Source: Eubacteriales bacterium | Lineage (GTDB): Bacteria > Bacillota > Clostridia > Oscillospirales > CAG-272 | Length of the DNA stretch: 64,000 nucleotides | Assembly (NCBI GenBank): GCA_041655935.1 | Contig: JBBAEK010000005.1 | Location: forward strand, 3,034 to 67,033 | Direction of reading: 5' to 3' | Part shown: positions 1 to 64,000 of the stretch, piece after piece | Layout of the letters: each line of letters opens with the position of its first letter | How positions within the stretch are numbered: position 1 is the stretch's first letter | Position numbers and translations under genes: made by a program | The notes under the pieces: model-generated | Seen by the model: only the letters and a program-made list of their open reading frames with translations | Databases searched by the model: none | What the model was told of the DNA's origin: nothing

Positions 1-363
1 AGACGGGGCTATCTGAGCCGCTACCTGCCGCTGCACTATTACGATCTGCACATCAATCCCACAGAAGCGGTGACCCTGCAGACAGACCGTGAGCACTCTG
101 TCATGCTGTTCACTCTGTTGGGCGACGCTTTGCTCGCCGGCGAGCCGGTCAGGGAAAAGACGGCGGTTAAACTGACCCCCGGTGACCGGGTAGAGATCAG
201 GGCCACAGAGAAAAGCGCGCAGGTTTTATTCATCAGCTCTAAAAGCCTCAGCGAACCGGTGGCTTGGGGCGGTCCCATCGTCATGAACACCGAGGCAGAA
301 TTGCGCCGGGCTTTTGATGACCTGAGACAAGGCACATTTTTACAGGAGACCATCGCTTATTGA
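1..363 (+). CDS. pirin family protein, C-terminal part (5' end outside window)
   Basis: The frame is open from base 1 with no stop. The C-terminal motif PVAWGGPIVMNTEAELRRAFDDLRQG is typical of pirin C-terminal cupin domains. Confidence 0.7.
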   Translation, partial: RRGYLSRYLPLHYYDLHINPTEAVTLQTDREHSVMLFTLLGDALLAGEPVREKTAVKLTPGDRVEIRATEKSAQVLFISSKSLSEPVAWGGPIVMNTEAELRRAFDDLRQGTFLQETIAY

Positions 364-400
364 AGTAATTGCCGCAAGTCCCGAAATTCCGGCGACACCA

Positions 401-429
401 TTGACGCAGTGCATAAATTAGTGTATACT
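401..429 (+). promoter_or_regulatory. sigma70-like promoter (TTGACG-17 nt-TATACT)
   Basis: TTGACG at 401-406, a 17-nt spacer, TATACT at 424-429. It lies ~110 nt upstream of the ORF at 540. Confidence 0.5.
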
Positions 430-492
430 ATAATAAATCCTTGATTTGAGTGTCAATATATGTAGGAAATGGGCAAATTCAGGACATGCGCC

Positions 493-532
493 TACGGGAG
501 CAAAACCACCCGTAAATATAAAAAACAAGGAG
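493..532 (+). promoter_or_regulatory. preQ1-I-like riboswitch candidate
   Basis: UACGGG-AGCAAAACCA-CCCGUA hairpin followed by the A-rich tail AAAUAUAAAAAACAAGGAG, which contains the SD. The layout closely parallels known preQ1-I aptamers (5-6 bp P1, 10-nt loop, A-rich tail ending AAGG). It sits directly before a QueD/PTPS-family gene. Confidence 0.45.
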
Positions 533-539
533 AATCATC

Positions 540-1100
540 ATGAGAAGTTTCACAACGTTGGACCTGCAATACGCACACAGATTTTACGGGTTCAAAGGCG
601 AGGCACAATACCTGCACGGACATACGGGCATCCTGACCATTGAAGTGGAAGGCGACGTCAACATGGGAGTCAATATGGTATTCCCGTGCAATGAAATCAG
701 GAAAACCGCTTGGGACGTCTTGCAGAACTTTGACCACGCGCTGATTTTGAGAGAAGACGATCCGTTGCTGCCCGCCATTCTGGGTGTTTATGAGAAGCAA
801 GGCATCAAAAACGGCGCCCCGACCAACCAGCAAAAAGGCCCCGCTTTCAAAACCGAACTGGCCACAGCCTATCCGGAATGCCGCTTGGTGGTCACCAAAG
901 AAACCATGACCGTGGAAGGCATGATTAAAATCGTCTACGACCTGCTGAAGGACAAGCTGAACATTGTGAAGCTCACCTTTACCAGCGGCGTCAACGGTGC
1001 CACCGAAGAATACGAGCCCCACAAGGAAATGGATCGCTGCCCGTTATGCGGCATCGCATTGAAAGACGGCGTGTGCCCCAAATGCGGCTACAAGAAGTAA
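540..1100 (+). CDS. queD: 6-carboxytetrahydropterin synthase (QueD/PTPS family) with C-terminal CxxC-x9-CxxC zinc ribbon
   Basis: The HGHTG...EVEGDV motif matches the PTPS/QueD fold. The C-terminus reads CPLCGIALKDGVCPKCG. AAGGAG RBS at 527-532. The preQ1-like leader upstream supports a queuosine link. Confidence 0.65.
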   Translation: MRSFTTLDLQYAHRFYGFKGEAQYLHGHTGILTIEVEGDVNMGVNMVFPCNEIRKTAWDVLQNFDHALILREDDPLLPAILGVYEKQGIKNGAPTNQQKGPAFKTELATAYPECRLVVTKETMTVEGMIKIVYDLLKDKLNIVKLTFTSGVNGATEEYEPHKEMDRCPLCGIALKDGVCPKCGYKK

Positions 1101-1125
1101 TCCGTTCAACCGAAACATAACCTAA

Positions 1126-1176
1126 GGCAAAGCACTCTATGCCACCATGCGTAGAGTGCTTTGCCCCTTTTTCTTT
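1126..1176 (+). terminator. intrinsic terminator
   Basis: GGCAAAGCACTCTA / TAGAGTGCTTTGCC stem followed by CCTTTTTCTTT. Confidence 0.7.
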
Positions 1177-1368
1177 CCGCTACCGCCGCGCCGGACTTAC
1201 ATTTCACCATCAAGTTACCCTCATAGACAGTGAATCACCCATCGGACAAGCACCCACGAATAGTCCTCGCGGCAAACCTCAGGCGGGCGAACCCAAAAAT
1301 CTATGTCGGATGGTGCGAACAACCTGAGCCGGAGGCTATTCACAACAGATGAGCGGAGGTCGTCCGGG

Positions 1369-1935
1369 ATGAAAGATTTTCATAGAACAAACCTGTATTT
1401 CTCTCTTTGCGGCCTGAACTGTGCTTTATGCGCCATGCATCTGGGCGGGCACTGCCCGGGATGCGGCGGCGGAGAGGGCAACCAATCCTGCGCCATCGCC
1501 AAATGCAGCCTGCAGCACGGCAAAGTTGACTATTGCTTTCAGTGTTCCGAATTCCCCTGCCCGAGGTATGAGGGCATAGAGGCGTATGATTCGTTTATTA
1601 CCCATCAGAGGCAACTCAAAGACATTGAACGCGCGCAAGCAATCGGCATCGAAGCTTATAGCAAAGAACAAGCCCGAAAGGCTGATTTGTTGCATCTGTT
1701 GCTCTCCGACTACAACGACGGCCGCCGGAAAACATTCTATTGCCTCGCGGTCAATCTTTTACCGTTGCAGGACATAGAAAACGTGATGAAACAGCTCACG
1801 GCAGCTCCCTCTCTCCCGCACCTGCCCATCAAAGAAAAAGCCGAAAAGGTCGTTTTTCTTTTCGGGCGCCTTGCCCTGCAACAGGGGCTTGTCTTGAAGC
1901 TCCGTAAAAAAGAGTCAAAAAGCAACCCAACATAA
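1369..1935 (+). CDS. DUF3795-like Cys-rich protein
   Basis: Cys pattern CGLNCALC...HCPGCGGG...CAIAKC...CFQCSEFPC. GGAGG lies 9 nt before the ATG at 1369 (the ORF track starts earlier, at 1303). Confidence 0.65.
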   Translation: MKDFHRTNLYFSLCGLNCALCAMHLGGHCPGCGGGEGNQSCAIAKCSLQHGKVDYCFQCSEFPCPRYEGIEAYDSFITHQRQLKDIERAQAIGIEAYSKEQARKADLLHLLLSDYNDGRRKTFYCLAVNLLPLQDIENVMKQLTAAPSLPHLPIKEKAEKVVFLFGRLALQQGLVLKLRKKESKSNPT

Positions 1936-1940
1936 AAGAA

Positions 1941-1980
1941 GGCGCCCTATGTCCCATCGCATAGAGCGCCTTTTTATTTT
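1941..1980 (+). terminator. intrinsic terminator
   Basis: GGCGCCCTATG / CATAGAGCGCC stem followed by TTTTTATTTT. Confidence 0.7.
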
Positions 1981-2064
1981 TCACCCGATTCATGCCCCGC
2001 AGGATGGCTTTTTGAGAAACAATGTGCTATAATCAATGATCATAGTGCCGATGAGGGGGAGTGA

Positions 2065-2381
2065 ATGTTCACGGAGTGGTATGTATGCTTGCAGGGAGAG
2101 GCCATCATTGCGGGTATGGGAGTCATTGAGAATGACTTTCATGACAGAAAAGACCCGCCCCCGACGTCTGCGCAGTGTATACGGAGGCGGCGTACAGAGG
2201 GCAAGGGATCGCCGGTGAACTCCTTCACTTTGTGGTGGCCGATAATCAAGCCAAAGGGATTTCTCCGCTCTATTTGGTGACAGACCATCAGGGATTTTAC
2301 AAAAGATATGGTTGGGAATATCTGTGCATGGCGCAGGGCTACGGGGAAGCCAAGATGAGCAGAATGTATATTCACAGATGA
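2065..2381 (+). pseudogene. GNAT acetyltransferase remnant, frameshifted and N-terminally short
   Basis: The frame from 2065 gives ...GEAIIAGMGVIENDFHDRKD. The frame from 2175 gives YTEAAYRGQGIAGELL...GFYKRYGW (the GNAT acetyl-CoA motif). The two frames join only by a 1-nt shift in the C-run near 2150-2165. Confidence 0.5.
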
Positions 2382-2424
2382 GTTTCACAAGTAAGGGCTT
2401 TTCACACAAAGGAGGCGGTTCTTC

Positions 2425-3336
2425 TTGAAAAAAGACAAAAGATCAATCATCGGATGGATCATGGTATCCATCACCACAGTATTCTCCTGCGTTTGGGCTT
2501 ATTGGGGAACCATAGAGAACTTTCATGAGGGGTGGTACTCCACGTCCCTCGGGGAGAATCTGTTCATGTTGTTCTTTCAGTATTTGCTGTTCACCATCAT
2601 CTTTGTAGCGCTGGCTGTCACGACGCTGCGGTGGAAGAAAATAGGGATGCTGTTGCATGGGATCGTGGCTGTGGGGAGTGTGTGGTTTTTTTCCGGCGCC
2701 AGCTTCAGCGTGATCGGCCTCATGGTGGCCATTCCCATCATTGCGCTGGGTATAGGCTATTATTATGGAGAGCCAAAGCCAAAGAAATGGGCTTACAGAC
2801 TGCTTGTGACCGTCCCGTTGCTCATGATTTTGGCGATTGCCATCCCACAAGGGATCAGGGTTTCCCAAAGGGTCAATGATCATGACGACGGCATGAGAAC
2901 GGTACCGGGCAATGGTGTCACATTGGTCTGGGCACCCAGAGGGCCCGGTTGGCCTGACCGGGGGACATCATGGGAGGAGGCGCAGAGAATCTGTCAATAC
3001 CTATCGGAAGACGGCACGGTCTTGATGGAAGAAGCGCAAAATATCTGGCGACTGCCTACGGTGGATGAGGCAGTTCGTTCCATGATGCTCCACGGACAAA
3101 ACGCGGGCGGCACATGGGACGCCCTCGAGGGGAAAGCGGTGTACCTACGAACTCCGGACAAAGAAACCCCTCTGTGGGACCCCCATTCCAAAGTGATTTA
3201 CTACTGGACCGCAGAAACCTCCCCGCAAGATGAGCGCAGGGCGTACATCATTGTGTATCACGGCGGTGTATATGGAAAAATGAAAACTGACGGGCAAGAC
3301 TACTTAAGCTTCCGCGCCGTGAAAGATGCGGAGTAG
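2425..3336 (+). CDS. polytopic membrane protein with C-terminal DUF1566 (Lcl C-terminal-like) domain
   Basis: TTG start with GGAGG 9 nt upstream. Several hydrophobic helices are followed by ...SWEEAQRICQ...IWRLPTVDEA..., typical of DUF1566. Confidence 0.65.
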   Translation: MKKDKRSIIGWIMVSITTVFSCVWAYWGTIENFHEGWYSTSLGENLFMLFFQYLLFTIIFVALAVTTLRWKKIGMLLHGIVAVGSVWFFSGASFSVIGLMVAIPIIALGIGYYYGEPKPKKWAYRLLVTVPLLMILAIAIPQGIRVSQRVNDHDDGMRTVPGNGVTLVWAPRGPGWPDRGTSWEEAQRICQYLSEDGTVLMEEAQNIWRLPTVDEAVRSMMLHGQNAGGTWDALEGKAVYLRTPDKETPLWDPHSKVIYYWTAETSPQDERRAYIIVYHGGVYGKMKTDGQDYLSFRAVKDAE

Positions 3337-3399
3337 CCATTTGTATGCGCGCAAAAGAAAAATGGCAATGCCACTCTTTTGGCGGATGGCATCGTGGTA

Positions 3400-6264
3400 T
3401 CAGAACTCGAAAGTGTTGAGCTCGTCATACACCTCATGGTATCTGATTCTTTTCACAGTCGCCCAGAGCGCTTCAAAATCCGACAGGTATTCGCCCCTGT
3501 ACAGGGACAGCAGCTCCTTGGCCGTCTCTCTGGTTTTGTGAAGTTTGAACGCTTCATACGCCTTTTCAAAAAGCTCGGCATCACATTCGATTTTCTCGCG
3601 ACAGAGAAAATAACGGTTCCCCCGACAGACGACCGATGCTTCTATCCCTGCGGCTTTCAGGTCATTCTTTAAGTGTTGCAGATTCACCGAAATCAGGTTC
3701 TTGATATTGCCGGACTCGGAGTCCCACCATATCGCGTTATGTATCTGTTCTTTGGTCGCCCCCTGTTCACCCACGTCGAGCAGAAAGGCCAACAGCTCGC
3801 GTTCCTTTTTTGTCCTGAATTTGACCATACTTTTTCTTTCTCTGTCCTGATACACAGTGAAGGCTCCCAGCGTTTCAACATAGACCTTTCTGGGCCGGTA
3901 TCCGACAAAGGCCATCATCTGCGCGGTGAACTCGGGCTCTATGCCATGCTCATACGCCCACTCCAGAATCGGGTCGTAGGCCTTCCGCATTTTAAAATAC
4001 TCATACAGCCCGTATTCCCGGCAGAGCCTCAGGTACCGCGCGGTCAGCATTGTTGCCTTTTCCTGCTCCTTTGCCGCTATTGCCGCTCGGGCAAGCACTC
4101 CGTACGCCAGGGAGGCATGCAGCATCAGTCCGGCGCTCTCCCCGGTCTCAATGCACTGTCTCGCGCACCAAACGGCATTCGGATAATCGGATACCGCGCC
4201 ATAATACCCCATCAGCCGGGCAAACACAATGCTTTTCAAGTAATCGCCCGCGCCGTCCAGGTTGTCCATGATTTCGCGGACCATGTCTTCCTTCGGGTCA
4301 CTCGTGAACATCAGGCTATAGGTCAGGTGTTGCATTGTTGCCCAATGCATCTGGAAACGGGTTTTCCGGTACAGCGGCGCATATTCGTCTGCCAGGGCAA
4401 AATACTTGATAGCGGTTTCATAGGAGGCGTTCTGCCCGTTCATTCTGTCAGTCAAGGCATTCTGATAGTGTATCTCGGCCGCCAGCAGGTAGCCTGCCCA
4501 CAGCTCCTCATAGTTTCCCGTATTCCTGAGCCGCGAAAGCTCCGCTGACAGCACGGAGAGGGAGCGGCTCCGCTCGCCTAACAGCTGATAGGCCTTCGCG
4601 ACATAAATAGCGGTACTGTGTACTCCTAAAAAGCTTTGCTCCTCCTCCGGGATTTCAAAGGACTTTTCGTAGTACTGCACCGACTCCTTCATATTGCCTT
4701 TGAAAAAGCATACGGCGCACAGATACCGTTCAAACCAACGCTTCACCTTCAGGTTGCCGGCGTTGGCACAGCGCCCGATCATCTGCCGCGCGAGCGTCTC
4801 CGCTTCATGGATCAGCGGAATCCAGCACAGGTTATACAGCTTTTCGATGCCCACCGAATAGACCGACTCGTCGGCCGAATCGCCTAACTTTTCCATCAGC
4901 TCGTCCAACAGCCGGTTTGATGCCTCAAATGAATCAAAATTGCGCAGGACCCTTGCCTGATGGATCATTGCCTCTACATACAGTGGCCGGTCATGCTCGT
5001 TCATTAGGGGGATAGCCGCCGCCAGGCAGGCTTTAGCCCCGACGAAATTCCCGACAAACGACAGGTAAGCCCCCTTTGCCACCAGCATCGGAGGGCTTGC
5101 TTTGACCGCCTTCTCGGGCAGCGCCCGGAACCAACCCCCGAGCTCGCTGTAATGGCCGGTTTTGATATACTCCCGGTAGCATGTGAGGATGATACTTTCC
5201 AGCAGCTCAAAATCCTTCGCGGCGATGGCATAACGGGCAGCCCTTGAATATTGCCGATGCTGAAAATAGTACCGCGCGGCACCCCGCCAAAGCAGGGCAG
5301 TCCGGTGCCGGTCCGCCATTTCCGACAGACTGCTTTTGAAAAGCGCGTGGTAGCGATAACACCCGTCGCTCGTTTTCACAGTGAACATATTTCTCGCCAC
5401 CAGGCTTTCCAGCATCAGCCGTGTGTTTTTTTTGCCCAAAACCTCATCCAGCATCCCGGCTTCCAGCTCATCAAAGCAGGCGGATGCTTTCAGAAAATCC
5501 ACCATATCGGGGTTCAGATTGGCGATACATTCCCGGAAAAGGTAGGTGTACAAAGTTTCCCTGCCGTAGGCGGAGAGGTGGTCAATGGGTATGCCGTTCT
5601 CCAAAAGCACCCGGAAAAACCGTATGGCCAGGGGCCACCCCTCGCTGGCATCGTACAGGGCGGGCTCGTCAAAGCCTACAATATCGGTGACTTCCTCCCG
5701 TGTAAAGGCCAGCTCTTTTTGGGTCAGCTCTGTCAGGTCCCCCTTGATTTTAAACGACACGAATTCCTGCGGGAGAGCCTCCCGGCTGCCAAAGCAGAAG
5801 CGGACATTTTTCGGGGGATATTTGATCAGACACTCTATCAGTTTTTTGATATCCCGGCTTTCGATCGAGTGCAGGTCGTCCAGAACGAGGAGAAAATCGC
5901 AAGGGATTTTTTCCATGCCGCAGGCAAGCAAGCCCGCCAGGATGGCAATGAAATTCTTTTTTTCATGAAAAGGCATATATTCCGATGCCGAAAAGTCGAA
6001 CTCCGGGAAGGTGTACCGGATGGACTGACCGAGCGCGAACACAAAGGAGAACACATCCTCCTCTTCGCTCAAGGTCAACCAGGCGGCCTTGGAGGCTCTT
6101 TGGGCTACCTGTGAGAGCAGAGTGGTCTTTCCGTACCCCGCGCCCGCATGGATATAGACCAGCCTGGCGGGACTGCTCATGAGGACATGGATTAAATGGC
6201 TGCGTATGATTTCTCCTGCGGCGGCTCCCGGTGCCGACAGCCTTACACTCGGAATATCGGACAT
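3400..6264 (-). CDS. STAND-type transcriptional regulator: N-terminal P-loop NTPase, helical/TPR-like middle, C-terminal winged-helix plus BTAD
   Basis: Walker A GAGYGKTTLL and Walker B LLVLDDLH. C-terminus: VETLGAFTV...TKKERELLAFLL...ELFEKAYE...YRGEYL (OmpR/SARP-type DNA-binding plus BTAD). An extended -10 (TGGTATACT) inside the longer ORF argues for the ATG at 6264 rather than the TTG at 6351. Confidence 0.8.
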   Translation of the reverse strand: MSDIPSVRLSAPGAAAGEIIRSHLIHVLMSSPARLVYIHAGAGYGKTTLLSQVAQRASKAAWLTLSEEEDVFSFVFALGQSIRYTFPEFDFSASEYMPFHEKKNFIAILAGLLACGMEKIPCDFLLVLDDLHSIESRDIKKLIECLIKYPPKNVRFCFGSREALPQEFVSFKIKGDLTELTQKELAFTREEVTDIVGFDEPALYDASEGWPLAIRFFRVLLENGIPIDHLSAYGRETLYTYLFRECIANLNPDMVDFLKASACFDELEAGMLDEVLGKKNTRLMLESLVARNMFTVKTSDGCYRYHALFKSSLSEMADRHRTALLWRGAARYYFQHRQYSRAARYAIAAKDFELLESIILTCYREYIKTGHYSELGGWFRALPEKAVKASPPMLVAKGAYLSFVGNFVGAKACLAAAIPLMNEHDRPLYVEAMIHQARVLRNFDSFEASNRLLDELMEKLGDSADESVYSVGIEKLYNLCWIPLIHEAETLARQMIGRCANAGNLKVKRWFERYLCAVCFFKGNMKESVQYYEKSFEIPEEEQSFLGVHSTAIYVAKAYQLLGERSRSLSVLSAELSRLRNTGNYEELWAGYLLAAEIHYQNALTDRMNGQNASYETAIKYFALADEYAPLYRKTRFQMHWATMQHLTYSLMFTSDPKEDMVREIMDNLDGAGDYLKSIVFARLMGYYGAVSDYPNAVWCARQCIETGESAGLMLHASLAYGVLARAAIAAKEQEKATMLTARYLRLCREYGLYEYFKMRKAYDPILEWAYEHGIEPEFTAQMMAFVGYRPRKVYVETLGAFTVYQDRERKSMVKFRTKKERELLAFLLDVGEQGATKEQIHNAIWWDSESGNIKNLISVNLQHLKNDLKAAGIEASVVCRGNRYFLCREKIECDAELFEKAYEAFKLHKTRETAKELLSLYRGEYLSDFEALWATVKRIRYHEVYDELNTFEF

Positions 6265-6626
6265 ATCAATCCACCCACCATACATGATTTTTTGTAAGTA
6301 TACCATGAGCAAAAATGTTTGCTTGCAAGGGCATTTTTGCGAAGCCGTCAATTAGGCATCGCATGTCAGTGCGGGGGGAGCGTCAGCTCCCCGGTATTGC
6401 AAAAGCAATACCATTACCTGCATTATACCATAAAAATACGAAAATCTCAATAAAATAACCAAAAAACAGGCAAAAAAACGATATGTGTTCACGGTTTTGT
6501 TCATTTCATTTTTATATAATAAATAGGAATACATGATTTGAGCAACAATGCGGCAGTTTTTATGCAGATTGACATCGCTCTCGGAACAGACACCGTCCGG
6601 GACAGAACAGAAATCGGGGGGGTGCG

Positions 6627-8321
6627 ATGAACTTGGCAAAAACAAAAAAGCTGATGACAGTTTTCCTGGCAATTACCTTACTGTTTTCTTATATTTCGCT
6701 GTTTTCGATGAGCGTCAACGCGATCGGGGGCATCTCGCCACCCGAGGCACTGACCGGCACCGCGCCGGTCGCCGGATTCGGAAACGCGCTTCATTTTGCC
6801 GCAAACAAAAGGCTGAACATTCCTTTTTCCGACGAGACGAGCATCGGAGGCGGTACGGATTTCACCATTTCCATGTGGGCTTTCCCCGACGACACAGGCA
6901 GTTATTATACATTATATCGGCAGTATCAAGTCAATAGCGGCGCGCTCGGGGTATGGCTACGGTACATCAATCAATACGGCGGGTATCTGTATTGCGGGTT
7001 TGATATATTCGGCGGCGCAGGCTGGCAATGGCCCTGGGCGTGGGCAATCGGTCCGTCCGCCGATTTGCCGAGGATCCCCCCAAACGAATGGTTTCATGTG
7101 GCTATGACCAAGTCGGGGAACCTGGTCACCGTCTATCTGAACGGGGAAGTCTGTTTTGAAATGACGCTGGACGCCGCGCACCGCAACGCACCCGCTCCCA
7201 CCGGCGCTACCATCAGTGTGGGCGGAGAAAGCCAGAACAGCCAGTATTGGAACGGCAAGCTGGATGAGGTCGGCTATTTCGATACCGCACTGTCACAGGC
7301 GGAAATCCGGGCATGGATGTTTCGGGAAATTGACAGTACCCATTCGAAATATGAAAACCTGGCTTGCTATTACCCCCTGAATCAAAGCAGCGGCACTGCT
7401 GTCACCGATTTGACCGGCACCCATCACGGCACTACCGTGGGCATGACGGATGCCGACTGGGTGGCGTCGGATATCAAAACCTGGACCGTCCGTGCGGGTA
7501 CCAACAACACCTGTCAGCTGGTAGGGTCGGATGCCGACGGCACGAGCCACAACGGCACCGACTGGAATCTGACATTCGAGATCACCACCTCCCCGCTTCA
7601 CGGTACAGCGTCGGTGATAGGGGACAACCGGTTTTCGTACACCGTACCTTTGGGCAGTGCGACCACCGATTCTCTGACCTACCGGGTCCGTGACGCGGAC
7701 GGCAATTATTCCGCTCCCCGGACGGTATACATCAACATCCTGTCGATCGTTTCTGTCACCTTTGAAACATACGGCGGCAGCTCTGTCGCCGAACAAAGCT
7801 GTTCATACGGGGCTACGGTGACGCCCCCCGCGACCCCCACCCGGGACGGGTATGAATTCGCGGGATGGTATCAGGATTCCGACTGCCAGACCCCTTGGGT
7901 GTTTGCCGTAAATACGGTGACGGCCGATACGGTCATTTATGCCAAGTGGGATTTGGTGCCCGTCATCAGCGTGACGGTCACTTGGGGGAGCATGGAGTTT
8001 ACCTATACGGACGGCACATGGAACCCCGAAACCCATGAGTACGAGGACGCGGGATGGACCGTCGAGGAGGATGAGAACAAAATCTCGGTTACCAGCACCT
8101 CGAATGTGGCGGTCAAGGTAAGTTATTCCTATGCGCAGGCACCCGGCTACGAGGCGCTCAGCGGCAGTTTTACCGACGGGGCGGGCCCCGTGACCTTCCG
8201 GGAGCTTGCCGCGGGGGACACTACCCCCCAAAGCTGCGCGGCGTATCTGGTGCTCAAGGGCAAACCTCCCGAATGCAATGAAAGTAAAATCGGCTCGATC
8301 ACCGTGACCGTCACCGAGTAG
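6627..8321 (+). CDS. secreted multidomain protein: signal peptide, LamG/ConA-like lectin, Ig/cadherin-like, one InlB B-repeat, C-terminal novel module
   Basis: Signal peptide ending VNA-IG. LamG-like motifs (FTISMWAF..., WFHVAMTKSGNLVTVYLNGE, WNGKLDEVGYF). B-repeat VTFETYGG...GYEFAGWY...IYAKW. The C-terminal module VTWGSMEFTYTDGTWNPETHEYE... is shared with ORF 9066. Confidence 0.75.
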   Translation: MNLAKTKKLMTVFLAITLLFSYISLFSMSVNAIGGISPPEALTGTAPVAGFGNALHFAANKRLNIPFSDETSIGGGTDFTISMWAFPDDTGSYYTLYRQYQVNSGALGVWLRYINQYGGYLYCGFDIFGGAGWQWPWAWAIGPSADLPRIPPNEWFHVAMTKSGNLVTVYLNGEVCFEMTLDAAHRNAPAPTGATISVGGESQNSQYWNGKLDEVGYFDTALSQAEIRAWMFREIDSTHSKYENLACYYPLNQSSGTAVTDLTGTHHGTTVGMTDADWVASDIKTWTVRAGTNNTCQLVGSDADGTSHNGTDWNLTFEITTSPLHGTASVIGDNRFSYTVPLGSATTDSLTYRVRDADGNYSAPRTVYINILSIVSVTFETYGGSSVAEQSCSYGATVTPPATPTRDGYEFAGWYQDSDCQTPWVFAVNTVTADTVIYAKWDLVPVISVTVTWGSMEFTYTDGTWNPETHEYEDAGWTVEEDENKISVTSTSNVAVKVSYSYAQAPGYEALSGSFTDGAGPVTFRELAAGDTTPQSCAAYLVLKGKPPECNESKIGSITVTVTE

Positions 8322-8333
8322 AAGGGAGCGCAT

Positions 8334-8981
8334 ATGGGAAACTATTACCGGACAAAAGAACAGGACAAAAAGCTGATTCTGACCATTCTGCTGTGCGTGG
8401 TCATTTTGGCATCCGCCACGGTGACGATCGTTTTACTGGTCAAAAAATCCCACCGACCGGATGATCAAGACTTGTATCCTACACTTTCTCTGGAGCCGAA
8501 TGCCGAGCTTATCGATGAAGGCGGCTCGACGCAGGCACCGCTCACGAATCCCGAGGGCGGCGGCGCGGTTGGGTTGACCTATTCAAATCAGGCGACCGCC
8601 CCCCGGGGGGACGGCGTGGCAAGCATTCTGTTCAGGAACCCGGCCAAGTCCAACCAGGGCATCATCATTCAGCTTCAGATTACCGACCGGGAGCTGATCG
8701 ACAAACTGGGCAAGACGGGCAGAACAGCGGAAGAAAAAGCCCTCATTGAGGACGCGGAGGGCTACGACAGCGAAACAAGCCGGATGATGATCGCCGAATC
8801 GGGGCTGCTTGAGCCGGGATACCAGCTGGCCACCCTCAGCTTACAGGCACTGCCCGACGGCACCGTGCTACCGGCGGGAACGTATCAGGCGGTATTCTAT
8901 ATACTCGCCTACGACAAAACTACACACGAAAGAGCGATTGTCAACATACAGCTTCCCATCGTCTTGACAATAGAAGATTAA
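8334..8981 (+). CDS. N-terminally membrane-anchored protein of unknown function (paralog of 9683)
   Basis: RBS AAGGGAG. A single TM helix (LILTILLCVVILASATVTIVLLV) is followed by a beta-rich domain. Confidence 0.6.
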   Translation: MGNYYRTKEQDKKLILTILLCVVILASATVTIVLLVKKSHRPDDQDLYPTLSLEPNAELIDEGGSTQAPLTNPEGGGAVGLTYSNQATAPRGDGVASILFRNPAKSNQGIIIQLQITDRELIDKLGKTGRTAEEKALIEDAEGYDSETSRMMIAESGLLEPGYQLATLSLQALPDGTVLPAGTYQAVFYILAYDKTTHERAIVNIQLPIVLTIED

Positions 8982-9065
8982 AAGCATTTTCAAAGGATCT
9001 GCCTCAGGAAGCACCGTGATTTCCTGAAAAGATAAAAATACACCTGATGAAAGGAAAGAAAACTC

Positions 9066-9593
9066 ATGAAGAAACTGATTTCCGCATTGCTCATTCTTGG
9101 CATGTCTCTCTTGCTGTGTATTCCGTCTTATGCCGCCACCATCAACACGGACGGAGGAACAGCCAGCGCCGACGTGAAAGGTACCTACCAGGCCGGGGCG
9201 TCCGCTTCTGTTGTTTTGAGTGTGGATGTTACCTGGGGAAGCATGGAATTTACATACACCGATGCTTCCGAGGGCACATGGAACCCGACCACTCATACCT
9301 ACGAAGATATTGAACCCGCCGCATGGACAGTGGCTGCCGATGCGAACAAAATTACCGTCACCAACCATTCCAACACTGACCTAAGAGTGAATTTTTCCTA
9401 TACCCCGGGCGAAAACTATGACGGCATCTCAGGCACATTCTCCAATAGTTTTGTTGATTTAGCGACAGCCGTAGGCACCACCGTGGCAGGTGCCCCGACA
9501 GACAGCACCTTCCTGACGCTTTCCGGCGACCTCGACTCCGACGCAGACCAGACGGTCATCGGCTCGGTTACCGTGACCCTTGACCTCGGCTAA
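9066..9593 (+). CDS. small secreted protein consisting of the novel TWGSMEFTY module
   Basis: Signal peptide (LLILGMSLLLCIPSYA-AT), then VDVTWGSMEFTYTDASEGTWNPTTHTYED..., collinear with the C-terminus of ORF 6627. Confidence 0.7.
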   Translation: MKKLISALLILGMSLLLCIPSYAATINTDGGTASADVKGTYQAGASASVVLSVDVTWGSMEFTYTDASEGTWNPTTHTYEDIEPAAWTVAADANKITVTNHSNTDLRVNFSYTPGENYDGISGTFSNSFVDLATAVGTTVAGAPTDSTFLTLSGDLDSDADQTVIGSVTVTLDLG

Positions 9594-9682
9594 TAACCAT
9601 GCATCACGAGGTTACAGGGCGCGCCCTGTAACCTCCGTCCCCCTTACAGAGTGCCCACTCACCGATCTATGAAAAGGCACGT

Positions 9683-10207
9683 GTGACCATGGAGCAACTA
9701 CGGCACATGCACAAACAAGCACCATCCCCCCTCCTCATAGCGTTATCGGTCATTTGCTGCCTTTCGGTGGCGATGATGATCTATGCCCTGATCACGGCCA
9801 CCCATGAAACGCCCTTTTCTCCGCCCGAATTTGATCGGACGGCACTTGTCGGCACGCCTGAAGTGCCGCAGGCGTTAGGGTATTCCCGGCTGCAGGTTGA
9901 GCAGGGCTTTCAGGCGTATGTCTGCGGCAACCTGCTTGCCGATGGCAGGCAGGTGGACGTCTATTTCACCTCGCCCGAAACCAACACGGTCTGGCTACTG
10001 CTTCGCTTACTTGACGAGCAGGGCAGGGTGCTGGGCGAGACAGGCATCATCCGCCCCGGCGAATATGTGAAAGCCGTCACACTTCATGCCGCGCCGGACG
10101 GCGAGCAAAACTTGCAGTTGAAAATCGTCGCCTACCAACCCGAAACGTATGTCAGTATGGGGACGGTAGGCTTACATACAACGCTGAAAATCGGCGGACA
10201 GGAGTGA
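9683..10207 (+). CDS. N-terminally membrane-anchored protein of unknown function (paralog of 8334)
   Basis: Single TM helix (LLIALSVICCLSVAMMIYALI). The ectodomain has the same length and motif order as 8334. Start is GTG 9683 or ATG 9689. Confidence 0.6.
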   Translation: MTMEQLRHMHKQAPSPLLIALSVICCLSVAMMIYALITATHETPFSPPEFDRTALVGTPEVPQALGYSRLQVEQGFQAYVCGNLLADGRQVDVYFTSPETNTVWLLLRLLDEQGRVLGETGIIRPGEYVKAVTLHAAPDGEQNLQLKIVAYQPETYVSMGTVGLHTTLKIGGQE

Positions 10208-10247
10208 AAGCGGCGCGCTTCCCCCTGCCACAGGAACATCAACAACA

Positions 10248-10293
10248 AAGCACTCTAAGATTATGTTATCTTAGAGTGCTTGATTTGTTTTTT
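10248..10293 (+). terminator. intrinsic terminator of the four-gene cluster
   Basis: AAGCACTCTAAGAT-tatgtt-ATCTTAGAGTGCTT followed by GATTTGTTTTTT. Confidence 0.8.
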
Positions 10294-10421
10294 GACTCCA
10301 CCGTCTGCCTGACCGCTCGCCGTATGCGGCAAAAGCACAAGCATCTTTTTTGGCAACGCGCTCCGGACAACCGCCTCCCATCGCTCGCAAGGGAAAATCA
10401 TCGGTAAAAACAGAAAAAGTT

Positions 10422-10450
10422 TTGCAAATCAAGGCTTTTTGTATTATAAT
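10422..10450 (+). promoter_or_regulatory. consensus-like sigma70 promoter (TTGCAA-17-TATAAT)
   Basis: TTGCAA at 10422-10427, a 17-nt spacer, TATAAT at 10445-10450. It drives a ~270-nt leader before the ABC remnant. Confidence 0.55.
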
Positions 10451-10718
10451 AGATAGCGATAGAACAGGTAAACAGAGCGAATCGCGTCGCACCACCAGCC
10501 CACGGGGTTTGGTCGGGTTGGATGTGAGTACCATGAACTCACGCATGCGGATGGGTGGATGAAAGATGATTGATGCGGAAAGTATCCTGGCGGTGCCGAA
10601 CAGCGATTTACCAGAGGCGTCCCTGCGCGGCGATTCACCTTGATTGGATAGAGGGGATTGCCCACGGGCAGCAGGCAGGCTTCAGTGTCTCAAATCGGAA
10701 AAAGACAGGGGCATTTGT

Positions 10719-10915
10719 ATGAGTGTTTGTGAAATTCATGGCTTGACTCGGGAGTATGGCAAAGGACGCGGCGTGTTTGATGTGTCCTTTTCGATTCATC
10801 AGGGGGAGATGTTTGGCTTTCTTGGGCCAAACGGCGCGGGGGAAACCACGACCATCCGCCACTGATGGGCTTTCTGAAACCTCACAAAGGACTGGCACAT
10901 CTAAGAGGCAAATTT
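10719..10915 (+). pseudogene. ABC transporter ATP-binding protein, N-terminal remnant (frameshifted, truncated)
   Basis: MSVCEIHGLTREYGKGRGVFDVSFSIHQGEMFGFLGPNGAGETTTIRH, then a stop. The expected continuation LMGFLKPHKG...LRGKF is in the +2 frame, after which similarity ends. Q-loop, signature and Walker B are absent. Confidence 0.6.
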
Positions 10916-10926
10916 GTTGTTTTTGC

Positions 10927-10955
10927 TTTACTTTTTCCGCTTTCTATGGTAGAAT
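10927..10955 (+). promoter_or_regulatory. possible promoter of V-ATPase operon (TTTACT-17-TG-n-TAGAAT)
   Basis: An extended -10, TGGTAGAAT, at 10947-10955, with -35 TTTACT at 10927-10932. Confidence 0.35.
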
Positions 10956-11156
10956 ATTAGCGATTTTGGGTTTTTCTGTTGGACAGGTAACTAATCCCGG
11001 GCTTTTTAGCCGCAGGCCGGGAGCCTCTCTGACAGCTTTCCCGCGCTGACATTTTATTCGACGAAAAGCATGATGACATGGCAGTGCCGAGGGATGATTC
11101 GGCATATAAATAAAAATACTAACCCATGACAGCTGAGACCGAAAGGACGGGAGCAA

Positions 11157-11495
11157 ATGGCAAGCAACGCAATTTTGCGCATCAAGGAAGCGGAAGCGCA
11201 GGCGCAGAAAATCATCACGAGCGCGCAAGAGGAAGCCGCCCGCCTGATCAGGCGCGCCGAAGAAGAAGCGGCCGACGCCTTTTCACGCCTGACAGAAACA
11301 GGCAAGCGGCAGGCGCTTGAAAAAAAGCAAGCCACAGAAGCGGCCATCCGGGAAAGCAATGCGCACCTCTCTCAGGAGAACATCGCCTTGTGTGAGGCGC
11401 TGAGACAAAGTTTCTTATCAAACAAAGCAAGGGCCATCGATGCCATCATTCAAATAATCACAGCACCGTCCGGCGCAAAAGGAGGAAGTGACTGA
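11157..11495 (+). CDS. V/A-type ATPase small peripheral-stalk subunit (G/H-like coiled coil)
   Basis: 112-aa Ala/Glu/Arg-rich coiled coil (ILRIKEAEAQAQKIITSAQEEAARLIRRAEEEA). It is the first gene of the operon, immediately before subunit I. Confidence 0.55.
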   Translation: MASNAILRIKEAEAQAQKIITSAQEEAARLIRRAEEEAADAFSRLTETGKRQALEKKQATEAAIRESNAHLSQENIALCEALRQSFLSNKARAIDAIIQIITAPSGAKGGSD

Positions 11496-13458
11496 TTTGG
11501 CAATTGTCAAAATGAATCAGATTTCCGTATGCGGGCTTCACGCAGACAGAAAAGCCATTTTGGAGGAGTTGCATCAACAGGAACTCGTCGAGGTCTGCGA
11601 ACCGGAGGCGGAAGATATCACTTGCCCGGAAACGGAGAAAAGCATCGCGCAGTTTGATGAGCACATGCAGGCCGCCGAATCAGCCCTGGCGGTACTCGAT
11701 CAATACGCCCCTGAAAAGACCGGCTTTTTTTCCAATCGGCGCGTCTTGCCGCTGCAAAACTACCATATGTCCCCGGCGCACAGCAAAACCACCCTGCAGG
11801 TCATCTATCAGATCATTCGGTTGTCCGAGAAAATACGCGAGCTCACGGAAAGCATCCGGCAGATTGCCGCCAAGCAAACTGCACTCGAACCCTACCTTGC
11901 TTTGGATATTCCGATGAACACCTATGGCACCGAACATACGCGGGTCAAGGTCGGGGTGCTGAACGGCATATGGTCTGCCGAGCAACTGCAAAAGGAAGAA
12001 GAAGCCGATGGGGCGGACTGCGTCCACTTTGAGGTTTTAAGCACCTCCAGGGAACACACCTATCTCTGGCTTGCCTTTTTAAGGGCACAGGAGCCGAGAG
12101 TCACCGCCTTTCTGAAAAAAATCGGGTTTTCCGAACCCTCTTTCAGCCTGTCGCACCATCCGCCTCAAAAAAAGACCGAGGTGCTGGAAGAAGCCAAGCA
12201 AAGGCTCACGAAGGAAATTCGGGAGTGCGTCTCCGGGATCATAGAGCAAAGCCGTTGCCGCGCCGACATCGAGCTTCTCTATGACCACCAGAGTTTGCGA
12301 AAAGATAAGTATCAGGTGCTCGCCAAATTGGGGATGACGGAGCACGTGTTTTTCCTGGCAGGCTATATTCCGGAAAAACAGGCCAACAGTGTCAAGGAGC
12401 ATCTCGAAAACCGGTGGCAGGTGTCTGTGGAGCTGGCAGAACCGGAGAATCCGGAAGAGGCGCCCGTCGCCTTCCGAAACGGCTCTTTCGCCGCACCGGT
12501 GGAGGAAATCACCGAAACATACAGCATGCCCTCCCCCACGGATATCGACCCGAACCCGGTGATGGCATTTTTCTACTACCTGTTTTTTGGCATGATGTTC
12601 AGCGATGCCGGCTACGGACTGCTGCTGGCGCTGGTGTGCGGGTATCTCGGATTCGGCAGACGGCTGGAGAAAGAAAAACGCAAGAAGTTTCAAATGTTTT
12701 TCTACTGCGGGATATCCACGATATTGTGGGGACTGCTGTACGGCAGCTTCTTCGGCAATATGATCTATACCGTGTCCACCACCTTTTTCGGGCGAGAAAT
12801 CACGCTGGCACCGCTGTGGCTCGACCCCATTTCCCAGGCGCTGCCGCTATTGATTTACAGCGTGGCATTCGGCATGATTCAGATCATCTCCGGTCTGGCA
12901 CTCAAATTCTATGCCCTCTGCCGTCAGAAAAAGGTCGTGGACGCCGTGTGCGACGCGGGGCTTTGGATGGTCGTGCTGGTCGGCATCTGCCTGCTGGCTG
13001 CCGGGATGGGACTGAGCTTTCCCGTCCTTAGAAGCATCGGCACGTGGCTGGCTTTGCTGGGTGCCGCAGGCCTCTTGGTGACCGGCGGACGCGGGAGCAA
13101 GAACATCTTCGGGAAAGTGCTCGGCGGTGTCTTTGGCCTGTACGGTATCACGGGATATGTCAGCGATGCGCTTTCCTACTGCCGTCTGATGGCGCTGGGA
13201 CTGGCCACCGGCTGTATCGCCAACGTCGTCAATATGCTGGGCGCCATGTTCGGCACCTCCTTCCTCGGGATGGTTTTATTCCTCATCGTGGCGGTATTCG
13301 GACACAGCCTGAATTTCGCGATGAACATGCTCGGCGCCTACGTCCACACCAACCGCCTGCAATACGTCGAATTTTTCAGCAAATTTTACGAGGGCGGCGG
13401 CAGAAAATTCGAACCGTTCCGGATGAATACGAAATACTGTCACTTTTCAGAAGAATAA
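11488..13458 (+). CDS. ntpI: V-type ATPase subunit I (membrane a-subunit homolog)
   Basis: 656 aa. Soluble N-terminal half plus C-terminal polytopic half with the conserved LSYCRLMALGLA...NMLGAYVHTNRLQYVEFF motif. An alternative TTG start lies at 11497. Confidence 0.9.
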   Translation: MTDLAIVKMNQISVCGLHADRKAILEELHQQELVEVCEPEAEDITCPETEKSIAQFDEHMQAAESALAVLDQYAPEKTGFFSNRRVLPLQNYHMSPAHSKTTLQVIYQIIRLSEKIRELTESIRQIAAKQTALEPYLALDIPMNTYGTEHTRVKVGVLNGIWSAEQLQKEEEADGADCVHFEVLSTSREHTYLWLAFLRAQEPRVTAFLKKIGFSEPSFSLSHHPPQKKTEVLEEAKQRLTKEIRECVSGIIEQSRCRADIELLYDHQSLRKDKYQVLAKLGMTEHVFFLAGYIPEKQANSVKEHLENRWQVSVELAEPENPEEAPVAFRNGSFAAPVEEITETYSMPSPTDIDPNPVMAFFYYLFFGMMFSDAGYGLLLALVCGYLGFGRRLEKEKRKKFQMFFYCGISTILWGLLYGSFFGNMIYTVSTTFFGREITLAPLWLDPISQALPLLIYSVAFGMIQIISGLALKFYALCRQKKVVDAVCDAGLWMVVLVGICLLAAGMGLSFPVLRSIGTWLALLGAAGLLVTGGRGSKNIFGKVLGGVFGLYGITGYVSDALSYCRLMALGLATGCIANVVNMLGAMFGTSFLGMVLFLIVAVFGHSLNFAMNMLGAYVHTNRLQYVEFFSKFYEGGGRKFEPFRMNTKYCHFSEE

Positions 13459-13483
13459 CTATTGATCAATAAGAAAGCGGGTA

Positions 13484-13975
13484 ATGATGATGATGTACGG
13501 TTTACTTTTTGCATTTTTGGGTGCTGCCGTGGCGATTGCCACGACAGGGATGGGCTCCGCGAAAGGCGTCGGGCTGGCCAGTGAGGCCGCCGCCGGTGTG
13601 ATTACGGATGATCCGAAAAAATTCGGCAGGCTGATCGTTTTGCAGCTGTTGCCCGGCACACAGGGTCTTTACGGATTTATTATCAGTATTATGGTCATGT
13701 CGAACATCGGGGTGCTGGGCGGTACGCCACCCACGGATATTGTGACGGGACTGATCTATTTTGTCGCCTGTCTGCCTGTGTCGATCGGTTGTTTTTTCTC
13801 TGCCATTCTGCAAGCTCGGGTTTGTGTGGCAGGCGTGAATATTATCGCGAAAAAGCCGGCTGAAAGCGGCAAAGCCATTGTGTCGGCATCGCTGGTAGAG
13901 CTGTACGCCCTGATCTCCTTTATTGCTTCCCTGCTTTTGGTCACGAATGTCAGTCGGGTTGTCGAGATGCTATGA
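13484..13975 (+). CDS. ntpK: V-type ATPase proteolipid subunit K (16-kDa, double hairpin)
   Basis: GSAKGVG...LQLLPGTQGLYGF...AKKP...VELYALISF, collinear with Enterococcus hirae NtpK. Confidence 0.9.
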   Translation: MMMMYGLLFAFLGAAVAIATTGMGSAKGVGLASEAAAGVITDDPKKFGRLIVLQLLPGTQGLYGFIISIMVMSNIGVLGGTPPTDIVTGLIYFVACLPVSIGCFFSAILQARVCVAGVNIIAKKPAESGKAIVSASLVELYALISFIASLLLVTNVSRVVEML

Positions 13976-14565
13976 GCGGACTGGATAACATCATCGCGGA
14001 AATTGCAGTGCAGGCAAACGGGAAGGCGGACAGGATTCTCAGCGAAGCCCGTCAAAAGGCCGCCGAAATCCTTGAAAAGGGCCGGGCCGAGCGTGAGGAA
14101 TGGCAGCACCGCCTTGACGAGACCACCGAGCAGGAATGCCTCGACATACTCACGCAGGCAAAGTCCGCCACCCGACAGGAGCGCCGCCGCGCTTTGCTCA
14201 GGGCGCGCGGTCAGGTGATTGATGAGATCATCGCCGAAGCCAAGGCAAAGATAGAGAGCCTGCCGGATACGGAGTACTTTGACTTTTTGTTCCGCCTGTT
14301 TGAAAAAAACGCGCAGCCGTTGGACGGACTCATTCGCTTTGCCCCCGCGGATTATGCCGGGATTCCGGGCGACTTTTTGGCGCGCTGCCGGCAGGTCTGC
14401 CCCGGGTCTACCCTCCGCTTGTCCGGGGATATGGACACGATCCGGCGCGGCTTTGTCATTGAATACGGGAAGGTCCTGCAAAACTGCTCCATCGACGCCA
14501 TTTTCGAGTCGGAAAGACAACGCCTGCGGGATACGGTGAATGAAGTCCTGACATCGGATGCGTAA
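13972..14565 (+). CDS. ntpE: V-type ATPase subunit E
   Basis: 197 aa. N-terminal charged coiled coil and globular C-terminus. Operon position is after K, with start/stop overlap. Confidence 0.8.
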   Translation: MSGLDNIIAEIAVQANGKADRILSEARQKAAEILEKGRAEREEWQHRLDETTEQECLDILTQAKSATRQERRRALLRARGQVIDEIIAEAKAKIESLPDTEYFDFLFRLFEKNAQPLDGLIRFAPADYAGIPGDFLARCRQVCPGSTLRLSGDMDTIRRGFVIEYGKVLQNCSIDAIFESERQRLRDTVNEVLTSDA

Positions 14566-14576
14566 AGGAGGTTGGT

Positions 14577-15554
14577 ATGAAAGAAGCCGAGTATGCCTAT
14601 GCGTCAGCCTATACACGCACATTGGAAAACAAGATGCTTCAAAAGTCGGATTTTGAAGCGTTGCTGAGCGCGTCCTCTTTGGAAGAAGCATGGCGGATTC
14701 TTTCAGACAAGGGATACGGACACGGCAAGACGGGCCAACCCCTCGACACGGAAACGCTGCTCAAAGAGGAGCTGCTCTTTGTGTGGGGGGAGGTGAAAGA
14801 CGCCTGCCCCGAAGACGCGCCGATTGACATTTGGTTGTATCGGAACGATTTTCACAACCTGAAAGCCATTTTGAAAGCGGTCGTCAGCGGCGCCGCTTAT
14901 GAATCTTTGATGATGGCGCCCTGTACCGTCCCGCCCGATGAGCTGTATCGCGCGGTGGCGGAAGGCAAAATCGAAAGCCTGCCGGAAATGCTGAGGGGGC
15001 CCGCGGCGGAAGCGTATGAGTTCCTCGTGCGCGACAACGACGGCCGGCGGGCGGAGATTGTGCTGGATAAGGCCCTTTTTTCCGTCATGAATCGGGCTGC
15101 CGTCGCCTCCCAAAACGCCTTTTTAATGGACTGGGCGGATCTGAATGCTGCCCTCCTGAACATGAAAATCGCCCTGCGCGGCGCACACAGCGGCACCGGC
15201 AGGGAATTTCTGCGTGACGCGATGCCGGATTGCCGGCGGATGGATGCGGATGAACTCGCGGGCGCCGCTACGCAGGGTATCCCCGCCGTGCTGGCACTTT
15301 TCAGACAGCGCGGTTTTGAGGAAGCGGCAGAGGCGGCAGGGGAATCGATCAGCGCCTTTGAAAAATGGTGCGACAATGAGCTGATCCGCTCCCTGCAGCC
15401 GGCTCGGACCAAAACCTTCGGCTTTGAGCCTGTTTGGGGCTTTTTAGTCGGCAAACAGTTTGAACTGCACTCGGTGCGCATGATCCTGTCGGGGATTCGC
15501 GGCGGGCTGTCGGCGGGTGTGTTACGGGAAAGGCTGCGTGATTTATATGTATAA
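14577..15554 (+). CDS. ntpC: V-type ATPase subunit C (eukaryotic d homolog)
   Basis: 325-aa helical protein. Operon position between E and F. Confidence 0.8.
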   Translation: MKEAEYAYASAYTRTLENKMLQKSDFEALLSASSLEEAWRILSDKGYGHGKTGQPLDTETLLKEELLFVWGEVKDACPEDAPIDIWLYRNDFHNLKAILKAVVSGAAYESLMMAPCTVPPDELYRAVAEGKIESLPEMLRGPAAEAYEFLVRDNDGRRAEIVLDKALFSVMNRAAVASQNAFLMDWADLNAALLNMKIALRGAHSGTGREFLRDAMPDCRRMDADELAGAATQGIPAVLALFRQRGFEEAAEAAGESISAFEKWCDNELIRSLQPARTKTFGFEPVWGFLVGKQFELHSVRMILSGIRGGLSAGVLRERLRDLYV

Positions 15555-15864
15555 TATCGGTGTCATCGGAGAGTATGACAGCATTTGCGGGTTTTCCGCG
15601 GTAGGATTCAGCATCTTTCCTGTCGAGTCGGCGGAACAGGCGCGAAAAACACTCAAAACCCTGGCAGATCAAGCGTACGGCATCATCTATATCACGGAAC
15701 CGTTCATGGAAGAGCTGAAAGAAGACTGCGCGCGGTACGATGAGCGGCCCACGCCCTGTATCATTCCCATTCCTGCGTTCACCGGGTTGACGGGCTTTGC
15801 GGAAGGCAGGCTCCGGCAGTGCGTGGAGCGGGCGGTCGGTTCCGATATCATATTTACTGATTGA
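15547..15864 (+). CDS. ntpF: V-type ATPase subunit F
   Basis: MYNIGVIGEYDSICGFSAVGF... is a typical subunit F N-terminus. The ATG at 15547 overlaps the stop of subunit C (ATGTATAA). Confidence 0.8.
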   Translation: MYNIGVIGEYDSICGFSAVGFSIFPVESAEQARKTLKTLADQAYGIIYITEPFMEELKEDCARYDERPTPCIIPIPAFTGLTGFAEGRLRQCVERAVGSDIIFTD

Positions 15865-15882
15865 GAAAGGTATCATCCTGAT

Positions 15883-17655
15883 ATGAGCATAAGCAAAGGC
15901 ATCATCCGCAAAGTGTCGGGGCCACTGGTCGTGGCCAGCGGCATGCGAAGCGCCAACATGTTTGATGTGGTGCATGTCAGCCGCCTGGGGCTTGTCGGTG
16001 AAATTATTGAAATGCACGGCGACCTGGCGTCCATTCAGGTGTATGAGGAAACCTCCGGGCTCGGGCCGGGAGAGGAAGTCATCTCGACGGGGAGCCCGCT
16101 GTCCGTCGAACTGGGGCCGGGCCTGATCGGCAGCATTTATGACGGGATCCAAAGACCGCTTGACGCGATCAAGCAGCAAATCGGGACGAATCTGCAGCGC
16201 GGCGTACGGGTGCCGTCTTTGAACCGGGAGAAGAAGTGGCACTTTTCCCCCGCAAAAAAGGCGGGGGAGCGGTTGGTGGCCGGCGACATTTTGGGAAGTG
16301 TGCAGGAAAGCGCGGTGGTGGCGCACAGGATTCTGCTGCCCCACGGCTGTGACGGAGAGCTTCTGTCACTCCGTGCCGGAGAATTCACCGTGACCGAGCC
16401 CATCGGCGAGGTCAAGCGTGACGACGGCAAAATCATCCCCCTGACCCTGATGCAGAAATGGCCGGTCCGAAAAGGCCGCCCCTATCAGGAGAAACTGTCA
16501 CCGGATGTGCCGATGGTCACCGGACAGCGGGTCATTGATACCCTCTTTCCGATCGCCAAAGGCGGCGTCGCCGCCGTTCCCGGGCCGTTCGGCAGCGGAA
16601 AAACCGTCGTGCAGCACCAGCTGGCAAAATGGGCGGACGCCGACATTGTCGTGTATATCGGTTGCGGCGAGCGCGGCAACGAGATGACCGACGTACTCAA
16701 CGAGTTCCCCAAAATCAAGGACCCGAAAACCGGGAAAACACTGATGGAGCGCACGGTGCTCATCGCCAACACCTCGGATATGCCCGTGGCGGCCCGCGAG
16801 GCGTCGGTTTATACGGGCATGACGATGGCAGAGTATTTTCGGGATATGGGGTATAGCGTGGCACTGCTGGCCGATTCCACCTCACGCTGGGCGGAAGCCT
16901 TGCGGGAAATGTCCGGGCGGCTGGAAGAAATGCCGGGCGAGGAAGGATACCCGGCGTATCTCGGGAGCCGTTTGGCCAGCTTTTACGAGCGGGCAGGGCG
17001 CGTACTTGCCCCGGGGCAGGACCGGCGCGAAGGGGCGCTCAGCGTGATCGGCGCGGTCTCTCCTCCGGGCGGGGATATCTCCGAGCCGGTCTCACAGGCG
17101 ACGCTACGGATTGTCAAGGTGTTTTGGGGCCTTGACTCCGCGTTGGCGTACCGCCGGCACTTCCCCGCGGTCAACTGGCTGAGTAGCTATTCGCTGTATT
17201 TGGACACCTTGCAGGATTGGTATCAGGACACCGTGGCGGAAGATTGGTCGGTCTTGCGCGGACGCATGATGGGGCTGTTGCACGAAGAAGCGGAGCTCAA
17301 TGAAATCGTCAAACTGGTCGGGATCGACGCCCTGAGCCGCCACGACCGCATGAAGCTGGAAACGGCGCGTTCCATCCGCGAGGACTACCTCCACCAGGAC
17401 GCATTCCATGAGATAGACACCTATTCTTCCCTGGAGCGTCAGCACTGCATGATGCGCTTGATTCTGACCTGTTACGATTTGTCCGTGCAGGCTTTGGAGG
17501 CCGGTATACACATCGACAAGCTGATCAAGCTCCCCGTGAGAGAGAAAATAGGCAGATTCAAGTATATTGAGGCAAGTCGGACTGCACAGGAATATGAAGC
17601 GATTTCTCTGCAACTTCAACAGGAAATTGCCGCTCTGCTGAAGGAGGAGGAATAA
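15883..17655 (+). CDS. ntpA: V-type ATPase catalytic subunit A
   Basis: Walker [10 protein letters not shown], non-homologous insert region, 590 aa. Confidence 0.95.
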
Positions 17656-17658
17656 GCG

Positions 17659-19032
17659 ATGCCGAAAGAATACCGCACCATAGAAGAAGTGGCCGGGCCT
17701 TTGATGCTGATTCATGACGTCAGCGGCGTCACCTACAATGAGCTTGGCGAGATCAAAACAGCAAGCGGCGAGATACGCCGCTGCCGTGTGCTTGAAATCA
17801 ACGGTACCGACGCGCTGGTACAGCTCTTTGAGAGCAGCGAGGGCATCAGCCTCGAGGACAGCACCGTGCGCTTTTTGGGGCACGGCATCACCATGGGCGT
17901 CTCGGAGGATATGCTGGGTCGCATCTTTGACGGCATGGGCATGCCGGCAGACGGGGGCCCGGAGATCATACCGGAAAAGCGCCTGGACATCAACGGCGTC
18001 CCCATGAACCCGACGGCACGGAAGTATCCCGAGGAATTTATCCAGACCGGCATCAGCGCGATTGACGGGCTGAATACGCTGGTGCGCGGGCAGAAGCTCC
18101 CGATTTTTTCGGCCAGCGGTCTGCCCCACGCGAATGTGGCGGCGCAGATTGCCCGGCAGGCAAAGGTGTCGGGCAGCGAGCAGAATTTCGCCGTGGTCTT
18201 TGCCGCGATCGGCATTACCTTTGAGGAAGCCGATTTCTTTATCCGGGACTTTCAGAAAACCGGCGCCATTGAGCACTCGGTACTGTTCATCAACCTGGCC
18301 AACCACCCCGCGATCGAGCGCATCGCCACCCCGCGTATGGCCCTGACGGCGGCCGAGTATCTGGCGTTTGACCTGGGGATGCATGTGCTGGTGATCATGA
18401 CCGATATCACCAATTACGCCGACGCGCTCCGGGAGGTTTCCGCGGCGCGTAAGGAAGTACCGGGACGGCGCGGCTATCCCGGCTATATGTATACCGATCT
18501 GGCGTCCATGTATGAACGGGCGGGCCGGCTGGAAGGCAAGGAGGGCAGCATCACGCTGATCCCCATTCTTTCGATGCCGGAGGATGACAAAACGCATCCC
18601 ATCCCCGATTTGACGGGGTATATTACCGAGGGGCAGATTATCCTGAGCCGCGAGCTGTTCCGTAAAGGGGTGATTCCGCCCATTGACGTGCTCCCCTCCC
18701 TCTCCCGCCTGAAGGACAAGGGCATCGGCGCGGGCAAAACCAGAGCAGATCACGCCAACACCATGAACCAGTTATTCGCCTCTTACGCCCGCGGCAAAGA
18801 AGCCAAAGAATTGATGGTGATTCTGGGCGAGGCCGCCCTGACCGACACCGACAAACTCTATGCGAAATTCGCGGACGCCTTTGAAAAGGAATATGTGTCG
18901 CAGGGGTATGCCGCCAACCGGAGCATCGGGGAAACGCTGGATATCGGCTGGAAGCTGCTGTCCATCCTGCCGCGCTCGGAGCTGAAGCGCATCAGCGATA
19001 AATTTTTGGATCAGTATTATTTGGAGAGCTGA
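17659..19032 (+). CDS. ntpB: V-type ATPase subunit B
   Basis: 457 aa with the conserved [23 protein letters not shown] motif. Confidence 0.95.
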
Positions 19033-19035
19033 CGC

Positions 19036-19740
19036 ATGGCTGTATTAAATGTAAGCCCCACCCGCATGGAGCTGACCAGAATCAAAAAGCAACTGCTGGT
19101 AGCGGTCAAAGGCCACAAGCTGTTGAAAGACAAGCGCGATGAGCTGATGCACCGCTTTCTGGACATGATTCGGGAGACAAAAAAGTTGCGCCGGCGGGTG
19201 GAAGAGCAGATGATGCACATCAACCGCGGCTTTGCCCTGGCAAGCTCCGTGATGTCAAGAGAAGTGCTCTATGCGGCGCTGATGATGCCCAAACAAAGCG
19301 TATCGCTGGACATCTCCTCCCAAAATATCATGGGCATCGATGTGCCCGTCTTCGGTATCCGGCAAACATACAGCCAGACCGAGGATGCCCTCTCCTACGG
19401 CTACGCGTTTACCAGCGGGGAACTGGACCACTCGATCGTCACTTTGGCGGGCCTGCTCCCTGATTTGCTCTCGCTTGCCCGGCAGGAAAAAACGGCGCTG
19501 ATGCTGGCGGCGGAAATCGAAAGAACCCGGCGGCGGGTCAACGCGCTGGAATATATCATGATTCCGAATTATCGGGACACCATCCGGTATATCACCATGA
19601 AGCTGGATGAAAACGAACGGAGCAACCTGACCCGTTTGATGAAAGTCAAGGATATGATGGTGGAAAAACAAATCAAGGCCAGAAGAATGCGGCTCGAAAC
19701 CCTTGCTTTGGAATCAGGCGAACATCTTTCGGAGGGGTAA
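19036..19740 (+). CDS. ntpD: V-type ATPase subunit D
   Basis: N-terminus NVSPTRMELTRIKKQL... and C-terminus RRVNALEYIMIPN... are typical of subunit D. Confidence 0.9.
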   Translation: MAVLNVSPTRMELTRIKKQLLVAVKGHKLLKDKRDELMHRFLDMIRETKKLRRRVEEQMMHINRGFALASSVMSREVLYAALMMPKQSVSLDISSQNIMGIDVPVFGIRQTYSQTEDALSYGYAFTSGELDHSIVTLAGLLPDLLSLARQEKTALMLAAEIERTRRRVNALEYIMIPNYRDTIRYITMKLDENERSNLTRLMKVKDMMVEKQIKARRMRLETLALESGEHLSEG

Positions 19741-19747
19741 ATGTAAC

Positions 19748-21193
19748 ATGATGAAAGTGATCGTGGTCGGATGCGGCAAGATCGGGTATACGATCGCCAA
19801 GGTGCTGTCCGAAAAAAAAGGCATTCATGTCACCGTCGTGGACAACGATCCGAATGTTTTCGATCATGTGGTGGAAGAAATTGACGTCATCTTCCTCACA
19901 GGGAACGGCGCGAGCGAAAAAACGCTGATTGAAGCCGGCGCCAAAGAAGCGGACTTGATCGTGAGCACCACCGATGCCGACGAACTGAATGTCCTGTGCT
20001 GTATCATGGCAGAGAGACTGGGGACGAAACATTCCGTCGCCAGAGTGCGCAACCCCGAATACATGCTGGAGTTCAACAGGCTTTGGAAAGATCTCGGGAT
20101 TGATATGATCATTAATCCGGAGCGTCAAACGGCCAGGGAGATTTCCAGAATATTAAGATATCCGACTGCCGGCGACGTGGATACCTTTATCGGCGGCAGG
20201 GTGGAATTGGTGTCTGTAAAGGTATCCGAAACACCGGAATTTTTCGTTGACAAAAGCGTATCACAGATTTTCGATAGAAATTCGGGCGTCCTTCTTGCGG
20301 TCGTGGAGCGGGAAAACGAAGCGTTGATTCCCAACGGAGATTTTGTTTTTCAGGCATCCGACATGATCAGGATACTGGGGCGCCCGTCTCAAATTATGAG
20401 GTTTCTCAGCCACATCAGGAAACGGTCTAAAACCGCGCAGGAAGTCATGGTCATCGGCGGCGGGAAGATTACCCATTACTTGGCGGAGCTGTTGAGCCGG
20501 CATGCGTCGAAAACCAAACTCAAAATCATTGAGAAAGACCGGGGCAAATGCGAGGCATTGAGCGAAGCCTTAGCCTCCGCCTCCCTGGAACGGAATTGCC
20601 TGTTCATTCACGGGGACGGCACCAATGAAGAACTGCTCATCGCGGAGGAAATCGATCAGATGGACGCTTTTGTCTGTCTGACCGACAGGGATGAGGAAAA
20701 TGTTTTTATTTCCCTGTACGCGCTGCGACGGGGGGTCAGAAAGGTCGTCACCAAGGTCAATCACATTCATCAGAACATGGCTAAAAATTTAGGGTTGGGC
20801 TTAGGCAGTATCATCACCCCCCAAAACATCACGGCGAATATTGTGATCCGCTATGTGGACGGACTGACCGGGGCGATCGGAAGCAATATCAAGACCATGC
20901 ACAAGATTTTTTCCGGTGATAACGGGAATGTGGAAGCCGTCGAATTTCAGGTGAATAGAAAGTCCAAGTGCATTGATATCCCCATCAGCAAGTTACAGCT
21001 GAAGAGGGGAATTTTAATTGGCTGTATCAGCCGGGACTCTGAGATTATCATTCCCTCAGGGGACACGCAGATTCATGTCGGCGACAGCGTCATTATCATC
21101 ACAAAAAATCATGATATCCGTGATCTGGATGATATCCTGACCAGCAGAATAGACCTTCTGGCGGATATGGTGAAACATGATCAAGAAGGATAA
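19748..21193 (+). CDS. trkA: Trk system K+ uptake protein TrkA (two RCK-N/RCK-C units)
   Basis: MMKVIVVGCGKIGYTIA Rossmann motif, plus a second VMVIGGGKITHYLA. GGAGGGG RBS before the ATG at 19748. Confidence 0.85.
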   Translation: MMKVIVVGCGKIGYTIAKVLSEKKGIHVTVVDNDPNVFDHVVEEIDVIFLTGNGASEKTLIEAGAKEADLIVSTTDADELNVLCCIMAERLGTKHSVARVRNPEYMLEFNRLWKDLGIDMIINPERQTAREISRILRYPTAGDVDTFIGGRVELVSVKVSETPEFFVDKSVSQIFDRNSGVLLAVVERENEALIPNGDFVFQASDMIRILGRPSQIMRFLSHIRKRSKTAQEVMVIGGGKITHYLAELLSRHASKTKLKIIEKDRGKCEALSEALASASLERNCLFIHGDGTNEELLIAEEIDQMDAFVCLTDRDEENVFISLYALRRGVRKVVTKVNHIHQNMAKNLGLGLGSIITPQNITANIVIRYVDGLTGAIGSNIKTMHKIFSGDNGNVEAVEFQVNRKSKCIDIPISKLQLKRGILIGCISRDSEIIIPSGDTQIHVGDSVIIITKNHDIRDLDDILTSRIDLLADMVKHDQEG

Positions 21194-21199
21194 TGGGAA

Positions 21200-22651
21200 A
21201 TGAATCACAAGCTCATCTGTAAGTTGATAGGGAATGTGCTCAGAATAGAAGCGGTATTCATGTTTTTCCCGCTGATCGTGTCCCTGATCTACGGGGAAGG
21301 AGATCACCCGGCTTTTCTATGGTCAATGATCATATCGCTCGTGGCAGGCACCGCATTAGCAGGGTTCAACCCAACGGATAAAAACTTCCGCGCCCGGGAC
21401 GCTTTTGTCGTGGCGGGGCTTTCATGGATTTTGCTCTCGCTGTTCGGTGCGCTCCCGTTTTGCTTTTCGGGGTATTTCGATAGCTTTATCGACTGTGTTT
21501 TTGAGTCCGTCTCGGGCTTTACGACCACCGGGTCTTCCATCTTAACCGACGTTGAAGCATTGCCGAAAGGTATCCTGTTTTGGCGCAGCTTTTCCCATTG
21601 GATCGGCGGAATGGGGGTGCTGACCTTTATGATGGCGGTCATGCCGTCTGTCAACGCCTCCTCGGTGAATCTGTTGAGAGCCGAAAGCACCGGTCCGTCG
21701 CCCGATAAAATCGTCCCGAAGATCCGCGAGACAGCCAGAATCATGTACCTGATTTATTTTGTCATGACGGTGTTGCTGCTCATGCTCCTGAGGGCCACCG
21801 GGCTTCCGTGGTATGATGCTTTTATGAACGCCTTTTCCACCGCAGGCACCGGCGGATTTTCCCACTTAAACACCAGCATCGGGGGGTACGACAACATGGC
21901 CGCCGAGGTGATCATCACGGTGTTTATGTTTTTATTCGGCATCAATTTTTCGCTGTTCTTTATTCTAATTGGCAGAAAGTTTGTCCGATTCGCGAAAAAT
22001 TCGGAACTGAAGGTATATTTCGGAATTGTCATCGTCTCGACCTTGCTCATCGCGCTCAATATCTCGGGACTGTACGGTGGATTTTTTGCGGCCCTGCGGC
22101 ATTCGTCTTTTCAGGTATCATCCATCATATCGACCACCGGTTTCGCCACGACAGATTTCAACTTATGGCCGACGCTCAGCCAAAGCATACTGGTGATCTT
22201 GATGCTGACGGGCTGTTGCGCCGGTTCCACCGGCGGCGGTATCAAGCTTGTCCGAGTGATCATCCTGTGCAAGGCGGCCAAAGTCGAACTGGACAAAATA
22301 TTTCATCCGGGCAGCGTCAAAGCAGTCTCCCTCAACGGAAAAAAAGTGAATCAGGAGATTGTTTTGAAGACCGCGTTGTTTTTCTTCCTCTATTTTGCGG
22401 CTTTTTTTGTTTCGCTTTCGCTCCTGTCCATCGAGGGCACGGACCTGGTCTCGAGTGCCACCGCGGTGATTGCGTCACTAAGCAATATCGGCCCTGGGCT
22501 CGGCATGGTCGGGCCGACAGGCAACTACGCCGCGTTTTCCTCGTTTTCCAAGGTGATTCTTTCGTTTTGCATGATCGCGGGACGACTTGAATTTTTCCCG
22601 CTCATCGTTTTATTTACGCCCTCTGTCTGGAAAAAAGGACGGGTCAAATAA
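21200..22651 (+). CDS. trkH: Trk/Ktr-type K+ transporter membrane subunit TrkH
   Basis: 483-aa polytopic protein with repeated selectivity-filter-like motifs (SGFTTTGSS, STAGTGGFS, TTGFATTD, GCCAGSTGGGIK). Confidence 0.85.
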   Translation: MNHKLICKLIGNVLRIEAVFMFFPLIVSLIYGEGDHPAFLWSMIISLVAGTALAGFNPTDKNFRARDAFVVAGLSWILLSLFGALPFCFSGYFDSFIDCVFESVSGFTTTGSSILTDVEALPKGILFWRSFSHWIGGMGVLTFMMAVMPSVNASSVNLLRAESTGPSPDKIVPKIRETARIMYLIYFVMTVLLLMLLRATGLPWYDAFMNAFSTAGTGGFSHLNTSIGGYDNMAAEVIITVFMFLFGINFSLFFILIGRKFVRFAKNSELKVYFGIVIVSTLLIALNISGLYGGFFAALRHSSFQVSSIISTTGFATTDFNLWPTLSQSILVILMLTGCCAGSTGGGIKLVRVIILCKAAKVELDKIFHPGSVKAVSLNGKKVNQEIVLKTALFFFLYFAAFFVSLSLLSIEGTDLVSSATAVIASLSNIGPGLGMVGPTGNYAAFSSFSKVILSFCMIAGRLEFFPLIVLFTPSVWKKGRVK

Positions 22652-22852
22652 GGGGCATGCCGTTCCCTCCCGCGCACGGCAGCGTCGGACTTCTTTTTCG
22701 GCATTGATCAGGAAAAAATCCGAACCATCCGGCAGTTTTATCGGAGATCATGGCTAATCTGGGCAGCATGGAAGCGCAGACAAGATAAATCATAGGGCGC
22801 ATGCAGACCCTTGACAAAAATCAAAAATCCATCGTGAAGAAGGAGAAAAGCT

Positions 22853-23377
22853 ATGAAAACGCTCATTTTGTCCTATTCTCTGACAGGCCACAACGAGGCT
22901 TTGGCAAAGGTGATTGCCGAGGCACTGCAGGCAGAACACATCAGCATTACCGAACCCAAAAAACGCACCAACGGCACCATCGCGGCGGATCTTATTTTCG
23001 GACGGACGCCCCGGACAGCGCCCTCGCCGCAGGTGATGTCAGCGTATGACCTGGTGATTTTTGCGGCACCCGTGTGGATGGGGCAACCCGCCTTTCCGCT
23101 ACGGGCGTATTGGAAGCAGCTTAAAAAGCACCCGCAAAGCTATGCTTTTGTCTCTGTCAGCGGTGCGCACACGCCGGGCTTGTCGGGTGCGCTCAAAAAG
23201 AAAACGGGCATCGACGCGTTGATGGTGGTCAACCTGCCCATCACGGACCTGCTGCCGCCCGAGCCAAAGCCGACGCCCCAGTCAATCGGTGCCTACCGTC
23301 TCACCGCGCAGGATATGGAACATCTGACCGAGCGCGCGCTTCAACTGTTGCGGGAGCATGTGCATGAGGAGGTGTGA
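22853..23377 (+). CDS. flavodoxin-like fold protein
   Basis: MKTLILSYSLTGHNE... is a flavodoxin-type N-terminus, followed by ...VIFAAPVWMGQ. Strong RBS. Confidence 0.5.
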   Translation: MKTLILSYSLTGHNEALAKVIAEALQAEHISITEPKKRTNGTIAADLIFGRTPRTAPSPQVMSAYDLVIFAAPVWMGQPAFPLRAYWKQLKKHPQSYAFVSVSGAHTPGLSGALKKKTGIDALMVVNLPITDLLPPEPKPTPQSIGAYRLTAQDMEHLTERALQLLREHVHEEV

Positions 23378-23691
23378 TGAGCCATGCCCGAAACCAAGAA
23401 AAGAAAAAAAGAGGGAAAGCACTTATTGTGCTACTGTCAATTGTCTTTGTGATAGTCGCAGCAGGAGTCAGTGTGGTGTTGTCGGATGCTCCGGCACGTG
23501 CGGAACTGCAACAGATGACGCTCGCGGAAGTGGACTTTGGGAATCTGAACGATGGGGTATACAGGGGAGAGTACCACGGGACGAAAAATAGTCTCAGAGA
23601 TGTCGTGGTGGAGGTCACGGTGACAGCAGGCACCCTCGCGAAAATCACCGTCATAGAGGACGCCTCTGCCGGCGCCGGCGGACGATTTTAA
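23374..23691 (+). CDS. membrane-anchored FMN-binding-domain-like protein, apparently C-terminally truncated
   Basis: A TM helix is followed by DGVYRGEYHG...VVVEVTVTAGTLAKITVIED, which resembles the start of an FMN_bind domain. The ORF ends before the conserved Ser/Thr FMN attachment region. Confidence 0.35.
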   Translation: MMSHARNQEKKKRGKALIVLLSIVFVIVAAGVSVVLSDAPARAELQQMTLAEVDFGNLNDGVYRGEYHGTKNSLRDVVVEVTVTAGTLAKITVIEDASAGAGGRF

Positions 23692-23844
23692 TCTGTTGCT
23701 CAGAATGTATCAGCCCGCCGCCAAAGTATGAAACGGCACGTATGAAGTCCCGGGAGTCAAACGCGTCAGATAACCCCGCCGATGGCAGGGTGCCTTCCGG
23801 TTGTTCAACTTTTCCCCAGTTTTCGAGGAAATTTATTTTTCCTA

Positions 23845-23873
23845 TTGACAAATCGGCTATCTTTTGCTATACT
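23845..23873 (+). promoter_or_regulatory. sigma70-like promoter (TTGACA-17-TATACT)
   Basis: TTGACA at 23845-23850, a 17-nt spacer, TATACT at 23868-23873. It lies ~300 nt upstream of amt. Confidence 0.55.
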
Positions 23874-23890
23874 GCCCACATGATAGCAAT

Positions 23891-23930
23891 GGCGCTGAGG
23901 ACTACCGTCCGCAGCGCCGTTTCTTTTTTG
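23891..23930 (+). terminator. intrinsic terminator-like hairpin inside the amt leader
   Basis: GGCGCTG-a-GGAC tacc GTCC-g-CAGCGCC followed by GTTTCTTTTTTG. It starts only ~18 nt after the -10 box. Confidence 0.55.
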
Positions 23931-24170
23931 GGGGAGGAGAACAGTGATGACCTTTCTTGCTTTTCTTGTTCGGCAATCTCACTTGTGCAGAGCTTCACCC
24001 GGCGGCAGGCCCCACTCGATCGGATGGCAGGCCCGGTGCGCCGGGCGCTATCGAAATCAACCATCCCGCGCACAGTCAGAATGTCATATGCACAAAGGCG
24101 TGTATTTGCTCGCAGGCATTTTCGGATGCCGTGATCAAATACACGCTTTCATTTTGGGGAGGAATCAATC

Positions 24171-25916
24171 ATGAATATCGCAATGATCGTAGACACTCTT
24201 TGGGTCCTGCTGGCGGCCGTGCTGGTGTTCTTTATGAACCTCGGTTTCGCCGCCGTCGAGTCCGGCATGGCCAGGTCAAAAAACGCGGTGAACATCCTGT
24301 CAAAAAACCTGATCGTTTTCGCGGTCTCCTCGGTCGGCTTCCTGTTGCTTGGCTGGGGGCTGATGTTCGGCGGAGACCACCCCCTGCTCGGCACCCAACA
24401 ACTGTTCATCTTGGGCAAGTCAGCGCCCGATTTTTACAGCGATACCCTGACCTCAAACGTACCCTTCTGGGGCAAATTCTTTTTCCAGCTGGTCTTCTGC
24501 GGCACCGCGGCCACCATCGTATCGGGCGCGGTGGCAGAGCGTGTCAAGTATCTCGCCTTCATCCTGTTTTCCTTCGTGCTGACGCTGGTCGTTTATCCGA
24601 CGGTCGGGCACTGGATCTGGGGCGGCGGTTGGCTGGCTGACCTCGGGTTTCTGGACTTTGCCGGCGATACCGTCGTCCACTCGGTGGGCGGCTGGGCGGC
24701 ACTGGCAGGGGCATTGATCCTCGGCCCCCGCCACGGGAAATATGATAAAAAGGGAAAGCCTCGGGCCATTCCGGGTCATAACATGTCTCTGGCGGTGCTC
24801 GGCCTGTTCGTCCTGTGGCTGGGCTGGTTCGGATTCAACCCCGGCTCCACCATGAGTTTTCAGAACCCCGCCGATGTGGTCCATATCCTGGTCACCACCA
24901 ATACCGCCGCGATTGCGGCGCTGCTGAGCGCCACCGCCACGTCCTGGATTTTCATCGGCAAGCCCGACCTCGGCATGACCATCAACGGCTGCTTGGCGGG
25001 CCTTGTCGGGATTACCGCAGGTTGCGCGTATGTCAGTGTCACAAGCTCCCTCCTCATCGGGGCAATCGCCGGGGTACTCGTCGTGTTTGCCGTCCTCTTC
25101 TTTGACCGCATCAAAGTTGATGATCCTGTCGGCGCTACCTCCGTCCACCTGGTCTGCGGCGTGTTCGGCACGCTCTGCGTCGGACTGTTCGCGCAGGAGG
25201 GTGTCACCGGCCTTTCCACGGTCAACGGCCTGTTTTTCGGCGGCGGCTTTTCACTGCTCGGCGTAGAGCTGCTGGGCGTGATCACCGTGGGCGCATTTGT
25301 CTTTCTCGCCTCCGCGCTGGTCTGGCTCCTTCTGAAAAAGACGGTGGGGATCCGTGTCAGTCTTGAAGAAGAGCTGCTGGGCCTTGATATCGGGGAGCAC
25401 GGCAACTCCGCCTACCCCGACTTTGCCATCATCGCGCCCATCCTGTCGGCAAACGGCGACGGAAACGGGGCCATGATTGCGCCCGAAGTCCCAACGCCAG
25501 CTTTCGGTACGGTCTCACCGGATGCCGCCATCCCCGTGGTCAACCGGGCGCGTCCCGGCGCGAAAATGACCAAGCTCACCATTATCACCAACCAGGATAA
25601 GTTCACCGCCTTGCAGTCCGCACTGGACAAAATCGGCATCACCGGCCTGACCGTCACCAATGTCCTTGGGTATGGGATGCAGAAAGGGCATACGGGCTAC
25701 TATCGCGGCCTTCCCGTGAAAACAAGGCTCCTGCCAAAGATTCAGGTCGATATCGTGGTGTGCAAAATTTTCCCCGAAACCGTCATCAATACCGCCAAGG
25801 CTTCCCTGTATACGGGGAATTACGGCGACGGGAAAATCTTCGTGTACGATGTGGAAAATGTCATCAAAATCCGCACCGGCGAGGAAGGGTATGACGCGCT
25901 TCAGGACGAGGAATAG
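24171..25916 (+). CDS. amt: ammonium transporter (Amt) fused in frame to a C-terminal P-II (GlnB/GlnK) domain
   Basis: Amt motifs (FAAVESG, DFAGDTVVHSVGGW, SVHLVCGVFG). A ~55-aa low-complexity linker follows. Then MTKLTIITN...GLTVTNVLGYGMQKGHTGYYRG...GDGKIFVYDVENVIKIRTGE (P-II with T-loop) from 25566, with no intervening stop. Confidence 0.85.
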   Translation: MNIAMIVDTLWVLLAAVLVFFMNLGFAAVESGMARSKNAVNILSKNLIVFAVSSVGFLLLGWGLMFGGDHPLLGTQQLFILGKSAPDFYSDTLTSNVPFWGKFFFQLVFCGTAATIVSGAVAERVKYLAFILFSFVLTLVVYPTVGHWIWGGGWLADLGFLDFAGDTVVHSVGGWAALAGALILGPRHGKYDKKGKPRAIPGHNMSLAVLGLFVLWLGWFGFNPGSTMSFQNPADVVHILVTTNTAAIAALLSATATSWIFIGKPDLGMTINGCLAGLVGITAGCAYVSVTSSLLIGAIAGVLVVFAVLFFDRIKVDDPVGATSVHLVCGVFGTLCVGLFAQEGVTGLSTVNGLFFGGGFSLLGVELLGVITVGAFVFLASALVWLLLKKTVGIRVSLEEELLGLDIGEHGNSAYPDFAIIAPILSANGDGNGAMIAPEVPTPAFGTVSPDAAIPVVNRARPGAKMTKLTIITNQDKFTALQSALDKIGITGLTVTNVLGYGMQKGHTGYYRGLPVKTRLLPKIQVDIVVCKIFPETVINTAKASLYTGNYGDGKIFVYDVENVIKIRTGEEGYDALQDEE

Positions 25917-26107
25917 CACGCGCCCGTCCCAGTCATCATAGGCAAGCGCAAGCAGCCACCAACCAAGCCCCAACAAGGCACTTTGCGTTTCCCGCGCAAA
26001 GTGCCTTGTCCCATCCGCCGCCAAAGCGGGCCATCTTGCATTTTTGAGTTCATATGCTATAATGAATCATAACAAGCCAACCAATCAGTAGAACGGAGTG
26101 AAACGAT

Positions 26108-26524
26108 ATGTGGCAATGCCCGAAGTGCGGCCGTGAGTTTGCCGGCGCACAGCAAGCTCATACCTGCCTCAAACCAAACAGCATTGACGAGTACATCGCC
26201 GCCCAACCCGAGGCGGTGCGGCCGGTGCTGCAAACAGTCCGCGACACCATCCGCGCGGCGGCACCGGACGCCGCAGAAAAAATCTCGTGGAGCATGCCGA
26301 CCTTCTGGCAGGGCGAGAACCTGATCCACTTTGCCGCGGCGCAGAAGCACATCGGGCTGTACCCCGGTGGCGAAGCCACGGCCGCCTTTGCAGAGAGGCT
26401 TGTCGGATATCGGCACAGCAAGGGCGCCATTCGGCTGCCGCTTGACCAACCGATCGATACCAAGCTCATCACCGACCTCGTGCGGTGGAGGCTCCGGCAG
26501 GTGAAGGGAAGTGAGAGTCTATGA
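26108..26524 (+). CDS. DUF1801 (YdhG-like) domain protein with short N-terminal CxxC...HxC motif
   Basis: IDEYIAAQPEAVRPVLQTVRDTIRAAAPDAAEKISWSMPTFW...HFAA.KHIGLYP is typical of DUF1801. Confidence 0.6.
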   Translation: MWQCPKCGREFAGAQQAHTCLKPNSIDEYIAAQPEAVRPVLQTVRDTIRAAAPDAAEKISWSMPTFWQGENLIHFAAAQKHIGLYPGGEATAAFAERLVGYRHSKGAIRLPLDQPIDTKLITDLVRWRLRQVKGSESL

Positions 26525-26871
26525 CCAACGAGCGTGTGTTCAAGATGCCATTTTCGCGTGTTTATCCCCTGCTCGTCCAAAAGGCGGAGCGCAAGGGGCG
26601 CACCAAATCCGAGGTGGATACCGTCATTTGTTGGCTGACAGGGTATGACGAGGCCGGCTTGCAGGCGCAAATTGCGCAGCATGTCGACTATGAAACTTTC
26701 TTTGCCGAGGCCCCGCAGATCCATCCGAACGCCGCCAAAATCACCGGCATGATCTGCGGGTATCGTGTCGAGGAAATCACCGACCCGCTGATGCAGAAAA
26801 TCCGGTGGCTGGACAAACTGGTGGACGAGCTGGCAAAGGGCAGGCCGCTGGAGAAAATTTTGCGCCGGTAA
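26521..26871 (+). CDS. DUF2200 family protein
   Basis: VFKMPFSRVYPLLVQKAERKGRTKSEVDTVICWLTGY... matches the DUF2200 signature as I recall it. It overlaps the previous stop by 4 nt. Confidence 0.6.
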   Translation: MTNERVFKMPFSRVYPLLVQKAERKGRTKSEVDTVICWLTGYDEAGLQAQIAQHVDYETFFAEAPQIHPNAAKITGMICGYRVEEITDPLMQKIRWLDKLVDELAKGRPLEKILRR

Positions 26872-26896
26872 AGTTGACGCCCCGCCCTCGGGCCCC

Positions 26897-27403
26897 TCAG
26901 GATATGTACTGCTCGTAGGTCAACGCATACCGTACAGCGGAGGAGGCGTTGTCCTGCCGGCGGAATTTCAGCTTTTCAAACAAACGCAAAGAGCGGGTGT
27001 TTTGCGGATAAATGTTGGCGACCACCCGCCGCGCTCTTTGTTCAAAAAAAGCAATCTGCAGGCATTGTTTGAGTGCCGCAGTGCCGTACCCTTTCCCCCG
27101 GACATTTTTGTCCCCAAGGGCGATGACCACCTCATAACTGACCGCATTTATCTCGGACAGGCGAATGAAGCCGATGGCCTCTCCCTCTCGCTCAATCATA
27201 TAAAACCATCCGTTCCCGTTCAGGCTCATGCGCCACAGGTGCGGGGGCACGTGATGGATCAGGCGCCGCAAATCGTTGGCAGACTTCTTGCCGTCCGACA
27301 GGAACTCTGTCGTTTCCGGGTCATTCAGCCAATCGAGCAGGCACGCCACATCCTGTTCGTGAATATCAGCACGCAAAAAGACGGAAGCGGCTTTTTTCAT
27401 CAT
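26897..27403 (-). CDS. GNAT family N-acetyltransferase
   Basis: 168 aa with motif A region VRGKGYGTAALKQCLQIAF and a YPQNTRSLRLFEKLKF tail. Confidence 0.75.
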   Translation of the reverse strand: MMKKAASVFLRADIHEQDVACLLDWLNDPETTEFLSDGKKSANDLRRLIHHVPPHLWRMSLNGNGWFYMIEREGEAIGFIRLSEINAVSYEVVIALGDKNVRGKGYGTAALKQCLQIAFFEQRARRVVANIYPQNTRSLRLFEKLKFRRQDNASSAVRYALTYEQYIS

Positions 27404-27427
27404 ACTTACCTCTCAGTATAAATACTT

Positions 27428-27582
27428 AAAAGCCCTTCCTTGCGAACAAAGACGGTTCTTTTAGACTATTCAGTTGTCATGGCGGGGCCCTCTTGTGAAA
27501 AAAGGGAAGGGCTTTTAGTAGTACGCCAATGGCGCAATCGTAAAAGCCCTTCCCGAAAGACGGTTCTTTTGATATTCAATTG
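27428..27582. repeat. two ~45-nt direct repeats plus one inverted copy of the 12-mer AAAAGCCCTTCC
   Basis: AAAAGCCCTTCC..AAAGACGGTTCTTTT..A.TATTCA.TTG occurs at 27428-27476 and 27542-27582. The complement GGAAGGGCTTTT is at 27505-27516. Confidence 0.8.
27498..27554 (-). terminator. intrinsic terminator within the GNAT 5' leader (minus strand)
   Basis: The minus strand reads GGGAAGGGCTTTT-n25-AAAAGCCCTTCCC followed by TTTTTTCAC. Confidence 0.5.
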
Positions 27583-27628
27583 AGAGAGTCACCGCAACAG
27601 CCAAGCCCATCATCGGCTTGATACGCCT

Positions 27629-27657
27629 ATTATAACACATCAAAATCAAGAAAGCAA
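27629..27657 (-). promoter_or_regulatory. minus-strand promoter (TTGCTT-17-TG-n-TATAAT)
   Basis: The reverse complement gives TTGCTT (27657-27652), a 17-nt spacer and TGTTATAAT (-10 at 27634-27629). It lies ~215 nt upstream of the GNAT ATG. Confidence 0.55.
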
Positions 27658-27763
27658 GTACTGCCATGCCCTTGCTTTATGGAAAAAATCTGTTATAATG
27701 AATGAGGACAAAACGATTTTGTCAAACAAACACTTTCTGTTTGACTGCCACTGAGGATGATCG

Positions 27764-28663
27764 ATGCACTCACCGCTTCTGAAAGATTGTGTGCTCTGCC
27801 CGCGGGAATGCCACGTGGACAGAACTGCCGGCGAAAGGGGCTATTGCCGCATGACCGCGGAGCTGGTCGTGGCAAGAGCGGCGCTCCACCACTGGGAGGA
27901 GCCCTGCCTCTCCGGGGAGCGGGGTTCCGGCACGGTCTTTTTCTCGGGCTGTGCGCTGGGGTGCGTCTACTGTCAGAATCACCCCATTGCCGAGGGCAAG
28001 GGCAAGCTCATCACTATCGACAGACTCGCGGAGATTTTCCTTGAGTTGCAGGCGCAGGGGGCACACAATATCAACCTGGTCACCCCCGACCACTATGTCC
28101 CGCATCTCATCGAGGCGATCCGCCGCTCCCGCCGGGCCGGCCTTGCGCTGCCCATTGTCTACAACTGCAGCGGCTATGAGAAAGTAGCCGCCTTACAGCT
28201 CCTGGAGGGCCTCATTGACATCTACCTGCCCGATCTCAAATATCTGTCGGCCGAGCCCGCGGATCGGTACTCACAGGCCGGTCAGTACTTTGCGGTGGCG
28301 GCGGCGGCGATTGCTGAGATGGTGCGGCAGGTCGGGGCCCCCGTCTTTGACGGGCAGGGCATCATGCAAAAAGGGGTGCTCGTCCGGCATCTGACATTGC
28401 CGGGCCGGCTCGGGGACTCCAAGAGAATCATCAGGTATTTGCACGAGCGTTACGGCGAGCGGATATTTCTCAGCATTATGAACCAGTACACCCCCTGCAC
28501 CCGAGACCCGGCATACCCGGAACTGCACCGGAAAGTTTCACCTGCAGCGTATGAGGCGTTGGTGGACTACGCCATTGACATCGGGGTAGAAAACGCCTTC
28601 ATACAGGACGGGGAGGCCGCTCTGGAGAGCTTTATCCCCGAGTTTGACAACACCGGGGTCTGA
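27764..28663 (+). CDS. radical SAM protein, PflX-like (pyruvate formate-lyase activase homolog)
   Basis: CPRECHVDR...GYC N-terminal cluster and the radical SAM motif GCALGCVYCQN. Confidence 0.75.
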   Translation: MHSPLLKDCVLCPRECHVDRTAGERGYCRMTAELVVARAALHHWEEPCLSGERGSGTVFFSGCALGCVYCQNHPIAEGKGKLITIDRLAEIFLELQAQGAHNINLVTPDHYVPHLIEAIRRSRRAGLALPIVYNCSGYEKVAALQLLEGLIDIYLPDLKYLSAEPADRYSQAGQYFAVAAAAIAEMVRQVGAPVFDGQGIMQKGVLVRHLTLPGRLGDSKRIIRYLHERYGERIFLSIMNQYTPCTRDPAYPELHRKVSPAAYEALVDYAIDIGVENAFIQDGEAALESFIPEFDNTGV

Positions 28664-28706
28664 CCGGCAGGTATCAGGAAATCATCCGATAGAGAGGGAA
28701 TCTGCT

Positions 28707-30056
28707 ATGACAGAGTACATTCACGAATCCGGGCGCGACATCCCCGTTTGCGCCGAAGCGGACATTTGCATCGCGGGCGGCAGTTGCACGGGCGTTTTTG
28801 CGGCCGTTCGGGCGGCGCGCATGGGGTGCAGGGTCATCCTTTGTGAGGAGATGAACGCGCTGGGCGGCGCGGCGGTCCACGGGCTGGTCAATATCTGGCA
28901 CACGCTGTATGATACCGAGGACAAACAGCAGGTCATCGCCGGGCTCACGGCGGAGGTCCTGGAACGCCTGCAGGCACTCGGCGCGCTCACGGTATCGCCC
29001 CTGCGCAGCTCAAGCTACAACTTCAACCCCTGTGAACTGGCGATTGAGCTGGACCGGCTGACCGACGAGCACAAGATCGAGGTGCGCTTCCACACCCGGG
29101 TGTGCGGTGTGCTGACCGACGCCCGGAGGCTGCAGGCGGTCCTGGTGGAGGACCAGAGCGGCAGGCGCGCCATTCGGGCGTCCTTTTTCATCGACTGCAC
29201 CGGCGACGGCGACCTTGCCGCGAGGCTCGGACTTGAAAGTTTCGTGAACCCGTACATCCAGCCCCCCACGGCGTGTTTCCACCTGCAGGGGGATATGACG
29301 GGCGTGAACCTTGGCGAGCTGGTGCGCGAGCACGGGGCGGAGTTCGGACTGGGAGACGACTGGGGCTGGAGCACCGGCGTCGCGGGTTGCCGGGGCATCA
29401 CCATGCGCGCCGATCACCACGTGTTCGGCGTCCGCTGTGACATCGCCGAGGACCTGACAAGGGCGGAAAAAACCGGCCGCGCCCAGATGCGGGCGTTTGT
29501 ATCGCTGCTGAAAAAGTACGGCCGGCCGGACACCCACTATGCGATTACCAACTTCGCGTCTTATATCGGGATACGGGAAACCGTCCACTACGTGACGAAA
29601 TTCCGCGCGGACGAACTCAGCCTCCTGACCGGCCGCCGGTATGACGCGCCGGTGCTGAACGGCACGTACCCGACCGACCGGCACCATGCCGAGGACATGG
29701 GCATCTCCTTCAAGTACCTGGACGGCACCATGCGCACCATGTACGGCAAGGGCACGCGCACCGTGACCGGCAACTGGCGGGAGGAGCTCGGCATCACCAC
29801 CCCGCCCGCCACCTATTACCAGCTTCCCTTTGAGGTGCTCCTCCAGGAGCGGTGGGAGAACTTCCTCTGCGCGGGCAGAATGATCAACGCCGATGCCGGC
29901 GCCTTCGGCGCGCTGCGGGTCATGGTCAACCTGAACCAGCTGGGGGAGGCGGCGGGCTGTGCGGCGGCGATCTGCCTGGACGAGGGGCGCGCGGTGCAGG
30001 CCATCGACCCCAAACAGGTGACCTCGGCGCTCCGAAAGGGCGGCTCGGCCGTATAA
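28707..30056 (+). CDS. FAD-dependent oxidoreductase (FAD_oxidored-type)
   Basis: Dinucleotide-binding motif DICIAGGSCTGVFAAVRAARMG..V.L.E....GG. The ATG at 28707 is preceded by AGAGAGGGA. Confidence 0.7.
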   Translation: MTEYIHESGRDIPVCAEADICIAGGSCTGVFAAVRAARMGCRVILCEEMNALGGAAVHGLVNIWHTLYDTEDKQQVIAGLTAEVLERLQALGALTVSPLRSSSYNFNPCELAIELDRLTDEHKIEVRFHTRVCGVLTDARRLQAVLVEDQSGRRAIRASFFIDCTGDGDLAARLGLESFVNPYIQPPTACFHLQGDMTGVNLGELVREHGAEFGLGDDWGWSTGVAGCRGITMRADHHVFGVRCDIAEDLTRAEKTGRAQMRAFVSLLKKYGRPDTHYAITNFASYIGIRETVHYVTKFRADELSLLTGRRYDAPVLNGTYPTDRHHAEDMGISFKYLDGTMRTMYGKGTRTVTGNWREELGITTPPATYYQLPFEVLLQERWENFLCAGRMINADAGAFGALRVMVNLNQLGEAAGCAAAICLDEGRAVQAIDPKQVTSALRKGGSAV

Positions 30057-30115
30057 GGCTTGAGCGTTCGGGCGGCAACCGCCGGCAGAGGTCAAACAGC
30101 GCTGCTCGTTTTGAC

Positions 30116-30186
30116 ACAAAAAAATCCGCCCTCAGCCGCCGCTGAAACCCTTTCTGCGGCAAGCATGACGGCGGATTCTTTTTTTA
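30116..30186. terminator. bidirectional terminator-like hairpin
   Basis: AAAAAAATCCGCC...(inner hairpin GCCGC/GCGGC)...GGCGGATTCTTTTTTT, with an A-run 5' and a T-run 3'. Confidence 0.55.
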
Positions 30187-30716
30187 ACTTTCCCGGATGG
30201 ATGAGTGAGCTCCGACCAAACAGGCCACCCCGTGCGATCACCTGTCCGAAGTCGGGCAAAACAGTATCTGAAAACTCGTTTCCTTGCGCAGGGCACAGCT
30301 TTTGGTTTGAGCGGTCAGGACGGCTTGCATGGTGGCGCTTTGGACCTCGCGCACCTCGTCCGCATAGAGCACGATGTCCTGCCCCGGCCGGGTCAGCGTG
30401 TGGAAAGCCACTCCTTTGGTGGCAGGGATATCCGCGAACCAATACCGCCGCGGGTGGCAGAGGGAGAACGCGGCCACATGGCGGGTGTTCGGCTCGACCG
30501 TCCCCGGGCTGACTGTGGCGACGCCCTGCACCGCTTGGGGCCGGTTTCACGGTCATACGCCGTGTCTTGAGGGGCGCCTTTGAAGTTTTGGGAACGGTAA
30601 GCATGGTCCGGGTCCCGCCATGATGTGCGGTGTCACATGTTGACATCTCCTGATCCGACCGTGGCAACTTCCGTCAGGGACAGCCTTTTGACGCTCCCTG
30701 ACACAGGTGTCCTGCG

Positions 30717-31643
30717 TCATTTGCCTTTGACGAACACCGGGTTGGTATAAGCGATCTTGCCGCGGCTGTCCACGCACTCACAGCGCACAAAAGTTTCGTT
30801 TCCCTTGACCTGATAGGTGGCAGAGGTGACGCCTGATTGATTGACGCTTTTTCCCCGACACTCATAGGTGATAAAGTGAATGTGCTCACAGGGCGAACAT
30901 TCGATATACATCGTTTGCCCGTCAATGCCGAAATCATAAATTTCAGGCCCGGTCGAGGCGTAGAAACTGCCCTTTTTGATTTGCCCGAGCAGGTCTTTTT
31001 GGGTCAGGCGGTCGGCTTTCACGACAATCCACCCGCCAAACATGTCATGTTCCGGGTTGGCGCTGTGGCAGTCGTCCGTGGCGAACAAATACACCTGTTT
31101 GCCCTCCCGCAGACAGCAGTCAATCAGATAGTCGCTGTGCCCGGTGCGGTTGGTCGCGTCACAGGTTTGGTTGTACACTTCAATGCCGACGTGCCCGTTC
31201 AGTTTGCTCAGTTCCCTCAGCGTCATTCTGGACCATACCGGGTGAGCCACAATGCACAGTTGCCCGTCCGAGATCATCTCGTCCAGCAGCATTTGCCCGT
31301 CCTGCTCCAGGTCAAGGAGCGGATACTTGACCAGCGGCTGAGACACCCGTTCGGTATGCTCGCGCTCGCTGATGCCCACGATATGAATACAGTGATCGGG
31401 CGTTGCCGTTTCCGGGCCGGAGATATTCCTTTCCACGCCCGCCAGCGCAATAAAATCCTCCGAGCACAGATCGGGGTAAGCGGCAAGAATATTGTGATCG
31501 GTCAGCGCCAGAAACGAGTATCCGTGTTGCTGATACGAATTTACCCGTTCCTCCGGCGTTTGCTTCCCGTCGGTCACCGTTGAATGTGTGTGCAGGTTGC
31601 CCTTGTACCAGTTGCCTGTCGCCGAAAAATAAGACTGTTTCAT
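30717..31643 (-). CDS. PHP-domain metallophosphoesterase
   Basis: N-terminal GNLHTHSTVTDG and LALTDHN motifs of the PHP fold. Confidence 0.7.
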   Translation of the reverse strand: MKQSYFSATGNWYKGNLHTHSTVTDGKQTPEERVNSYQQHGYSFLALTDHNILAAYPDLCSEDFIALAGVERNISGPETATPDHCIHIVGISEREHTERVSQPLVKYPLLDLEQDGQMLLDEMISDGQLCIVAHPVWSRMTLRELSKLNGHVGIEVYNQTCDATNRTGHSDYLIDCCLREGKQVYLFATDDCHSANPEHDMFGGWIVVKADRLTQKDLLGQIKKGSFYASTGPEIYDFGIDGQTMYIECSPCEHIHFITYECRGKSVNQSGVTSATYQVKGNETFVRCECVDSRGKIAYTNPVFVKGK

Positions 31644-31760
31644 AAAAAACCTCCCGCAAAATAAATCAAAATTTAATCTTTGGTTTTACCGGTTTTTTCA
31701 GATCCGTACTTTTGCGTGCCGGCGTGCTCCTTTTGGTGCCGGGCAAACCATCAGGCAGAC

Positions 31761-33047
31761 TTACACCACGTCGCAGATGAGCACCCAGTCGCAGCCCTTG
31801 CCTTGCGTGGGCGGCACCAGCAGTACGTCGTCCTGCGGCACCACGCCAAACAGCGTTTCCGCGCCGGTTCGGGGGTCAAACCACGACACCTTCACTGCCC
31901 GCCCGTCATCCGTCAAGTTCTTTAGGTGGGCTCGGATGGGTTGTCCGAGGGGGGTATAGATAAAAGCGTAGCGATTTCCCCGTCCGGCGCTGAAGTGGGC
32001 CATGATATACGGGTCGTCCTCGACCAGCTCGGGGGCATGCCTGAACTCGAAGTACGGCCGGCTGAGGCGCAGCTGTTTCACCAGGACCGCCTCCCTCACG
32101 CCCGGGTGGTGCAGCACCTCCTGCCAGCGGTAGGGGAAGTACGCGGACGGCTCCTGACAAAACGACCAGACCGCGTGGTTGCCGTAGGTATGCCCGCACA
32201 CGCCCTCCATCAGGTTCCAGTAGGTGTTTTGGCGAATGTCGTGCGCGTCCCATAAGTACCCGATTTTCGCGTCAAAACAGGCAGGGTGGTCCTCATAGCG
32301 CGTCTCCATATCCATAAAGGGCTTGCAGACCGCCCGGCCGGTGCGGCGCAACAGTGACCAGCTCGCATATCCCGCCAGCGCGTGGGAGGATTGCGTGGTA
32401 TGAAAATCAATGTAGGCTCGGTCCCCCACATCATCCGCCGAGGAGCGCCCGCCGCAGGGGTGGAAGGTGATCAGGTGCTCCCCATGGTCTCCCTCCCGCA
32501 CTCCGGCGGCCATCGCATCAATGACGGCATGATGCAGCGGGCTCTCGAGGGGGCGGTCTCCTCCGAGCACCCAGATGATATTCCACTGCGCTCGGTATCG
32601 CTCCCCAAGCCATTTGGCGTACACAAACGCATTGTCCGGGTCAAAAATTTCGGGGCCCTTTCCCCATTTTTGGTTGAACTTGTCGCCCCAGGTGGGGAGC
32701 AGCGCGACAAACAGGCCGTACTCCGCGGCTTTTTGAATCACATAGTCGGCATGCGCCCAGTAGTGATACTCGCCGGAACAGTCGGGCAGGGTCGGGTCAT
32801 ACACGCCGTCCGACTGCAACAGCGGGCAGCGCCCGTAGCGATTGGGCACAGACAAGCCCTCAAACTCGGCGAGCGCGGCCACCTGTATCGTGTTGAATCC
32901 CTGCGCAGCGCGCAAGGACAGGTACTCGTCGGCCTCCTCACGGCTCAGCCCGTGGAACAGCTCCCACGCCGTGTCGGCCAAATAAAAGAACGGCTCGCCC
33001 GTCGTGGTCATAAGGAAACGATTGCCGTCATGTACTTTGAGTTTCAT
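31761..33047 (-). CDS. glycoside hydrolase, DUF4038/GH140-like with C-terminal beta domain
   Basis: GEPFFYLADTAWELF...AAQGFNTIQV is typical of the DUF4038 TIM-barrel N-terminus. The ATG at 33047 has GGAGG 5 nt upstream (the ORF track starts at 33143). Confidence 0.6.
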   Translation of the reverse strand: MKLKVHDGNRFLMTTTGEPFFYLADTAWELFHGLSREEADEYLSLRAAQGFNTIQVAALAEFEGLSVPNRYGRCPLLQSDGVYDPTLPDCSGEYHYWAHADYVIQKAAEYGLFVALLPTWGDKFNQKWGKGPEIFDPDNAFVYAKWLGERYRAQWNIIWVLGGDRPLESPLHHAVIDAMAAGVREGDHGEHLITFHPCGGRSSADDVGDRAYIDFHTTQSSHALAGYASWSLLRRTGRAVCKPFMDMETRYEDHPACFDAKIGYLWDAHDIRQNTYWNLMEGVCGHTYGNHAVWSFCQEPSAYFPYRWQEVLHHPGVREAVLVKQLRLSRPYFEFRHAPELVEDDPYIMAHFSAGRGNRYAFIYTPLGQPIRAHLKNLTDDGRAVKVSWFDPRTGAETLFGVVPQDDVLLVPPTQGKGCDWVLICDVV

Positions 33048-33114
33048 CGGACACCTCCGTGCGGGTTGTTTTACCGGCGCGCCGGCGCGGCAGGTCAGGG
33101 CAGATAATAAAACG

Positions 33115-33143
33115 AGTATAGCACAGTCGGTAGGGGAAGTCAA
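33115..33143 (-). promoter_or_regulatory. minus-strand promoter (TTGACT-17-TATACT)
   Basis: The reverse complement of 33138-33143 is TTGACT, and of 33115-33120 is TATACT, with a 17-nt spacer. It is upstream of the GH140-like gene. Confidence 0.5.
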
Positions 33144-33397
33144 TCAGTTCAGGCACAGTTTTCACGCTATGGAAAAGAGCGGCAACACAGGGGAAAAGAC
33201 ACACGCAGGGCGCAGGCAAGGGCACTCTTTGGTCTGTCGCTCGCAGCGGGGGAGGCATGGCCCATCGCCACCGCGCGCCTCCTTTGCCCCGGCCCCCCTC
33301 TTGTCCGTTGCCCGTGACAGGAAAAACCGCCCTGCCTCTGCTGCGGCAAGACGGTTTTCGCGCTTTGTTTTCGCCCCGGAACGCGCTGTCCGGAACC

Positions 33398-34003
33398 TCA
33401 GCAGACCAGGTCTGCCAGCTTTTCCACCGCGGCGGTGTCGTCAATGCAGGTGGCGTGTTCCTTGATGTAGGCCATTTCCATGGCACCGCGGTGACAGGTG
33501 CCGTATTCCTCGATAAAGCTGAATTCGCTGATATGCCCCCCGCCCCCCCCGGAGCGGAAATGTTCCTGCAGCACTAAGTAAAACCGCCCGTTGTCGGCGT
33601 GGTAAGCGGAGCTGACGGTATTGTAGCCGCTGCGGTAGAGGGAGCGGCAGACGCGCAACAGCTTTTCCAGTTTGTCAAAAGAGTAAATGCAGGTGCGCAT
33701 GGACAGCATGGCGACACTGCGCGAGCGCGCCAGGGTATCGGTGACGGCAGGGGAGACCCCCGACAGCTTGGTCACAAACATCTCACAGCCCCCGTCTCTG
33801 GAGGGATACACCTGGATCAACACTTTGTCGGTCGCGGCGTCAAAACCGGTGCGCTGCTTGACCTCGTCGAGTATCTGCCAGAAAGCGCGGCGGGTCTCGG
33901 TGTTGTCATAATCTATCTCGTCAGAGCGAATTTCATACTTTTCCATATCATCAGCACTCAGCATCACCTTTAGTTTGGAGTCGCTGATCAGTATCAGTTC
34001 CAT
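33398..34003 (-). CDS. mecA: adaptor protein MecA
   Basis: MELILISDSKLKVMLSADDMEKYEI...RAFWQILDEV... is a typical MecA N-domain. The ATG at 34003 has an AGGAAAGGAA RBS. Confidence 0.8.
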   Translation of the reverse strand: MELILISDSKLKVMLSADDMEKYEIRSDEIDYDNTETRRAFWQILDEVKQRTGFDAATDKVLIQVYPSRDGGCEMFVTKLSGVSPAVTDTLARSRSVAMLSMRTCIYSFDKLEKLLRVCRSLYRSGYNTVSSAYHADNGRFYLVLQEHFRSGGGGGHISEFSFIEEYGTCHRGAMEMAYIKEHATCIDDTAAVEKLADLVC

Positions 34004-34196
34004 ATGTAGCTTCCTTTCCTCTTTCACACAAGTAAATGCCGCAACAGATGCCTAAGCGGGCCCTATGTATGTATCGGCGCACCATGCCGGCGCATGGTTT
34101 GTCAGCTTTCGGTGCCTCCGGTTGCTTCTCATTAGCATTATACTCGAAAGGGCAAAAAAGCGAAACGCAAACTTTCAGGAAGGGAAGGCAATGGTT

Positions 34197-34234
34197 GGGA
34201 AAAAGAAAAGGAAAGGCGCAGTTTTTGCCTTTCC
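34197..34234 (-). terminator. intrinsic terminator after tsaB (minus strand)
   Basis: The minus strand reads GGAAAGGC-aaaaactgc-GCCTTTCC followed by TTTTCTTTTTCCC. Confidence 0.6.
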
Positions 34235-34363
34235 ATCTTGAAATTACATCAGGGCAGCGCAGGGGAGAAGAAAACCATAGGGCGCCCATGCCCGGGGGGA
34301 CACCCATGCCCCAGGAGGGACACCCGCGCCCCGCGATACCGTGCCGCATGGCACCGCTGACGA

Positions 34364-35080
34364 TCAGCCGTTCGGGGCAGCCTTTTCCTGCTCGGCCCTT
34401 TCCCGTTCGGCTTGCGGGGCGCGCAGATAGGTGGGCAGGAGGTCTTGCTCACTGACCGCCTCCCCGCGCAGAAAAGCACGGTAGGCACAGCGGGCGACCG
34501 CCGCGGCACTTTGCAGTCGCAGGGGGAGGGGGGTCTGTGCCGGCGGGAGGGAGGCCCGGCGCAAGCAGTCGCGGGCAAGGTTATCGCCGTCGCCGCAGAG
34601 GTAAAGGTTCATGCCGGTATAAGCGACCAGCTCCCCGCACAGCGCCTCCGGCGATATCGCGCGGTCCGGGGTCAGGCGCACCAAAGCTCCGTCTCGGAAT
34701 GTAAACAAAGCGTTATATAGCTGATTCCGCCGCGCATCCATCACCGGGCAGTACAGCCCCTCCAGCGGGACCAGATTTTCCGCCAAAGCCTCCAGCGTAC
34801 TGACCCCCACGCAGGGCTTGCCCCGCCCGAACGCCAGCCCCTTGACGATGGCCGCCGCAATCCGCACTCCGGTGAAGGAGCCGGGGCCGGCCGTGACGGC
34901 GAACAGGTCAACATCGGCCACCGTCAGCGAGAGGCTCTGCAGCACCGCCTCCGCCATGGGCAGCAGCTTTTCACTGTGGGTCAGCCCGTTGTCACAGACA
35001 AAAGAAGCCAGCACACGCCCGTCCTCACACAGGGCGGCGGATGCGGCCTTGGCGGTGCTGTCCAGCGCTAAAATCTTCAT
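34364..35080 (-). CDS. tsaB: tRNA t6A37 biosynthesis protein TsaB
   Basis: MKILALDSTAKAASAAL...GPGSFTGVRI motif. It overlaps tsaE. Confidence 0.85.
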   Translation of the reverse strand: MKILALDSTAKAASAALCEDGRVLASFVCDNGLTHSEKLLPMAEAVLQSLSLTVADVDLFAVTAGPGSFTGVRIAAAIVKGLAFGRGKPCVGVSTLEALAENLVPLEGLYCPVMDARRNQLYNALFTFRDGALVRLTPDRAISPEALCGELVAYTGMNLYLCGDGDNLARDCLRRASLPPAQTPLPLRLQSAAAVARCAYRAFLRGEAVSEQDLLPTYLRAPQAERERAEQEKAAPNG

Positions 35081-35556
35081 GAACTCACCTCTTTCGGACG
35101 ATGCCCTTCCTGTAGCAGCTCATCGGGGATACACACCGAAATCCGGCGGGCGCCCTCCTCCTCGGCACGGCAGAGGGTGACGCAAACGGCATCCGCAGGC
35201 AGTAGAGAGCCCAGGCGCTCGGACCATTCGCACACGGCGTACCCCTCCCGCGCCAGATACTCCTCAAAGCCGATGGCAAAAAGGTCGTCCTCGTCCCCGA
35301 TGCGGTACAGGTCAAAGTGAAACAGGGGCAAAGTGCCTGTGGGGTGCTCGCGCACCAGCGTATAGGTGGGACTTTTTACCCCCAAAATGCCCAGAGCACG
35401 GGCAAACCCCCGGGTAAAAGCCGTTTTTCCCACACCCATCTCGCCGTACAGGGCGACAAAGGCTTGCCTCCGGCGGGCGTCCAGCAGTCGCTGTGCCACC
35501 TGTTCGCCGAGCCGCTCGGTCTGCTCGGGAGAGGTGGAAAGGCAGTGATAGGTCAT
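35077..35556 (-). CDS. tsaE: tRNA t6A37 biosynthesis ATPase TsaE
   Basis: P-loop GEMGVGKTAF, SPTYTLV and HFDLYRI motifs. Confidence 0.85.
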   Translation of the reverse strand: MTYHCLSTSPEQTERLGEQVAQRLLDARRRQAFVALYGEMGVGKTAFTRGFARALGILGVKSPTYTLVREHPTGTLPLFHFDLYRIGDEDDLFAIGFEEYLAREGYAVCEWSERLGSLLPADAVCVTLCRAEEEGARRISVCIPDELLQEGHRPKEVSS

Positions 35557-36749
35557 GGCAGCCTCCCCCCGTCCTCCCCGTCACCAGACGACCCCGTCAG
35601 GTAGCGCAGGGTGGTCTCGTAGGCTTGCCGCAGGGCTTGCGCTTCGGTCGAGACGGGGTCAAATCCCTTGCGCTTCACGGCGCGCAGCAGCGTGTTTTTG
35701 GGGGTGTCGTCCGGGTCAATGAACTCCACGGCAACGGCACGGTACCCCCGGCTCCGCAGTCTGAGCAGCCGCAGACCGTCGGTGGCGGCCTCGGCGAGCT
35801 TGTTGCGCAGGTGCGGCTCGTCAATGATAAAGGAAAGGTCGGGCGTGCGCAGCTTGCCATTCAGGTCATGGTGACAGCAGGGGGTGGAGAGGATGACCCG
35901 CGCCCCCAGCGCCGCCGCCCGATCTAACACCAGGTCGGTGGCAGTGTCGCAGGCATGCAGGGACACCACCAGGTCAGGCTGCCTGTCGGCGGGGATGTCG
36001 GCGACGTCCGCCACCAGAAAGCGCATCCCCTCAAAGCCGACCGCACGGGCGACCTCCCCGCAGTAGGCAATGACATCGGCCTTCAGATCCACGCACAGCA
36101 TGTCCACCTGCCTGCCGCACAGATGGGTCAGGTAGTGGTACAGGGCAAAGCTCAAATAGCTTTTGCCGCAGCAAAGATCATACACCAGCAACGGCCCCTC
36201 GGCGGGCAGGGCGTCCTCGATGTCCCGCACATGCTCCAAAAAGCGGTTGATCTGACGGAATTTCGCCTGCCGCTTGTCATGCACGCGCCCGGTCGCGTCC
36301 GAGATGCCCAGCGCCAGGAGGAATGGCTCCTCCCCGCTGAGCAGGCGGTTGACCGCGCGGTCGAGCGGGCGCACCTCGGCGCGCGGGAGGGCGCCCGCCG
36401 CCATCGCCCTGGCAAGGGCAGCGCCGCCGAGCAGGGTTTCCTTGCCTTTTTTGGAGCGCAGGAATTCGGCGCTCCCCACCGTGGTATAGAGATGCACACG
36501 GTCATACCCCTCCACCAGGGGGGCGAGCGCCTCCTCCGGCACGGGCAGGGCCAGCGACACTTGTGCCACCTTGCCCCCCGACAGCGTTTGCTCAAAGGCG
36601 AGTACCGGTTGCCCCCGCCGCTGTGACAGCCGCGCTGTCTGCTTTTCGGGCTGTCCGGCATGGGGTTTGGAGAAAATCAGCTTGGTTAGGGTTTGATTTT
36701 GGGCGGCTTGCACGAGCAGTGCCAGCAGGGCCCCTGATAAATCTGTCAT
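35553..36749 (-). CDS. class I SAM-dependent methyltransferase (Methyltransf_32-like)
   Basis: VYDLCCGKSYLSFALYHYL...VSLHACDTATD motif. The ATG at 36749 lies just after the plsY stop. Confidence 0.65.
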   Translation of the reverse strand: MTDLSGALLALLVQAAQNQTLTKLIFSKPHAGQPEKQTARLSQRRGQPVLAFEQTLSGGKVAQVSLALPVPEEALAPLVEGYDRVHLYTTVGSAEFLRSKKGKETLLGGAALARAMAAGALPRAEVRPLDRAVNRLLSGEEPFLLALGISDATGRVHDKRQAKFRQINRFLEHVRDIEDALPAEGPLLVYDLCCGKSYLSFALYHYLTHLCGRQVDMLCVDLKADVIAYCGEVARAVGFEGMRFLVADVADIPADRQPDLVVSLHACDTATDLVLDRAAALGARVILSTPCCHHDLNGKLRTPDLSFIIDEPHLRNKLAEAATDGLRLLRLRSRGYRAVAVEFIDPDDTPKNTLLRAVKRKGFDPVSTEAQALRQAYETTLRYLTGSSGDGEDGGRLP

Positions 36750-36754
36750 ATCGG

Positions 36755-37471
36755 TTACTTGGAAAAGGAGATTTTGGACTCCTCCCCGCGCCACAGCCGG
36801 CGCAGGTTGGAACGGTGCATCCAGATCACGAAAGCGGCGAGCGCAAAGGCAAAGACGACGAGGTGCAGGGGGATGCCGGGCCCTTCAACGAACAGCGGAA
36901 AGAGGGTGTGCAGCAAGAGCGGATACAGCGCCACGCACACCACCGAGCCCAGCGACATATAGCGGGTGAAAGCCACAATGATCACAAAGCACACCAGCTC
37001 TATCGCAAACACCACCGGATTCAGCAGCAAAATGGCGGCGGCGGCGCAGAGCACCCCCTTGCCCCCCTTGAAGCGATAGAAAACGGGGAAGACATGCCCC
37101 GTGATGCAGAAAAACGCCGCCAGATAGCCCCCCTGTCCCAAGCTAAAAGGGCCGACATACTGCAGCCCCATAAACAGCCCGCCGACCAGCACGGCCAGCA
37201 CGGTTTTCGCAAGGTCACCGAGCAGGGTGAACAGGGCGGCCTTCTTGCCGTACACCCGCAGCATGTTGGACATGCCGGCGTTGCCGCTGCCATGCCGGCG
37301 TATATCGTCGGCGTAGAGCAGTTTGGAGATCACAATGGCGGAGTTGACGCTGCCAAGCAGGTAGGGGATGGCGATGGCCATCAGGGTGCAAAACAGCGTG
37401 CTGAGGATCAGCCAATTCTCATTGACAAATCTGAAATAGGTATACAACCCGTTTTGAAACAACTCAAGCAT
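36755..37471 (-). CDS. plsY: glycerol-3-phosphate acyltransferase PlsY
   Basis: GSGNAGMSN, FKGGKGV motifs; polytopic. Confidence 0.85.
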   Translation of the reverse strand: MLELFQNGLYTYFRFVNENWLILSTLFCTLMAIAIPYLLGSVNSAIVISKLLYADDIRRHGSGNAGMSNMLRVYGKKAALFTLLGDLAKTVLAVLVGGLFMGLQYVGPFSLGQGGYLAAFFCITGHVFPVFYRFKGGKGVLCAAAAILLLNPVVFAIELVCFVIIVAFTRYMSLGSVVCVALYPLLLHTLFPLFVEGPGIPLHLVVFAFALAAFVIWMHRSNLRRLWRGEESKISFSK

Positions 37472-37476
37472 ACAGC

Positions 37477-37728
37477 TTATCCTTTGCCTTTCCGGAACAG
37501 ATTGCGCAGGCGCGCGCGGTTTTTCGCCGCCAGGGCAGCGGTCTCCTCCGGCAGCGCCCGGATCTCGGTGAGTACCCCGTCGGTGAGGGTCAGGGACAAC
37601 ACATCACCGGGCCGCAAGGTGGGGTAGTCGGCTTGGGGCAGATGAAACTGCCGCTCGTCCTGGACGGACAGGCACACCAGTACTCCTTCTTCCACCCGGT
37701 CCAAAGAAGCACGGATCACCTCAGTCAT
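37477..37728 (-). CDS. DUF3006 family protein
   Basis: ASLDRVEEGVLVCL...LPQADYPTLRPGDVL. The start at 37728 was chosen for its AAAGGGG RBS spacing. Confidence 0.55.
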   Translation of the reverse strand: MTEVIRASLDRVEEGVLVCLSVQDERQFHLPQADYPTLRPGDVLSLTLTDGVLTEIRALPEETAALAAKNRARLRNLFRKGKG

Positions 37729-37893
37729 GGGAGTCATCCCCTTTCGCTTGGTAGCGGTCAAGCTACCGTGATGCTCACAATTATAGCAGAAAAAGAGGCA
37801 AAGTCAAGAAATCGGGCCAAATATCTTGCAAAAACCCCCGCCCCTAGGGTATACTATCCCATAGATAATATAAAATAGAAAGAAGGGATACTG

Positions 37894-38769
37894 ATGACAG
37901 ACGCGGCACGCGCGGTTTCGCAGATGATGGCGGAGGCGCACATTTCGCTCTATGCCTCCCTGCCGCTTTGTGAGTGTCAGGCAGACGCCGGGCGGCTGGC
38001 GCGGCTCTGCCCCGACTTTCAGCCGGAGAGCGCCCTCTTTTTTCTGGTCCCCTACTACGCGGGCGAGGGGGTCAACCTTTCGGCGTACGCGGTGGCGGAG
38101 GACTACCATCTGCTCATGGATGCGCTGAATGAGCGTTTCTGCCGCCGGCTGTCACAGATTTTCCCCGGCTACCGCTTCAAGGGCTTTGCCGACCGCTCCC
38201 CGCTGGACGAGCGGCAGGGGGCCGCCCGCGCGGGACTGGGCTTGTTTGGCAGGCACCGCCTGCTCATTGCCCCCGCGTACGCCTCCTATGTATTCATCGG
38301 CGAGGTGCTCTCCGACCTGCCCGCGTCTGACTTCGGATGCCTTCAGGTCAGGGAAGCAGAACCCTGCCGCGGGTGCGGCGCCTGTGAGGCGGCCTGCCCG
38401 ACCGGCTTTTTGAGAGGGGAGGGACACCCCTGCCTGTCAGCCGTCACGCAAAAGAAAGGGGTGCTGACCGAGCAGGAACAGGCGTGGCTCAGGCAGGGCG
38501 GCTCGGCGTGGGGCTGCGACATCTGCCAGCAGGTCTGCCCCCATACCACAGAGGCAAAAGAGCAGGGAAGCCTGCAAACCCCCCTGCTTTTCTTTCATCA
38601 GAACCGGATCCCCACTTTGAGCCGAGCCCTGCTACATACCATGTCGCCGCAGGACTTTGCCCGCCGCGCCTATGCTTGGCGGGGCAGGGACTGTGTACAG
38701 CGCAACATGGTATACCTGGAAGGGGAGGGAGAGCCCATTGAACCAACCTTCGACCGACCGCCCGTCTGA
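37894..38769 (+). CDS. queG: epoxyqueuosine reductase QueG-like (short form)
   Basis: CRGCGACEAACPTG...CLSAVTQKKG...WGCDICQQVCPH matches the QueG double 4Fe-4S / cobalamin-region pattern. Confidence 0.6.
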   Translation: MTDAARAVSQMMAEAHISLYASLPLCECQADAGRLARLCPDFQPESALFFLVPYYAGEGVNLSAYAVAEDYHLLMDALNERFCRRLSQIFPGYRFKGFADRSPLDERQGAARAGLGLFGRHRLLIAPAYASYVFIGEVLSDLPASDFGCLQVREAEPCRGCGACEAACPTGFLRGEGHPCLSAVTQKKGVLTEQEQAWLRQGGSAWGCDICQQVCPHTTEAKEQGSLQTPLLFFHQNRIPTLSRALLHTMSPQDFARRAYAWRGRDCVQRNMVYLEGEGEPIEPTFDRPPV

Positions 38770-39343
38770 CAGCGAGCCGCCCGGCGAGCTGTTGCGCACC
38801 GTGCGGCAAAACGTCCACACCCACCGCCACCGGCACTACCCGCTCTACCTTTGGGCGACCCTCACCCGCACCACCCTCTGGCGGAAACTGAGCGGCGTGC
38901 AACTGCTCACCCGCCTGCTATTGACCCTTCGTTCGGTGCTCGGCTGGGTGGTGCGGGCGCTGGCGTTTGTGCAGGGCAGTGCCCTCGTGTTCGGGGTGGT
39001 GGTGCTGCTCCTGCCCGCGCTGCCCGTGGCGGCGGTGGCGGTGATGCTTTATGCGATGCTGGTGCGCTTTGACCGCGTGCGAAAGCTCCGGCTCCTGTTG
39101 CCCCACCTGAAACGTCGAACCGTGCTGTTTGTGTTTCTGGTCGCCCCCAAAACAGCCTTTCAGGAGCGCAATCTCAAGGATCTTTCGCAACAGTACACGG
39201 TCATCGCGGTCGGACACCCCCACCGCCGGTGTCGCTTCAACCTATGCGCCTGCGGCAGTTATTTTGAGGTCAGGGAGCATTTTTACTACTACCTGACCCG
39301 GCGTGTCCCGCCCGGCGCCTACCGCGCCGTGCATCTCTATTGA
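38738..39343 (+). CDS. hypothetical membrane protein
   Basis: The TTG at 38738 follows GGGGAGGGAGAG. Two to three hydrophobic helices. No recognisable family. Confidence 0.35.
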   Translation: MNQPSTDRPSDSEPPGELLRTVRQNVHTHRHRHYPLYLWATLTRTTLWRKLSGVQLLTRLLLTLRSVLGWVVRALAFVQGSALVFGVVVLLLPALPVAAVAVMLYAMLVRFDRVRKLRLLLPHLKRRTVLFVFLVAPKTAFQERNLKDLSQQYTVIAVGHPHRRCRFNLCACGSYFEVREHFYYYLTRRVPPGAYRAVHLY

Positions 39344-39350
39344 GTCCTTC

Positions 39351-40319
39351 TCAGTTGACGACGGGAAAGCGATAGACAATCTCGTCCCACAGTGCCGTGT
39401 GCAGATAGGCGCACCGTGTCTCCTCGTGCGCGGTCATGCCGATGGCGAGGCCACGGTTCGGCACCACCAGCGCGAACTGGTCAAACGCACCCGAGGCCTG
39501 GAACGCGCCCGGCTCGTTCTCACAGCACCAGAACTGGAACCCGTACCATGCCGGCGAGGTGCTGGGGGAGGCGATGTCAGCCGGCACGCCGCCCCGGGTG
39601 CCCTGGTACTGGTCGCCCCAGGAATTCACCTGCGGGGAGGTGGCAGCACGGACATAGGCCTCCGAAACCAGGCGCTTCCCCTCGTACACCCCGCCCTGCA
39701 GCAGCAGCTGGGCAAACCTTGACAGGTGCTCGGTCCGCAAAAAGAGACCGCTGCACCCGTGACTGATCCCTCGGGGGCAACTGAACCATTGCGGGAAGGG
39801 AATGCCCAGCGGCTCAAAGAGGCGGGGCATCAGGTAATCCCGCAGCGATTGCCCGGTCAGTTTGGTGATGAGCGCGGAGAGCAAATAGGTGGAGGCGTTG
39901 CTGTAAAAGAAACGTGTCCCCGGGTCGGTTGCCAGGGGTTGCGCGAGGATGTACGCCGCGTAGTCCCGGCAGTTCGGGTCCTCCAGCTGACCCAGCAGGT
40001 AGTGCTTGCCGAACCCGGCCGTCATGGTCAGCAGGTGCCGCACGGTCAGTTGCTCCAGCCGCCGGTCATACCCCGGCTGCAGCGCCTCGGCAAAGTAGGG
40101 CAACACGAGCTCGTCCACCGAGGAGAGCAGCCCCTCGTCGATGGCGATACCGATGCCGAGCGAGGTGAAACTTTTCGAGGCGGAGTACAGATTGACGGGG
40201 TTGTCGCGACGGGTATGATGTTCGGCGATCACCTGCCCGCCCTGCCGCACCACAATGCCGTATAGCCCCAGTCCCTGCGCTTTTACCTGCTCTAAAAAAT
40301 TCTGCAAAGAAAACTCCAT
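39351..40319 (-). CDS. serine hydrolase (beta-lactamase/transpeptidase-like fold), paralog A
   Basis: MEFSLQNFLEQVKAQGL...YSASKSFTS (SxxK motif). The ATG at 40319 has GGAGG 6 nt upstream. The 516-aa track ORF is an upstream GC artefact. Confidence 0.75.
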   Translation of the reverse strand: MEFSLQNFLEQVKAQGLGLYGIVVRQGGQVIAEHHTRRDNPVNLYSASKSFTSLGIGIAIDEGLLSSVDELVLPYFAEALQPGYDRRLEQLTVRHLLTMTAGFGKHYLLGQLEDPNCRDYAAYILAQPLATDPGTRFFYSNASTYLLSALITKLTGQSLRDYLMPRLFEPLGIPFPQWFSCPRGISHGCSGLFLRTEHLSRFAQLLLQGGVYEGKRLVSEAYVRAATSPQVNSWGDQYQGTRGGVPADIASPSTSPAWYGFQFWCCENEPGAFQASGAFDQFALVVPNRGLAIGMTAHEETRCAYLHTALWDEIVYRFPVVN

Positions 40320-40453
40320 ACCTTCCTCCTGTGACGCCCGAGGCCCCTCGGCCGTCTCTTTCATAGTGAATATGTGAGAGCAGCCGCCATGGCCGCCGCA
40401 CTCCCGTGTACAAACATCCGCCGGCGTGTCCGGCCGCCTGCCCCGCTGCCGCC

Positions 40454-41434
40454 TCAGCGCGCCTCCCCGGCGAGCGGGAAGCGCCGGACGACCTCCTCCC
40501 ACAGTGCCGCGGATAGCTGCGCCCCCTTTGTCTCCTCGTGGGCGGTCAGCCCGATGGCGAGGGCGCGGCCCGGCACCACCAGGGCAAATTGACTGTACAG
40601 CCCCGCCGCCTGGTAAGCACCCGGGTCCTCCCGACAGCACCAAAACTGGAATCCGTACCATACCGGCTCGACCTCGGCGGACGTTTGGGTAGCCGGCGCA
40701 CCCCCCCGGGTCCCCTGGTGCTGGTCGCCCCGAGAGTTGACCTGCGGCGACGTGGCGGCTTGCAGATACGCCGCCGACACAATCCGCCGGCCTCCGTACA
40801 CCCCGCCCTGCAACAGCATCTGCGCGAAACGGGACAAGTGCTCCGTATGTAAAAAGAGACCGCTGCCGCCGAAGCTGATGCCCTTGGGGCACAGCGACCA
40901 TTGGGGGTAGGGAATGTCCAGCGGCTCAAAGAGGCGGGGCATCAGGTAATCCCGCAGCGACTGCCCGCTGAGCTTGGTGAGGAGGGCGGAGAGCAGATAG
41001 GTGGAACTGCTGCTGTATAAAAAGCGCGTCCCCGGCTCGGACAGCAGGGGCTTTGACAGAATATAGGCCACATAGTCCCGGCAGTACGGCTCCTCAAACC
41101 TGTTCATCATTAAAAAACGGTGGTCTATCCCTCCGGTCATGGTGAGCAGGTGCCGCACGGTCAGTTGCTCCAGCCGCGGGTCATACCCCGGCTGCAGTGA
41201 CTCGGCAAAGTAGGGCAACACGAGCTCGTCCACCGAGGGCAGCAGCCCCTCGTCGATGGCGATCCCGATCCCGACGGAGGTAAAGCTTTTCGAGGCAGAA
41301 TACACATTGACCGGCACGTCGCGCCGGGTGTGATGGTTGGCTACCACCTGCCCGCCCTGCCGCACCACAATGCCGTACAGGCCAAGCCCTTGCGCTTTGA
41401 CGCGTTCCAAAAAGGGTTGCAAAGAAAACTCCAT
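40454..41434 (-). CDS. serine hydrolase (beta-lactamase/transpeptidase-like fold), paralog B
   Basis: MEFSLQPFLERVKAQGL...YSASKSFTS, collinear with paralog A over the full length. The ATG at 41434 has a GGAGG RBS. Confidence 0.75.
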   Translation of the reverse strand: MEFSLQPFLERVKAQGLGLYGIVVRQGGQVVANHHTRRDVPVNVYSASKSFTSVGIGIAIDEGLLPSVDELVLPYFAESLQPGYDPRLEQLTVRHLLTMTGGIDHRFLMMNRFEEPYCRDYVAYILSKPLLSEPGTRFLYSSSSTYLLSALLTKLSGQSLRDYLMPRLFEPLDIPYPQWSLCPKGISFGGSGLFLHTEHLSRFAQMLLQGGVYGGRRIVSAAYLQAATSPQVNSRGDQHQGTRGGAPATQTSAEVEPVWYGFQFWCCREDPGAYQAAGLYSQFALVVPGRALAIGLTAHEETKGAQLSAALWEEVVRRFPLAGEAR

Positions 41435-41713
41435 CACGCCTCCTTCGACGATCGGACAGCGTCCGGGTGTCTTTCCGATCATATGTCCCTCTGCCATGCA
41501 GATACCTGAATGCATTGTAGCACACCCCGCCCCCGAATGCAAGCGATTGACAAAAAGAGGCCGGGATGTTACAAAAACTTCACTTGACTTTTTCGGCAAA
41601 ATAGCATATAGTTGGTATATCTCTCCAAGAACTGCCTGTCACGGTCACGCGGCGCATTTTGCGTCTGCGTCAAAGATACCCACACCCGAATTTCCACCAA
41701 GGGAGGCATTGGC

Positions 41714-42613
41714 ATGATCACAGCCACCAACGTTACCATGAAGTTTGAGGACTTCGTGGCACTCAATCATTTGAACTGCACCATCCCAAACGGCTGCATT
41801 TACGGGCTGGTCGGCAGCAACGGCGCGGGCAAGTCCACCTTTTTACGCCTGATCAGCGGGGTCTACCGCCCCGCGGAGGGGGAGATTTTCATCGACGATC
41901 AGCCGGTGTATGAAAACCCGGCGGTGAAAGCGCAGTTGATGTTTATCCCGGACGAGCTCTTTTTTCTGCCCGGCTCGAACATGGACCAGATGGCGAGCTT
42001 TTACAGCCACCTGTACGACAGCTTCCGCTTTGACCGCTACCACAACCTGACCAAGACGTTCGGGCTCAACCCCCGCGCCCCCATCCATACTTTCTCCAAG
42101 GGTATGCGCCGCCAGGCCGCCACCATCCTCGGGCTGTCGGTGATGCCGCGCTTTTTGTTCTTTGACGAGACCTTCGACGGGCTGGATCCCGTGATGCGCA
42201 ACCTGGTCAAGGAGGTCATCAACCAGGATGTCGCCCAGCGCAATACCACCACCATCATCACCTCGCACTCCCTGCGTGAGCTGGAGGACACCTGCGGCCA
42301 GCTCGCCCTGCTGCACAAGGGTGGGATCGTGTTCGAGAGCGACATTCAGAATTTGACAACCAAACTGTTCAAAATACAAATCGCCCTGCCCTATGAGTTC
42401 AACCGATCCGTGTTCGCAGGGGTGGACCTTCTCAACTACTCCCAGCACGGGACGGTCGCCACCTTCATCGTGCGGGGGGACAGGGAGCAGACCTTAGGCT
42501 TTTTGCGCACGCTGAACCCGGTCCTGCTGGATGTGTTGCCGCTGGGGCTGGAGGAGGTTTTCGTGTTTGAGATGGAAGCGCTGGGGTATGCTTTCAAAGA
42601 AATTTTGATGTGA
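41714..42613 (+). CDS. ABC transporter ATP-binding protein
   Basis: Walker A GSNGAGKST, signature FSKGMRRQ, Walker B LFFDETFDGLD. GGGAGG RBS before the ATG at 41714. Confidence 0.85.
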   Translation: MITATNVTMKFEDFVALNHLNCTIPNGCIYGLVGSNGAGKSTFLRLISGVYRPAEGEIFIDDQPVYENPAVKAQLMFIPDELFFLPGSNMDQMASFYSHLYDSFRFDRYHNLTKTFGLNPRAPIHTFSKGMRRQAATILGLSVMPRFLFFDETFDGLDPVMRNLVKEVINQDVAQRNTTTIITSHSLRELEDTCGQLALLHKGGIVFESDIQNLTTKLFKIQIALPYEFNRSVFAGVDLLNYSQHGTVATFIVRGDREQTLGFLRTLNPVLLDVLPLGLEEVFVFEMEALGYAFKEILM

Positions 42614-42623
42614 GGTGAGAGGC

Positions 42624-44864
42624 ATGAAACATCTATTTCACTTTGGCTTATACCGAGAGGGGCTGAAGCGTCTGCGCACCGTGGGCCTCATCAGCGCCAT
42701 TTTGTGCCTGCTGGCCAACCTCATCGTGCCCCTGACCACCCTCATTCTGTACAGCCAAACCAAGAACCTCACCACGACGGAAGTACCGCCGGAGGTGTTG
42801 CCCATCGAAATACTGGGCATGTCCATGCCGCTTTTCATCCTGCTGGTGCCTTTCATCATTCTCTCCATCTTTAACTATCTCAACGACCGCGCCAAGTCCG
42901 ACTTTTACCACGCCATCCCCTACCGCCGCAGTTGTGTGTACAGCAGCTTTCTGCTGGCGGCGTTGAGCTGGATTTGGGGGATTGTCCTGCTCTCCCTCGG
43001 CACGGTGGGCGTGCTTTATGCCGTCAACCCCATGGTGGTTTTCAGCTTCGGCAACCTCTTGCTGGTCATGTTGGTCTACCTGATCGCCGGCACCATGATG
43101 GCGGGCTTCACCGCTTTGGCGATGACCCTGACCGGCACCGCCACCTCCAACTTTTTCGTCCTCATGTTGCTTCTGTTTGCCTTCCGGCTCAGCGCGGGGA
43201 TTTTCGTGAATACGCTGGCGGACGTGTTGCCCATCTTTGACATTGACTACTCCATCGGTGCCTTCTTGCAAGCCAAGTACTTTTTGCCGCTGGCACTGCT
43301 GATTTTGCCGCTGGCACTGCTGAGCAATGTCATTGGCACCCAGCCGGTGGACGTTTATACAAATGGCGGCATGTTGCTCTACTCCGCTCTGGTTTCGCTC
43401 TTGCTGCTCGGGCTGGGCGCATGGGTCTATATCAAGCGGCGCAGCGAGATGGCGGGCAAGAGCGCGCCAAACCGCGCCCTGCAGCATGTGTTCCGCTGCG
43501 CCTTTGCCCTCCCGCTGGTGTTCTTGGCGATGCAGCAGTTGTTTCGGTACTTCTATGTCAAAAGCACCTTTTTCTCCACTGCCTACCTCCCCGCTTTTGT
43601 GGCGCTGTTAGTTTTGTCAACCCTGGTGTACTTCTTCTACGAGCTGCTCACCACCCGCCGCTGGCGTCGCCTGCTTTCCGCGCTGAAAGTTTTTCCCATC
43701 CTGCTCGTCTGTGCCGGCATGTTTGCCGTGGGGGTGTATGCCACCAGGCAGCGTGTGCTGCAAAAGGAGCTTCAGGCCTCAGACATCAGTGCCGTGTCTC
43801 TCTATGAAAAGGGGTACTCTTACAGCAGCCCCGGCTATGGAGCCCTCAAGGCGGCGGGACTCTTTTTCAGCGACCCAGACCTTTTGGCGCTGGTCGCCCA
43901 GGTGTACGACGGATCGATTACGGCCCTGCTCGAAAACAAGTTCCTCCCCAACTGGCGCGGTGATTTTGATATGCTCCTGCCCGGCGGCGGGGGCGGCATC
44001 GGGCAGGAGGAGGCGTACTACCGCTATGTCGCCATCAAGCTCAAGTCCGGCCGCACCATCGGCCGCTACCTGAAGTTCACTGCAGAGCAGCAAACGGAGC
44101 TTGAGTCGCTCATGCAGGAGCAGGAGGAGTATTTGCAGGCCGCCCTGCTCATCCCCATTCCGGCAGAGGTGCTGAATGTCTGGGCGTATGCCGGCATCGG
44201 GGGGTATTACAGCAGTGATGATGCCGCTCGTTTTGCCGAGCTGTGGGCAGTGTTTTACAATGAGTACCAGACCCTGACCACCGAGCAGAAACAGGCTATG
44301 CGCCAGAACCCCAACGACCTCTTTACCTTCAATGTCAGCGGCGTGACGGGGACCAAGCCCTTTTCGGGCTACTACGGTGTCCCTGCCACTATGAAGCAAA
44401 CCATTGCCGCGTTCGCCCGCCTGCTCAATGAAAAAAAGGTCTATGGTCAGGCAGGGAACACGCCCAACCTCACATGGATGGAGGGGGTGCTCACCGCTTT
44501 TGCCGAGCAAAATCTCTCCTCCGCCTATAAGACCTATTGTCAGATTGGTTTTTACACGGAGGACGACTCGTTTTTCATCTCGCTGGAATATGAGCAGGAC
44601 GGTACTTTGAGTACAGAGAAAAAAGCCCTCTGGGCTGCCGTCGCGCAGATTTTGCTGGAGGAGATTGACCAACCCTTTGACGGGCAGAGCGCTTACGTGC
44701 TGATCGATGCCTCTTTCGTGACACTGGTTGAGGGAGAGGGCGACCGGGGCGCATCGTACGGAAGCTATGTCGGCGGCACGGTGTTGCTTCCCCTGTCGGC
44801 TGACAGCGTCACGCGCCTGCAACCCTATATCGAAGAGTTGCTGACCGGCGAAATTCCGTACTGA
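42624..44864 (+). CDS. ABC-2-type permease-like membrane protein fused to a ~380-aa non-membrane C-terminal domain
   Basis: The N-terminal ~370 aa has ~8 hydrophobic helices. The C-terminal half is soluble with no recognisable motif. It is coupled (1-10 nt gap) to the ATPase gene. Confidence 0.65.
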   Translation: MKHLFHFGLYREGLKRLRTVGLISAILCLLANLIVPLTTLILYSQTKNLTTTEVPPEVLPIEILGMSMPLFILLVPFIILSIFNYLNDRAKSDFYHAIPYRRSCVYSSFLLAALSWIWGIVLLSLGTVGVLYAVNPMVVFSFGNLLLVMLVYLIAGTMMAGFTALAMTLTGTATSNFFVLMLLLFAFRLSAGIFVNTLADVLPIFDIDYSIGAFLQAKYFLPLALLILPLALLSNVIGTQPVDVYTNGGMLLYSALVSLLLLGLGAWVYIKRRSEMAGKSAPNRALQHVFRCAFALPLVFLAMQQLFRYFYVKSTFFSTAYLPAFVALLVLSTLVYFFYELLTTRRWRRLLSALKVFPILLVCAGMFAVGVYATRQRVLQKELQASDISAVSLYEKGYSYSSPGYGALKAAGLFFSDPDLLALVAQVYDGSITALLENKFLPNWRGDFDMLLPGGGGGIGQEEAYYRYVAIKLKSGRTIGRYLKFTAEQQTELESLMQEQEEYLQAALLIPIPAEVLNVWAYAGIGGYYSSDDAARFAELWAVFYNEYQTLTTEQKQAMRQNPNDLFTFNVSGVTGTKPFSGYYGVPATMKQTIAAFARLLNEKKVYGQAGNTPNLTWMEGVLTAFAEQNLSSAYKTYCQIGFYTEDDSFFISLEYEQDGTLSTEKKALWAAVAQILLEEIDQPFDGQSAYVLIDASFVTLVEGEGDRGASYGSYVGGTVLLPLSADSVTRLQPYIEELLTGEIPY

Positions 44865-44935
44865 CCCCCGTCGAGCACCCTCGACCCGTCGAGCACCCTC
44901 GACCCGTCGAGCACCCCCGACCCGTCGGCATCCCC
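44863..44935. repeat. 18-bp tandem repeat, ~4 copies (GACCCGTCGAGCACCCTC)
   Basis: Units at 44863-82 (20 nt), 44883-900, 44901-18 and 44919-35 (degenerate). The repeat starts inside the stop codon of the permease gene. Confidence 0.9.
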
Positions 44936-45036
44936 TGCTTCTTTCGCGCCCCGGCTCGACAGACGCCGCTTCTTTCACACCCTCTCCTGCGCCCTGCGCA
45001 CCCTCCCTCGGCGCCCCGGCACGCTCGCCTCATCAG

Positions 45037-45072
45037 GGCGGCACTTGTGGTAAAACAGGTGCCGCCTTTTCG
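45037..45072 (+). terminator. intrinsic terminator
   Basis: GGCGGCAC-n14-GTGCCGCC followed by TTTTCGTG. Confidence 0.6.
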
Positions 45073-45200
45073 TGTGCGACACAGGAATTCCGAGTGTCCT
45101 TTTGTGTAAAAAAAAGGATGCTCTGTTCTGTTTTTTGAAAAAAAAGCATGGGGTAACGGCGATTTTCCCAAAAACATGGTCAAATATTCTGAATTCTCTG

Positions 45201-45229
45201 TTGATTTTCCGAAAAGCACATGATATAAT
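45201..45229 (+). promoter_or_regulatory. sigma70-like promoter (TTGATT-17-TATAAT) in an AT-rich gap
   Basis: TTGATT at 45201-06, a 17-nt spacer, TATAAT at 45224-29. It lies ~75 nt upstream of the ATG at 45306. Confidence 0.5.
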
Positions 45230-45305
45230 ACTAATGTATAATTATCGGCATCCGAAATTTGGTATGTTTTCCATAAAGAATGCAACGAACAGGGAGGATT
45301 CTTCA

Positions 45306-46454
45306 ATGGCAAAAATGGTGCGACTCAGTTTTTTGGTTGACGGGAAAGTGTTCAGTACGACCATGCACAAGGAAGGTGAGGCAATTGTACCGATACAAGC
45401 GCCGGAAAAAACGGGACATCGTTTCATTGCCTGGAAGAACCTGCCCGATGTCATGCCGCGGCGCGATTTCCAGGTGGAAGCGGAGTATGAGGCCCTGTCT
45501 TACCGGCTCAGGTTTGTCACCGAGGAGGGCGTACACCAGGAGCAGGCGCTGCCCTTTGGCGCCCCCATTGTGCCGCCTGCGGATCCCGAAAAGCGGGACC
45601 ATACTTTCGACGGCTGGAGCAACCTGCCCGCCACCATGCCTGCCCGCAACATAGAGGTGCGGGGTACTTTCACGCCGCTCCCCTATGTCTTGCGTATGGT
45701 GGTGGATGAGCAGGAGTACGCCACGTATGAGTTCCCCGCCGGCGCCTCGCTCACCGAGCTGCCGCTGCCCGCCAAGATCGGGCACACCTTCAGCGGCTGG
45801 AACAAAAACTATAAGAAAATGCCCCGCTCCAACCTGACCCTCAAGGGCTCGTTCAAGGTCAACAAGTACGAGTTGCGCTTTGTCATTGAGGGCGAGATGG
45901 ACTTTGCCCGCAAGGTGGAGTACGGCGCTCCCATTCGTCCCCTCGGTGTGCCCATGCGGGAGAACCACACCTTTTCGGGCTGGGGGAGCATCCCGGCGAC
46001 CATGCCGGCGCACGACCTGGAGTTTGTCGGGAGATTCACCCTGAACGCCCACGAGCTGCGCTTCTTGCTGGAAGATGAGCTCATTTTCAGCGCGGTGGTG
46101 GATGTCGGCACCCCCATCAAGGCACCCGAGGTGCCGATGAAAACCGGGTATATGTTCAGCGGTTGGCGAGGGCTGCCGAAGGTCATGCCCGACCACCCCT
46201 ATGAGGCGGCAGGCAGGTACTATCTCCGCAAGTACAAGGTCAGGTACATATTGGACGGCGAGGAATACGAGGAACAGACCGTTGCCTACGGCGCACCGGT
46301 GGTGCCGGCGCAGGAGCCGGTCAAAGAGGGGTACGTGTTTGGCGGCTGGAAGAATCTCCCCCCTGTGATGCCTGCCGAGGATATCACGGTGACAGGCAGC
46401 TGGGGCGTACGCAACCAAGAGGTGAAAAAAGCAGGAGGGGCAATCAATGGCTGA
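45306..46454 (+). CDS. InlB B-repeat-like protein, 6 repeat units, no signal peptide
   Basis: GGGAGG RBS. Six units carry the core G-[HY]-x-F-x-G-W-x-x-[LI]-P-x-x-M-P. The N-terminus MAKMVRLSFLVDG has no hydrophobic leader. Confidence 0.8.
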   Translation: MAKMVRLSFLVDGKVFSTTMHKEGEAIVPIQAPEKTGHRFIAWKNLPDVMPRRDFQVEAEYEALSYRLRFVTEEGVHQEQALPFGAPIVPPADPEKRDHTFDGWSNLPATMPARNIEVRGTFTPLPYVLRMVVDEQEYATYEFPAGASLTELPLPAKIGHTFSGWNKNYKKMPRSNLTLKGSFKVNKYELRFVIEGEMDFARKVEYGAPIRPLGVPMRENHTFSGWGSIPATMPAHDLEFVGRFTLNAHELRFLLEDELIFSAVVDVGTPIKAPEVPMKTGYMFSGWRGLPKVMPDHPYEAAGRYYLRKYKVRYILDGEEYEEQTVAYGAPVVPAQEPVKEGYVFGGWKNLPPVMPAEDITVTGSWGVRNQEVKKAGGAING

Positions 46455-49400
46455 CCAAAAGACCAACCAACTGTATGAACTGGTATATAAAATTGACGGT
46501 AAAATATCGTATGTCGAGAAGGTAGAGAAGGGCACCCGCCTGACCTCTCTGGCCAAGCCGACAAAGGACTTCCATACTTTTTCGGGCTGGGAGAGCATCC
46601 CCTCCCGGATGCCCGCGCGTGATGTGGTGCTGGAAGGGAAGTTCACCCCCAACCGCTACACGCTGGTTTTCATGGTCGGGGAGGAGGAGATCAGCCGGCA
46701 GGAGCTGACCTACGGCGCTCCCATCGAGTGCCCCCCCGCTCCCGAAAAGGTGGGCTACACTTTTTCGGGCTGGTCTGATGTTCCCGAGACCATGCCGGGG
46801 CAGGACCTGACCGTCATCGGGCACCGGCAGCCGAATCTCTACCGGATCCATTACGTCATCACCGACCGCACCGCCGGCGACGTCACCACCACCTTTTCCG
46901 TGCCGTGCGCCTATGGCGAGCCGATCGAGCTGATGGACGAACCTGTCAAGAAGTACTGCACCTTCAGCGGCTGGAGCGGAGTGCCCGCCACCATGCCCGC
47001 GCGCGATTTGACCGTGACGGGGACCCTGTCGCTGACCCTCTATACCCTGACCCGCATTGTGGACGGGGAAGTGTTCAAGGTGGAGCACCTTCCCTATGGG
47101 GCGCCTGTGGCCAAAAAGCCCAACCCCACGAAGGAGGGCTACTATTTCAGCGGCTTCCGCAGCCTGCCGAAGACGATGCCCGACCACGACGTCGAGGTGG
47201 TCTCCAGCATGTACCCCGCCCGTTACAAGGCGGACTTTCTCATTGACGGACAGCCTTACAAGACCGTCTACATTCCTTTTGGTTCTCCCGTGGAAGTGAC
47301 GCTCGACCCCCATGAGGGGCGTGTGTTCACCGGCTGGACCGACTGCCCCGACCTCATGCCCGCGCATGATATTGAGGTCCACGGTCACTGGCAGTTCCAT
47401 GTCCACCGCCTGAGCTATCGGGTGATGGGCGAGGTCGTCAAGACGCTGGACGTACCGTACGGCACGCCCCTTGACGAGCCGGGCCCGGCGGTGAAGGGAT
47501 ACCTGTTTTTAGGCTGGAAGGACGCGCCTGCCACCATGCCCGACCACGACTTGGTACTGGATGGGCTTTACCGCATCAAGGCAGAGAAGGTCGCGTATCT
47601 CATTGACGGCGAGGAGTACGCCATGTATGACAGCCGGGAGCTTGGCGACCGGCTCGACGCGCCCGCCCCGCAGGAGCGGGAGGGCTTTGTGTTCAGCGGA
47701 TGGGAAGAGGTGCCCCCCGCGGACGACGGCGATGTGTATGAAATCCGCGGCAGCTATATCCCACAGACTTACGAAGTCACCTTCCTGGCGGATGACGAGG
47801 TGGTAGAGGTGGTCGCGGTGCCTTACGGCGAGCGGATCCTCGCCCCCACGCCCCCCGCCAAGGAAAACCACACCTTTGTGGGCTGGTCCGACCTGCCCGC
47901 CGCCATGCCCGCCAAAAACATCACCGTGACGGCCTCGTACACCGAGAGCGTGTACCGTATCGCCTTCGTGATCGGGGACGAGATCATCACCGAGTATGTC
48001 CGCCCCTTTGGCACCCCGGTGGCGTGTCCGATTCCTCCGGAAAAGCAGGGACATTCCTTCTCCGGCTGGATGAACTGCCCCGACAGTATGCCCAACCACG
48101 AGCTGACCGTATACGGTACATACACCCCCAATGAGTATAAAATTGTTTACATTTTGAACGGCGATCCCTATCGGACCGACACGCTGACATACGGGGCTGA
48201 AGTCACCCCCCCGCAACCCGTGGCAGAGGAGGGGTATCGCTTCACCGGTTGGGAAGCCCTCCCCGAAACCATGCCCGACGGTGACATCGAAGTGTCGGGG
48301 AGCCTGATCCCCGAGCAGTTCCGCCTGACCTTTGTCCTTGACGGGGAACCCTTCAGCGAGCTGACCCAGCCGTTCGGCAGCGAGATTGCGCCGCCCACAG
48401 TGCCCGACAAGGAGGGATATCGCTTTGTGGGCTGGCAGGACTGCCCGGCCACCATGCCCGCGGACGACCTGACCGTACAGGGTAGCTATGCCCTGCAGGA
48501 GTACACCCTGTCCTGGGTGGCAGGCGGCGAGACGCTGGCCAGCTACCCCGTGCCCTACGGCACCCCCCTCACTCTCCCCGACGGACTGTCGATCCCGCGC
48601 CCCGAGCAGTTTGAGGGCTGGGGCGAGTTCCCCACCACCATGCCGAATGCCGACCTGACCATTGAGGCACAGTATCGGAGCGAGTTTTGCCTGCGCTTCG
48701 TCGTGGACGGGACGGTCCTGTTTGAGGCCCTGCAAACGGCGGGCACCCCCATTGTCGAGTGCTGCGAGGTTCCGCCGAGGGAGGGGTACCACTTCACCGG
48801 CTGGTCCGGCCTGCCCGAGGGGGCGGCAGAGGATGCCCCCCTCCTGATGCCCGACCACGATTTGACCCTCACCGGCAGCTATGAGCTCAACCTCCGCACG
48901 GTGAGCTACCGTGTGGACGGCGAGGTGTTCGCCGTGACCGAGTTGCTCTACGGCGCCCCGCTCTCCCTGAGAGGGGCTCCCGCCAAGGACGGCTACCGCT
49001 TCATCGGTTGGACCGGCCTGCCCGAGGAGCTCTCAGTCGAGCTGGCAGAGGGTGGCTCCGTCTCCATGCCGGATGAAGACTTGGTCGCAGAAGCGGCCTT
49101 TGTGCGCGTGTATCCCGTCCGCTTTTACATCGAAGACCAGTTGCTGGCGGAACAGCTCTTGGCGGAGGGAGAGACCATTGAGGTCCCGTCCATCCCCGCC
49201 AAAGAGGGCTATACCACCGCGGGCTTTGACGAAGTGCCGCCCGTGATGCCGGGAGAACCGCTGCAATTGACCGCCACCTACCGGCCCGCCGTCTACACCG
49301 CCACCTTCATGGCGGACGGCAAAGTCGTGGAGGCGCGGAGCTTTAGTTACGACACGCCCCTGCTGGCACCCGCGCCACCTGCGGTGGACGGCTGCAAGTT

Positions 49401-52400
49401 TGTGGCGTGGCAGAACCTGCCGCAAACCATGCCTGCCCATGATGTGCTCATTGAGGCTGCCTATGCCGAGGACCACTCGGTGCCCGTCACCTTTATGGTG
49501 GACGGCGAGGTGCTGTCGGTGGCAAAGTTAGAGCGTGGCGATGCCATCGTCTGCCCGCCCGTCTCCGAAAAAGAGGGACACACCTTTGGCGGTTGGGAGC
49601 AGGTCCCCGCCCGGGTCGGCAGAGAGCCGCTGGTGTTGCAGGGGCATTATGTCCCCCATGTGCACACCATTACCTATGTAGTCGATGACAAGACTTACAG
49701 CGTGCAGGAGTTGCCGTTCGGCCACCCGCCCCGCTCAGTCAAGGAGCCGGTCAAGGAAAAGCACCGCTTCACCGGCTGGCAGGGCTTGCCCGAGCGTATG
49801 CCCGACGAGGATCTCACCGTCACCGCCGCTTTCCGGCCGCTGCACACCCTGCGCTTTTTGTCGGGCAGCGAGACGGTTTGCGAGCTGGTGCTGGAGACCG
49901 GGCAGGCCTTCCAGGCACCGCCCCCGCCCTTCCGTTACGGCCACACGTTTGTGGCGTGGGATAACCTGCCCGAGCAGGTGGACGGAGACGCGGTTGTCCA
50001 TGCGCGCTTTTTGCCCAACACAAACATCATCAGCTTTTTGGTGGACGGCATTGCCGTTGACCAGCACAAGTATCGTTACGGCGAGGCCATCACCCCGCCG
50101 GCGGCCCCCGTCAAACCGGGCTTCACTTTCGCCGGCTGGCTGGACTTGCCGCCGCTCATGCCGGACGAGGACCTGACGGCCAGAGCTTCTTTTGATAAAT
50201 ATCACACGCCGGTACAATTTTTCGTGGACGACGAGTTGTACCAGTCCTATTCCGTTCCCTACGGCGCCCCCCTGACACTGCCCGAGTCGCCCACCAAGGA
50301 AGGGCACACCTTCAGCGGCTGGGGCGAGGTGCCGGCGACAGCGCCCGATCATCCGCTGGACCTTTACGGCACCCTGACCCCCAACCTGCACCGCCTGACC
50401 TTTGTGTATGAGGGGCAGGAGCTGTCCGCGCAGGAGCTGCCGTACGGCGCCCCCATTGTGCCCCCCGCCCTGCCAACCCCCCGGGAAAGGACCAAGGGCA
50501 GTTGGGGCGAGGTCCCCGCACTCATGCCCGACCGCGACCTGTGCATCGAGGCCGTCATCACCGAGAACCGGCACCCCGTGCGCTTCTATGCGGACGATGA
50601 GCTGGTATCCGAGGTGTCCCTGTACGAGGGCGAGCCCATCACGCTGCCCCAGGTGACAGTGCCGGAGGGCCACCGCCTCAGCGGCTGGGAGACCGTGCCC
50701 GCCCTCATGGGCGGCGAGCCGCTCGAGTTCCGGGCGCAGACCGTGCCTGACACCTATCGGGTCACTTTCAAAGCGCAGGATCGTGTGCTGGAAAGCCGCA
50801 CCTATCCCTACGGCGCTCCCATTGTCGCCCCCGAGCCGCCCGCGCTGAAAAAGCACTATTTTGACGGGTGGCGGGACCTGCCGCAGACCATGCCCGCCGA
50901 GGACATTGTCACCGAGGCAGTCTATGTCTCCAAGACCCTGTCGAAAGTCACCTTCCAGATCGGCGAGGAGATCGTATCCGAGCTGTTTTTGGAGCGCGGG
51001 GACCGCATTGTCTTCCCCACCCCCGCCGAGAAGGAGGGCTATACCTTCGCTGGCTGGGAGAAGGTGCCCGCCAGGATGGGGCGCGAGCCGCTACTCATCC
51101 GCGGGATGTACCGCGTCAATGTACACCAGGTTCATTTCATGTGGGGCGAGACTGTCTATGCCCGGCAGGAGGTAGCCTACGGCCAACCCATCCAGCTGCC
51201 CCCGGCACCCGAGCCGGAGGGGCAGGTATTTCGCGGTTGGCTGGGACTGCCCGAGCAGATGCCCGATGAGGATGTGACGGTTTCCGCCGACATCATCTCC
51301 ATTTACCGCCTGACCTTCCGGGTGGACGAGGAAGTGGTGGAGGAGCGGCACCTCTTGGCAGGCGAGCCCATCACCCCGCCCGCCGCACCCGTCAAGTACG
51401 GTCATACCTTCGGCGGTTGGGCAGGCCTGCCCGAGACGGCGGAGAACAACGCGGTCTACCAGGCTGTCTACACTCCCAACCAGCACACCGTGGTGTTTTT
51501 GCTGAATGGGCTGGAGCTCACCACCCGCAAGTTCGCCTATGGCGACCTCATCACGACCCCCGACGCACCGAAAAAGGAGCAGCATATCTTCACCGGCTGG
51601 TCAGGTCTGCCTGAGTTCATGCCCGATGAGGATTTGGTTGTCCGCGCCCTCTTTGAGCATCGTGCGATGCCCATTCGGTTTTATGTGGACAACGAGCTGC
51701 TGGCAGAGCAGATCCTCTTTGCCGGGGATCCCATCACCATCCCCGAGCTATCGCTCAAGGAAGGGCACGACTGGTCGGGCTGGCAGGATGTGCCCGCGAC
51801 CGTGGGCGAGCAGCCGCTCACCTTCCACTCCTCCTTCACCCCCCGCACCCATAAGGTCAGCTTCTATGTCAGAAACAAGCTGTACTATGAGCAGCGGCTG
51901 AACTTCGGCGAGGCCATCACCCTGCCGACCCCGCCCACCTTGAAAAAGCACTCCTTTGACTGCTGGAAAGACCTGCCGGAGCTCATGCCCGACCGGGACA
52001 TCAAGCTGTATGCCCAACTGGGCCCGGTCCGCCACAATCTCCGCTTCCTCATTGACGGGGCTGTCGTCTTTGAGCAGCAACTGCCCAAGGGCACGCCCAT
52101 CACCCCGCCGGAGCTCGAGGAAAAGTTCGGGTATTACTTCAGCGGCTGGGGCAAGGTTCCCGCGCGTATGCCCCGGGAGGATGTGGTCTTAGAAGGGCGG
52201 ATGATCCCCAAGACCCGCAAGCTCACTTTCCTCTGTGAGGATAAGGTGTTCCATGAACAGGTCGTACAGGTCGGCCAGCCCATTCCGCTACCCAAAAACC
52301 CGAAGATCAAAAATATGCAGTTCTTGGGCTGGATGGAGAGTCCCGAGGCCATGCCCGACGAGGACTTGGTGCTCAAGGCCCAGTTCATCTCCAGCTTCAA

Positions 52401-54918
52401 CACCGTGAAGTTCATGATCGGCGAGCTCAAGGTCGCCGAGAAGAAGTTGGCGATGGGCGAGCGCATCTCCTTCCCGCCACCCCCCAAACAGACGGGCTAC
52501 ACCTTTGCCGGCTGGGATAACGCCCCCATTCGCATGGGGGACCAGGACCTGGTCGTGACCGGAAAATTCGTGGCGAACATTTACAAGGTCGTCTTTGTGG
52601 TGGGCGGCAAGACCGTCCACACGCAGAACGTGACCTTCGGAGAGCAGATTCCGCTCCCCGAGCCCCCCGCCAAGGAGAACTACACCTTCCTTGGCTGGCA
52701 GAACCTGCCGCAGACCATGCCGGCCCACGATGTGCGCCTGACGGCACTCTTTGAGCCGCTCTTCCAGGTCAGCTTTGTCATTGACCACGAGGTGGTCTCG
52801 GAGAAGATGCTCAAGCAGGGCGACAAGATCGAGGCGCCCACCGTCACCGAGAAGCCCGGTTATGACTTCTCCGGCTGGAGCAAGTTCCCCCAGAAGGTCA
52901 AAAACAGCTCTCTGAAAATCGAGGGCAAGTACCTGCCCCATGTACACAAGGTCACGTATTTGGTACATGATAAGTCCTTTGCCACCAAGAAGATCGCCTA
53001 TGACGACCCGGTGCCCGTGATCGACCCGCCGTCCGTGGAGGCGCATACCTTCCTTGGCTGGGATGGGATGGTGGAGCGGATGCCCGACGCCGACCTGACC
53101 GTTGTCGCGAAGTATGCCCCCATTTCCTACAAAGCGACCTTTATGTTAGGGTCCTCGGTAGTCTCGGAGGAGATGGTTCCCTTTGGCGCGCCCATCCCCT
53201 GCCCGGAGGTACCGGAAAAGGTCGGCTACACCTTCAGCGGCTGGCAGGATGTCCCCGAGAAGATGACGGGCAAGCCCCTGCTCATCAACGGGGAGTATGT
53301 CCCTAACCGTCACACCGTTACCTTCCGCGCCGGCGGCAAGGACTATAAGCAGCAGGTGGTGCTTTTCGGTGCCCCGGTGAAGGCGCCCGAGGAAGCCCCC
53401 GCACTGAAAAATCATGTATTCCTTGGCTGGGCGAATCTGCCCGCCACCATGCCCGACCAGGACATCACCATTGAGGCCAACTACCGCGCGGTGGCATTCA
53501 AGGCAACCTTCCTGCTCGACGGCTCGCCGGTCACCGAGGTGGATGTGCCCTATGGCAACAAGATCCCCTGTCCCGAAGTGCCGGAGCGGGTGGGCCATAC
53601 CTTTGGCGGTTGGGAGAACCTGCCCGAGACCATGGGCGCGTCGTCGATCTTAATCAACGGAACCTATACGCCGAAGCTCCATACCGTGGCCTTCCAGACC
53701 AAGAAGGGCAAGACTTTCGCGGAAATGACCGTGTCTTACGGCGAGGCCATTCCCACCCCGTCCGATGTGCCCTCTCTCCGCAAGCACCTGTTCAAGGAGT
53801 GGCACGGCATCCCCGCCACCATGCCCGACCAGGACCTGGTCATCCCGGCAGTGTTCGAGCCGATCAGCCGCGCGAAGCACCCGGTCACTTTCCTGGTCAA
53901 CGGGAAAGCGTACGGCAAGCCGGTCAAGGTCAAGTACGGCAAGAGCATCCCCCTCCCGCCTCCCCCCTCCAAGGATGGGTATCGCTTCATCCGTTGGGAC
54001 GCGCTGCCCGAGACCATGCCGGGGCACCCGGTGACGCTCAACGCCGTCTTTGAGGCGGCAGTGTATCGCGTGCAGTTCATGCTCGACGGTCAGCTGTACC
54101 AGGAGGCGACCTTGCCGCAGGGAGCGCCCGTGCCCCAGCCCGTTCCGCCGGAAAAGGAGGGCTACATTTTCAGTGGCTGGCAGAATTACATGGCGGTCAT
54201 GCCTGAGCACGACTTTGTGGTCAGCGGCAACTTTAAGGACAAGGCCTACACGGTCCGGTACATGGTGAACGGCAAACTGTTCAAGGAACAGGGCTATGTC
54301 CGGGGCGAGTATATCACGCCCGAGCAGGCACCTGCGGGACTGCATAGTGACTTTGTGCAGTGGCAGGGACTGCCCGCCGTCATGCCCGCGCGCGACCTTA
54401 CCGTTCATGCTTCGTATGAGAAAAAGCGCTTCACCGTCACCTACATGCTGGACAACGCGGTGATCAAAATAGCCGAGTTGCCGCACAGCACGCCCATCAC
54501 CCCACCGGTGGTGCCCGCCCGCGGCAAAAAGCATCTGGTTCGCTGGAACGGGATGCCGCCGGACGGCCTGGTGCCCAAGTACGACATCGTGCTGGACGGC
54601 GAGTGGGGCACTGTCGAGGAGAAGCTTGCAGCCCTCAAGGCCGAGATGAAAATGCGGAAGAAAACCGCCAGGGTAGAGCGCCGGCTTGCCCGCAAGGAAG
54701 GCCGGAACCAACCGACCGAACAGTCGGGCGCGGATGACACGGTGGCATTTTCGTCGTCCCCCACGGAAGAACCGAAAAAGAAGCTTGCCCGCAAGCAAAA
54801 GCAGAAAGCGAAAAAGCAAGCCAGACTCACCCGTCGGGAAAAGATGCAGCGCCAAAAGGAAGTCGAAAAAGCCGCCAAAAACGAACTGCAAAGCATGATG
54901 TACAAGTTGATGAGATAA
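46447..54918 (+). CDS. giant (2823 aa) InlB B-repeat-like protein, ~44 units, Lys/Arg-rich C-terminal tail, no signal peptide or anchor
   Basis: GGAGG lies 8 nt upstream. The start overlaps the upstream stop (ATGGCTGA). The open frame is uninterrupted. Periodic ~62-aa units run throughout. Confidence 0.85.
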   Translation: MADQKTNQLYELVYKIDGKISYVEKVEKGTRLTSLAKPTKDFHTFSGWESIPSRMPARDVVLEGKFTPNRYTLVFMVGEEEISRQELTYGAPIECPPAPEKVGYTFSGWSDVPETMPGQDLTVIGHRQPNLYRIHYVITDRTAGDVTTTFSVPCAYGEPIELMDEPVKKYCTFSGWSGVPATMPARDLTVTGTLSLTLYTLTRIVDGEVFKVEHLPYGAPVAKKPNPTKEGYYFSGFRSLPKTMPDHDVEVVSSMYPARYKADFLIDGQPYKTVYIPFGSPVEVTLDPHEGRVFTGWTDCPDLMPAHDIEVHGHWQFHVHRLSYRVMGEVVKTLDVPYGTPLDEPGPAVKGYLFLGWKDAPATMPDHDLVLDGLYRIKAEKVAYLIDGEEYAMYDSRELGDRLDAPAPQEREGFVFSGWEEVPPADDGDVYEIRGSYIPQTYEVTFLADDEVVEVVAVPYGERILAPTPPAKENHTFVGWSDLPAAMPAKNITVTASYTESVYRIAFVIGDEIITEYVRPFGTPVACPIPPEKQGHSFSGWMNCPDSMPNHELTVYGTYTPNEYKIVYILNGDPYRTDTLTYGAEVTPPQPVAEEGYRFTGWEALPETMPDGDIEVSGSLIPEQFRLTFVLDGEPFSELTQPFGSEIAPPTVPDKEGYRFVGWQDCPATMPADDLTVQGSYALQEYTLSWVAGGETLASYPVPYGTPLTLPDGLSIPRPEQFEGWGEFPTTMPNADLTIEAQYRSEFCLRFVVDGTVLFEALQTAGTPIVECCEVPPREGYHFTGWSGLPEGAAEDAPLLMPDHDLTLTGSYELNLRTVSYRVDGEVFAVTELLYGAPLSLRGAPAKDGYRFIGWTGLPEELSVELAEGGSVSMPDEDLVAEAAFVRVYPVRFYIEDQLLAEQLLAEGETIEVPSIPAKEGYTTAGFDEVPPVMPGEPLQLTATYRPAVYTATFMADGKVVEARSFSYDTPLLAPAPPAVDGCKFVAWQNLPQTMPAHDVLIEAAYAEDHSVPVTFMVDGEVLSVAKLERGDAIVCPPVSEKEGHTFGGWEQVPARVGREPLVLQGHYVPHVHTITYVVDDKTYSVQELPFGHPPRSVKEPVKEKHRFTGWQGLPERMPDEDLTVTAAFRPLHTLRFLSGSETVCELVLETGQAFQAPPPPFRYGHTFVAWDNLPEQVDGDAVVHARFLPNTNIISFLVDGIAVDQHKYRYGEAITPPAAPVKPGFTFAGWLDLPPLMPDEDLTARASFDKYHTPVQFFVDDELYQSYSVPYGAPLTLPESPTKEGHTFSGWGEVPATAPDHPLDLYGTLTPNLHRLTFVYEGQELSAQELPYGAPIVPPALPTPRERTKGSWGEVPALMPDRDLCIEAVITENRHPVRFYADDELVSEVSLYEGEPITLPQVTVPEGHRLSGWETVPALMGGEPLEFRAQTVPDTYRVTFKAQDRVLESRTYPYGAPIVAPEPPALKKHYFDGWRDLPQTMPAEDIVTEAVYVSKTLSKVTFQIGEEIVSELFLERGDRIVFPTPAEKEGYTFAGWEKVPARMGREPLLIRGMYRVNVHQVHFMWGETVYARQEVAYGQPIQLPPAPEPEGQVFRGWLGLPEQMPDEDVTVSADIISIYRLTFRVDEEVVEERHLLAGEPITPPAAPVKYGHTFGGWAGLPETAENNAVYQAVYTPNQHTVVFLLNGLELTTRKFAYGDLITTPDAPKKEQHIFTGWSGLPEFMPDEDLVVRALFEHRAMPIRFYVDNELLAEQILFAGDPITIPELSLKEGHDWSGWQDVPATVGEQPLTFHSSFTPRTHKVSFYVRNKLYYEQRLNFGEAITLPTPPTLKKHSFDCWKDLPELMPDRDIKLYAQLGPVRHNLRFLIDGAVVFEQQLPKGTPITPPELEEKFGYYFSGWGKVPARMPREDVVLEGRMIPKTRKLTFLCEDKVFHEQVVQVGQPIPLPKNPKIKNMQFLGWMESPEAMPDEDLVLKAQFISSFNTVKFMIGELKVAEKKLAMGERISFPPPPKQTGYTFAGWDNAPIRMGDQDLVVTGKFVANIYKVVFVVGGKTVHTQNVTFGEQIPLPEPPAKENYTFLGWQNLPQTMPAHDVRLTALFEPLFQVSFVIDHEVVSEKMLKQGDKIEAPTVTEKPGYDFSGWSKFPQKVKNSSLKIEGKYLPHVHKVTYLVHDKSFATKKIAYDDPVPVIDPPSVEAHTFLGWDGMVERMPDADLTVVAKYAPISYKATFMLGSSVVSEEMVPFGAPIPCPEVPEKVGYTFSGWQDVPEKMTGKPLLINGEYVPNRHTVTFRAGGKDYKQQVVLFGAPVKAPEEAPALKNHVFLGWANLPATMPDQDITIEANYRAVAFKATFLLDGSPVTEVDVPYGNKIPCPEVPERVGHTFGGWENLPETMGASSILINGTYTPKLHTVAFQTKKGKTFAEMTVSYGEAIPTPSDVPSLRKHLFKEWHGIPATMPDQDLVIPAVFEPISRAKHPVTFLVNGKAYGKPVKVKYGKSIPLPPPPSKDGYRFIRWDALPETMPGHPVTLNAVFEAAVYRVQFMLDGQLYQEATLPQGAPVPQPVPPEKEGYIFSGWQNYMAVMPEHDFVVSGNFKDKAYTVRYMVNGKLFKEQGYVRGEYITPEQAPAGLHSDFVQWQGLPAVMPARDLTVHASYEKKRFTVTYMLDNAVIKIAELPHSTPITPPVVPARGKKHLVRWNGMPPDGLVPKYDIVLDGEWGTVEEKLAALKAEMKMRKKTARVERRLARKEGRNQPTEQSGADDTVAFSSSPTEEPKKKLARKQKQKAKKQARLTRREKMQRQKEVEKAAKNELQSMMYKLMR

Positions 54919-54980
54919 CCCTTCGCACCCCTCGGCGCCCGTGCGCCGAGGGGCCCACCATCGGAAAGGAGTGAGCAAGT

Positions 54981-55487
54981 ATGAATCACCCACCGCATGA
55001 CGCACAGGGCGGCAGACGGCGAGCCATCGTCCAGGTAGGCGGTGGACTTCGCATTTTCGGCATCTCTTACAACGGACTGGCATTCACCCTCTTTTTTGTG
55101 GTGTGGGTCATCAGCAGACAGATCCACCCCACCTGGGCCATTTTGCTCTCCGTGCCGCTGGTCAATCTTTTTGCCCGCGCCATTGCCGACCGACGCTTTG
55201 AGTTTGTGGTGTTGCTTTGCGGCGCCGCTCTGCTCTTTCTCCTGCTCGGGTCGGTGTGGGGACTTTGGCACCCCGGCTGGCTGGTCTTTTGCGCCGTGCC
55301 TGTGGTCCAGTCGGCGCTGACCGCGTACCGCTCGCACGACTGCCGCGAGTTCTCCTTTGCCGGACTGGTAGCGATCCTTTACCTGTTCATCGGCTTTACC
55401 GTTGGGGGCTGGCATCCCTATTGGTTGCTCTTTTTGCTGATTCCCCTGTATGAGCAGTGGGCGCGGTGGTTCACTAACCAGGCATAG
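54981..55487 (+). CDS. small polytopic membrane protein (4-5 TM), unknown function
   Basis: 168 aa with hydrophobic helices (LAFTLFFVVWVI, WAILLSVPLVNLF, FVVLLCGAALLFLLLGSVWGL, WLVFCAVPVV, LVAILYLFIGFTVGGW, YWLLFLLIPL). It lies 62 nt after the giant gene. Confidence 0.6.
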   Translation: MNHPPHDAQGGRRRAIVQVGGGLRIFGISYNGLAFTLFFVVWVISRQIHPTWAILLSVPLVNLFARAIADRRFEFVVLLCGAALLFLLLGSVWGLWHPGWLVFCAVPVVQSALTAYRSHDCREFSFAGLVAILYLFIGFTVGGWHPYWLLFLLIPLYEQWARWFTNQA

Positions 55488-55511
55488 GGCGCCGCGGTGT
55501 TCGCCCGAAAA

Positions 55512-55552
55512 GCGGACGGTTCAAAGCAACCACTTTGACCGTCCGCTTTTTT
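55512..55552. terminator. bidirectional intrinsic terminator between convergent genes
   Basis: GCGGACGGTTCAAAG-n9-CTTTGACCGTCCGC, flanked by AAAA 5' and TTTTTT 3'. Confidence 0.75.
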
Positions 55553-55562
55553 AGGGGAGACA

Positions 55563-56693
55563 TCACGAGAGCATAAAATCCCCGAACACCGACCGGAAGT
55601 GTTCGAGGCAGTAGGCATAGGAGAATCGCGGGTCACGCGCGCGCAACAGGTGGTTGCTGTATGCCAGCGTTTCGGTGTATTCGGAGAATGGGTAGACGGT
55701 GATACCACCGTATCCCCCCGCCAGTTGCGTCACCAGCGGGATCACCCCCGCCGTCTCGATGCGCACTCGGCCGTCCCTGCCTCGGACCAGACTCACTTTG
55801 GCCATCCCGCCCAGGCTGCGGTTGCTCACCCCGGGCAGAAAGACCGAGGCGGAGTTGACAAAGTTCCCGAGTGAGTAGTAGACCAACATGCGCTGCCCCC
55901 GCTCACTCTCCCACCACTCCACCGGCTGGATGACATGGGGGTGCGTGCCGATGACCAGGTCTACCCCGCAGTCGAGAAACACCTCACACAGCCGCCGCTG
56001 TTCGTTGGAGGGGGTGTGGCTGTATTCGGTGCCCCAGTGAGGGCAGAGGATCACAAAATCGGCCAGCTCTTTGGCACGTGCCACGTCCGCCCGCACCGTT
56101 CCCTCGTCCAGCACCCGGACTAGGTAGGGTGAGTCGGGGGGCAAGGGCACACCCCCCGTCCCGTAAGTATAATTCAACACGGCGACCCGGATGCCCTTTC
56201 GCTCGACCACGCAGACCTGCGCCGCCTCCTCCGCCGACCCCGCGCTGCCCACCAGGTAAATGTTCGGATGCTTTTGCCGCCAGTAACGCCGACAGGCAAG
56301 CACACCCTCTTTGCCCTTGTCCAGGGTGTGGTTGGTGGCTTGGAGCACGACCGTAAAGCCGGCGCCCGCGATGGCGTCGGCCACCTCAAAGGGCGCGTTG
56401 AAGCACGGGTACCCGGACAGCCCCATCGCCTCTCCGCACAGGGGCGTTTCCTGGTTGATGATGGCGATGTCCGCCTCTTTGATCCCCGAGCGCACATGGG
56501 AAAACAAGTGGTCGAAACAGTAGCCCCCCTCGGGCTTGTGACCGCTCATCTGGACAAAGGTATGCATCAGCAGGTCTCCCACCATGACCACCGACACCCG
56601 CTCTTCGGGCATCCCTACGGGCAGGCAGGCGGCAGGGAGGGCGTGGAGGGAAACCAAGAGGGCAAGCAACAGACTCTTTACTTTGATCATCAT
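55563..56693 (-). CDS. CapA/PGA_cap family metallophosphatase-like protein (secreted or lipid-anchored)
   Basis: Signal peptide, then VSVVMVGDLLMH... and GTHPHVIQP motifs. Confidence 0.7.
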   Translation of the reverse strand: MMIKVKSLLLALLVSLHALPAACLPVGMPEERVSVVMVGDLLMHTFVQMSGHKPEGGYCFDHLFSHVRSGIKEADIAIINQETPLCGEAMGLSGYPCFNAPFEVADAIAGAGFTVVLQATNHTLDKGKEGVLACRRYWRQKHPNIYLVGSAGSAEEAAQVCVVERKGIRVAVLNYTYGTGGVPLPPDSPYLVRVLDEGTVRADVARAKELADFVILCPHWGTEYSHTPSNEQRRLCEVFLDCGVDLVIGTHPHVIQPVEWWESERGQRMLVYYSLGNFVNSASVFLPGVSNRSLGGMAKVSLVRGRDGRVRIETAGVIPLVTQLAGGYGGITVYPFSEYTETLAYSNHLLRARDPRFSYAYCLEHFRSVFGDFMLS

Positions 56694-56852
56694 GTGTGAG
56701 GCGGCCTCAGCAAATACTTGATACGTTCATTGTGGTGCGCCACACCGCTTTTATACTCTCAAAAATATTCCTACCAAGCCAAAACGGTTTTTTCCGCAAC
56801 AGTCCTGCCGCACGGGCAAACCAAGCAGAAAGGGAAGGGCACGGGACATAGG

Positions 56853-58061
56853 ATGATACTGATACACGTTGACATGGACATGTTTTTCGCCGCGGTGGAG
56901 ATTCGCGACAACCCCGCCCTTGCGGGCAAGCCGCTCATCATCGGCGCCCTGCCCGGTGAGCGGGGGGTGGTTTCCACCTGCAGCTATGAGGCGCGCCGGT
57001 ACGGTGTGCATTCCGCCATGAGCATCAGCGAGGCGTACCGCCTCTGTCCGCACGGGGTGTTCCTGCGTCCCGGCTTCGATAAATATGTGGCGGCCTCCCG
57101 TAGCATCCACCGCATCTGGGAGGAGTATACCGACCAGATCGAGTATATTTCGCTCGACGAGGGCTTTTTGGACGTCACCGGGTCGCTGGCGTTGTTTGGC
57201 GGGGCAGAGAAGATCGGGCGGGAGATTCAGGAGCGGATCAGGACCGAGGTCGGACTCCCCTGCTCGGTCGGCATCGGCTACTGCATGATGGCGGCGAAAC
57301 TGGCCAGCGAGGAGAAAAAGCCGGGCGGCTTTTTTCAGATCCTCACCCCCGAGGCACTGCGCGAGTTGATTATTGACCGCAGTATCCGGGTTATCTATGG
57401 CATCGGACAGCAAAGCGAGTCCGAGCTGAACCGTTTGGGCATCTACACGGTACGCGACTTATTGGCTCATCAGGAGGCCATTATCCAGGCACTCGGCCCG
57501 CACGGCAGGCAGCTGGTTGATTTGGCAAACGGCATCGACCCCCGTGTGGTCTCCGTTCCCGCAAAAGCCCAGTCATTGGGCAAGGAGATCACCTTCCAGC
57601 GGGATGTCACCGACCGCACCTATCTGCAGGACGTGCTGCGCCTCATCGCGCGCGAACTCAGCTTTCAGATCAGGCTGGACGGCGCTTTTTGCAGAACCGT
57701 TACGCTCAAGATCACTTTTTGGGACATGAAGAAAGTCACCCGCTCCCGCACCACCGACCCCATCCAGCGGGCAGTCGATATTTACCGGATTGCCACCGAA
57801 CTGCTCGAGAAAATCGAGCGCCACCCCATCCGCCTGGTTGGGATCAGCCTCAGCGGCTTTACCGGCGCCCCCCTCCGGCAGCTCTCCCTGTTTGACGATG
57901 AGACAGAGTCGCAGAAGTCGGACAAGCTGGACGGGGTCACCATGCGCCTGCAGCGCCGGTACGGGATGGACATTGTTAAGTCCGGCAGCGAAATGATGGC
58001 GGAAAGGCGCCTCCACCCCGACCTCGCCGCCGACCCCGCCCCCCCCCCCCACGATGAATAG
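56853..58061 (+). CDS. dinB: DNA polymerase IV
   Basis: MILIHVDMDMFFAAVEIRDNP...SIDEGFLDVTG... Y-family motifs. The start at 56853 is within the longer track ORF. Confidence 0.9.
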   Translation: MILIHVDMDMFFAAVEIRDNPALAGKPLIIGALPGERGVVSTCSYEARRYGVHSAMSISEAYRLCPHGVFLRPGFDKYVAASRSIHRIWEEYTDQIEYISLDEGFLDVTGSLALFGGAEKIGREIQERIRTEVGLPCSVGIGYCMMAAKLASEEKKPGGFFQILTPEALRELIIDRSIRVIYGIGQQSESELNRLGIYTVRDLLAHQEAIIQALGPHGRQLVDLANGIDPRVVSVPAKAQSLGKEITFQRDVTDRTYLQDVLRLIARELSFQIRLDGAFCRTVTLKITFWDMKKVTRSRTTDPIQRAVDIYRIATELLEKIERHPIRLVGISLSGFTGAPLRQLSLFDDETESQKSDKLDGVTMRLQRRYGMDIVKSGSEMMAERRLHPDLAADPAPPPHDE

Positions 58062-58500
58062 CACACCTTCTGCAAAGTCCGGGCGGCACACACGCAACAG
58101 AGTCGCATGACACACGGATAAGTTGCCGCCCAAAAACTCAAGCGGCTTTCGAGCGAGTATGCGAGCCTTGAGTAGGCATACAACCGCATACAGCGCGAGG
58201 GTGCGCGCAGAGGAGCTTGACCGGCTCTGGGATTGCATGGAGGACCTGGAGGAGGAGCTGGACGACGTCGAGGAGGAGATGGAGGATGCGGAAGACGGGC
58301 CTGAAGCGGAGGCTGCCCCCGAGTGGAGCCGGCAGCTTGTCGCCAAGCTGCTCGGCCTGAAAGACTGGCTGGGGAAACTTGGCCATCTGTTCCAGTGCCG
58401 TTTTGCCGGCAAGCACTGTACGGATGACCCCCACCCACCGCCGTCGGGGCGGATCTCCCCCCCAGCCATTGCCCCCACCCGACAGGGCGGATTCAACCCA

Positions 58501-58531
58501 AAAAGCACTTGCTTTCGCAAGTGCTTTTTTT
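58501..58531 (+). terminator. intrinsic terminator / left copy of the island-flanking palindrome
   Basis: AAAAGCACTTGC-tttc-GCAAGTGCTTTT followed by TTT. Confidence 0.65.
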
Positions 58532-58679
58532 GGCGGAGCCTTGTTTCTTTCAGTAAGTGTCCGCTATGCCCCAAATGACATGCCACATCCCTGCTCCCAT
58601 ATTCAGCGCAGCCGACATCATTTTGCCGCAGGCAAACATCATTGATGCGAGCATCACATCATTTTTCCGAAGGAGAACA

Positions 58680-59783
58680 TCACTTGGGATTTTTCAGGTC
58701 TTCCTTTAGCCCATCAAGCAATTTTTCAATGAACTGATGGTCTACCGTATACCTGTATTTGTTGTCTGTTCGGTCCAGTTTCACGATCTTAGCCTGTAAA
58801 AGATTGTTGACATGATAGGATATTGTGGCGCCGGACACACCGGTGGCGAGGGCTATTTCCTTCATCGAGCTGACCCCCGAGGCGATCAGCCGCAACACAT
58901 CGTATCTGGTCTTGTCTCCCAAATTTTTAAATACTCTGACCCGCTCATTGACCTTATTTTCATTTTCTTCTTTGGTTCTTTTGAAGCCTTCTTCCACCCG
59001 CAGGCCCCAGGCAATGAAAGGAGACGGGCCCGCATCCAAAATGGAAATGGCAAACTGATGCATGGCAGAAATGAAAAGGCGGTTTTTTTCATGGCTGATG
59101 ATGTTCGCATCCAGTATGGAACAGGTGAGCTCCTCTAATCCTTTTGCACCGTTTTGGTTCAGAAACGCTTCCAGATACCGTCCGTATCTGCTGACTTCCC
59201 GCTCAAAAGGCTCATAGACCTCTGCAAATATCGGGAGCATGCTCCTCATCAGCTCCACATACATTTTCATATATTTGACGGGCTCCTCAACAATTAAAAA
59301 CAAATTCCATTTGGACGCCGCCTCAGTCGGCAACTCCTTGATGACGGCGAGCAGCTCCCCTTTGTTTTCGGTCAGGGACTCTGCCTTCCGCATGATGGCG
59401 TCCGAATACTCCGGCGTGTTTTCATGAATTGACAGGAGGGAGTACGCAATACTTCTGTGGATCTCCTTGCCACTCAACTCCAGCAGCCTATCGAGGTATT
59501 GTTTTTCGGTTTGATATCCGACAATGGTGTGAAGTTTGGATATCAGACCGATCAAGTCATAGTCCCCCAGGAAATTTTCCATATAAAAAAGGTCAATCTC
59601 TTTTTGATACGGTTTTAATTTCGTTTCCGTTCTGCTGACAAACTCCATATAATCGGTAAAAGCGGGCACCTTGCGGTCTTCCTCTTCCTTGGACTCTTCG
59701 AAATGTCGCCTCGCATACACCATGGCTGGAAACTCTAAAAAGTCATACAGTCTGCTTTCTGTCGGATAGAATTTAAATTTCAT
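58680..59783 (-). CDS. ArsR/SmtB-type winged-helix regulator with ~280-aa N-terminal extension
   Basis: C-terminus LGDKTRYDVLRLIASGVSSMKEIALATGVSGATISYHVNNLLQAKIV (ArsR HTH). The N-terminal domain is unrecognised. The gene is AT-rich relative to its neighbours. Confidence 0.7.
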   Translation of the reverse strand: MKFKFYPTESRLYDFLEFPAMVYARRHFEESKEEEDRKVPAFTDYMEFVSRTETKLKPYQKEIDLFYMENFLGDYDLIGLISKLHTIVGYQTEKQYLDRLLELSGKEIHRSIAYSLLSIHENTPEYSDAIMRKAESLTENKGELLAVIKELPTEAASKWNLFLIVEEPVKYMKMYVELMRSMLPIFAEVYEPFEREVSRYGRYLEAFLNQNGAKGLEELTCSILDANIISHEKNRLFISAMHQFAISILDAGPSPFIAWGLRVEEGFKRTKEENENKVNERVRVFKNLGDKTRYDVLRLIASGVSSMKEIALATGVSGATISYHVNNLLQAKIVKLDRTDNKYRYTVDHQFIEKLLDGLKEDLKNPK

Positions 59784-61071
59784 GTTGAAGCTCCCCCTGT
59801 GCCGCCGGCTCCGTCTGCTCTGTCAGATCATAGCCGATCAGCGCCTTCTTATAAACCGAAATGACCGCTATCAACACCACCGCGCACAGGACGACCACCA
59901 GACTCGGCGCTATCGCATCCAATAAAAGCCCGAAAATCATCTGCCCGAGCGGAATAAAGACGGTCACTGCCAGATTATATACCGTGGAGGTTCTCCCCAT
60001 GGCTTCCAGGGGCACCACCTGACTAAATAGGGTATTCAAAGCGATATTCGTCACCGTCACCACCAACCCCACGCAAAAGGACAGTACCAGCAGGCCCATA
60101 AACGATACCATATTGGTGCCAAGGTCAAACATGATATACTTCAAAGTGAATATGGACATCAAAAGCATCAGCGCGGCCACAATCACAAAGCTGCCATAGG
60201 TCAGTATCCCGACCTTGACCTTCTTGATGATTCTCCCACACAGCAATGGCGCGACAATCATGGACACCGACAGCACCACCTGATAGGCGCCGAACCAGAT
60301 ATCCTCTACCAGTAATACTTCTTTGATGATATAGATGAGCCCGATGGTGAAAAGGGGCGCCACGGAGAAGTTGATAAGCGTTCCCAGCCCGATCATGGTA
60401 GAAATCAGTTTGTTTCTTTTGATGATTTTGACCCCTTCAAATAAATCGGTCCGAAAGGCTTTGAAACTGATTTTTTCGGGTTGCTTGTGCGACTTCGGTA
60501 TATTGATCCATATTTCGCTGACAGCCGACAGGGCAAAGCTGACAGCACAGACGCTCAAGATTAATTTCATCCCCCAATAACTATACAGAAAAGCGGCGAT
60601 GATCGGCGCCAGTGTATTTCCGATATTCATGACCAGTGAATTCAGGGAATTGGCGGCCATCAACTCCTCTTTTTTGACCAAACTGGGCAAAACAGCCGAC
60701 ATGGCGGAGCCGAAAAATATCTCCGTAATCTCTAATATGATCACCAGCATATAGATCAACGCAATCGTCAGACTGCCCTTGAAGATGAATACGACGGCAA
60801 ATGCCGCGATGACCAGGGCATTGACAAAGTCGAGCAGCACAATGGTCGTTTTCCGATCAAACCAGTCACCGAACACCCCGGCGACGGGGGAAAACAGCAG
60901 CCTGGGGAGCATCGATATGGATAGCATAGATGCGAAAATGGCGGCCGAGCCGGTCATTGCCAGTACATACAACGACAAGGCAAACTGCAGCATATTACTG
61001 CCCAGCAGGGAAACCAGTTTCCCCACGATCAGCAAAGAAAAATCCTTCTGTCTCAAAAGCTTCAGATCCAT
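59773..61071 (-). CDS. MFS transporter (12 TM, EntS/MFS_3-like)
   Basis: MDLKLLRQKDFSLLIVGKLVSLLGSNM...AGVFGDWFDRK. The stop overlaps the ArsR-like start. AT-rich. Confidence 0.8.
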   Translation of the reverse strand: MDLKLLRQKDFSLLIVGKLVSLLGSNMLQFALSLYVLAMTGSAAIFASMLSISMLPRLLFSPVAGVFGDWFDRKTTIVLLDFVNALVIAAFAVVFIFKGSLTIALIYMLVIILEITEIFFGSAMSAVLPSLVKKEELMAANSLNSLVMNIGNTLAPIIAAFLYSYWGMKLILSVCAVSFALSAVSEIWINIPKSHKQPEKISFKAFRTDLFEGVKIIKRNKLISTMIGLGTLINFSVAPLFTIGLIYIIKEVLLVEDIWFGAYQVVLSVSMIVAPLLCGRIIKKVKVGILTYGSFVIVAALMLLMSIFTLKYIMFDLGTNMVSFMGLLVLSFCVGLVVTVTNIALNTLFSQVVPLEAMGRTSTVYNLAVTVFIPLGQMIFGLLLDAIAPSLVVVLCAVVLIAVISVYKKALIGYDLTEQTEPAAQGELQHEI

Positions 61072-61101
61072 GTAGGCACCTTCATGATTTTAGTTGCCTC
61101 T

Positions 61102-61130
61102 ATCATATTACAATGTTCATCTAATGTCAA
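61102..61130 (-). promoter_or_regulatory. minus-strand promoter of MFS/ArsR operon (TTGACA-17-TATGAT)
   Basis: The reverse complement of 61125-61130 is TTGACA, and of 61102-61107 is TATGAT, with a 17-nt spacer. Confidence 0.55.
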
Positions 61131-61146
61131 TATCTAAATTAGATAT
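61130..61146. promoter_or_regulatory. 17-bp perfect palindrome ATATCTAA-A-TTAGATAT abutting the -35 box (putative operator)
   Basis: Seen directly. Flanking ATCTAAT half-site copies occur at 61120-26 and 61150-56. Confidence 0.5.
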
Positions 61147-61350
61147 TTATCTAATCTTTATATACTTATCTGCTTCACGCGGCCAAAAAGGCGACCATTA
61201 CAGAACTCAACAATCACATTCATTTTCGTTTTCACATTGATTATATGATAGCCGGCAAAAATGCGGCTCTTTGCCCAAGAAAACGGCACACCCTTCAAGA
61301 TACGCAATGTATCCAATCAGGTGTGCAGTGATGGTTTGGAAAGAAAACAA

Positions 61351-61993
61351 GTGAGATATCCGGCACTGCCGGATGTGAAACCAATGGCTTTGCCATTGGT
61401 GACATCGAAAACGCAGGCGTTTCCGGTGAAATAAAATCCACCCACCCGCCGTCGAGGCGGATTTCACCCAACGAAGTTGGATTTCACCGCGCAGCGATTT
61501 CACCCACCCGATAGGGTGGATTTAGTTGAAACAAGCACTTGCTTTTTTGCGGGAAAAGGAAAACGAGTGAAATATCCGGCTTGCGCCGGATGTGAAATAA
61601 TTCGCTTCGCGAATTGTGAAATATTGCTCCTTCGTCGCAATGTGAAATTAAATCCACCCACCCGCCGTCGAGGCGGATTTCACCCAACGAAGTTGGATTT
61701 CACCGCGCAGCGATTTCACCCACCCGATAGGGTGGATTTAGTTGAAACAAGCACTTGCTTTTTTGCGGGAAAAGGAAAACGAGTGAAATATCCGGCTTGC
61801 GCCGGATGTGAAATAATTCGCTTCGCGAATTGTGAAATATTGCTCCTTCGTCGCAATGTGAAATTAAATCCACCCACCGCCGCAGCGATTTCACTGCGCG
61901 TCAGCGCAATTTCACACGCCGCAGGCGTATTTCACCCACCCGATAGGGTGGATTTAGTTGAAACAAGCACTTGCTTTCGCAAGTGCTTGTTTC
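61351..61993. repeat. 216-bp-period tandem array of heptamer-spaced GC hairpins (three ~175-nt modules)
   Basis: Copies at 61426-61641 and 61642-61857 differ at one base. Diverged partial copies lie at 61351-61425 and 61858-61993. See findings. Confidence 0.9.
61960..61993 (-). terminator. perfect 15-bp-stem hairpin directly after tRNA-Tyr (no U-tract on the minus strand)
   Basis: GAAACAAGCACTTGC-tttc-GCAAGTGCTTGTTTC. It abuts the tRNA CCA end at 61994. Confidence 0.45.
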
Positions 61994-62078
61994 TGGTGGG
62001 GGAAGGTGGATTCGGACCACCGAAGTCAGTGACAACAGATTTACAGTCTGCCCCCTTTGGCCGCTCGGGAATTCCCCC
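61994..62078 (-). tRNA. tRNA-Tyr (GUA), class II with long variable arm, CCA encoded
   Basis: Reverse complement: GGGGGAA-UU-CCCGAGCGGCCAAAGGG-G-GCAGA-CUGUAAA-UCUGU-variable arm-GGUGG-UCCGAAU-CCACC-UUCCCCC-ACCA. Confidence 0.85.
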
Positions 62079-62081
62079 CTA

Positions 62082-62156
62082 TGGAGCTGGTGATCGGAGT
62101 CGAACCAACAACCTGCTGATTACAAATCAGCTGCTCTGCCATTGAGCCACACCAGC
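62082..62156 (-). tRNA. tRNA-Thr (UGU), CCA encoded
   Basis: Reverse complement: GCUGGUG-UG-GCUC-AAUGGCA-GAGC-A-GCUGA-UUUGUAA-UCAGC-AGGUU-GUUGG-UUCGACU-CCGAU-CACCAGC-UCCA. Confidence 0.85.
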
Positions 62157-62191
62157 ATGTGTTGCTTTCCGATTTGCTTTGCAGTATTAGG

Positions 62192-62220
62192 ATTATAGCA
62201 TAGCCCAAAGGGTTTGTCAA
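62192..62220 (-). promoter_or_regulatory. consensus promoter of the tRNA operon (TTGACA-17-TATAAT)
   Basis: The reverse complement of 62215-62220 is TTGACA, and of 62192-62197 is TATAAT, with a 17-nt spacer. It lies ~35 nt upstream of tRNA-Thr. Confidence 0.7.
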
Positions 62221-62434
62221 CAGCTTTTTCACTTTTTCGTTGAAAACCACGAAAGAGAAAGGGCGGCAAACATTGCCTCCCGCAGGCCCATGATGACCTC
62301 TTTGCTCAAACGGTCCCCCCGGCACCGCCCCCCGCCCGCACCGTCAAAAATTCGCCTTTTGTTGACAAGTGGGAGGGCTTTGGGCTATAATGGGGATACA
62401 GGCCGACGCCTGCAAAAAAGTGCTGGAGAGCGGT

Positions 62435-62962
62435 ATGAAAAAAACTGTGTTGGTCATCAACGGTGCCGGGGGTGTGGGCAAAGATACCCTGTGCCACTTT
62501 GCCGCCCGCCACTTTGCCGTGCGCAACATTTCTTCCATCACGCCCATCAAGAAGCTGGCGAGCCAGTGCGGCTGGAACGGGGAGAAAACCGATGCCGCCC
62601 GCAAGTTTTTGTCCGATCTCAAAAAAGCCGCCATTGAGTATAATGACTATCCCTTACAGTGGGTCATGAACCGGTACCGTGCTTTTATGGCGTCCGACGA
62701 CCTCATTTTATTCGTCCACATCCGCGAACCGGAGGAAATCGAAAAGTTTGTCCGCGCCACGGGCGGCCATGCCCGCACCCTCTTGGTGCAGGGGAACCAC
62801 GCCAAGGCACGGCAGGCGGCGTTCGGCAACCCGTCCGACGACCGGGTGGAGGACTATCCGTATGACTACTACTATGAAAACAACACCCCTCTGCACGAGG
62901 CCGAGCCGCACTTTGTCCGTTTCATCAAGGACATCCTCCGAAATGAGGCCGACAGACCATAG
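62435..62962 (+). CDS. P-loop NTPase / nucleotide-kinase-like protein
   Basis: MKKTVLVINGAGGVGKDTL Walker A. ~175 aa. GGAGAG RBS before the ATG at 62435. Confidence 0.55.
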   Translation: MKKTVLVINGAGGVGKDTLCHFAARHFAVRNISSITPIKKLASQCGWNGEKTDAARKFLSDLKKAAIEYNDYPLQWVMNRYRAFMASDDLILFVHIREPEEIEKFVRATGGHARTLLVQGNHAKARQAAFGNPSDDRVEDYPYDYYYENNTPLHEAEPHFVRFIKDILRNEADRP

Positions 62963-63023
62963 CCCCACCACTAAAACAGCGCCCGAGCCGCCATGCCGCT
63001 CAGGCGCTGTTTTGTAGCAGGAC

Positions 63024-64000
63024 TTACAGCAAAATGCAGATCAGCCCGCCGCTCCCCTCGTTGATAATGCGTTCCAGCGTTTCGGAGAGCTTTGCCCTCG
63101 ACTCCTCCGGCATATGCGACAGTTTGTTATGAATCCCCTCATTGATCAGCTCATACAGACTTTTGCCGAACATATTAGACTCCCAAATCCGCTTGGGGTC
63201 CTCCTCAAATTCCCGCAACATATAGCGCACCATCTCCTCCGACTGCACCTCCGTGCCCACCACCGGGTTGATCTCGGTCTCAATGACCGCCTTAATCATA
63301 TGGATAGATTGCGCCGACGCGCGCAGCTTCACCCCGTACCCGCCCGCCTGGCGCACCATGCGGGGCTCCTCCAGCCGCAACTCATCAATATCGGGCATCA
63401 CAATTCCGTACCCCTTGCGGTTGACCTCCTCCAGCGCCTGTGCCACCTTGTCGTAGGCGCGCTTGGTGTCGGCCAGCTCACGCATCAGCGCCATCAGCCC
63501 CGCCTCGTCCCCGATCGGCAGCCCCGTCATCTCGCTGAGCGTTTGGAAGTACAGCTCGGGGGACAGTTCCACCCTGACGTTCGCCGCCCCTTTTCCCGCG
63601 TCAATCTGCTCAATCACAAATCTCTCCGACGACTCCGGTAGCCCCTCCAGCACCCGGCGGATATCCCCCGTCTTGGTGATATCGTCGGTCATCTCCATAA
63701 TCTTTTCCACCAGACCTTGCTTCAAGGGATGAGTGGCAGGCAGACTGCCCACCCAGCGCGGCAGGCGGAAGCGCATCTCGGTCACGGCAAACTCCGAGAG
63801 CAACAGGGCCAGGATATGCCGGATATCCTCCCGATTCAGCTCCATGCAGTTGACCAGTGCCACGGGGGCATTGTACTTGCGTTCCAGCTCATATGCCAGC
63901 GCGACAGACGCCTCACTTTGTGGGGTGGCAGAGTTGAGGATGATGGCATAGGGCTTCTGCATGGCCGCCAGCTCTGCCGCCACCCGCTCCTCCGCCGGCA
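63024..64000 (-). CDS. spoIVA: stage IV sporulation protein A, C-terminal part (5' end outside window)
   Basis: ...AIILNSATPQS...VIETEINPVVGTE...EGSGGLICILL is the characteristic SpoIVA C-terminus. The frame is open to the window edge. Confidence 0.85.
   Translation of the reverse strand, partial: PAEERVAAELAAMQKPYAIILNSATPQSEASVALAYELERKYNAPVALVNCMELNREDIRHILALLLSEFAVTEMRFRLPRWVGSLPATHPLKQGLVEKIMEMTDDITKTGDIRRVLEGLPESSERFVIEQIDAGKGAANVRVELSPELYFQTLSEMTGLPIGDEAGLMALMRELADTKRAYDKVAQALEEVNRKGYGIVMPDIDELRLEEPRMVRQAGGYGVKLRASAQSIHMIKAVIETEINPVVGTEVQSEEMVRYMLREFEEDPKRIWESNMFGKSLYELINEGIHNKLSHMPEESRAKLSETLERIINEGSGGLICILL

Follow-up and report, generated by a model that had tools for sequence, protein, structure and literature searches.

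The four genes that lie divergently from a MalT-like regulator in the stretch of DNA analysed here (64,000 nucleotides, hereafter the window) are, judged from their sequences and arrangement, one copy of a widespread and undescribed Clostridial operon. Throughout the comparison set of 80 species-level Clostridia genomes/loci, the gene order is fixed: a large tip-type protein ending in module X (X1 in the window) is followed by the membrane protein Y1, by one to four small X genes (X2 in the window), by Y2 (46 loci) and by a further protein, Z (36 loci), the minimal recurring set being the tip, Y1 and small X. This gene-neighbourhood analysis across the 80 genomes bears out the co-occurrence of X and Y in other genomes, on which a preliminary description of the window had made its reading depend.

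All five open reading frames of that description were confirmed, as were the domains assigned to them, the AT-rich gap between the divergent units and the terminator (Table 1); only a BTAD domain in the regulator was not detected. The divergent gap (6268-6626) has a GC content of 41%, as compared with 57% in the window, and its core is at 28%. The public gene call for Y2 starts eight codons later and yields 166 aa, the length of the protein thus being 166-174 aa depending on the start codon. No known RNA family from Rfam was detected in positions 3000-11300. The window sequence was matched solely in landfill-metagenome DNA runs, and RNA runs were found neither for the window nor for the Gemmiger formicilis locus.

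Table 1. Features of the locus; positions are nucleotides of the window unless marked aa
Feature	Position	Strand	Description
Regulator	3400..6267	(-)	955 aa from ATG; longest ORF from TTG, 983 aa
Regulator promoter	6422..6450	(-)	sigma-70-like, TTGAGA-17-TATAAT, 11/12 matches, TG extension; consensus match only
Direct repeat	6486..6503	(+)	TGTTCA-cggttt-TGTTCA; candidate winged-helix site; ends 11 nt 5′ of the -10 box, at the -35 position
Operon -10 box	6515..6520	(+)	TATAAT, read from sequence; no recognisable -35
X1, tip-type subunit	6627..8321	(+)	564 aa
X1 domains	aa 1-32; 69-227; 279-367		signal peptide; Laminin_G_3 (5e-19); Big_9 (5e-7)
X1 domains, C-terminal part	aa 377-440; 446-564		Flg_new (Listeria-Bacteroides repeat, 2e-18); module X (nt 7962-8318)
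Y1	8334..8981	(+)	215 aa
Y1 parts	aa 8-39 (helix)		N-in TM helix; conserved juxtamembrane YPP motif; Ig-like beta-sandwich ectodomain
X2, small X subunit	9066..9593	(+)	175 aa
X2 parts	aa 1-23; 24-48; 50-175		signal peptide; N-terminal extension; module X
X2 motif D-V-K-G-T-Y	9171-9188 (aa 36-41)	(+)	within the N-terminal extension
Hairpin, X2-Y2 junction	9608..9635	(+)	perfect 12-bp GC-rich stem, z -3.9; no U tract
Y2	9683..10207	(+)	174 aa from GTG 9683; alternative starts ATG 9689, ATG 9707
Y2 parts			N-in TM helix; conserved F-x-P-P-x-F-D motif; Ig-like ectodomain homologous to Y1
Intrinsic terminator	10248..10293	(+)	14-bp stem, U-rich tail, z -4.8 (10248-10281); closes the operon

Gene order and the relationship of the X and Y genes

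The alternation X-Y-X-Y in the window, together with the paralogy of X1 with X2 and of Y1 with Y2, had been taken to suggest two duplicated cognate pairs, in which each Y would be reserved for its own X, as its anchor, chaperone or display platform. Since the gene order is fixed and the number of small X genes varies across the 80 genomes, X-Y is not a duplicated cognate pair. Strict alternation is limited to the 11 loci with a single small X, whereas 34 loci carry two to four X genes (two in 26, three in 7 and four in 1) between one Y1 and one Y2; however many X genes there are, no locus has more than one Y1-type and one Y2-type gene. In addition, Y2 was undetected in 34 of the 80 loci, at least 21 of which are not cut off downstream, and the X1-type and small X proteins are themselves non-equivalent, since every small X has a conserved N-terminal extension, discussed below, that is missing from the X1-type proteins. 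The two Y families share only ~17-23% identity and, by this divergence, are old and distinct orthologous groups and not recent tandem duplicates. The cognate-pair model is thus already contradicted by the comparative sequence data, and we consider it improbable.

The shared architecture of Y1 and Y2 holds nevertheless: barely similar in pairwise comparison, they are homologous by profile-profile alignment (hhalign 96.6%, E 7e-10, 138 columns). In the AF2 model of Y1, a TM helix at the N-terminus (8-39) precedes a beta-sandwich, and Y1 also carries a helical insert of 29 aa (placed at aa 119-138) that Y2 lacks. Y1 is found in 74 of the 80 loci, immediately 3′ of the tip gene; being nearly always present, it appears to be essential, while Y2 appears from its distribution to be accessory.

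Module X, the N-terminal motif and protein Z

The C-terminal part of X1 (446-562) is 45% identical to residues 50-172 of X2 (E 3e-27), and neither protein ends in a sorting signal. Module X belongs to a very large family (3,966 clusters at 50% identity). Its members are found above all in anaerobic and gut Clostridia, among them human commensal genera of high abundance, and the family has no relative in Pfam, NCBIfam or the PDB. The preliminary description had recognised modules X and Y in no described family, and indeed single-sequence and profile searches for X, Y and Z against Pfam, NCBIfam and PDB sequences returned nothing. The folds are likewise uninformative as to family: Foldseek comparison of the X2 and Y1 AF2 models with the PDB, and of the X2 model with viral structures, gave generic Ig/PapD-like matches only (none at E<1e-3, TM ~0.3). 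The top matches of X and Y, all non-significant, were chaperone-usher pilins and chaperones, as well as a Tafi pilus. A PDB match of X2 to Lon protease (E 2e-4) disappeared when the family profile was used and was judged spurious.

In the AF2 model of X2, residues 50-175 form a beta-sandwich with pLDDT >90, while the extension (aa 24-48) is unplaced (pLDDT ~57-64). Because the module folds confidently without the extension in this monomer model, there is no sign of a missing strand. LamG, Big_9, Flg_new, Calx-beta or cadherin domains are found in the tip proteins of the different loci, the largest of which exceed 3,000 aa; by these domains the tips resemble adhesins and may be regarded as candidates for binding to host, mucin or glycans.

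The small X proteins and Z have in common, near their N-termini, a strand-like motif of the form I-D-V-x-A/G-T/K-Y. Of the 126 X proteins of small or medium size, 112 contain the pattern [VI]x[AG][TKRS][YF], as opposed to 1 of 48 first-gene tip modules, X1 having no N-terminal extension ahead of its module; it is absent from Y and present in 1.2% of background ORFs. Conservation within the small X proteins is highest at V37 (118/126), A/G39 (124/126) and Y41 (117/126), and the alternation I35-V37-A/G39-Y41 is that of a strand. In some proteins the motif-bearing extension is internal, behind an extra N-terminal domain. By these counts, the X1-type and small X proteins are systematically different in their N-terminal extension.

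The reported absence of sortase and LPXTG signals is correct within the window, where a search for Z or a Z remnant also found none, the gene having been lost here. The absence of LPXTG-type signals does not extend to the relatives, since in 36 of the 80 the operon closes with Z, a sortase-sorted fifth protein whose signal (SPKTG, SPQTG or PPETG, that is, (S/P)PxTG) has a TM segment and then a basic tail behind it. No sortase was found near the operon, an ORF with a TLxTC motif being nearby in only 1 of 87 sources. The comparison of X with Z by hhalign gives 95.6%, part of this similarity coming from the signal peptide, and Z lacks the most conserved, Trp-rich segment of module X. A looser pattern, [VI]x[AG][TKR]x, is found in 26 of 33 Z proteins and also in 19% of background ORFs; the mark of Z is instead the consensus in which the match is embedded, I-[GD]-V-x-A-[KR]-Y, of which most of the remaining 7 of 33 carry close variants.

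These observations bear on a reading in which X would be a secreted effector or toxin and Y its membrane immunity protein, or in which the genes would specify a spore or S-layer accessory structure apart from adhesion. A small secreted protein with a small membrane protein encoded behind it may be a toxin-immunity pair. However, the Ig-like beta-sandwich of X also makes up the C-terminus of giant multi-domain adhesin-like proteins, relatives have a sortase-anchored partner and no enzymatic or pore-forming domains were found. As for a spore structure, no sporulation genes are conserved among the neighbour families of the operon. We regard this reading, in either form, as very improbable.

Proposed assembly at the cell surface and comparison with known systems

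Our preferred reading, held tentatively and judged a little short of evenly balanced, is that the operon builds a multi-protein adhesin assembly at the cell surface, with a polar head-to-tail organisation of tip, stalk and base, possibly a fibre. X1 would be the distal tip, in which module X at the C-terminus bears binding domains of the lectin-like and Ig-like types, and X2 the repeating stalk subunit, in which module X is preceded by a short, amphipathic extension at the N-terminus. We infer that the extension of each small X would dock in trans on module X of the preceding subunit, the subunits polymerising into a polar chain with X1 as its first member. For about half of the related operons, the last member of the chain would be Z, the (S/P)PxTG signal of which would link it covalently to the wall. 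Y1 and Y2, as single-pass, N-in proteins with Ig-like domains, may act as assembly, chaperone or anchor factors at the membrane face. Z being absent from the window, retention on the cell would therefore depend on Y. The adhesin-assembly reading leaves anchoring unaccounted for in the window, where Z is missing, and in the 34 of the 80 loci in which Y2 was not detected.

By organisation, the closest analogue is the WxL/Csc cluster of Bacilli, to which no homology was detectable. Such clusters, found in Lactobacillales, Enterococcus and Listeria, comprise a large WxL protein, a small WxL protein, a DUF916-DUF3324 membrane protein and a small LPXTG protein (PMC1534035, PMC9772566); large WxL, small WxL and DUF916 form the minimal set, and most clusters also have the LPxTG protein (PMC9772566). 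Both systems combine a large multi-domain adhesin-like protein, bearing lectin- or adhesin-type domains, with one or more small proteins having a common C-terminal module; both include, as a likeness of organisation only, an Ig-like protein anchored in the membrane and, optionally, a small protein attached by sortase, and both occur mainly in gut-associated Firmicutes. The X operon, however, is Clostridial, whereas Bacilli account for 99% of the WxL sequences of Firmicutes. Its small X module equals that of the large protein, whereas for WxL a difference between the small and the large domains has been predicted (PMC9772566). The asymmetry between tip and stalk in the N-terminal extension is undescribed for WxL systems. 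Furthermore, the TM helix that anchors Y is N-terminal, whereas that of DUF916 proteins is C-terminal (PMC1534035). At the level of profiles, the WxL domain (PF13731) was found neither in X1 or X2 at E<=0.1 nor in 36 members of the X family at E<=1, and the alignment of X sequences is devoid of WxL motifs. Pfam, including DUF916 and DUF3324, gave no match in Y1 or Y2, nor in 29 members of the Y2 family at E<=1. A literature search for structures of WxL filaments found nothing relevant.

This analogy is the basis of an alternative in which the proteins would form a static WxL/Csc-like complex and no polymer. Module X would be an anchoring module with affinity for the wall or for the ectodomain of Y, the large and small X proteins being arrayed next to one another on a platform of Y; Z would be an extra wall tether and the motif a Y-binding or sorting tag. 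The four-part composition is that of WxL clusters and the minimal logic is identical (here tip, Y1 and small X); moreover, the X2 module is complete without its extension in the AF2 model and the extension can be internal, two points that also speak against the adhesin-assembly reading, as does the lack of the motif in Y. On the other hand, a static complex gives no reason for a tip without the motif, nor for a Z that has the motif but not the Trp-rich core; it leaves unexplained the placement of X genes 5′ of a conserved RNA hairpin (see below), and there is the lack of homology to WxL, DUF916 or DUF3324. We consider a complex of this kind rather unlikely.

The tip-stalk-base reading finds its parallels in fibres built by strand donation. 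In chaperone-usher pili (FimH/FimA), where the strand of a neighbour completes an incomplete Ig fold in trans, the non-tip subunits have an N-terminal donor strand and the tip has none, and the same distribution is seen here at the sequence level (112/126 versus 1/48). The stalk subunit likewise has a short amphipathic N-terminal strand with a small central residue, as in the donor-strand or hook fibres formed by chaperone-usher systems, TasA, archaeal bundling and Tafi pili and F-ENA; N-terminal hooks or strands are the assembly principle of F-ENA and Tafi (PMC11844507, PMC12337348). Contrary to these systems, the X operon has no usher, PapD-type two-domain chaperone, SipW, DUF4183 or Peptidase_M73, and module X is predicted to be complete without the strand; strand donation is putative here. 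Neither a PapD-type chaperone nor an usher was matched by Pfam or NCBIfam in the operon or in the inspected recurrent neighbour families, the profile scans covering a minority of the neighbour families. The host is a monoderm, Clostridium-type organism. No Peptidase_M73/TasA match was obtained in the operon or the X family, and no signal peptidase is among the conserved neighbours. F-ENA was rejected as an identification: these endospore appendages are made of a DUF4183 subunit without signal peptide (PMC11844507) and are assembled in the cytoplasm, whereas X has a signal peptide and no DUF4183 match. With sortase-assembled pili the operon has in common the Gram-positive adhesive scheme of tip, stalk and wall-anchored base, including the sortase signal of Z; it differs in that only Z carries a sorting signal, and in the lack of a match to pilin-motif/E-box families and of a nearby pilus-specific sortase.

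It is possible, but doubtful, that the operon represents a new class of Gram-positive pilus, namely a non-covalent head-to-tail fibre formed by insertion of an N-terminal strand or hook between Ig-like X modules. Such a fibre would be nucleated by the adhesin, with Y1 and Y2, tethered to the membrane, taking the place in assembly of the periplasmic chaperone and usher of Gram-negative pili and the base resting on the wall via Z or, without Z, on the membrane, and it would be widespread in gut Clostridia (Gemmiger, Blautia, Subdoligranulum). Adhesion and colonisation by gut Clostridia are little understood, and the operon bears on both by offering a testable parts list of a putative new surface-display or fibre system: a tip with exchangeable domains, stalk subunits, two membrane factors and an optional wall-anchored base. 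It may also shed light on the WxL clusters of Bacilli, which are equally unexplained and follow the same logic of four parts.

Intergenic hairpin, regulator and candidate operator

The hairpin at the X2-Y2 junction is conserved in kind: ~90% of 37-38 foldable X-to-Y2 gaps are strongly structured (median MFE -54 kcal/mol, median z -5), whereas the gaps from tip to Y1 and from X to X are short and for the most part lack structure. An intrinsic terminator was rejected, a T-rich tail being present in only 1 of 37 gaps. The hairpin is a candidate mRNA 3′ stabiliser or attenuator favouring X over Y2; located 3′ of the last X gene, it would ensure that more X is made than Y2 or Z.

The N-terminus of the regulator (aa 5-396) matches the MalT model NF003420 of NCBIfam (3.3e-43), with a score below the full-length cutoff because the C-terminus differs, and Pfam gives a match to AAA_16 (7.5e-6). 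The protein consists of a MalT-like P-loop STAND NTPase, a helical-repeat middle, a C-terminal winged helix of the OmpR/PhoB type and a helical tail of ~80 aa. The winged helix (aa 819-874) is a weak Trans_reg_C match, at 24.6 bits versus a cutoff of 26.2 when the C-terminus was scanned alone; no LuxR-type HTH was found at the C-terminus, where Trans_reg_C was the sole domain detected. Like MalT/LAL proteins, the regulator begins with a MalT-type NTPase, continues with a long, helical region for sensing and has a C-terminal DNA-binding domain. As the latter is of the OmpR/PhoB and not of the LuxR type, it is not a canonical LAL. The MalT-like layout, reversed with respect to SARPs such as AfsR in that the winged helix is C-terminal and not N-terminal, had been correctly described beforehand, whereas the BTAD domain gave no match at E<=0.01 in the C-terminal 176 aa.

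An orthologue of 953 aa occupies the same divergent position in two related loci (L001/L002), and partial copies are present in three more (L007, L018, L019). The proposed association of regulator and operon stands for the subclade of the window (6 loci); elsewhere it fails, 17 other loci having a MerR-type regulator instead. Within this subclade, the divergent MalT-like activator appears, from its position and conservation, to control the operon. The element TGTTCACGGTT.TGTT.AT is invariant in all five aligned regulator-linked loci (5/5), with poorly conserved flanks, and the repeat TGTTCA-N6-TGTTCA at -35 would tie the regulator to the operon as a candidate binding site. Activation of transcription would fall to the MalT-like NTPase, whose winged helix of the OmpR type would bind the repeat that stands in place of a -35 box. 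SARP-type activation relies on a winged helix and a direct repeat overlapping -35, and the regulator and its repeat resemble that scheme. The regulator and its invariant candidate operator may constitute a simple switch for turning the system on.

Operon architecture in the window and across Clostridia

The five open reading frames, namely the regulator gene and the operon for the secreted proteins X1 and X2 and the membrane-anchored proteins Y1 and Y2, were all re-found where the preliminary description had placed them (see table); the public gene call for Y2 starts at an ATG eight codons 3′ of the GTG. The domains described for X1 were recovered with Pfam and NCBIfam as Laminin_G_3, Big_9 and one Listeria–Bacteroides repeat (Flg_new), and its paralogy with X2 is borne out by 45% identity between the X1 C-terminus and X2 over 128 residues (E 3e-27). 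For Y1 and Y2, also described as paralogues, pairwise similarity is faint and the family profiles align at 96.6% probability (E 7e-10), a 29-residue helical insert setting Y1 apart. AF2 models agree with the architectures proposed for X2 and Y1: residues 50–175 of X2, i.e. module X, the domain shared with X1, form a beta-sandwich with pLDDT >90, residues 24–48 being left unplaced, and Y1 consists of a transmembrane helix (residues 8–39) and a beta-sandwich ectodomain. The strong terminator and the AT-rich divergent gap (41% GC vs 57% window-wide, with a core of 28%) were likewise confirmed.

Coordinates of the operon, its regulator and associated signals in the window
Feature	Position	Strand	Product or property	Source
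Regulator	3400–6267	−	955 aa	ORF call
Invariant intergenic element	6486–6505			Alignment
TATAAT box	6515–6520			
X1	6627–8321	+	564 aa	ORF call
Y1	8334–8981	+	215 aa	ORF call
X2	9066–9593	+	175 aa	ORF call
X2–Y2 hairpin	9608–9635		Perfect 12-bp stem, z −3.9	
Y2	9683–10207	+	174 aa counted from GTG	ORF call
Terminator	10248–10281			

The claim that modules X and Y lie outside described families withstood every check. Neither matched a known family in single-sequence and profile searches of Pfam, NCBIfam and PDB sequences, and Foldseek found for the X2 and Y1 models only a generic Ig/PapD-like likeness, with no match at E<1e-3. A word-indexed search with X2 returned 296 matches, every one of them a clostridial protein annotated as hypothetical, and the X2 family comprises 3,966 representatives after clustering at 50% identity (E<=1e-3), 2,859 of them at E<=1e-10. 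The X and Y families are thus undescribed, and the system is large and conserved despite the absence of known relatives.

A scan with one genome per species gave 148 confirmed loci, of which 80 were kept and their genes labelled using X, Y1 and Y2 HMMs. These span Oscillospiraceae, Ruminococcaceae, Acutalibacteraceae, Lachnospiraceae and Christensenellales, with carriers such as Gemmiger formicilis ATCC 27749, Blautia acetigignens, Subdoligranulum, Ruthenibacterium, Mediterraneibacter, Agathobacter, Acetatifactor, Faecousia and Vescimonas. Two operon loci (L034 and L060) lie in bins labelled Bacteroidota (Sodaliphilus, Bacteroidaceae) and look like binning contamination, since all other carriers are Clostridia.

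The recurrent gene order is a large protein with module X at its C-terminus (the tip), Y1, one to four small X genes resembling X2, and Y2. Y1 was found in 74/80 loci; an X-module gene lies directly 5′ of it in 45 of the 64 loci having sequence upstream of Y1, and 41 of these 45 genes are of the type lacking the N-terminal extension that precedes module X in small X proteins. Between Y1 and Y2 there is one X gene in 11 loci, two in 26, three in seven and four in one. Y2 was detected in 46/80 loci, and at least 21 loci with sufficient downstream sequence lack both Y2 and the fifth gene discussed below, so that tip, Y1 and small X constitute the minimal set. Y1 and Y2, with 17–23% identity, are distinct and old orthologous groups. 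This old divergence and the presence of one to four X genes per Y1/Y2 contradict the duplicated cognate X–Y pairs of the preliminary description: the observation is confirmed, its interpretation is in need of revision, and the window operon is one instance of a widespread tip–Y1–(X)n–Y2–(Z) operon in which the fifth gene, Z, has been lost and the putative activator is lineage-specific.

Tip proteins are very variable: their lengths range from ~300 to >3,000 aa, and LamG, Big_9, Flg_new, Calx-beta or cadherin domains occur in them. Additional N- or C-terminal domains are present in some small X proteins; these include one that matches a beta-helix weakly and below threshold, and one resembling ubiquitin. 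The latter, a genuine ubiquitin-family domain (PF00240, E 2.5e-21) whose sequence starts MQIFVKTQTGKTITIEVE, occurs in X-module subunits of a Subdoligranulum MAG (L069:10529-11860) and of L073 (L073:10529-11854), where it is followed by the N-terminal extension, module X and an extra C-terminal domain; a ubiquitin fold is unusual on a putative bacterial surface subunit. In a Gemmiger MAG, a second cluster on the opposite strand adjoins the X/Y operon (L003:8647-14731, minus strand). Its products of 175, 948, 217, 159, 172, 175 and 67 aa include one Y2-like protein, none of the seven has a Pfam match, and the cluster may represent a more divergent paralogous system.

Regulator, promoter and the X-to-Y2 junction

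The regulator has a MalT-like NTPase at its N-terminus, as described (NF003420, 3e-43). The winged helix proposed for its C-terminus was recovered, but at a borderline score (OmpR/PhoB match of 24.6 bits vs a cutoff of 26.2), and the BTAD was not detected. Conserved co-occurrence holds for X with Y; the MalT-like regulator is confined to the window and five loci of its subclade (L001, L002, L007, L018 and L019), the gene calls of L001 and L002 showing it divergent from the tip gene. A MerR-type gene is found upstream in 17 other loci, and response regulators are present in some, so the MalT-like protein is no defining component of the system.

In that subclade, regulator and operon are truly linked, as judged from the intergenic alignment. 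This contains an invariant TGTTCACGGTT.TGTT.AT, a TGTTCA-N6-TGTTCA direct repeat with poorly conserved flanks, which ends 11 nt 5′ of the TATAAT box. OmpR/SARP-type winged-helix activators usually act via a direct repeat that replaces the −35 box. The regulator's own promoter, on the opposite strand, is a good sigma-70-like match. In regulator-linked relatives, a small conserved Cys-rich ORF of ~62–83 aa (...CPYC...ECSKF.YGKRV..), devoid of a signal peptide, separates the candidate operator and promoter from the tip gene (L018:709-960, L007:1465-1653 and the intergenic regions of L001 and L019). It has no gene call in L001 or L002, and the window is without the whole ~250-nt segment holding it.

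The gap that separates Y2 from the last small X gene has a median length of 116 nt, and ~90% of the 37–38 foldable gaps fold far better than shuffles (median MFE −54 kcal/mol, median z −5); the gaps from tip to Y1 and from X to X are short, and most lack structure. Ordinary terminators are ruled out, as a T-rich tail follows only 1/37 of the hairpins. The structure may instead be a 3′ stabiliser or an attenuator holding X transcripts above those of Y2 and Z, and such an excess would agree with the proposed role of X as the abundant subunit.

A fifth protein and a proposed assembly model

Clustering of neighbouring ORFs revealed the family Z in 36/80 loci, invariably downstream and on the same strand. 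Z proteins begin with a signal peptide and a conserved N-terminal motif, continue with a body of ~120 aa and end in a sorting signal of SPKTG, SPQTG or PPETG type, a transmembrane segment and a basic tail; (S/P)PXTG is the signal cut by Clostridioides difficile sortase SrtB (PMC4155245). Neither Z nor a remnant of it was found in the window, where the terminator lies directly 3′ of Y2. Elsewhere in the subclade, where Z is decaying, it is intact in L018 and L008, reduced to a fragment in L001 (L001:9176-9502) and split in L019 (L019:5686-6192).

The Z motif, I-[GD]-V-x-A-[KR]-Y, agrees with I/A-D-V-x-A/G-T/K-Y in the small-X extension, where V37 (118/126), A/G39 (124/126) and Y41 (117/126) are conserved and the alternation of hydrophobic positions is typical of a beta-strand. 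In its strict form the motif occurs in 112/126 small X proteins, 1/48 first-gene tips, no Y protein and 1.2% of background ORFs. Comparison of the X and Z profiles (95.6% probability) takes in the signal peptide and the extension but only part of the module: W-G-x-M-E-F-T-Y...W-N-P-x-T-H-x-Y, the best-conserved stretch of module X, is left out. Three classes emerge: tips with module X and no extension, stalk proteins with both, and the base protein Z, with the extension and a wall anchor and without the conserved core of module X. Such a distribution would be expected of a chain built head to tail and having defined ends.

A polar surface assembly is the best-supported reading. X1 would be exported first, as a distal adhesin; the X2 extension would dock onto module X of X1, and further X2 copies would dock one on another. 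In relatives, Z would cap the proximal end and be linked to the wall by a housekeeping sortase. In both Y1 and Y2, a short cytoplasmic N-terminus leads into a single transmembrane helix, which is followed by a conserved juxtamembrane aromatic-P-P motif and an Ig-like ectodomain; at the membrane, the two may help in assembly, act as chaperones or provide anchorage. A strict donor-strand mechanism is weakened by the AF2 prediction that the X module is complete alone and by the internal position of the extension in some proteins.

The chief alternative is a WxL/Csc-type complex that does not polymerise. WxL/Csc clusters in Bacilli encode a large and a small WxL protein as well as a DUF916 membrane protein, which together form the minimal set, and usually also an LPXTG protein (PMC9772566; PMC1534035), a layout that the X/Y operon parallels. 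However, similarity to WxL, DUF916 or DUF3324 is undetectable and the membrane topology of Y differs, so that the operon is an analogue or an undetectably distant relative rather than a member. The polar assembly, for its part, shares an extension-less tip with chaperone-usher pili and the principle of an N-terminal hook or strand with TasA, Tafi and F-ENA fibres (PMC12337348, PMC11844507), but the operon contains none of the defining proteins of these systems. Nor is it a sortase-polymerised pilus. We place the system among Gram-positive surface adhesin assemblies; that it represents a new class of non-covalent Gram-positive pilus seems to us less likely, though a realistic possibility.

As for its surroundings, a multi-pass membrane protein is encoded just downstream of the regulator 3′ end (2425–3336, plus strand); its C-terminus resembles Lcl_C below threshold (32.2 bits vs a cutoff of 34.9), a weak DUF7670 match was also obtained, and its gene is not conserved beside the operon in relatives. 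From 11157 to 17655 and beyond, ORF translations read by eye suggest a V-type (Ntp/Atp) ATPase-like operon (subunits I, K, E, C, F and A) bearing no relation to the X/Y operon. Near-identical window sequence occurs in landfill-metagenome DNA runs only, and X2 shares no more than ~54–57% identity with its closest relatives in genomes, which makes the host a so far unsampled member of the Clostridia.

Follow-up and report, generated by a model that had tools for sequence, protein, structure and literature searches.

The 64 kb stretch of DNA analysed here (the window) carries a predicted two-gene operon whose products are tiled with InlB B-repeat (Flg_new) units and bear no recognisable export or anchor signal. 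Most of the orthologues of the larger product, hereafter the giant, end in a domain predicted to fold like PilM. This domain, the lack of signals, the amino acid composition and the promoter all favour the third of three options raised in an earlier note on this DNA, an intracellular scaffold. We tentatively read the pair as a cytoplasm-side, end-tethered rod or scaffold, and not as a classical adhesin; by our own estimate from the sequences, the chance that this is correct falls slightly short of even.

The small gene (45306..46454, + strand) encodes 382 aa and the giant gene (46447..54918, + strand) 2823 aa (315.6 kDa, with a body pI of 5.0); both open reading frames were confirmed at these coordinates. 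The two genes overlap by 8 nt (46447-46454), reading ATGGCTGA, so that the giant's ATG overlaps the TGA of the small gene. The giant's ribosome-binding site, GGAGG at 46434-46438 and 8 nt upstream of its start, lies within the small gene, making up a coupling junction at 46434..46454 on the + strand. The sequence agrees with the earlier proposal, made from the same overlap and GGAGG, that the pair is translationally coupled. The small gene is itself preceded by GGGAGGA ahead of its ATG at 45306. Junctions in orthologous loci are equally compact, with gaps of 0-20 nt or overlapping genes. The small and giant genes are adjacent in all 20 related loci examined, whose hosts are all uncultured rumen or gut Clostridia, and no third neighbour gene is universal around the pair across these 20 loci. 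Judged from sequence comparison, the pair is a conserved operon in 20/20 related loci.

On its 5' side, the unit is bounded by a terminator-like hairpin (45038..45069, + strand; GGCGGCAC...GTGCCGCC followed by TTTT) that closes the upstream ABC operon; a listed terminator-like site at 45047-45065 falls inside it. A promoter follows at 45201..45229 on the + strand, consisting of TTGATT, a 17-nt spacer and TGaTATAAT (an extended -10); it stops 76 nt short of the ATG of the small gene. With a score of 10/12, this promoter is the sole + strand match in 11 kb. The same architecture (TTGATT/TTGCAA, 17 nt, TGnTATAAT) recurs in 16 of the 19 orthologous loci scanned, and the -35 TTG and TGnTATAAT are invariant across the promoter alignment. 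Going solely by comparison with the consensus, this conserved promoter is of the near-consensus sigma-A extended -10 type. A search of the leader against Rfam, with E up to 0.1, returned no riboswitch or other known RNA. Downstream of the giant gene, a GC-rich 11-bp hairpin with no T-run (54929..54953, + strand, read from the sequence) precedes the next gene, and may act as an attenuator or mRNA stabiliser. That next gene (54981..55487, + strand) is probably co-transcribed with the pair; its 168-aa product has four hydrophobic segments, and the motif WHPxW recurs in it. At its 3' end, the unit closes with a strong bidirectional terminator hairpin at 55508..55552, likewise read from the sequence and shared with the convergent PGA_cap gene.

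With a repeat HMM derived from the sequence itself, the giant was found to contain exactly 44 units, wall to wall over residues 9-2720, and the small protein exactly six, over residues 4-366, the numbers given in the earlier note. Each unit comprises ~58 aa plus a linker of 3-5 aa and scores between E 1e-16 and 1e-28. Both proteins are far above the family thresholds: the giant matches Flg_new (PF09479) with an E-value of 2e-194 (630 bits vs a cut-off of 27) and TIGR02543 with 83 bits (cut-off 21), while the small protein matches PF09479 with 2e-33 (115 bits vs 27) and TIGR02543 with 44 bits (vs 21). The AlphaFold2 (AF2) model of the small protein has a pLDDT of 88, and Foldseek superimposes it on chains of PDB entry 2y5p with TM 0.73-0.76, rmsd 1.9-2.6 Å and 28-30% identity; it also matches tandem ubiquitin-like arrays and SHIRT. 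This model of the 6-unit protein predicts a beta-grasp-like InlB B-repeat fold, and together with the Pfam and TIGR02543 matches it bears out the earlier assignment of the units to the InlB B-repeat/Flg_new family. The M-P-x-x-D ending of the units had been taken as a variant of this locus. However, the same ending fills Bacteroidales giants that carry signal peptides and T9SS-type C-terminal domains, and we rejected it as a diagnostic novelty.

The array of the giant is not uniform along its length. In a unit-by-unit table of best hits, units 1-10 (residues 9-619; 46471..48303, + strand) form a conserved head that maps one-to-one to two close orthologues, with a single cross-match at unit 2. 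Units 1, 4 and 5 retain this one-to-one mapping even to distant orthologues with the PilM-like domain, and unit 4 shares 86-89% identity with the corresponding unit of the close orthologues. Units 11-41 (residues 624-2535; 48316..54051, + strand) form a variable rod, in which orthologues differ in unit order. Between residues ~888 and 2410 there is a two-unit super-repeat, with 'MPDEDL' endings alternating with 'V/M-G-x-x-P-L' endings, and across the array the identity between units is greater at even offsets. The orthologous giants have from 19 to 44 units. Conservation returns in the last three units, 42-44 (residues 2539-2720; 54061..54606, + strand), of which 42 and 44 have their orthologues in the corresponding final units of close relatives.

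The giant then ends in a basic, non-repeat tail of 103 aa (residues 2721-2823; 54607..54915, + strand), which the earlier note had missed. It contains 31 K+R vs 14 D+E, giving a net charge of +17 and a pI of 10.5. Its terminus, ...ELQSMMYKLMR, has a motif that is kept in the orthologues that likewise have only a tail (..RRRMGKLMK, ..RKRMRRLMR). The tail stands where most orthologues have the PilM-like domain.

This C-terminal domain, of 316-346 aa, follows the last unit in 13/16 complete giants (12/15 species-level loci). Its identity was obtained through structure prediction with Foldseek and through an exhaustive profile search; Pfam and PDB sequence profiles failed to identify it, and a word-indexed protein search gave one match. 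The AF2 model of the domain (pTM 0.77) has PilM as each of its top ten PDB matches (E 1e-10 to 8e-8, TM 0.41-0.54), after which Foldseek ranks FtsA and the cytoplasmic domain of GspL. On this model, the C-terminal domain of the 13 giants is predicted to fold like PilM. A profile search with the domain recovered 380 relatives, one of which, a short protein of ~300 aa, exceeds the Pfam PilM_2 cut-off. The standalone relatives that we examined consist of the PilM-like domain, a TM segment at about residue 320-340 and an ectodomain, and two of them sit inside type IV pilus clusters with pilin, PilD and PilC genes (as well as PilB and PilT in the complete locus). This layout, together with the type IV pilus setting, places the domain in the cytoplasm in its known relatives. 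The orthologous giants have no TM segment between the last B-repeat unit and the domain. In the domain alignment, with strands taken from the AF2 model, no DxG-type Asp stands among the invariant columns where strand 1 ends.

Neither the window's giant nor anything else encoded in the 64 kb contains the PilM-like domain, and hence the argument for a cytoplasmic location applies to the window locus only through orthology. A separate PilM-like gene was also not found near the tail-only loci searched (the window, L001, L003, L004 and L007), and none of the pair-bearing loci has pilus genes in its flanks (up to 10 kb on each side).

In neither protein does a 19-residue Kyte-Doolittle scan find a TM-like window. 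The small protein peaks at 1.21, with the in-frame extension upstream to 45072 taken into account, and the giant at 1.63, in a Lys-containing beta-strand junction. Regular expressions found no LPXTG with a sorting tail, Tat motif, lipobox, prepilin motif or T7SS-like motif in either protein, Pfam gave zero SLH, CWB or GW matches in the pair, and a T9SS C-terminal domain is absent too. The giant's C-terminus is the hydrophilic basic tail, with no hydrophobic anchor. Hydropathy, motif searches and Pfam therefore agree with the earlier view that the pair lacks a leader, TM segment or anchor. An upstream alternative start that would supply a leader was considered and rejected, since the extension to 45072 is not hydrophobic and holds the promoter. 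Inspection of 11 orthologous small proteins and 16 complete giants likewise revealed no export or anchor signals, and their N-termini are equally polar. The other Flg_new protein in the window (6627-8321) carries a textbook signal peptide, indicating that this host uses Sec for conventional members of the family.

The composition of the leaderless clade (0.64-1.22% Cys, 13-15% S+T+N) is like that of the window's cytoplasmic proteins, and the signal-bearing homologues have 0-0.35% Cys and 16-31% S+T+N; the controls behind this comparison are few, GC content confounds it in part, and the pair's resemblance to cytoplasmic proteins should be read accordingly as suggestive. The window's secreted control is itself Cys-rich (1.4%), which weakens the cysteine argument.

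The small proteins are conserved position by position. Orthologues share 46-53% identity, with a mean column identity of 64%, and all begin M[AE]K..L.F.VDG. Motifs such as GWNKNYKKMPxSNLT in unit 3 and EGYMFSGWRGLPKxMPD...YYLRKYK in unit 5 keep their place. This strong position-specific conservation suggests that the 6-unit protein binds or caps the conserved head of the giant.

In the cytoplasmic reading, a self-contained sigma-A-type operon would make two poly-B-repeat (beta-grasp) proteins that lack a leader and remain on the membrane's cytoplasmic side, with the coupled 6-unit protein produced in fixed proportion to the giant. The giant would form a long rod, strung like beads, in which the conserved N-terminal head (units 1-10) leads into a middle that varies in unit number from species to species and then into a C-terminal end that serves for docking. 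For most relatives, docking would fall to the PilM-like actin-fold domain; PilM modules work on the cytoplasmic face of type IV pilus machines, where they clamp short peptides of membrane partners. In the window's sub-clade, this domain appears to be replaced by the highly basic tail of ~100 aa with its terminal ..M-x-[KR]-L-M-[KR], and we infer that this tail lets the rod dock in trans, either on an anionic surface, be it membrane or nucleic acid, or on a partner of the PilM/FtsA type. Taken to its full extent, the proposal is that gut Clostridia possess giant intracellular rods of 19-44 units, plausibly over 100 nm long, that are tethered C-terminally to a cytoplasmic type IV pilus-like platform through the PilM-like domain, or in the window's sub-clade through a basic linker and docking peptide, and whose head is bound by the co-translated 6-unit partner. 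Such rods would be a new cytoplasmic tether, ruler or cytoskeletal accessory. This detailed version is speculative, and we hold it with more doubt than confidence.

The most serious alternative is that the pair leaves the cell by a non-classical route and forms a fibril or adhesin on its surface; the variable rod would then project the head and the 6-unit partner outwards, while the basic tail would bind anionic wall polymers. Outside this clade, the Flg_new proteins characterised or annotated to date are, to our knowledge, all extracellular, which makes a surface role the prior expectation for the pair. Every other Flg_new protein that we recovered has export signals (a signal peptide with a T9SS domain, or LPXTG), and the literature treats Flg_new as an adhesin or stalk module. 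The arrangement of a conserved tip, a variable stalk and a conserved base is also the design of a fibrillar adhesin, and the basic tail could conceivably bind teichoic acid. Export could proceed through a holin-like pore, by lysis or in released vesicles; further candidates are a pathway associated with type IV pili, in the relatives with the PilM-like domain, and the neighbouring ABC system, in the tail-only clade.

Two of these candidates are encoded beside the pair in the window, and both had been suggested as export routes by the earlier note. The ABC genes (41612..44864, + strand) encode a DrrA/PmtA-like ATPase and a 749-aa multi-TM permease with zero Pfam, NCBIfam or PDB matches. An ABC ATPase and a ~700-aa permease do lie directly upstream of the pair in all four loci of the tail-only sub-clade (the window, L003, L007 and L085), as a surface role might lead one to expect. 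However, synteny with the pair is restricted to this sub-clade, with linkage in 0/12 loci that have the PilM-like domain, and a terminator and promoter separate the ABC operon from the pair, making it a transcription unit of its own. The ATPase is of the DrrA/ABC-2 type with a separate permease, unlike an HlyB-type protein exporter. As for the four-TM 168-aa protein encoded after the giant, its only homologue near the pair is in L003 (E 1e-12), which makes 2/20 loci counting the window, and it matches no Pfam family, PHROG or holin family. Co-occurrence across the related loci thus shows that neither the ABC genes nor the membrane protein tracks the pair, and we rejected both as obligate export partners. 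A phage or defence origin was also set aside: PHROGs and PADLOC gave nothing meaningful, the matches of the ABC ATPase being generic P-loop matches and a WH_III-A match coming without an individual stretch.

More broadly, no exporter co-occurs with the pair across the clade, and the T7SS-like, Tat and prepilin routes lack their motifs. The pilus-assisted secretion known from Clostridium perfringens concerns proteins with Sec signals, and for most orthologues an external location is topologically hard to reconcile with a PilM-type domain that is fused with no intervening TM segment. We consider an exported surface fibril unlikely on balance, although it is the alternative to be taken most seriously.

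A second alternative is synthesis in the mother cell and deposition on the forespore as a coat or exosporium component. Known coat and exosporium proteins are leaderless, so this would account for the missing signal peptide; the host belongs to the Clostridia, and a repetitive acidic giant with a basic tail could in principle form a surface layer or appendage. However, the sigma-A extended -10 promoter, conserved as described above, is unlike the sigma-E or sigma-K consensus. Sporulation genes linked to the pair number zero in the 20 loci, and a PilM-like fusion would be unprecedented among coat proteins. The earlier note had offered spore-surface deposition as an option, citing SpoIVA in its support, but Pfam and NCBIfam scans of the window's large ORFs did not find the SpoIVA family. 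With the promoter also pointing away from sporulation, we regard a spore-surface role as improbable.

Finally, the reading that the ORFs are non-functional, whether as an assembly artefact, as the decaying remains of a gene for a surface protein, deprived of its 5' end, or as an ORF over-called in repetitive GC-rich DNA, is effectively refuted, even though the source is a metagenome-type assembly and mis-assembly is common for giant repeat genes: the frame stays open over 8.5 kb of 60% GC DNA, and the related loci, at ~50% protein identity, have kept the gene order, the start context, the ribosome-binding sites, the promoter and the N-termini, with orthologues conserved position by position. 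An artefact had been named earlier as something that would overturn the analysis, and both the divergence at the DNA level and other public records speak against it. The units average 31% amino acid identity (maximum 57%), TRF finds no tandem DNA repeat, and direct DNA repeats reach at most 85% identity over at most 79 nt, excluding collapsed repeats as an explanation. The identical pair is also present in contigs of NCBI MAG GCA_964405355.1 and ENA ERZ27247346, although these may possibly be one and the same assembly.

Flg_new or B-repeat proteins in gut metagenomes are routinely annotated as surface adhesins and counted as host-interaction factors. The clade described here, with giants that are leaderless, anchorless and mostly fused to a PilM-like domain, shows that this annotation can mislead. 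Our literature searches returned no paper on leaderless B-repeat giants or on B-repeat-PilM fusions. If the cytoplasmic reading is true, the pair would be a structural element new to bacterial cell biology. Perhaps it would also be a new accessory to the type IV filament machines of monoderm bacteria, which are still poorly understood. If the proteins are exported instead, they would point to an unrecognised secretion route in Clostridia for cargo of 150-315 kDa. In either case, the range from 19 to 44 units and the two alternative C-terminal ends provide a comparative handle.

Among known systems, the large clostridial toxins TcdA and TcdB, which are released through the holin-like TcdE, offer a parallel: these are likewise leaderless proteins of ~300 kDa from Clostridia, and a small multi-TM protein (168 aa in the window) is encoded close by. 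However, the pair has no enzymatic or translocation domain, and its neighbouring membrane protein, as noted, has neither a holin match nor a constant association with the pair. Fibrillar adhesins likewise have a variable stalk of small beta-domain repeats (19-44 units here) between conserved ends, but they are defined by export and surface anchoring, for which the pair shows the signals of neither; the term Flg_new reportedly appears once in a paper from our literature search (10.1101/2021.12.07.471604).

With the platform proteins PilM, FtsA and GspL (its cytoplasmic domain), the C-terminal domain of 13/16 complete orthologous giants has its predicted fold in common, and it is related in sequence to PilM-like proteins of type IV pilus clusters. 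The window's giant differs in lacking the domain. The orthologues differ in that the domain is C-terminal, fused to 19-35 B-repeats and followed by a basic tail rather than a TM segment, in that it is not encoded next to pilus genes, and in that the phosphate-binding Asp is not among its invariant columns.

Another close likeness is to the Flg_new surface arrays of Listeria internalins, Bacteroidales T9SS giants and Hungatella, which have the same domain by sequence and predicted fold. The Hungatella members are 'doubled motif LPXTG anchor' proteins of ~4000 aa, and the Bacteroidales giants carry the pair's own 'GW..P..MPxxD' unit variant. All are tiled head to tail with a ~61-aa period and reach similar sizes. 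The surface arrays combine an N-terminal signal peptide with a C-terminal sorting device (a T9SS domain, or LPXTG with a hydrophobic tail), whereas the leaderless clade has neither and appears more cytoplasm-like in composition; instead, a coupled gene for a 5-6-unit partner always precedes its giant, and a PilM-like domain usually ends it.

Both genes of the pair were confirmed in the translated window, the small one at 45306-46454 (382 aa) and the giant at 46447-54918 (2823 aa). Iterative profile searching, seeded with the repeat units of the giant itself, places six units at residues 4-366 of the small protein, as the earlier note had it, and 44 at residues 9-2720 of the giant, so its hand count of 44 was exact. 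The units measure ~58 aa with linkers of 3-5 aa (per-unit E 1e-16 to 1e-28), and their B-repeat identity is borne out by Pfam Flg_new (E 2e-194 for the giant, 2e-33 for the small protein) and equally by TIGR02543. The small gene starts with an ATG at 45306, preceded by GGGAGGA; its TGA is overlapped by the ATG of the giant (ATGGCTGA, 46447-46454), with a GGAGG ending 8 nt 5' of that start, so the translational overlap described earlier is real. Absent from that description is the giant's C-terminus: its final 103 aa (residues 2721-2823) form a tail free of repeats, with 31 K+R vs 14 D+E (net +17) and a pI of 10.5, compared with 5.0 for the body.

Modelled with AlphaFold2 from an alignment of 11 orthologues, the small protein shows six four-stranded units at high confidence (pLDDT 88). 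Foldseek against the PDB matched it to the isolated InlB B-repeat 2y5p (TM 0.73-0.76, rmsd about 2 A), as the proposed fold predicts, and further to tandem ubiquitin-like chains, SHIRT and YwfG. Within the giant, units share a mean identity of 31% (maximum 57%) and resemble each other more at even than at odd offsets. Across residues ~888-2410, endings in MPDEDL alternate with endings in V/M-G-x-x-P-L, forming a two-unit super-repeat; since two subtypes alternate, the expansion unit in evolution was probably a two-domain module. The alternation falls within 48316-54051 of the window.

We scanned one genome per GTDB species and found orthologues of the small protein in 16 species-level MAGs; every one is an uncultured member of the Clostridia or 'Eubacteriales', sampled from rumen, caecum or human gut. 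With the window and the metagenome contigs L003, L005 and L085, this gave 20 loci. The small-protein orthologues (305-386 aa, 5-6 units, 46-53% identity) all begin M[AE]K..L.F.VDG, leaderless, and their conservation is position-specific, with a mean column identity of 64% vs 31% between units. In 20/20 loci a giant B-repeat gene overlaps the small gene or follows it by 0-20 nt, and no further neighbour is universal across these loci; the two genes therefore form an autonomous conserved operon. Complete giants have 19-44 units and 1484-2823 aa. Units 1-10 of our giant, its head, map one-to-one to two close orthologues save for one cross-match at unit 2, and units 1, 4 and 5 do so in distant orthologues too (for unit 4, identity with the matching unit of the close ones is 86-89%). 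The middle units are shuffled between orthologues, and the last are orthologous again.

After the last unit, 13/16 complete giants (12/15 species-level loci) carry a domain of 316-346 aa without repeats and then a basic tail; none of these giants has a hydrophobic segment at any point. The domain went unrecognised in sequence searches of Pfam and the PDB. Its AlphaFold2 model (pTM 0.77) has PilM as all of its top ten PDB matches (E 1e-10 to 8e-8, TM 0.41-0.54); next come FtsA, BT_3980, the GspL cytoplasmic domain and EutJ. An exhaustive profile search returned 380 relatives, the non-giant ones being proteins of 475-520 aa or about 300 aa. In those of the longer class that we examined, a PilM-like domain (residues 1-255) precedes a strong TM segment at ~320-340 and an ectodomain; one ~300-aa relative exceeds the Pfam PilM_2 cut-off. 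Two relatives looked up both lie within type IV pilus clusters that encode pilin, prepilin peptidase and PilC, and the complete cluster additionally has a PilO/M-like gene, PilB and PilT. This layout and setting put the domain on the cytoplasmic membrane face in its known relatives, and for a giant that carries it but has no TM segment, the simplest reading is a protein lying entirely on the cytoplasm side.

The window belongs to a sub-clade lacking this domain, together with L003, its near-identical cluster relative P0123, P0122 (locus L085) and probably the locus L007. These giants terminate in a basic tail, 66-103 aa long, whose extreme C-terminus is conserved (..MMYKLMR, ..RRRMGKLMK, ..RKRMRRLMR), and we found no separate PilM-like gene elsewhere in the window, L003 or L007. 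On an unrelated Firmicutes contig (L083, 10844-13446 and beyond), the last gene of a type IV pilus cluster is a giant; its product (2529 aa, running past the locus end) opens with a prepilin N_methyl motif and looks like a giant pilin-like protein.

The main rival reading is a surface fibril exported by a non-classical route, as the family's track record and the adhesin-like design would suggest; we consider this rather unlikely, given the PilM-like fusion and the lack of a co-occurring exporter. In C. perfringens, the known cargo of type IV pilus-assisted secretion bears Sec signals. In the pair, no 19-residue window comes near TM-like hydropathy, including in the small ORF's in-frame upstream extension, which contains the promoter; both points speak against a different upstream start with a leader. 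A motif search found no LPXTG with sorting tail, Tat motif, lipobox or prepilin motif, and Pfam no SLH, CWB or GW module, upholding the reported absence of leader, TM segment and anchor. As an internal control, a second Flg_new protein at 6627-8321 (+), of 564 aa with Laminin_G_3, Big_9 and one classical '...IYAKW' unit, has a textbook Sec signal peptide (MNLAKTKKLMTVFLAITLLFSYISLFSMSVNA), and the organism therefore exports conventional family members through Sec.

Composition also backs a cytoplasmic location. Seven leaderless giants have 0.64-1.22% Cys, 13-15% S+T+N and about 23% charged residues; the window's cytoplasmic V-ATPase, TrkA and DinB have 0.22-1.81%, 12.5-16% and 24-26%, and signal-bearing homologues 0-0.35%, 16-31% and 12-26% (Cys is 0.00% in two signal-bearing Firmicutes/Tenericutes giants). 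This support is weak because controls are few, GC content partly confounds the comparison and the window's secreted Flg_new protein is itself Cys-rich (1.42%, with 24.8% S+T+N and 15% charged). Another giant Flg_new family (P0134, P0139 and P0161; about 2050-2300 aa) also lacks an N-terminal hydrophobic leader, beginning MENANNKKTYSISYEWNNGYDN...; it has a segment rich in Cys, Gly and Asn, and its C-terminal domain is distinct, so B-repeat giants without a leader may have more than one origin.

The neighbouring genes fare poorly as the exporters they had been proposed to be. The ABC ATPase is DrrA/PmtA-like (ABC-2 type), and the 749-aa permease, with 11-12 hydrophobic segments, matched no family and no solved structure. 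The order QueG-like gene, ATPase, permease, pair is kept in 4/4 loci whose giants end in the basic tail alone (in L003 and L085 with a DUF6472 gene behind the QueG-like one), which may reflect inherited synteny or a real link. The ABC genes are missing from all loci with the PilM-like domain, so the link cannot be family-wide. The 168-aa four-TM protein, with WHPxW motifs, matched no holin or other family and has a homologue only in L003. Neither partner thus shows general co-occurrence with the pair. Directly 3' of the giant, L003 (19410-20603) and L085 (16318-17514) encode a conserved ~397-aa protein without a Pfam family; in the window the 168-aa gene takes its place. The window also has two adjacent beta-lactamase-fold paralogues (39351-40901 and 40454-41599, both (-)), the latter a possible modifier of bile acids or esters, with a sub-threshold NCBIfam match to '3-succinylated cholic acid synthase' (E 1e-42, 146 bits vs a cut-off of 800). 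V-type ATPase subunit I, A and B genes (11488-19032, (+)), TrkA/TrkH genes (19703-22651) and an Amt-PII fusion gene (24171-25916) are ordinary chromosomal context, arguing against a mobile-element location for the operon.

Spore deposition finds no backing in the promoter, TTGATT, a 17-nt spacer and TGaTATAAT, 76 nt 5' of the small gene and the sole plus-strand match in 11 kb. The same architecture occurs in 16/19 loci (the other three lack a refined start codon), with the -35 TTG and TGnTATAAT invariant among the aligned sequences, and by its sequence it is a sigma-A-type extended -10 promoter unlike the sigma-E or sigma-K consensus. A hairpin terminator closes the upstream ABC operon (45038-45069), a GC hairpin without T-run separates giant and 168-aa gene (54929-54953), and a strong bidirectional terminator follows the latter (55508-55552). 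Directly past the permease stop are three tandem copies of a ~19-nt motif (CGAGCACCCTCGACCCGT...; 44866-44925, (+)), then a C-rich stretch and the terminator hairpin. In an alignment of operon 5' regions, most orthologous leaders carry a short GC-rich palindrome (GCGCGTGTGC.., GTGCGCACGT..GGGTGCGC) about 25-55 nt past the -10 box (e.g. L005, L007, L008, L012, L014); the window's leader has no obvious equivalent, and Rfam, run for the window only, returned nothing. An assembly artefact can be dismissed, as the units are only 31% identical, TRF reports no tandem DNA repeat among them (the top direct repeats are <=85% identical over <=79 nt, spaced by multiples of 183 nt) and the identical gene pair is present in contigs of two other public records.

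Of the three ideas raised earlier, an intracellular scaffold fits best, and this is the model we favour. The giant would be a rod on the cytoplasm side, its conserved head binding the co-translated six-unit partner, its middle varying in length and its end docking, through the PilM-like domain in most species and, in the window, through a basic linker tipped by a docking peptide; we put this at slightly less than an even chance. Giant Flg_new proteins of gut Clostridia have been remarked on before and assumed to be surface-binding, and the domain family is known. Our literature search found no description of the conserved leaderless pair, the head, rod and end architecture, the B-repeat fusion to a PilM-like domain or the C-terminal end swap of the window's sub-clade. 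A new intracellular use of the B-repeat domain is a real possibility, though less likely than not. By analogy, the long charged linker with its conserved terminal peptide may resemble the docking of FtsZ onto FtsA.

Follow-up and report, generated by a model that had tools for sequence, protein, structure and literature searches.

Three tandem copies of a composite Gut-1 element behind a tRNA operon, and the association of Gut-1 with PF05635 genes in gut Clostridia

The window, meaning the whole 64,000-nucleotide stretch of DNA analyzed (contig JBBAEK010000005.1 of an Eubacteriales bacterium), carries on its minus strand a tRNA-Thr/tRNA-Tyr operon followed by an array of short hairpins. The array is composed of three tandem copies, with a 216-bp period, of a composite Gut-1 element, and the copy most distant from the tRNA genes shows decay of its outer half. 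Read along the tRNA strand (the minus strand here), the unit comprises, in this order, a terminator-type hairpin termed T1, the sequence CAAC, four short hairpins with GUGAAAU linkers (the proximal comb), and three hairpins with AUUUCAC linkers (the distal comb). A long-range helix of 11 bp joins the 5' end of the proximal comb to the inter-comb junction and competes with the first local hairpin. The features of the locus are as follows:

62192..62220, minus strand: sigma-70-type consensus promoter of the tRNA-Thr/tRNA-Tyr operon, TTGACA-17-TATAAT with TG; likely the source of transcripts entering the array
62082..62156, minus strand: tRNA-Thr (UGU)
61994..62078, minus strand: tRNA-Tyr (GUA)
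61960..61993: T1, a 15-bp hairpin, GAAACAAGCACTTGC-tttc-GCAAGTGCTTGTTTC
61780..61960, minus strand: module 3, adjoining the tRNA, a complete composite Gut-1 element
61883-61960, minus strand: module 3 proximal comb, Rfam match of 85 bits
61946..61956, minus strand: module 3 long-range helix, 5' arm, sense UAAAUCCACCC, which the competing local hairpin CCACCC-uauc-GGGUGG shares as its own 5' arm
61865..61875, minus strand: module 3 long-range helix, 3' arm, sense GGGUGGAUUUA, immediately ahead of the first distal-comb AUUUCAC
61781-61869: module 3 distal comb, Rfam match on the plus strand, 58.6 bits
61745..61779, minus strand: junction of modules 3 and 2, with one T1 arm only, then TTTTTTGCGGGAAAAGGAAAACGA
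61564..61744, minus strand: module 2, a complete composite element
61672-61744, minus strand: module 2 proximal comb, 73.8 bits
61730-61740 and 61649-61659: module 2 long-range helix arms
61565-61653: module 2 distal comb, plus-strand match, 58.6 bits
61529..61563, minus strand: junction of modules 2 and 1, same sequence as the junction of modules 3 and 2
61456..61528, minus strand: module 1 proximal comb, Rfam match of 73.8 bits
61514-61524 and 61433-61443: module 1 long-range helix arms
61351..61432, minus strand: module 1 distal comb, hairpins intact, stems different, three of four heptamers mutated

Exact GTGAAAT and ATTTCAC heptamers occur 24 times in the window against 8.1 expected, a count that none of 100 shuffles reaches, and 18 of the 24 are concentrated in 61426-61935. 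The variants GTGAGAT, GTGAAAC, and GTGACAT were read directly on the plus strand at 61351, 61375, and 61399, and Tandem Repeats Finder reports a repeat of period 216 with 2.6 copies and 94% matches at 61426-61977. The heptamer positions listed in the first-pass annotation were confirmed on the sequence, and the hairpins that it quoted, the flip in polarity, and the 15-bp hairpin beside tRNA-Tyr were all found. It had also claimed a one-base difference between the central 216-bp copies: 61426-61641 and 61642-61857 are displayed as 100% identical, and the sole mismatch is an A/T at 61433/61649, in the outermost pair of the module 1 long-range helix. What had been read as a degenerate heptamer, ATTTAG, is an arm of this conserved helix (GGGTGGATTTA / TAAATCCACCC). 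The junction of modules 3 and 2, in which the T1 arm GAAACAAGCACTTGC is kept on the plus strand at 61744-61758, is the scar of the 216-bp duplication. The array is non-coding, as first proposed, and the 222-aa open reading frame at 61477-62145 crosses both tRNA genes.

The same annotation had matched the array to no RNA family and had named a confident match to a known one, in advance, as evidence against novelty. Such a match was found in Rfam: cmscan returned five matches to Gut-1 (RF01706), with 85, 73.8, and 73.8 bits on the minus strand and 58.6 and 58.6 bits on the plus strand, all above the curated gathering score of 50 bits, and the alignments display all three stems and four linkers. 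The Gut-1 lead-in CAaUGAAAU is replaced in the window by CAACUAAAU, and the distal comb at 61351-61432 gave no Rfam match at E <= 10. Gut-1 consists of three hairpins with GUGAAAU (or GUGAUAU) linkers and covarying stems; the published model comprises one 77-nt comb, and the text reports just its occurrence in human-gut metagenomes and gives no function (Weinberg et al. 2010, Genome Biol 11:R31, PMC2864571). A literature search on Gut-1, RF01706, GUGAAAU, and PF05635 retrieved nothing functional, and within the literature searched Gut-1 was found described in Weinberg et al. 2010 alone. The window array shares with Gut-1 the linkers, the covarying stems, and an origin in gut Clostridia or metagenomes. 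The compensatory stem changes that mark Gut-1 are present as well, with stems more than 95% Watson-Crick, many sequences per position, and changes on both sides in 18 of 25 pairs according to RNAalifold. The flanks of the published seed alignment already contain the upstream tRNA, the terminator, and the inverted second comb; beyond the published motif are the composite of approximately 180 nt, the long-range helix, the fixed post-tRNA place, the tandem amplification, and a link to PF05635 genes (detailed below).

Other repeat classes fit less well. In CRISPR arrays, direct repeats of approximately 23 to 50 nt alternate with unique spacers about as long, and cas genes usually accompany them. 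The array had been judged not to be one, and this stands: its repeat is 7 nt, its "spacers" are 9- to 20-nt palindromes, the polarity flips inside the unit, and Cas domains are absent from the flanking genes examined. An integron attC site is a single imperfect palindrome of 55 to 140 nt with R''/L''-L'/R' boxes and a cassette ORF alongside; it was rejected because the array has seven or eight short, perfect hairpins that are independent of each other, keeps its linkers invariant, and contains neither boxes nor cassette ORFs. The inverted combs, the 216-bp tandem copies, and the place after tRNA or other genes are traits of the REP/BIME (REPIN) type, with its short palindromes between genes where transcription units have their 3' ends, its inverted pairs, its tandem clusters, and its many copies per genome. 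In proteobacterial REPs, however, the palindrome sequence is conserved and a GTAG foot is recognized by the RAYT transposase, whereas the stems of the array vary freely, differing at each module position and between modules, the 7-nt linker is the invariant part, the orientation to the upstream gene is fixed, and no RAYT gene lies nearby.

The same arrangement recurs in loci of metagenome-assembled genomes of gut Clostridia, in scans of which the largest matched at least 120 stretches each, and more than 200 related loci from gut Clostridia reveal the real unit to be the 168- to 192-nt composite. Whole-module MAFFT alignment misaligns the proximal comb, so parsing was anchor based, and the long-range helix was analyzed on a gap-free mini-alignment. 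Of the 78 distinct strict modules (168 to 192 nt), 40 are located 29 to 46 nt behind a tRNA gene encoded on their own strand, and no other arrangement of module and tRNA gene was seen. This matches the earlier view of the array as lying 3' of the tRNA operon with a set orientation. Most T1 hairpins follow "...CCA." The composite is also found after RNase P RNA or protein genes in gut Clostridia, always the same way round; one module (L107) begins 17 nt past RNase P RNA. Several copies occur per genome behind different tRNAs, and a single genome carries several old paralogous module classes instead of one homogeneous family, with position-specific hairpin identities kept across genomes (A, ~ATTCGGC; B, ~AATTTCC; C, ~ATCGAAC..GAGAT). 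A recurrent post-module sequence containing GAGTTCGAA was considered as a tRNA 3' fragment and rejected, as it does not match the upstream tRNA. A search with the neighboring 197-aa protein gave relatives at most 62% identical with no tRNA or module nearby, and thus no usable synteny.

Compensatory stem substitutions across more than 100 related loci bear out the earlier proposal of selection on structure. The complementarity of GUGAAAU and AUUUCAC likewise survives changes of the heptamer: GTGATAT always occurs with ATATCAC, and ATGAAAT with ATTTCAT. Arrays of six heptamers are of the GTGAAAT/ATTTCAC type in 162 cases, a count that each module can enter once per strand, and of the GTGATAT/ATATCAC type in 26, never mixed, and G.U-type intermediates (GTGAAAT with ATTTCAT) occur in two loci (L098 and L110). 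Single combs that lack a complementary partner retain the same invariant heptamer, so that pairing by itself fails to account for its conservation. A GTGAAAT scan of IMG/VR yielded 10 true loci, in contrast to GTGACAT and GTGAGAT, for which no hairpin arrays were found among 120 + 120 IMG/VR stretches. The resemblance of the heptamer to anticodon loops (UGAAA, Phe; UGAUA, Ile) is therefore left as a curiosity.

The best-supported tertiary contact is the covarying 11-bp long-range helix, which the ladder of paired heptamers first proposed does not include. At least nine contiguous pairs of this helix are present in 76 of the 78 modules, in 11 sequence variants; 96.2% of cells are paired, 7 of the 11 pairs show changes on both sides, and double-change cells number 53 against 17.3 in shuffles (0 of 500), while slid controls collapse. 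RNAalifold predicts the helix independently. Compared with shuffles, one window module folds with z values of −5.57 and −5.59 on the two strands, and none of 200 shuffles is as good. The combs also display a strand asymmetry, as each seems to fold best on a different strand, the one running 5' to 3' outward. On the tRNA strand, A.C exceeds G.U in the proximal-comb hairpins (21 versus 7), and loops of the C-GNA-G/GNRA kind appear in the AUUUCAC reading only. In contrast, G.U and tandem G.A pairs in T1, the long-range helix, and the distal comb favor the tRNA strand. These base-pair asymmetries suggest that some combs may fold better on the strand opposite to the Gut-1 annotation.

In relatives, T1 has a symmetric A>=4/T>=4 form in 49 of 76 cases and is without a U-tract in modules behind protein genes. 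T1 of the window corresponds by homology to the symmetric A6-stem-T6 bidirectional terminator seen in relatives, but both of its A/T runs are broken by a compensatory C/G pair (GAAACAAG...CTTGTTTC) and the terminator scan makes no call, so that termination at this hairpin is probably weakened. Terminators on the tRNA strand follow 12 modules. No sigma-70-type promoters were detected inside modules on either strand, and antisense promoters beyond the distal comb are not clearly enriched (12 versus 7.3 expected); this gives no support to separate small-RNA genes in convergent or divergent orientation.

PF05635 is a very common protein family with no assigned function. To our knowledge, it has been encountered only as the accessory protein Avd of diversity-generating retroelements (DGRs) and as an ORF within 23S rRNA intervening sequences, and we know of no demonstration of sequence-specific nucleic-acid binding by its members. 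A gene for a 115-aa PF05635 protein follows about 14 of the 78 modules (~18%), and conversely 63 of 66 metagenomic genes of this subfamily (~95%) have a heptamer comb 23 to 90 nt upstream; the cassette is defined here by a PF05635 gene on the tRNA strand within ~90 nt downstream of the distal comb. Genes of the subfamily and their combs sit behind at least 25 different tRNA anticodons, and 12 metagenomic loci present the same Thr(UGU)-Tyr(GUA) tRNA pair as the window, followed by module and PF05635 gene. Heptamer variant and protein change together, with ATTTCAC modules accompanying one PF05635 subfamily and ATATCAC modules another, 55% identical to the first; this co-variation comes from few independent cases of the T family (four loci). 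PF05635 genes that lack a module fall in subfamilies different from these two. Taken together, these comparisons indicate that the composite is genetically tied to a small Avd-like protein of the four-helix-bundle type. Motif search and tblastn retrieved no PF05635 gene or remnant in the 64-kb window, and the array is an amplified "solo" form.

From the observed family membership, architecture, covariation, and genomic associations, we infer a mode of transcription, a functional strand, a protein partner, and a role for the module. With a probability of roughly 50%, the module is a structured RNA produced by read-through of the tRNA operon, with the heptamers as putative PF05635 recognition sites. 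The active form would be a single-stranded RNA that arises when transcription from the strong tRNA promoter continues past a T1 whose U-tract is broken in the window. Its stable hairpins would keep the invariant heptamers single stranded, forming a multivalent platform for the cognate PF05635 protein, and alternative pairings (the long-range helix versus the local hairpin, possibly also heptamer with heptamer) would set which of the sites are exposed. A module beside a PF05635 gene would serve as the leader or operator of that gene, and solo modules would bind the protein in trans. In favor of transcription along the tRNA strand are PF05635 start codons just 15 to 34 nt past the last heptamer in several loci, a distance that fits a ribosome-binding site only, the terminators on this strand after 12 modules, the missing U-tract of T1 behind protein genes, the G.U and tandem G.A pairs, and the tRNA promoter of the window. 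The indirect evidence for an expressed Gut-1 RNA on the annotated strand is mixed. Against a read-through RNA, T1 is in most relatives a good intrinsic terminator ahead of the module, the A.C excess on the tRNA strand and the opposed strand preferences of the combs are awkward for one transcript, and in many loci a promoter separates the module from the PF05635 gene, leaving the module outside that mRNA. Against the partner itself, the gene accompanies few modules, the window lacks even a remnant, and the co-variation draws on four loci.

A bolder form of this reading is put forward tentatively. Gut-1 composite modules may be the cognate nucleic-acid partner of a pentamer-type, Avd-like four-helix-bundle protein of PF05635, as a binding platform or as a processing or mobility signal, in a previously unrecognized cassette of gut Clostridia that colonizes genes for stable RNAs (tRNA, RNase P RNA) at their 3' ends. 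The cassette would be a counterpart of the 23S rRNA intervening sequences, and the window would hold an amplified gene-less array acting in trans or a non-autonomous derivative. The intervening sequences of Leptospira and Coxiella encode a PF05635 protein, lie inside rRNA, and are excised by RNase III. Both systems place a PF05635 gene beside a structured element on a stable-RNA gene, whereas the Gut-1 module lies outside the mature tRNA, is a comb with invariant linkers, and is common in gene-less copies. Among multivalent protein-binding RNAs, CsrB and RsmZ serve CsrA, and the GAG/UAG repeats of the trp leader serve the TRAP ring. They too repeat a short conserved single-stranded motif between or on hairpins, but the Gut-1 motif is 7 nt, stands strictly between hairpins, has a complementary anti-motif comb built in, and has a candidate partner only. 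The tRNA 3'-ETS(leuZ) sponge is a functional RNA from a tRNA-operon trailer, as is proposed for the read-through RNA here. The repeats of type III toxin-antitoxin systems (ToxI type) are identical units of 34 to 45 nt that are processed by the toxin. The module resembles ToxI/CptI in its tandem structured repeats, leaky terminator, and small downstream protein gene, and differs in that the heptamer alone repeats and that the window has no such downstream gene; we know of no toxin in PF05635.

A possible but rather doubtful alternative is that the element acts as DNA, being a dispersed or mobile repeat of the REP/BIME or MITE kind. The complete cassette, which colonizes stable-RNA gene 3' ends, would consist of the module and the PF05635 gene, solo modules would be its gene-less derivatives, the hairpins would act as single-stranded DNA or cruciforms, and the heptamers would be read on both strands. 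This agrees with the asymmetry by which nearly all genes have a module and few modules have a gene, with the several copies per genome, and with the recurrent tandem amplification (the window, L180, L176, L132, and L136), and at least 10 contig ends of the JAZTZP01 genome fall inside such repeats. Copies of T1 from different loci and genomes are almost the same, so T1 travels with the module. The loops are exactly the set C-GAA-G/C-GCA-G/C-GGA-G/C-GTA-G, which Hirao and Yoshizawa reportedly found to form very stable DNA mini-hairpins; a dyad that folds on the outward strands is natural for DNA and awkward for a single transcript; and heptamer variants complementary between combs are expected if one factor reads both strands. 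However, apart from the tandem duplications no flanking direct repeats and no att-like or target duplications longer than 8 nt were detected beyond chance, and in related loci no transposase (including the IS200/IS605 type), integrase, or HUH gene recurs beside modules. The position-specific hairpin identities and the old paralogous classes within one genome also argue against this alternative, the orientation to the upstream gene is absolute (40 of 40), and on the tRNA strand T1 and the long-range helix have an excess of G.U pairs, as would suit an RNA.

It is unlikely, and somewhat more so, that GUGAAAU pairs with AUUUCAC within one transcript to form stacked 7-bp helices and serial four-way junctions, as the first-pass annotation proposed. 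Minimum-free-energy folds of the window modules do use heptamer:heptamer helices on either strand, and the complementarity preserved in every heptamer variant seen, including ATGAAAT with ATTTCAT and the G.U-type intermediates, is what such a ladder predicts. The covarying long-range helix, however, encloses the proximal linkers and is therefore incompatible with a fully nested ladder, and the compensatory change UAAAU...AUUUA in the window fits this helix and not an outer rung. In the nested register, ATGAAAT/ATTTCAT gives an A.C pair, the crossing "same-order" register alone being fully Watson-Crick. Pairing as the sole constraint would not require identical rung sequences, partnerless combs keep the heptamer, and the three mutated heptamers of the outermost comb in the window have no compensation.

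Quite improbable is a passive bidirectional insulator, REP-like and without a specific partner, in which hairpins each with AUUU, together with T1, would block read-through both ways and protect both the precursor tRNA and the mRNA downstream against exonucleases. The modules do separate a strong transcription unit for stable RNA from the promoter or gene that comes next. In 15 of 77 loci a sigma-70-type promoter directly adjoins the last heptamer, and promoters of this type are enriched downstream (20 versus 7.8 expected). From either entry side, the second comb is met as hairpin plus AUUUCAC with the better-folding stems, which would explain the strand bias of the dyad, and the terminator scan flags several hairpins in the window. 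Nevertheless, three U residues are a poor terminator tail, and insulation leaves unexplained the invariant heptamer, with two or three allowed variants in hundreds of genomes, the covarying long-range helix that competes with a local hairpin, and the tight coupling to a single protein family whose variants match.

Finally, a double-stranded iteron or operator array for the ArsR-type regulator, or a private, recent, functionless duplication, can be given hardly any weight. In its favor, an HTH_20/ArsR-like protein is encoded 1.6 kb from the array (58683-59783), and the near identity of the internal 216-bp copies indicates that this duplication is recent. The comparative data already contradict it: the regulator gene is not adjacent, as had been stated, but separated from the array by the gene downstream of the array, that of an MFS transporter, such a neighbor does not recur in ~80 related loci, where the recurrent one is the PF05635 gene, and homologous modules with compensatory changes in hundreds of genomes show the unit to be old and constrained.

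Gut-1 has been an orphan motif since 2010, and the comparative data turn it into a testable unit of approximately 180 nt with a conformational choice, a fixed place behind tRNA genes, and a candidate protein partner whose subfamily tracks the heptamer. For annotation, Gut-1 arrays are a hazard, as they break assemblies and yield spurious ORFs such as the 222-aa one here. Should the element act as DNA, it would add a new class to the intergenic repeats of abundant gut Firmicutes; a specific nucleic-acid partner, if confirmed, would be the first handle on what the members of PF05635 outside DGRs do.

The array at 61351-61993 is near certain to belong to the Gut-1 family. The Rfam model RF01706 (Gut-1) matches the window five times, always above its gathering score of 50 bits, and no further match was found in the whole 64 kb. 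The first-pass annotation had assigned the array to no known RNA family; a confident match to one overturns that claim. As the array belongs to a catalogued family, it is not in itself a new finding. The relevant features are as follows:

61456-61528, minus strand, Gut-1 match, 73.8 bits
61565-61653, plus strand, Gut-1 match, 58.6 bits
61672-61744, minus strand, Gut-1 match, 73.8 bits
61781-61869, plus strand, Gut-1 match, 58.6 bits
61883-61960, minus strand, Gut-1 match, 85 bits
61994-62078, minus strand, tRNA-Tyr
62082-62156, minus strand, tRNA-Thr
62220-62192, minus strand, perfect tRNA operon promoter (TTGACA-17-TATAAT) preceding both tRNA genes

Gut-1 was described as a probable non-coding RNA from 43 examples, found only in human-gut metagenomes (Weinberg et al. 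2010, PMC2864571). In the literature searched, this is the sole paper naming the motif; it is silent on function, and no function was found elsewhere. The published seed alignment already includes members with GUGAUAU linkers, and its unmodelled flanks contain a tRNA upstream, as well as a terminator and a second, inverted comb, that is, a row of short hairpins joined by heptamers.

On re-reading of the window, the earlier description of the array sequence proved accurate. Exact GTGAAAT/ATTTCAC heptamers occur 24 times (8.1 expected), 18 of them clustered in 61426-61935, and Tandem Repeats Finder places 2.6 copies of a 216-bp repeat at 61426-61977. The internal copies do differ at a single base, 61433/61649. 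Compared with shuffles, one module folds better by about 5.6 standard deviations, whichever strand is taken. The 222-amino-acid open reading frame (ORF) is spurious, as had been argued, because it crosses both tRNA genes; the array is non-coding. The downstream neighbors encode an MFS transporter and an HTH_20/ArsR-like protein, and no gene or remnant of PF05635, a family of small Avd-like proteins, was found across the window. The array is therefore a solo form, here amplified three-fold. Separately, a 197-amino-acid ORF (62369-62959, plus strand) with a P-loop-like GxGGVGKD motif and no Pfam match is preceded by a perfect TTGACA-18-TATAAT promoter (62362-62391); its relatives, 45 to 62% identical, occur only in Clostridia metagenome-assembled genomes (MAGs).

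The Rfam model covers only part of the real Gut-1 unit. When one genome per species was scanned for the pattern, hundreds of matches appeared, and nearly all true ones among the matches listed belong to MAGs of gut Clostridia (Oscillospiraceae, Acutalibacteraceae, Christensenellaceae and "Eubacteriales"). In the recurrent arrangement, a stretch of about 155 bp holds four GTGAAAT and then three or four ATTTCAC; a strict pattern retrieved 78 distinct modules of 168 to 192 nt among the matches listed. On the sense (tRNA) strand, the unit begins with a terminator-type hairpin (T1) and reads T1 - CAAC - GAAAU-X-loop-X' - GUGAAAU - F - GUGAAAU - E - GUGAAAU - D, then, after a short spacer, X'-AUUUC - AUUUCAC - C - AUUUCAC - B - AUUUCAC - A - AUUUCAC. 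The 6-nt segment X is thus present three times (X, X' and distal X'), so that the 5' GAAAU-X can pair locally or with the distal X'-AUUUC. Of the 78 modules, 76 have at least nine contiguous pairs in the latter, long-range helix, and X takes 11 different sequences. Over 24 distinct arm pairs, pairing is kept in 96.2% of cells, 7 of 11 pairs show changes on both sides, and double-change cells number 53 versus 17.3 in shuffles (0/500). Slid-register controls all collapse, and RNAalifold, given a plain MAFFT alignment, predicts the helix independently and without author input. What had been taken for a degenerate ATTTAG in the window is one arm of this helix, whose local variant, UAAAU-CCACCC ... 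GGGUGG-AUUUA, is a compensatory change.

The modules occupy a fixed position. A tRNA gene ends 29 to 46 nt upstream on the same strand in 40 of the 78, with 15 different amino acid specificities, and none of the 78 lies in any other geometry to a tRNA gene. T1 fills the gap, usually immediately 3' of "...CCA," and in 49 of 76 cases its stem is flanked symmetrically by an A-run and a T-run. One module begins 17 nt past an RNase P RNA gene, and some lie 3' of protein genes, where T1 has no U-tract. T1 is part of the cassette, as its sequences recur from locus to locus and from genome to genome. In the window T1 (61960-61993), a compensatory C/G pair breaks both runs (GAAACAAG...CTTGTTTC): relative to the A6/T6 consensus of relatives (e.g., L094, with an identical stem), A became C and T became G, with the base pair kept. 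As both runs are interrupted, termination should be weakened, and the change should leave a plain hairpin where relatives have a bidirectional terminator.

The genomic context suggests PF05635 as a candidate protein partner of the modules. On the sense strand, a TTGAAA-17-TATAAT promoter abuts the last heptamer in 15 of 77 modules, and a terminator lies downstream in 12 of 77. Downstream of about 14 of 78 modules is a 115-amino-acid ORF starting MAESKLRELS..., assigned by Pfam to PF05635 ("23S rRNA-intervening sequence protein," 78 bits), a family to which Avd, the DGR accessory protein, is related; the closest solved structure is 2RLD, an entry with five chains. In several loci the start codon follows the last heptamer by only 15 to 34 nt, which accommodates a ribosome-binding site and nothing more; there the module must be transcribed with the gene. 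The reverse test is stronger than this forward count. Among 66 metagenomic loci encoding close relatives of this protein with enough upstream sequence, 63 have a heptamer comb 23 to 90 nt upstream of the gene, 46 a complete module and 42 a same-strand tRNA; at least 25 anticodons are represented, and the window's own pair, Thr(UGU)-Tyr(GUA), appears in 12 loci. Heptamer allele and PF05635 subfamily vary in step: the MAESKLRELS subfamily lies downstream of ATTTCAC modules (at least 17 loci), another that is 55% identical (MSNSILRDKA...) downstream of ATATCAC modules, and a third, more divergent PF05635 sequence downstream of one more ATATCAC module (L466). Where PF05635 genes have no module, they belong to yet other subfamilies.

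Related elements were observed elsewhere. Single combs without the inverted partner (L005, L006, L014, L033, L046, L070, L074, L085, L093, L103 and L106) are a distinct architectural class inside the Rfam family; they finish in a variant linker (GTTAAGG/GTGAAGG/GTTGAGG, some Shine-Dalgarno-like AAGGAGG), followed by an extra hairpin and A/T-rich sequence. Upstream of the Gut-1 combs of L006 (about 3580-3780, minus-strand reading), a second comb type has short hairpins with GNA/GNRA loops on (A/G)CATCAT linkers in place of GTGAAAT, which points to a broader design in these genomes, with an invariant linker between variable hairpins. A conserved sequence of about 60 nt (TAAAAYCGGTTTGAGTTCGAAWCCTTATT...AAAAATATCTTTTT), including a T-loop-like GAGTTCGAA, lies directly 3' of the distal comb in L027, L116, L169, L213 and L143, also L037 and L094, and does not match the upstream tRNA. 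In an Akkermansia MAG (L004, Verrucomicrobia), GTGAAAT x3 arrays at 2314-2386, 2753-2825 and 3250-3301, spaced about 440 to 500 bp, are candidate combs by heptamer pattern only, as are those of Akkermansia loci L008, L052 and L067; a PF05635 gene of another subfamily (ORF at 6161) lies 3 kb from the L004 arrays. Genuine composite modules also occur on IMG/VR contigs classed as viral (L299, L302, L307, L308, L311, L322, L330 and L334), four with a PF05635 gene about 25 nt downstream; these modules may lie in phage DNA or in host flanks of tRNA-adjoining prophages.

The element may act as an RNA of the tRNA strand: the fixed geometry behind tRNA genes, the leader-type junctions to PF05635 genes, the downstream sense terminators, the T1 without U-tract behind protein genes, and the G.U excess and tandem G.A pairs on the sense strand all favor it. 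The sense-strand excess is 8 versus 0 in T1, 9 versus 4 in the long-range helix and 22 versus 7 in the distal comb, plus 65 tandem G.A pairs there, while the proximal hairpins (A.C 21, G.U 7 on the tRNA strand) count against it, all these counts being small and phylogenetically dependent. Also against it, C-GNA-G/GNRA loops appear only in the AUUUCAC reading, so every comb, single ones included, seems to fold best opposite to Rfam's orientation; no internal or divergent promoters account for this bias. The bias keeps alive the main rival to a read-through RNA, a single-stranded-DNA element or mobile repeat or cassette. No flanking direct repeats were found around modules. Tandem module duplication is seen again in other genomes, and some genomes have five or more copies or assemblies broken at modules. 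Genome JAZTZP01 (L061, L064, L065, L076, L100, L101, L105 and L120) has at least 10 contig ends inside Gut-1-type repeats, which are flanked by a long hairpin (AAATTATAGTTTA...TAAACTATAATTT) and form three near-identical families behind unrelated genes; these look like a dispersed, possibly mobile, repeat.

The first-pass annotation was partly right in its structural intuition. It proposed that, if GUGAAAU linkers pair in cis with AUUUCAC linkers, each module would fold as a ladder of four-way junctions. Comb-to-comb complementarity is kept through every heptamer allele: six-heptamer arrays number 162 for GTGAAAT/ATTTCAC and 26 for GTGATAT/ATATCAC (any module countable on both strands), with no mixed-allele array among them, and the ATGAAAT lineage carries ATTTCAT. 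GTGAAAT accompanies ATTTCAT in two loci, and minimum-free-energy folds use heptamer-heptamer helices. However, a nested ladder cannot form together with the long-range helix, the ATGAAAT lineage is fully Watson-Crick only in a crossing register, partnerless single combs retain the identical heptamer, and pairing alone does not require identical sequence in all rungs. A single trans-acting factor defining the heptamer allele fits the data equally well, and cis pairing is possible as an additional conformation, not as the sole explanation.

In the read-through reading, transcription from the tRNA operon would extend into the module and give an RNA platform that would present the heptamers to the PF05635 protein. 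We give this preferred reading even odds (about 0.5), with near certainty on the identity and perhaps a one-in-three chance on the mechanism. Four things appear to be new when set against the literature searched: the composite architecture of the unit, the covarying long-range helix within it, the constant location behind tRNA genes, and the reciprocal, allele-matched association of modules with PF05635 genes.
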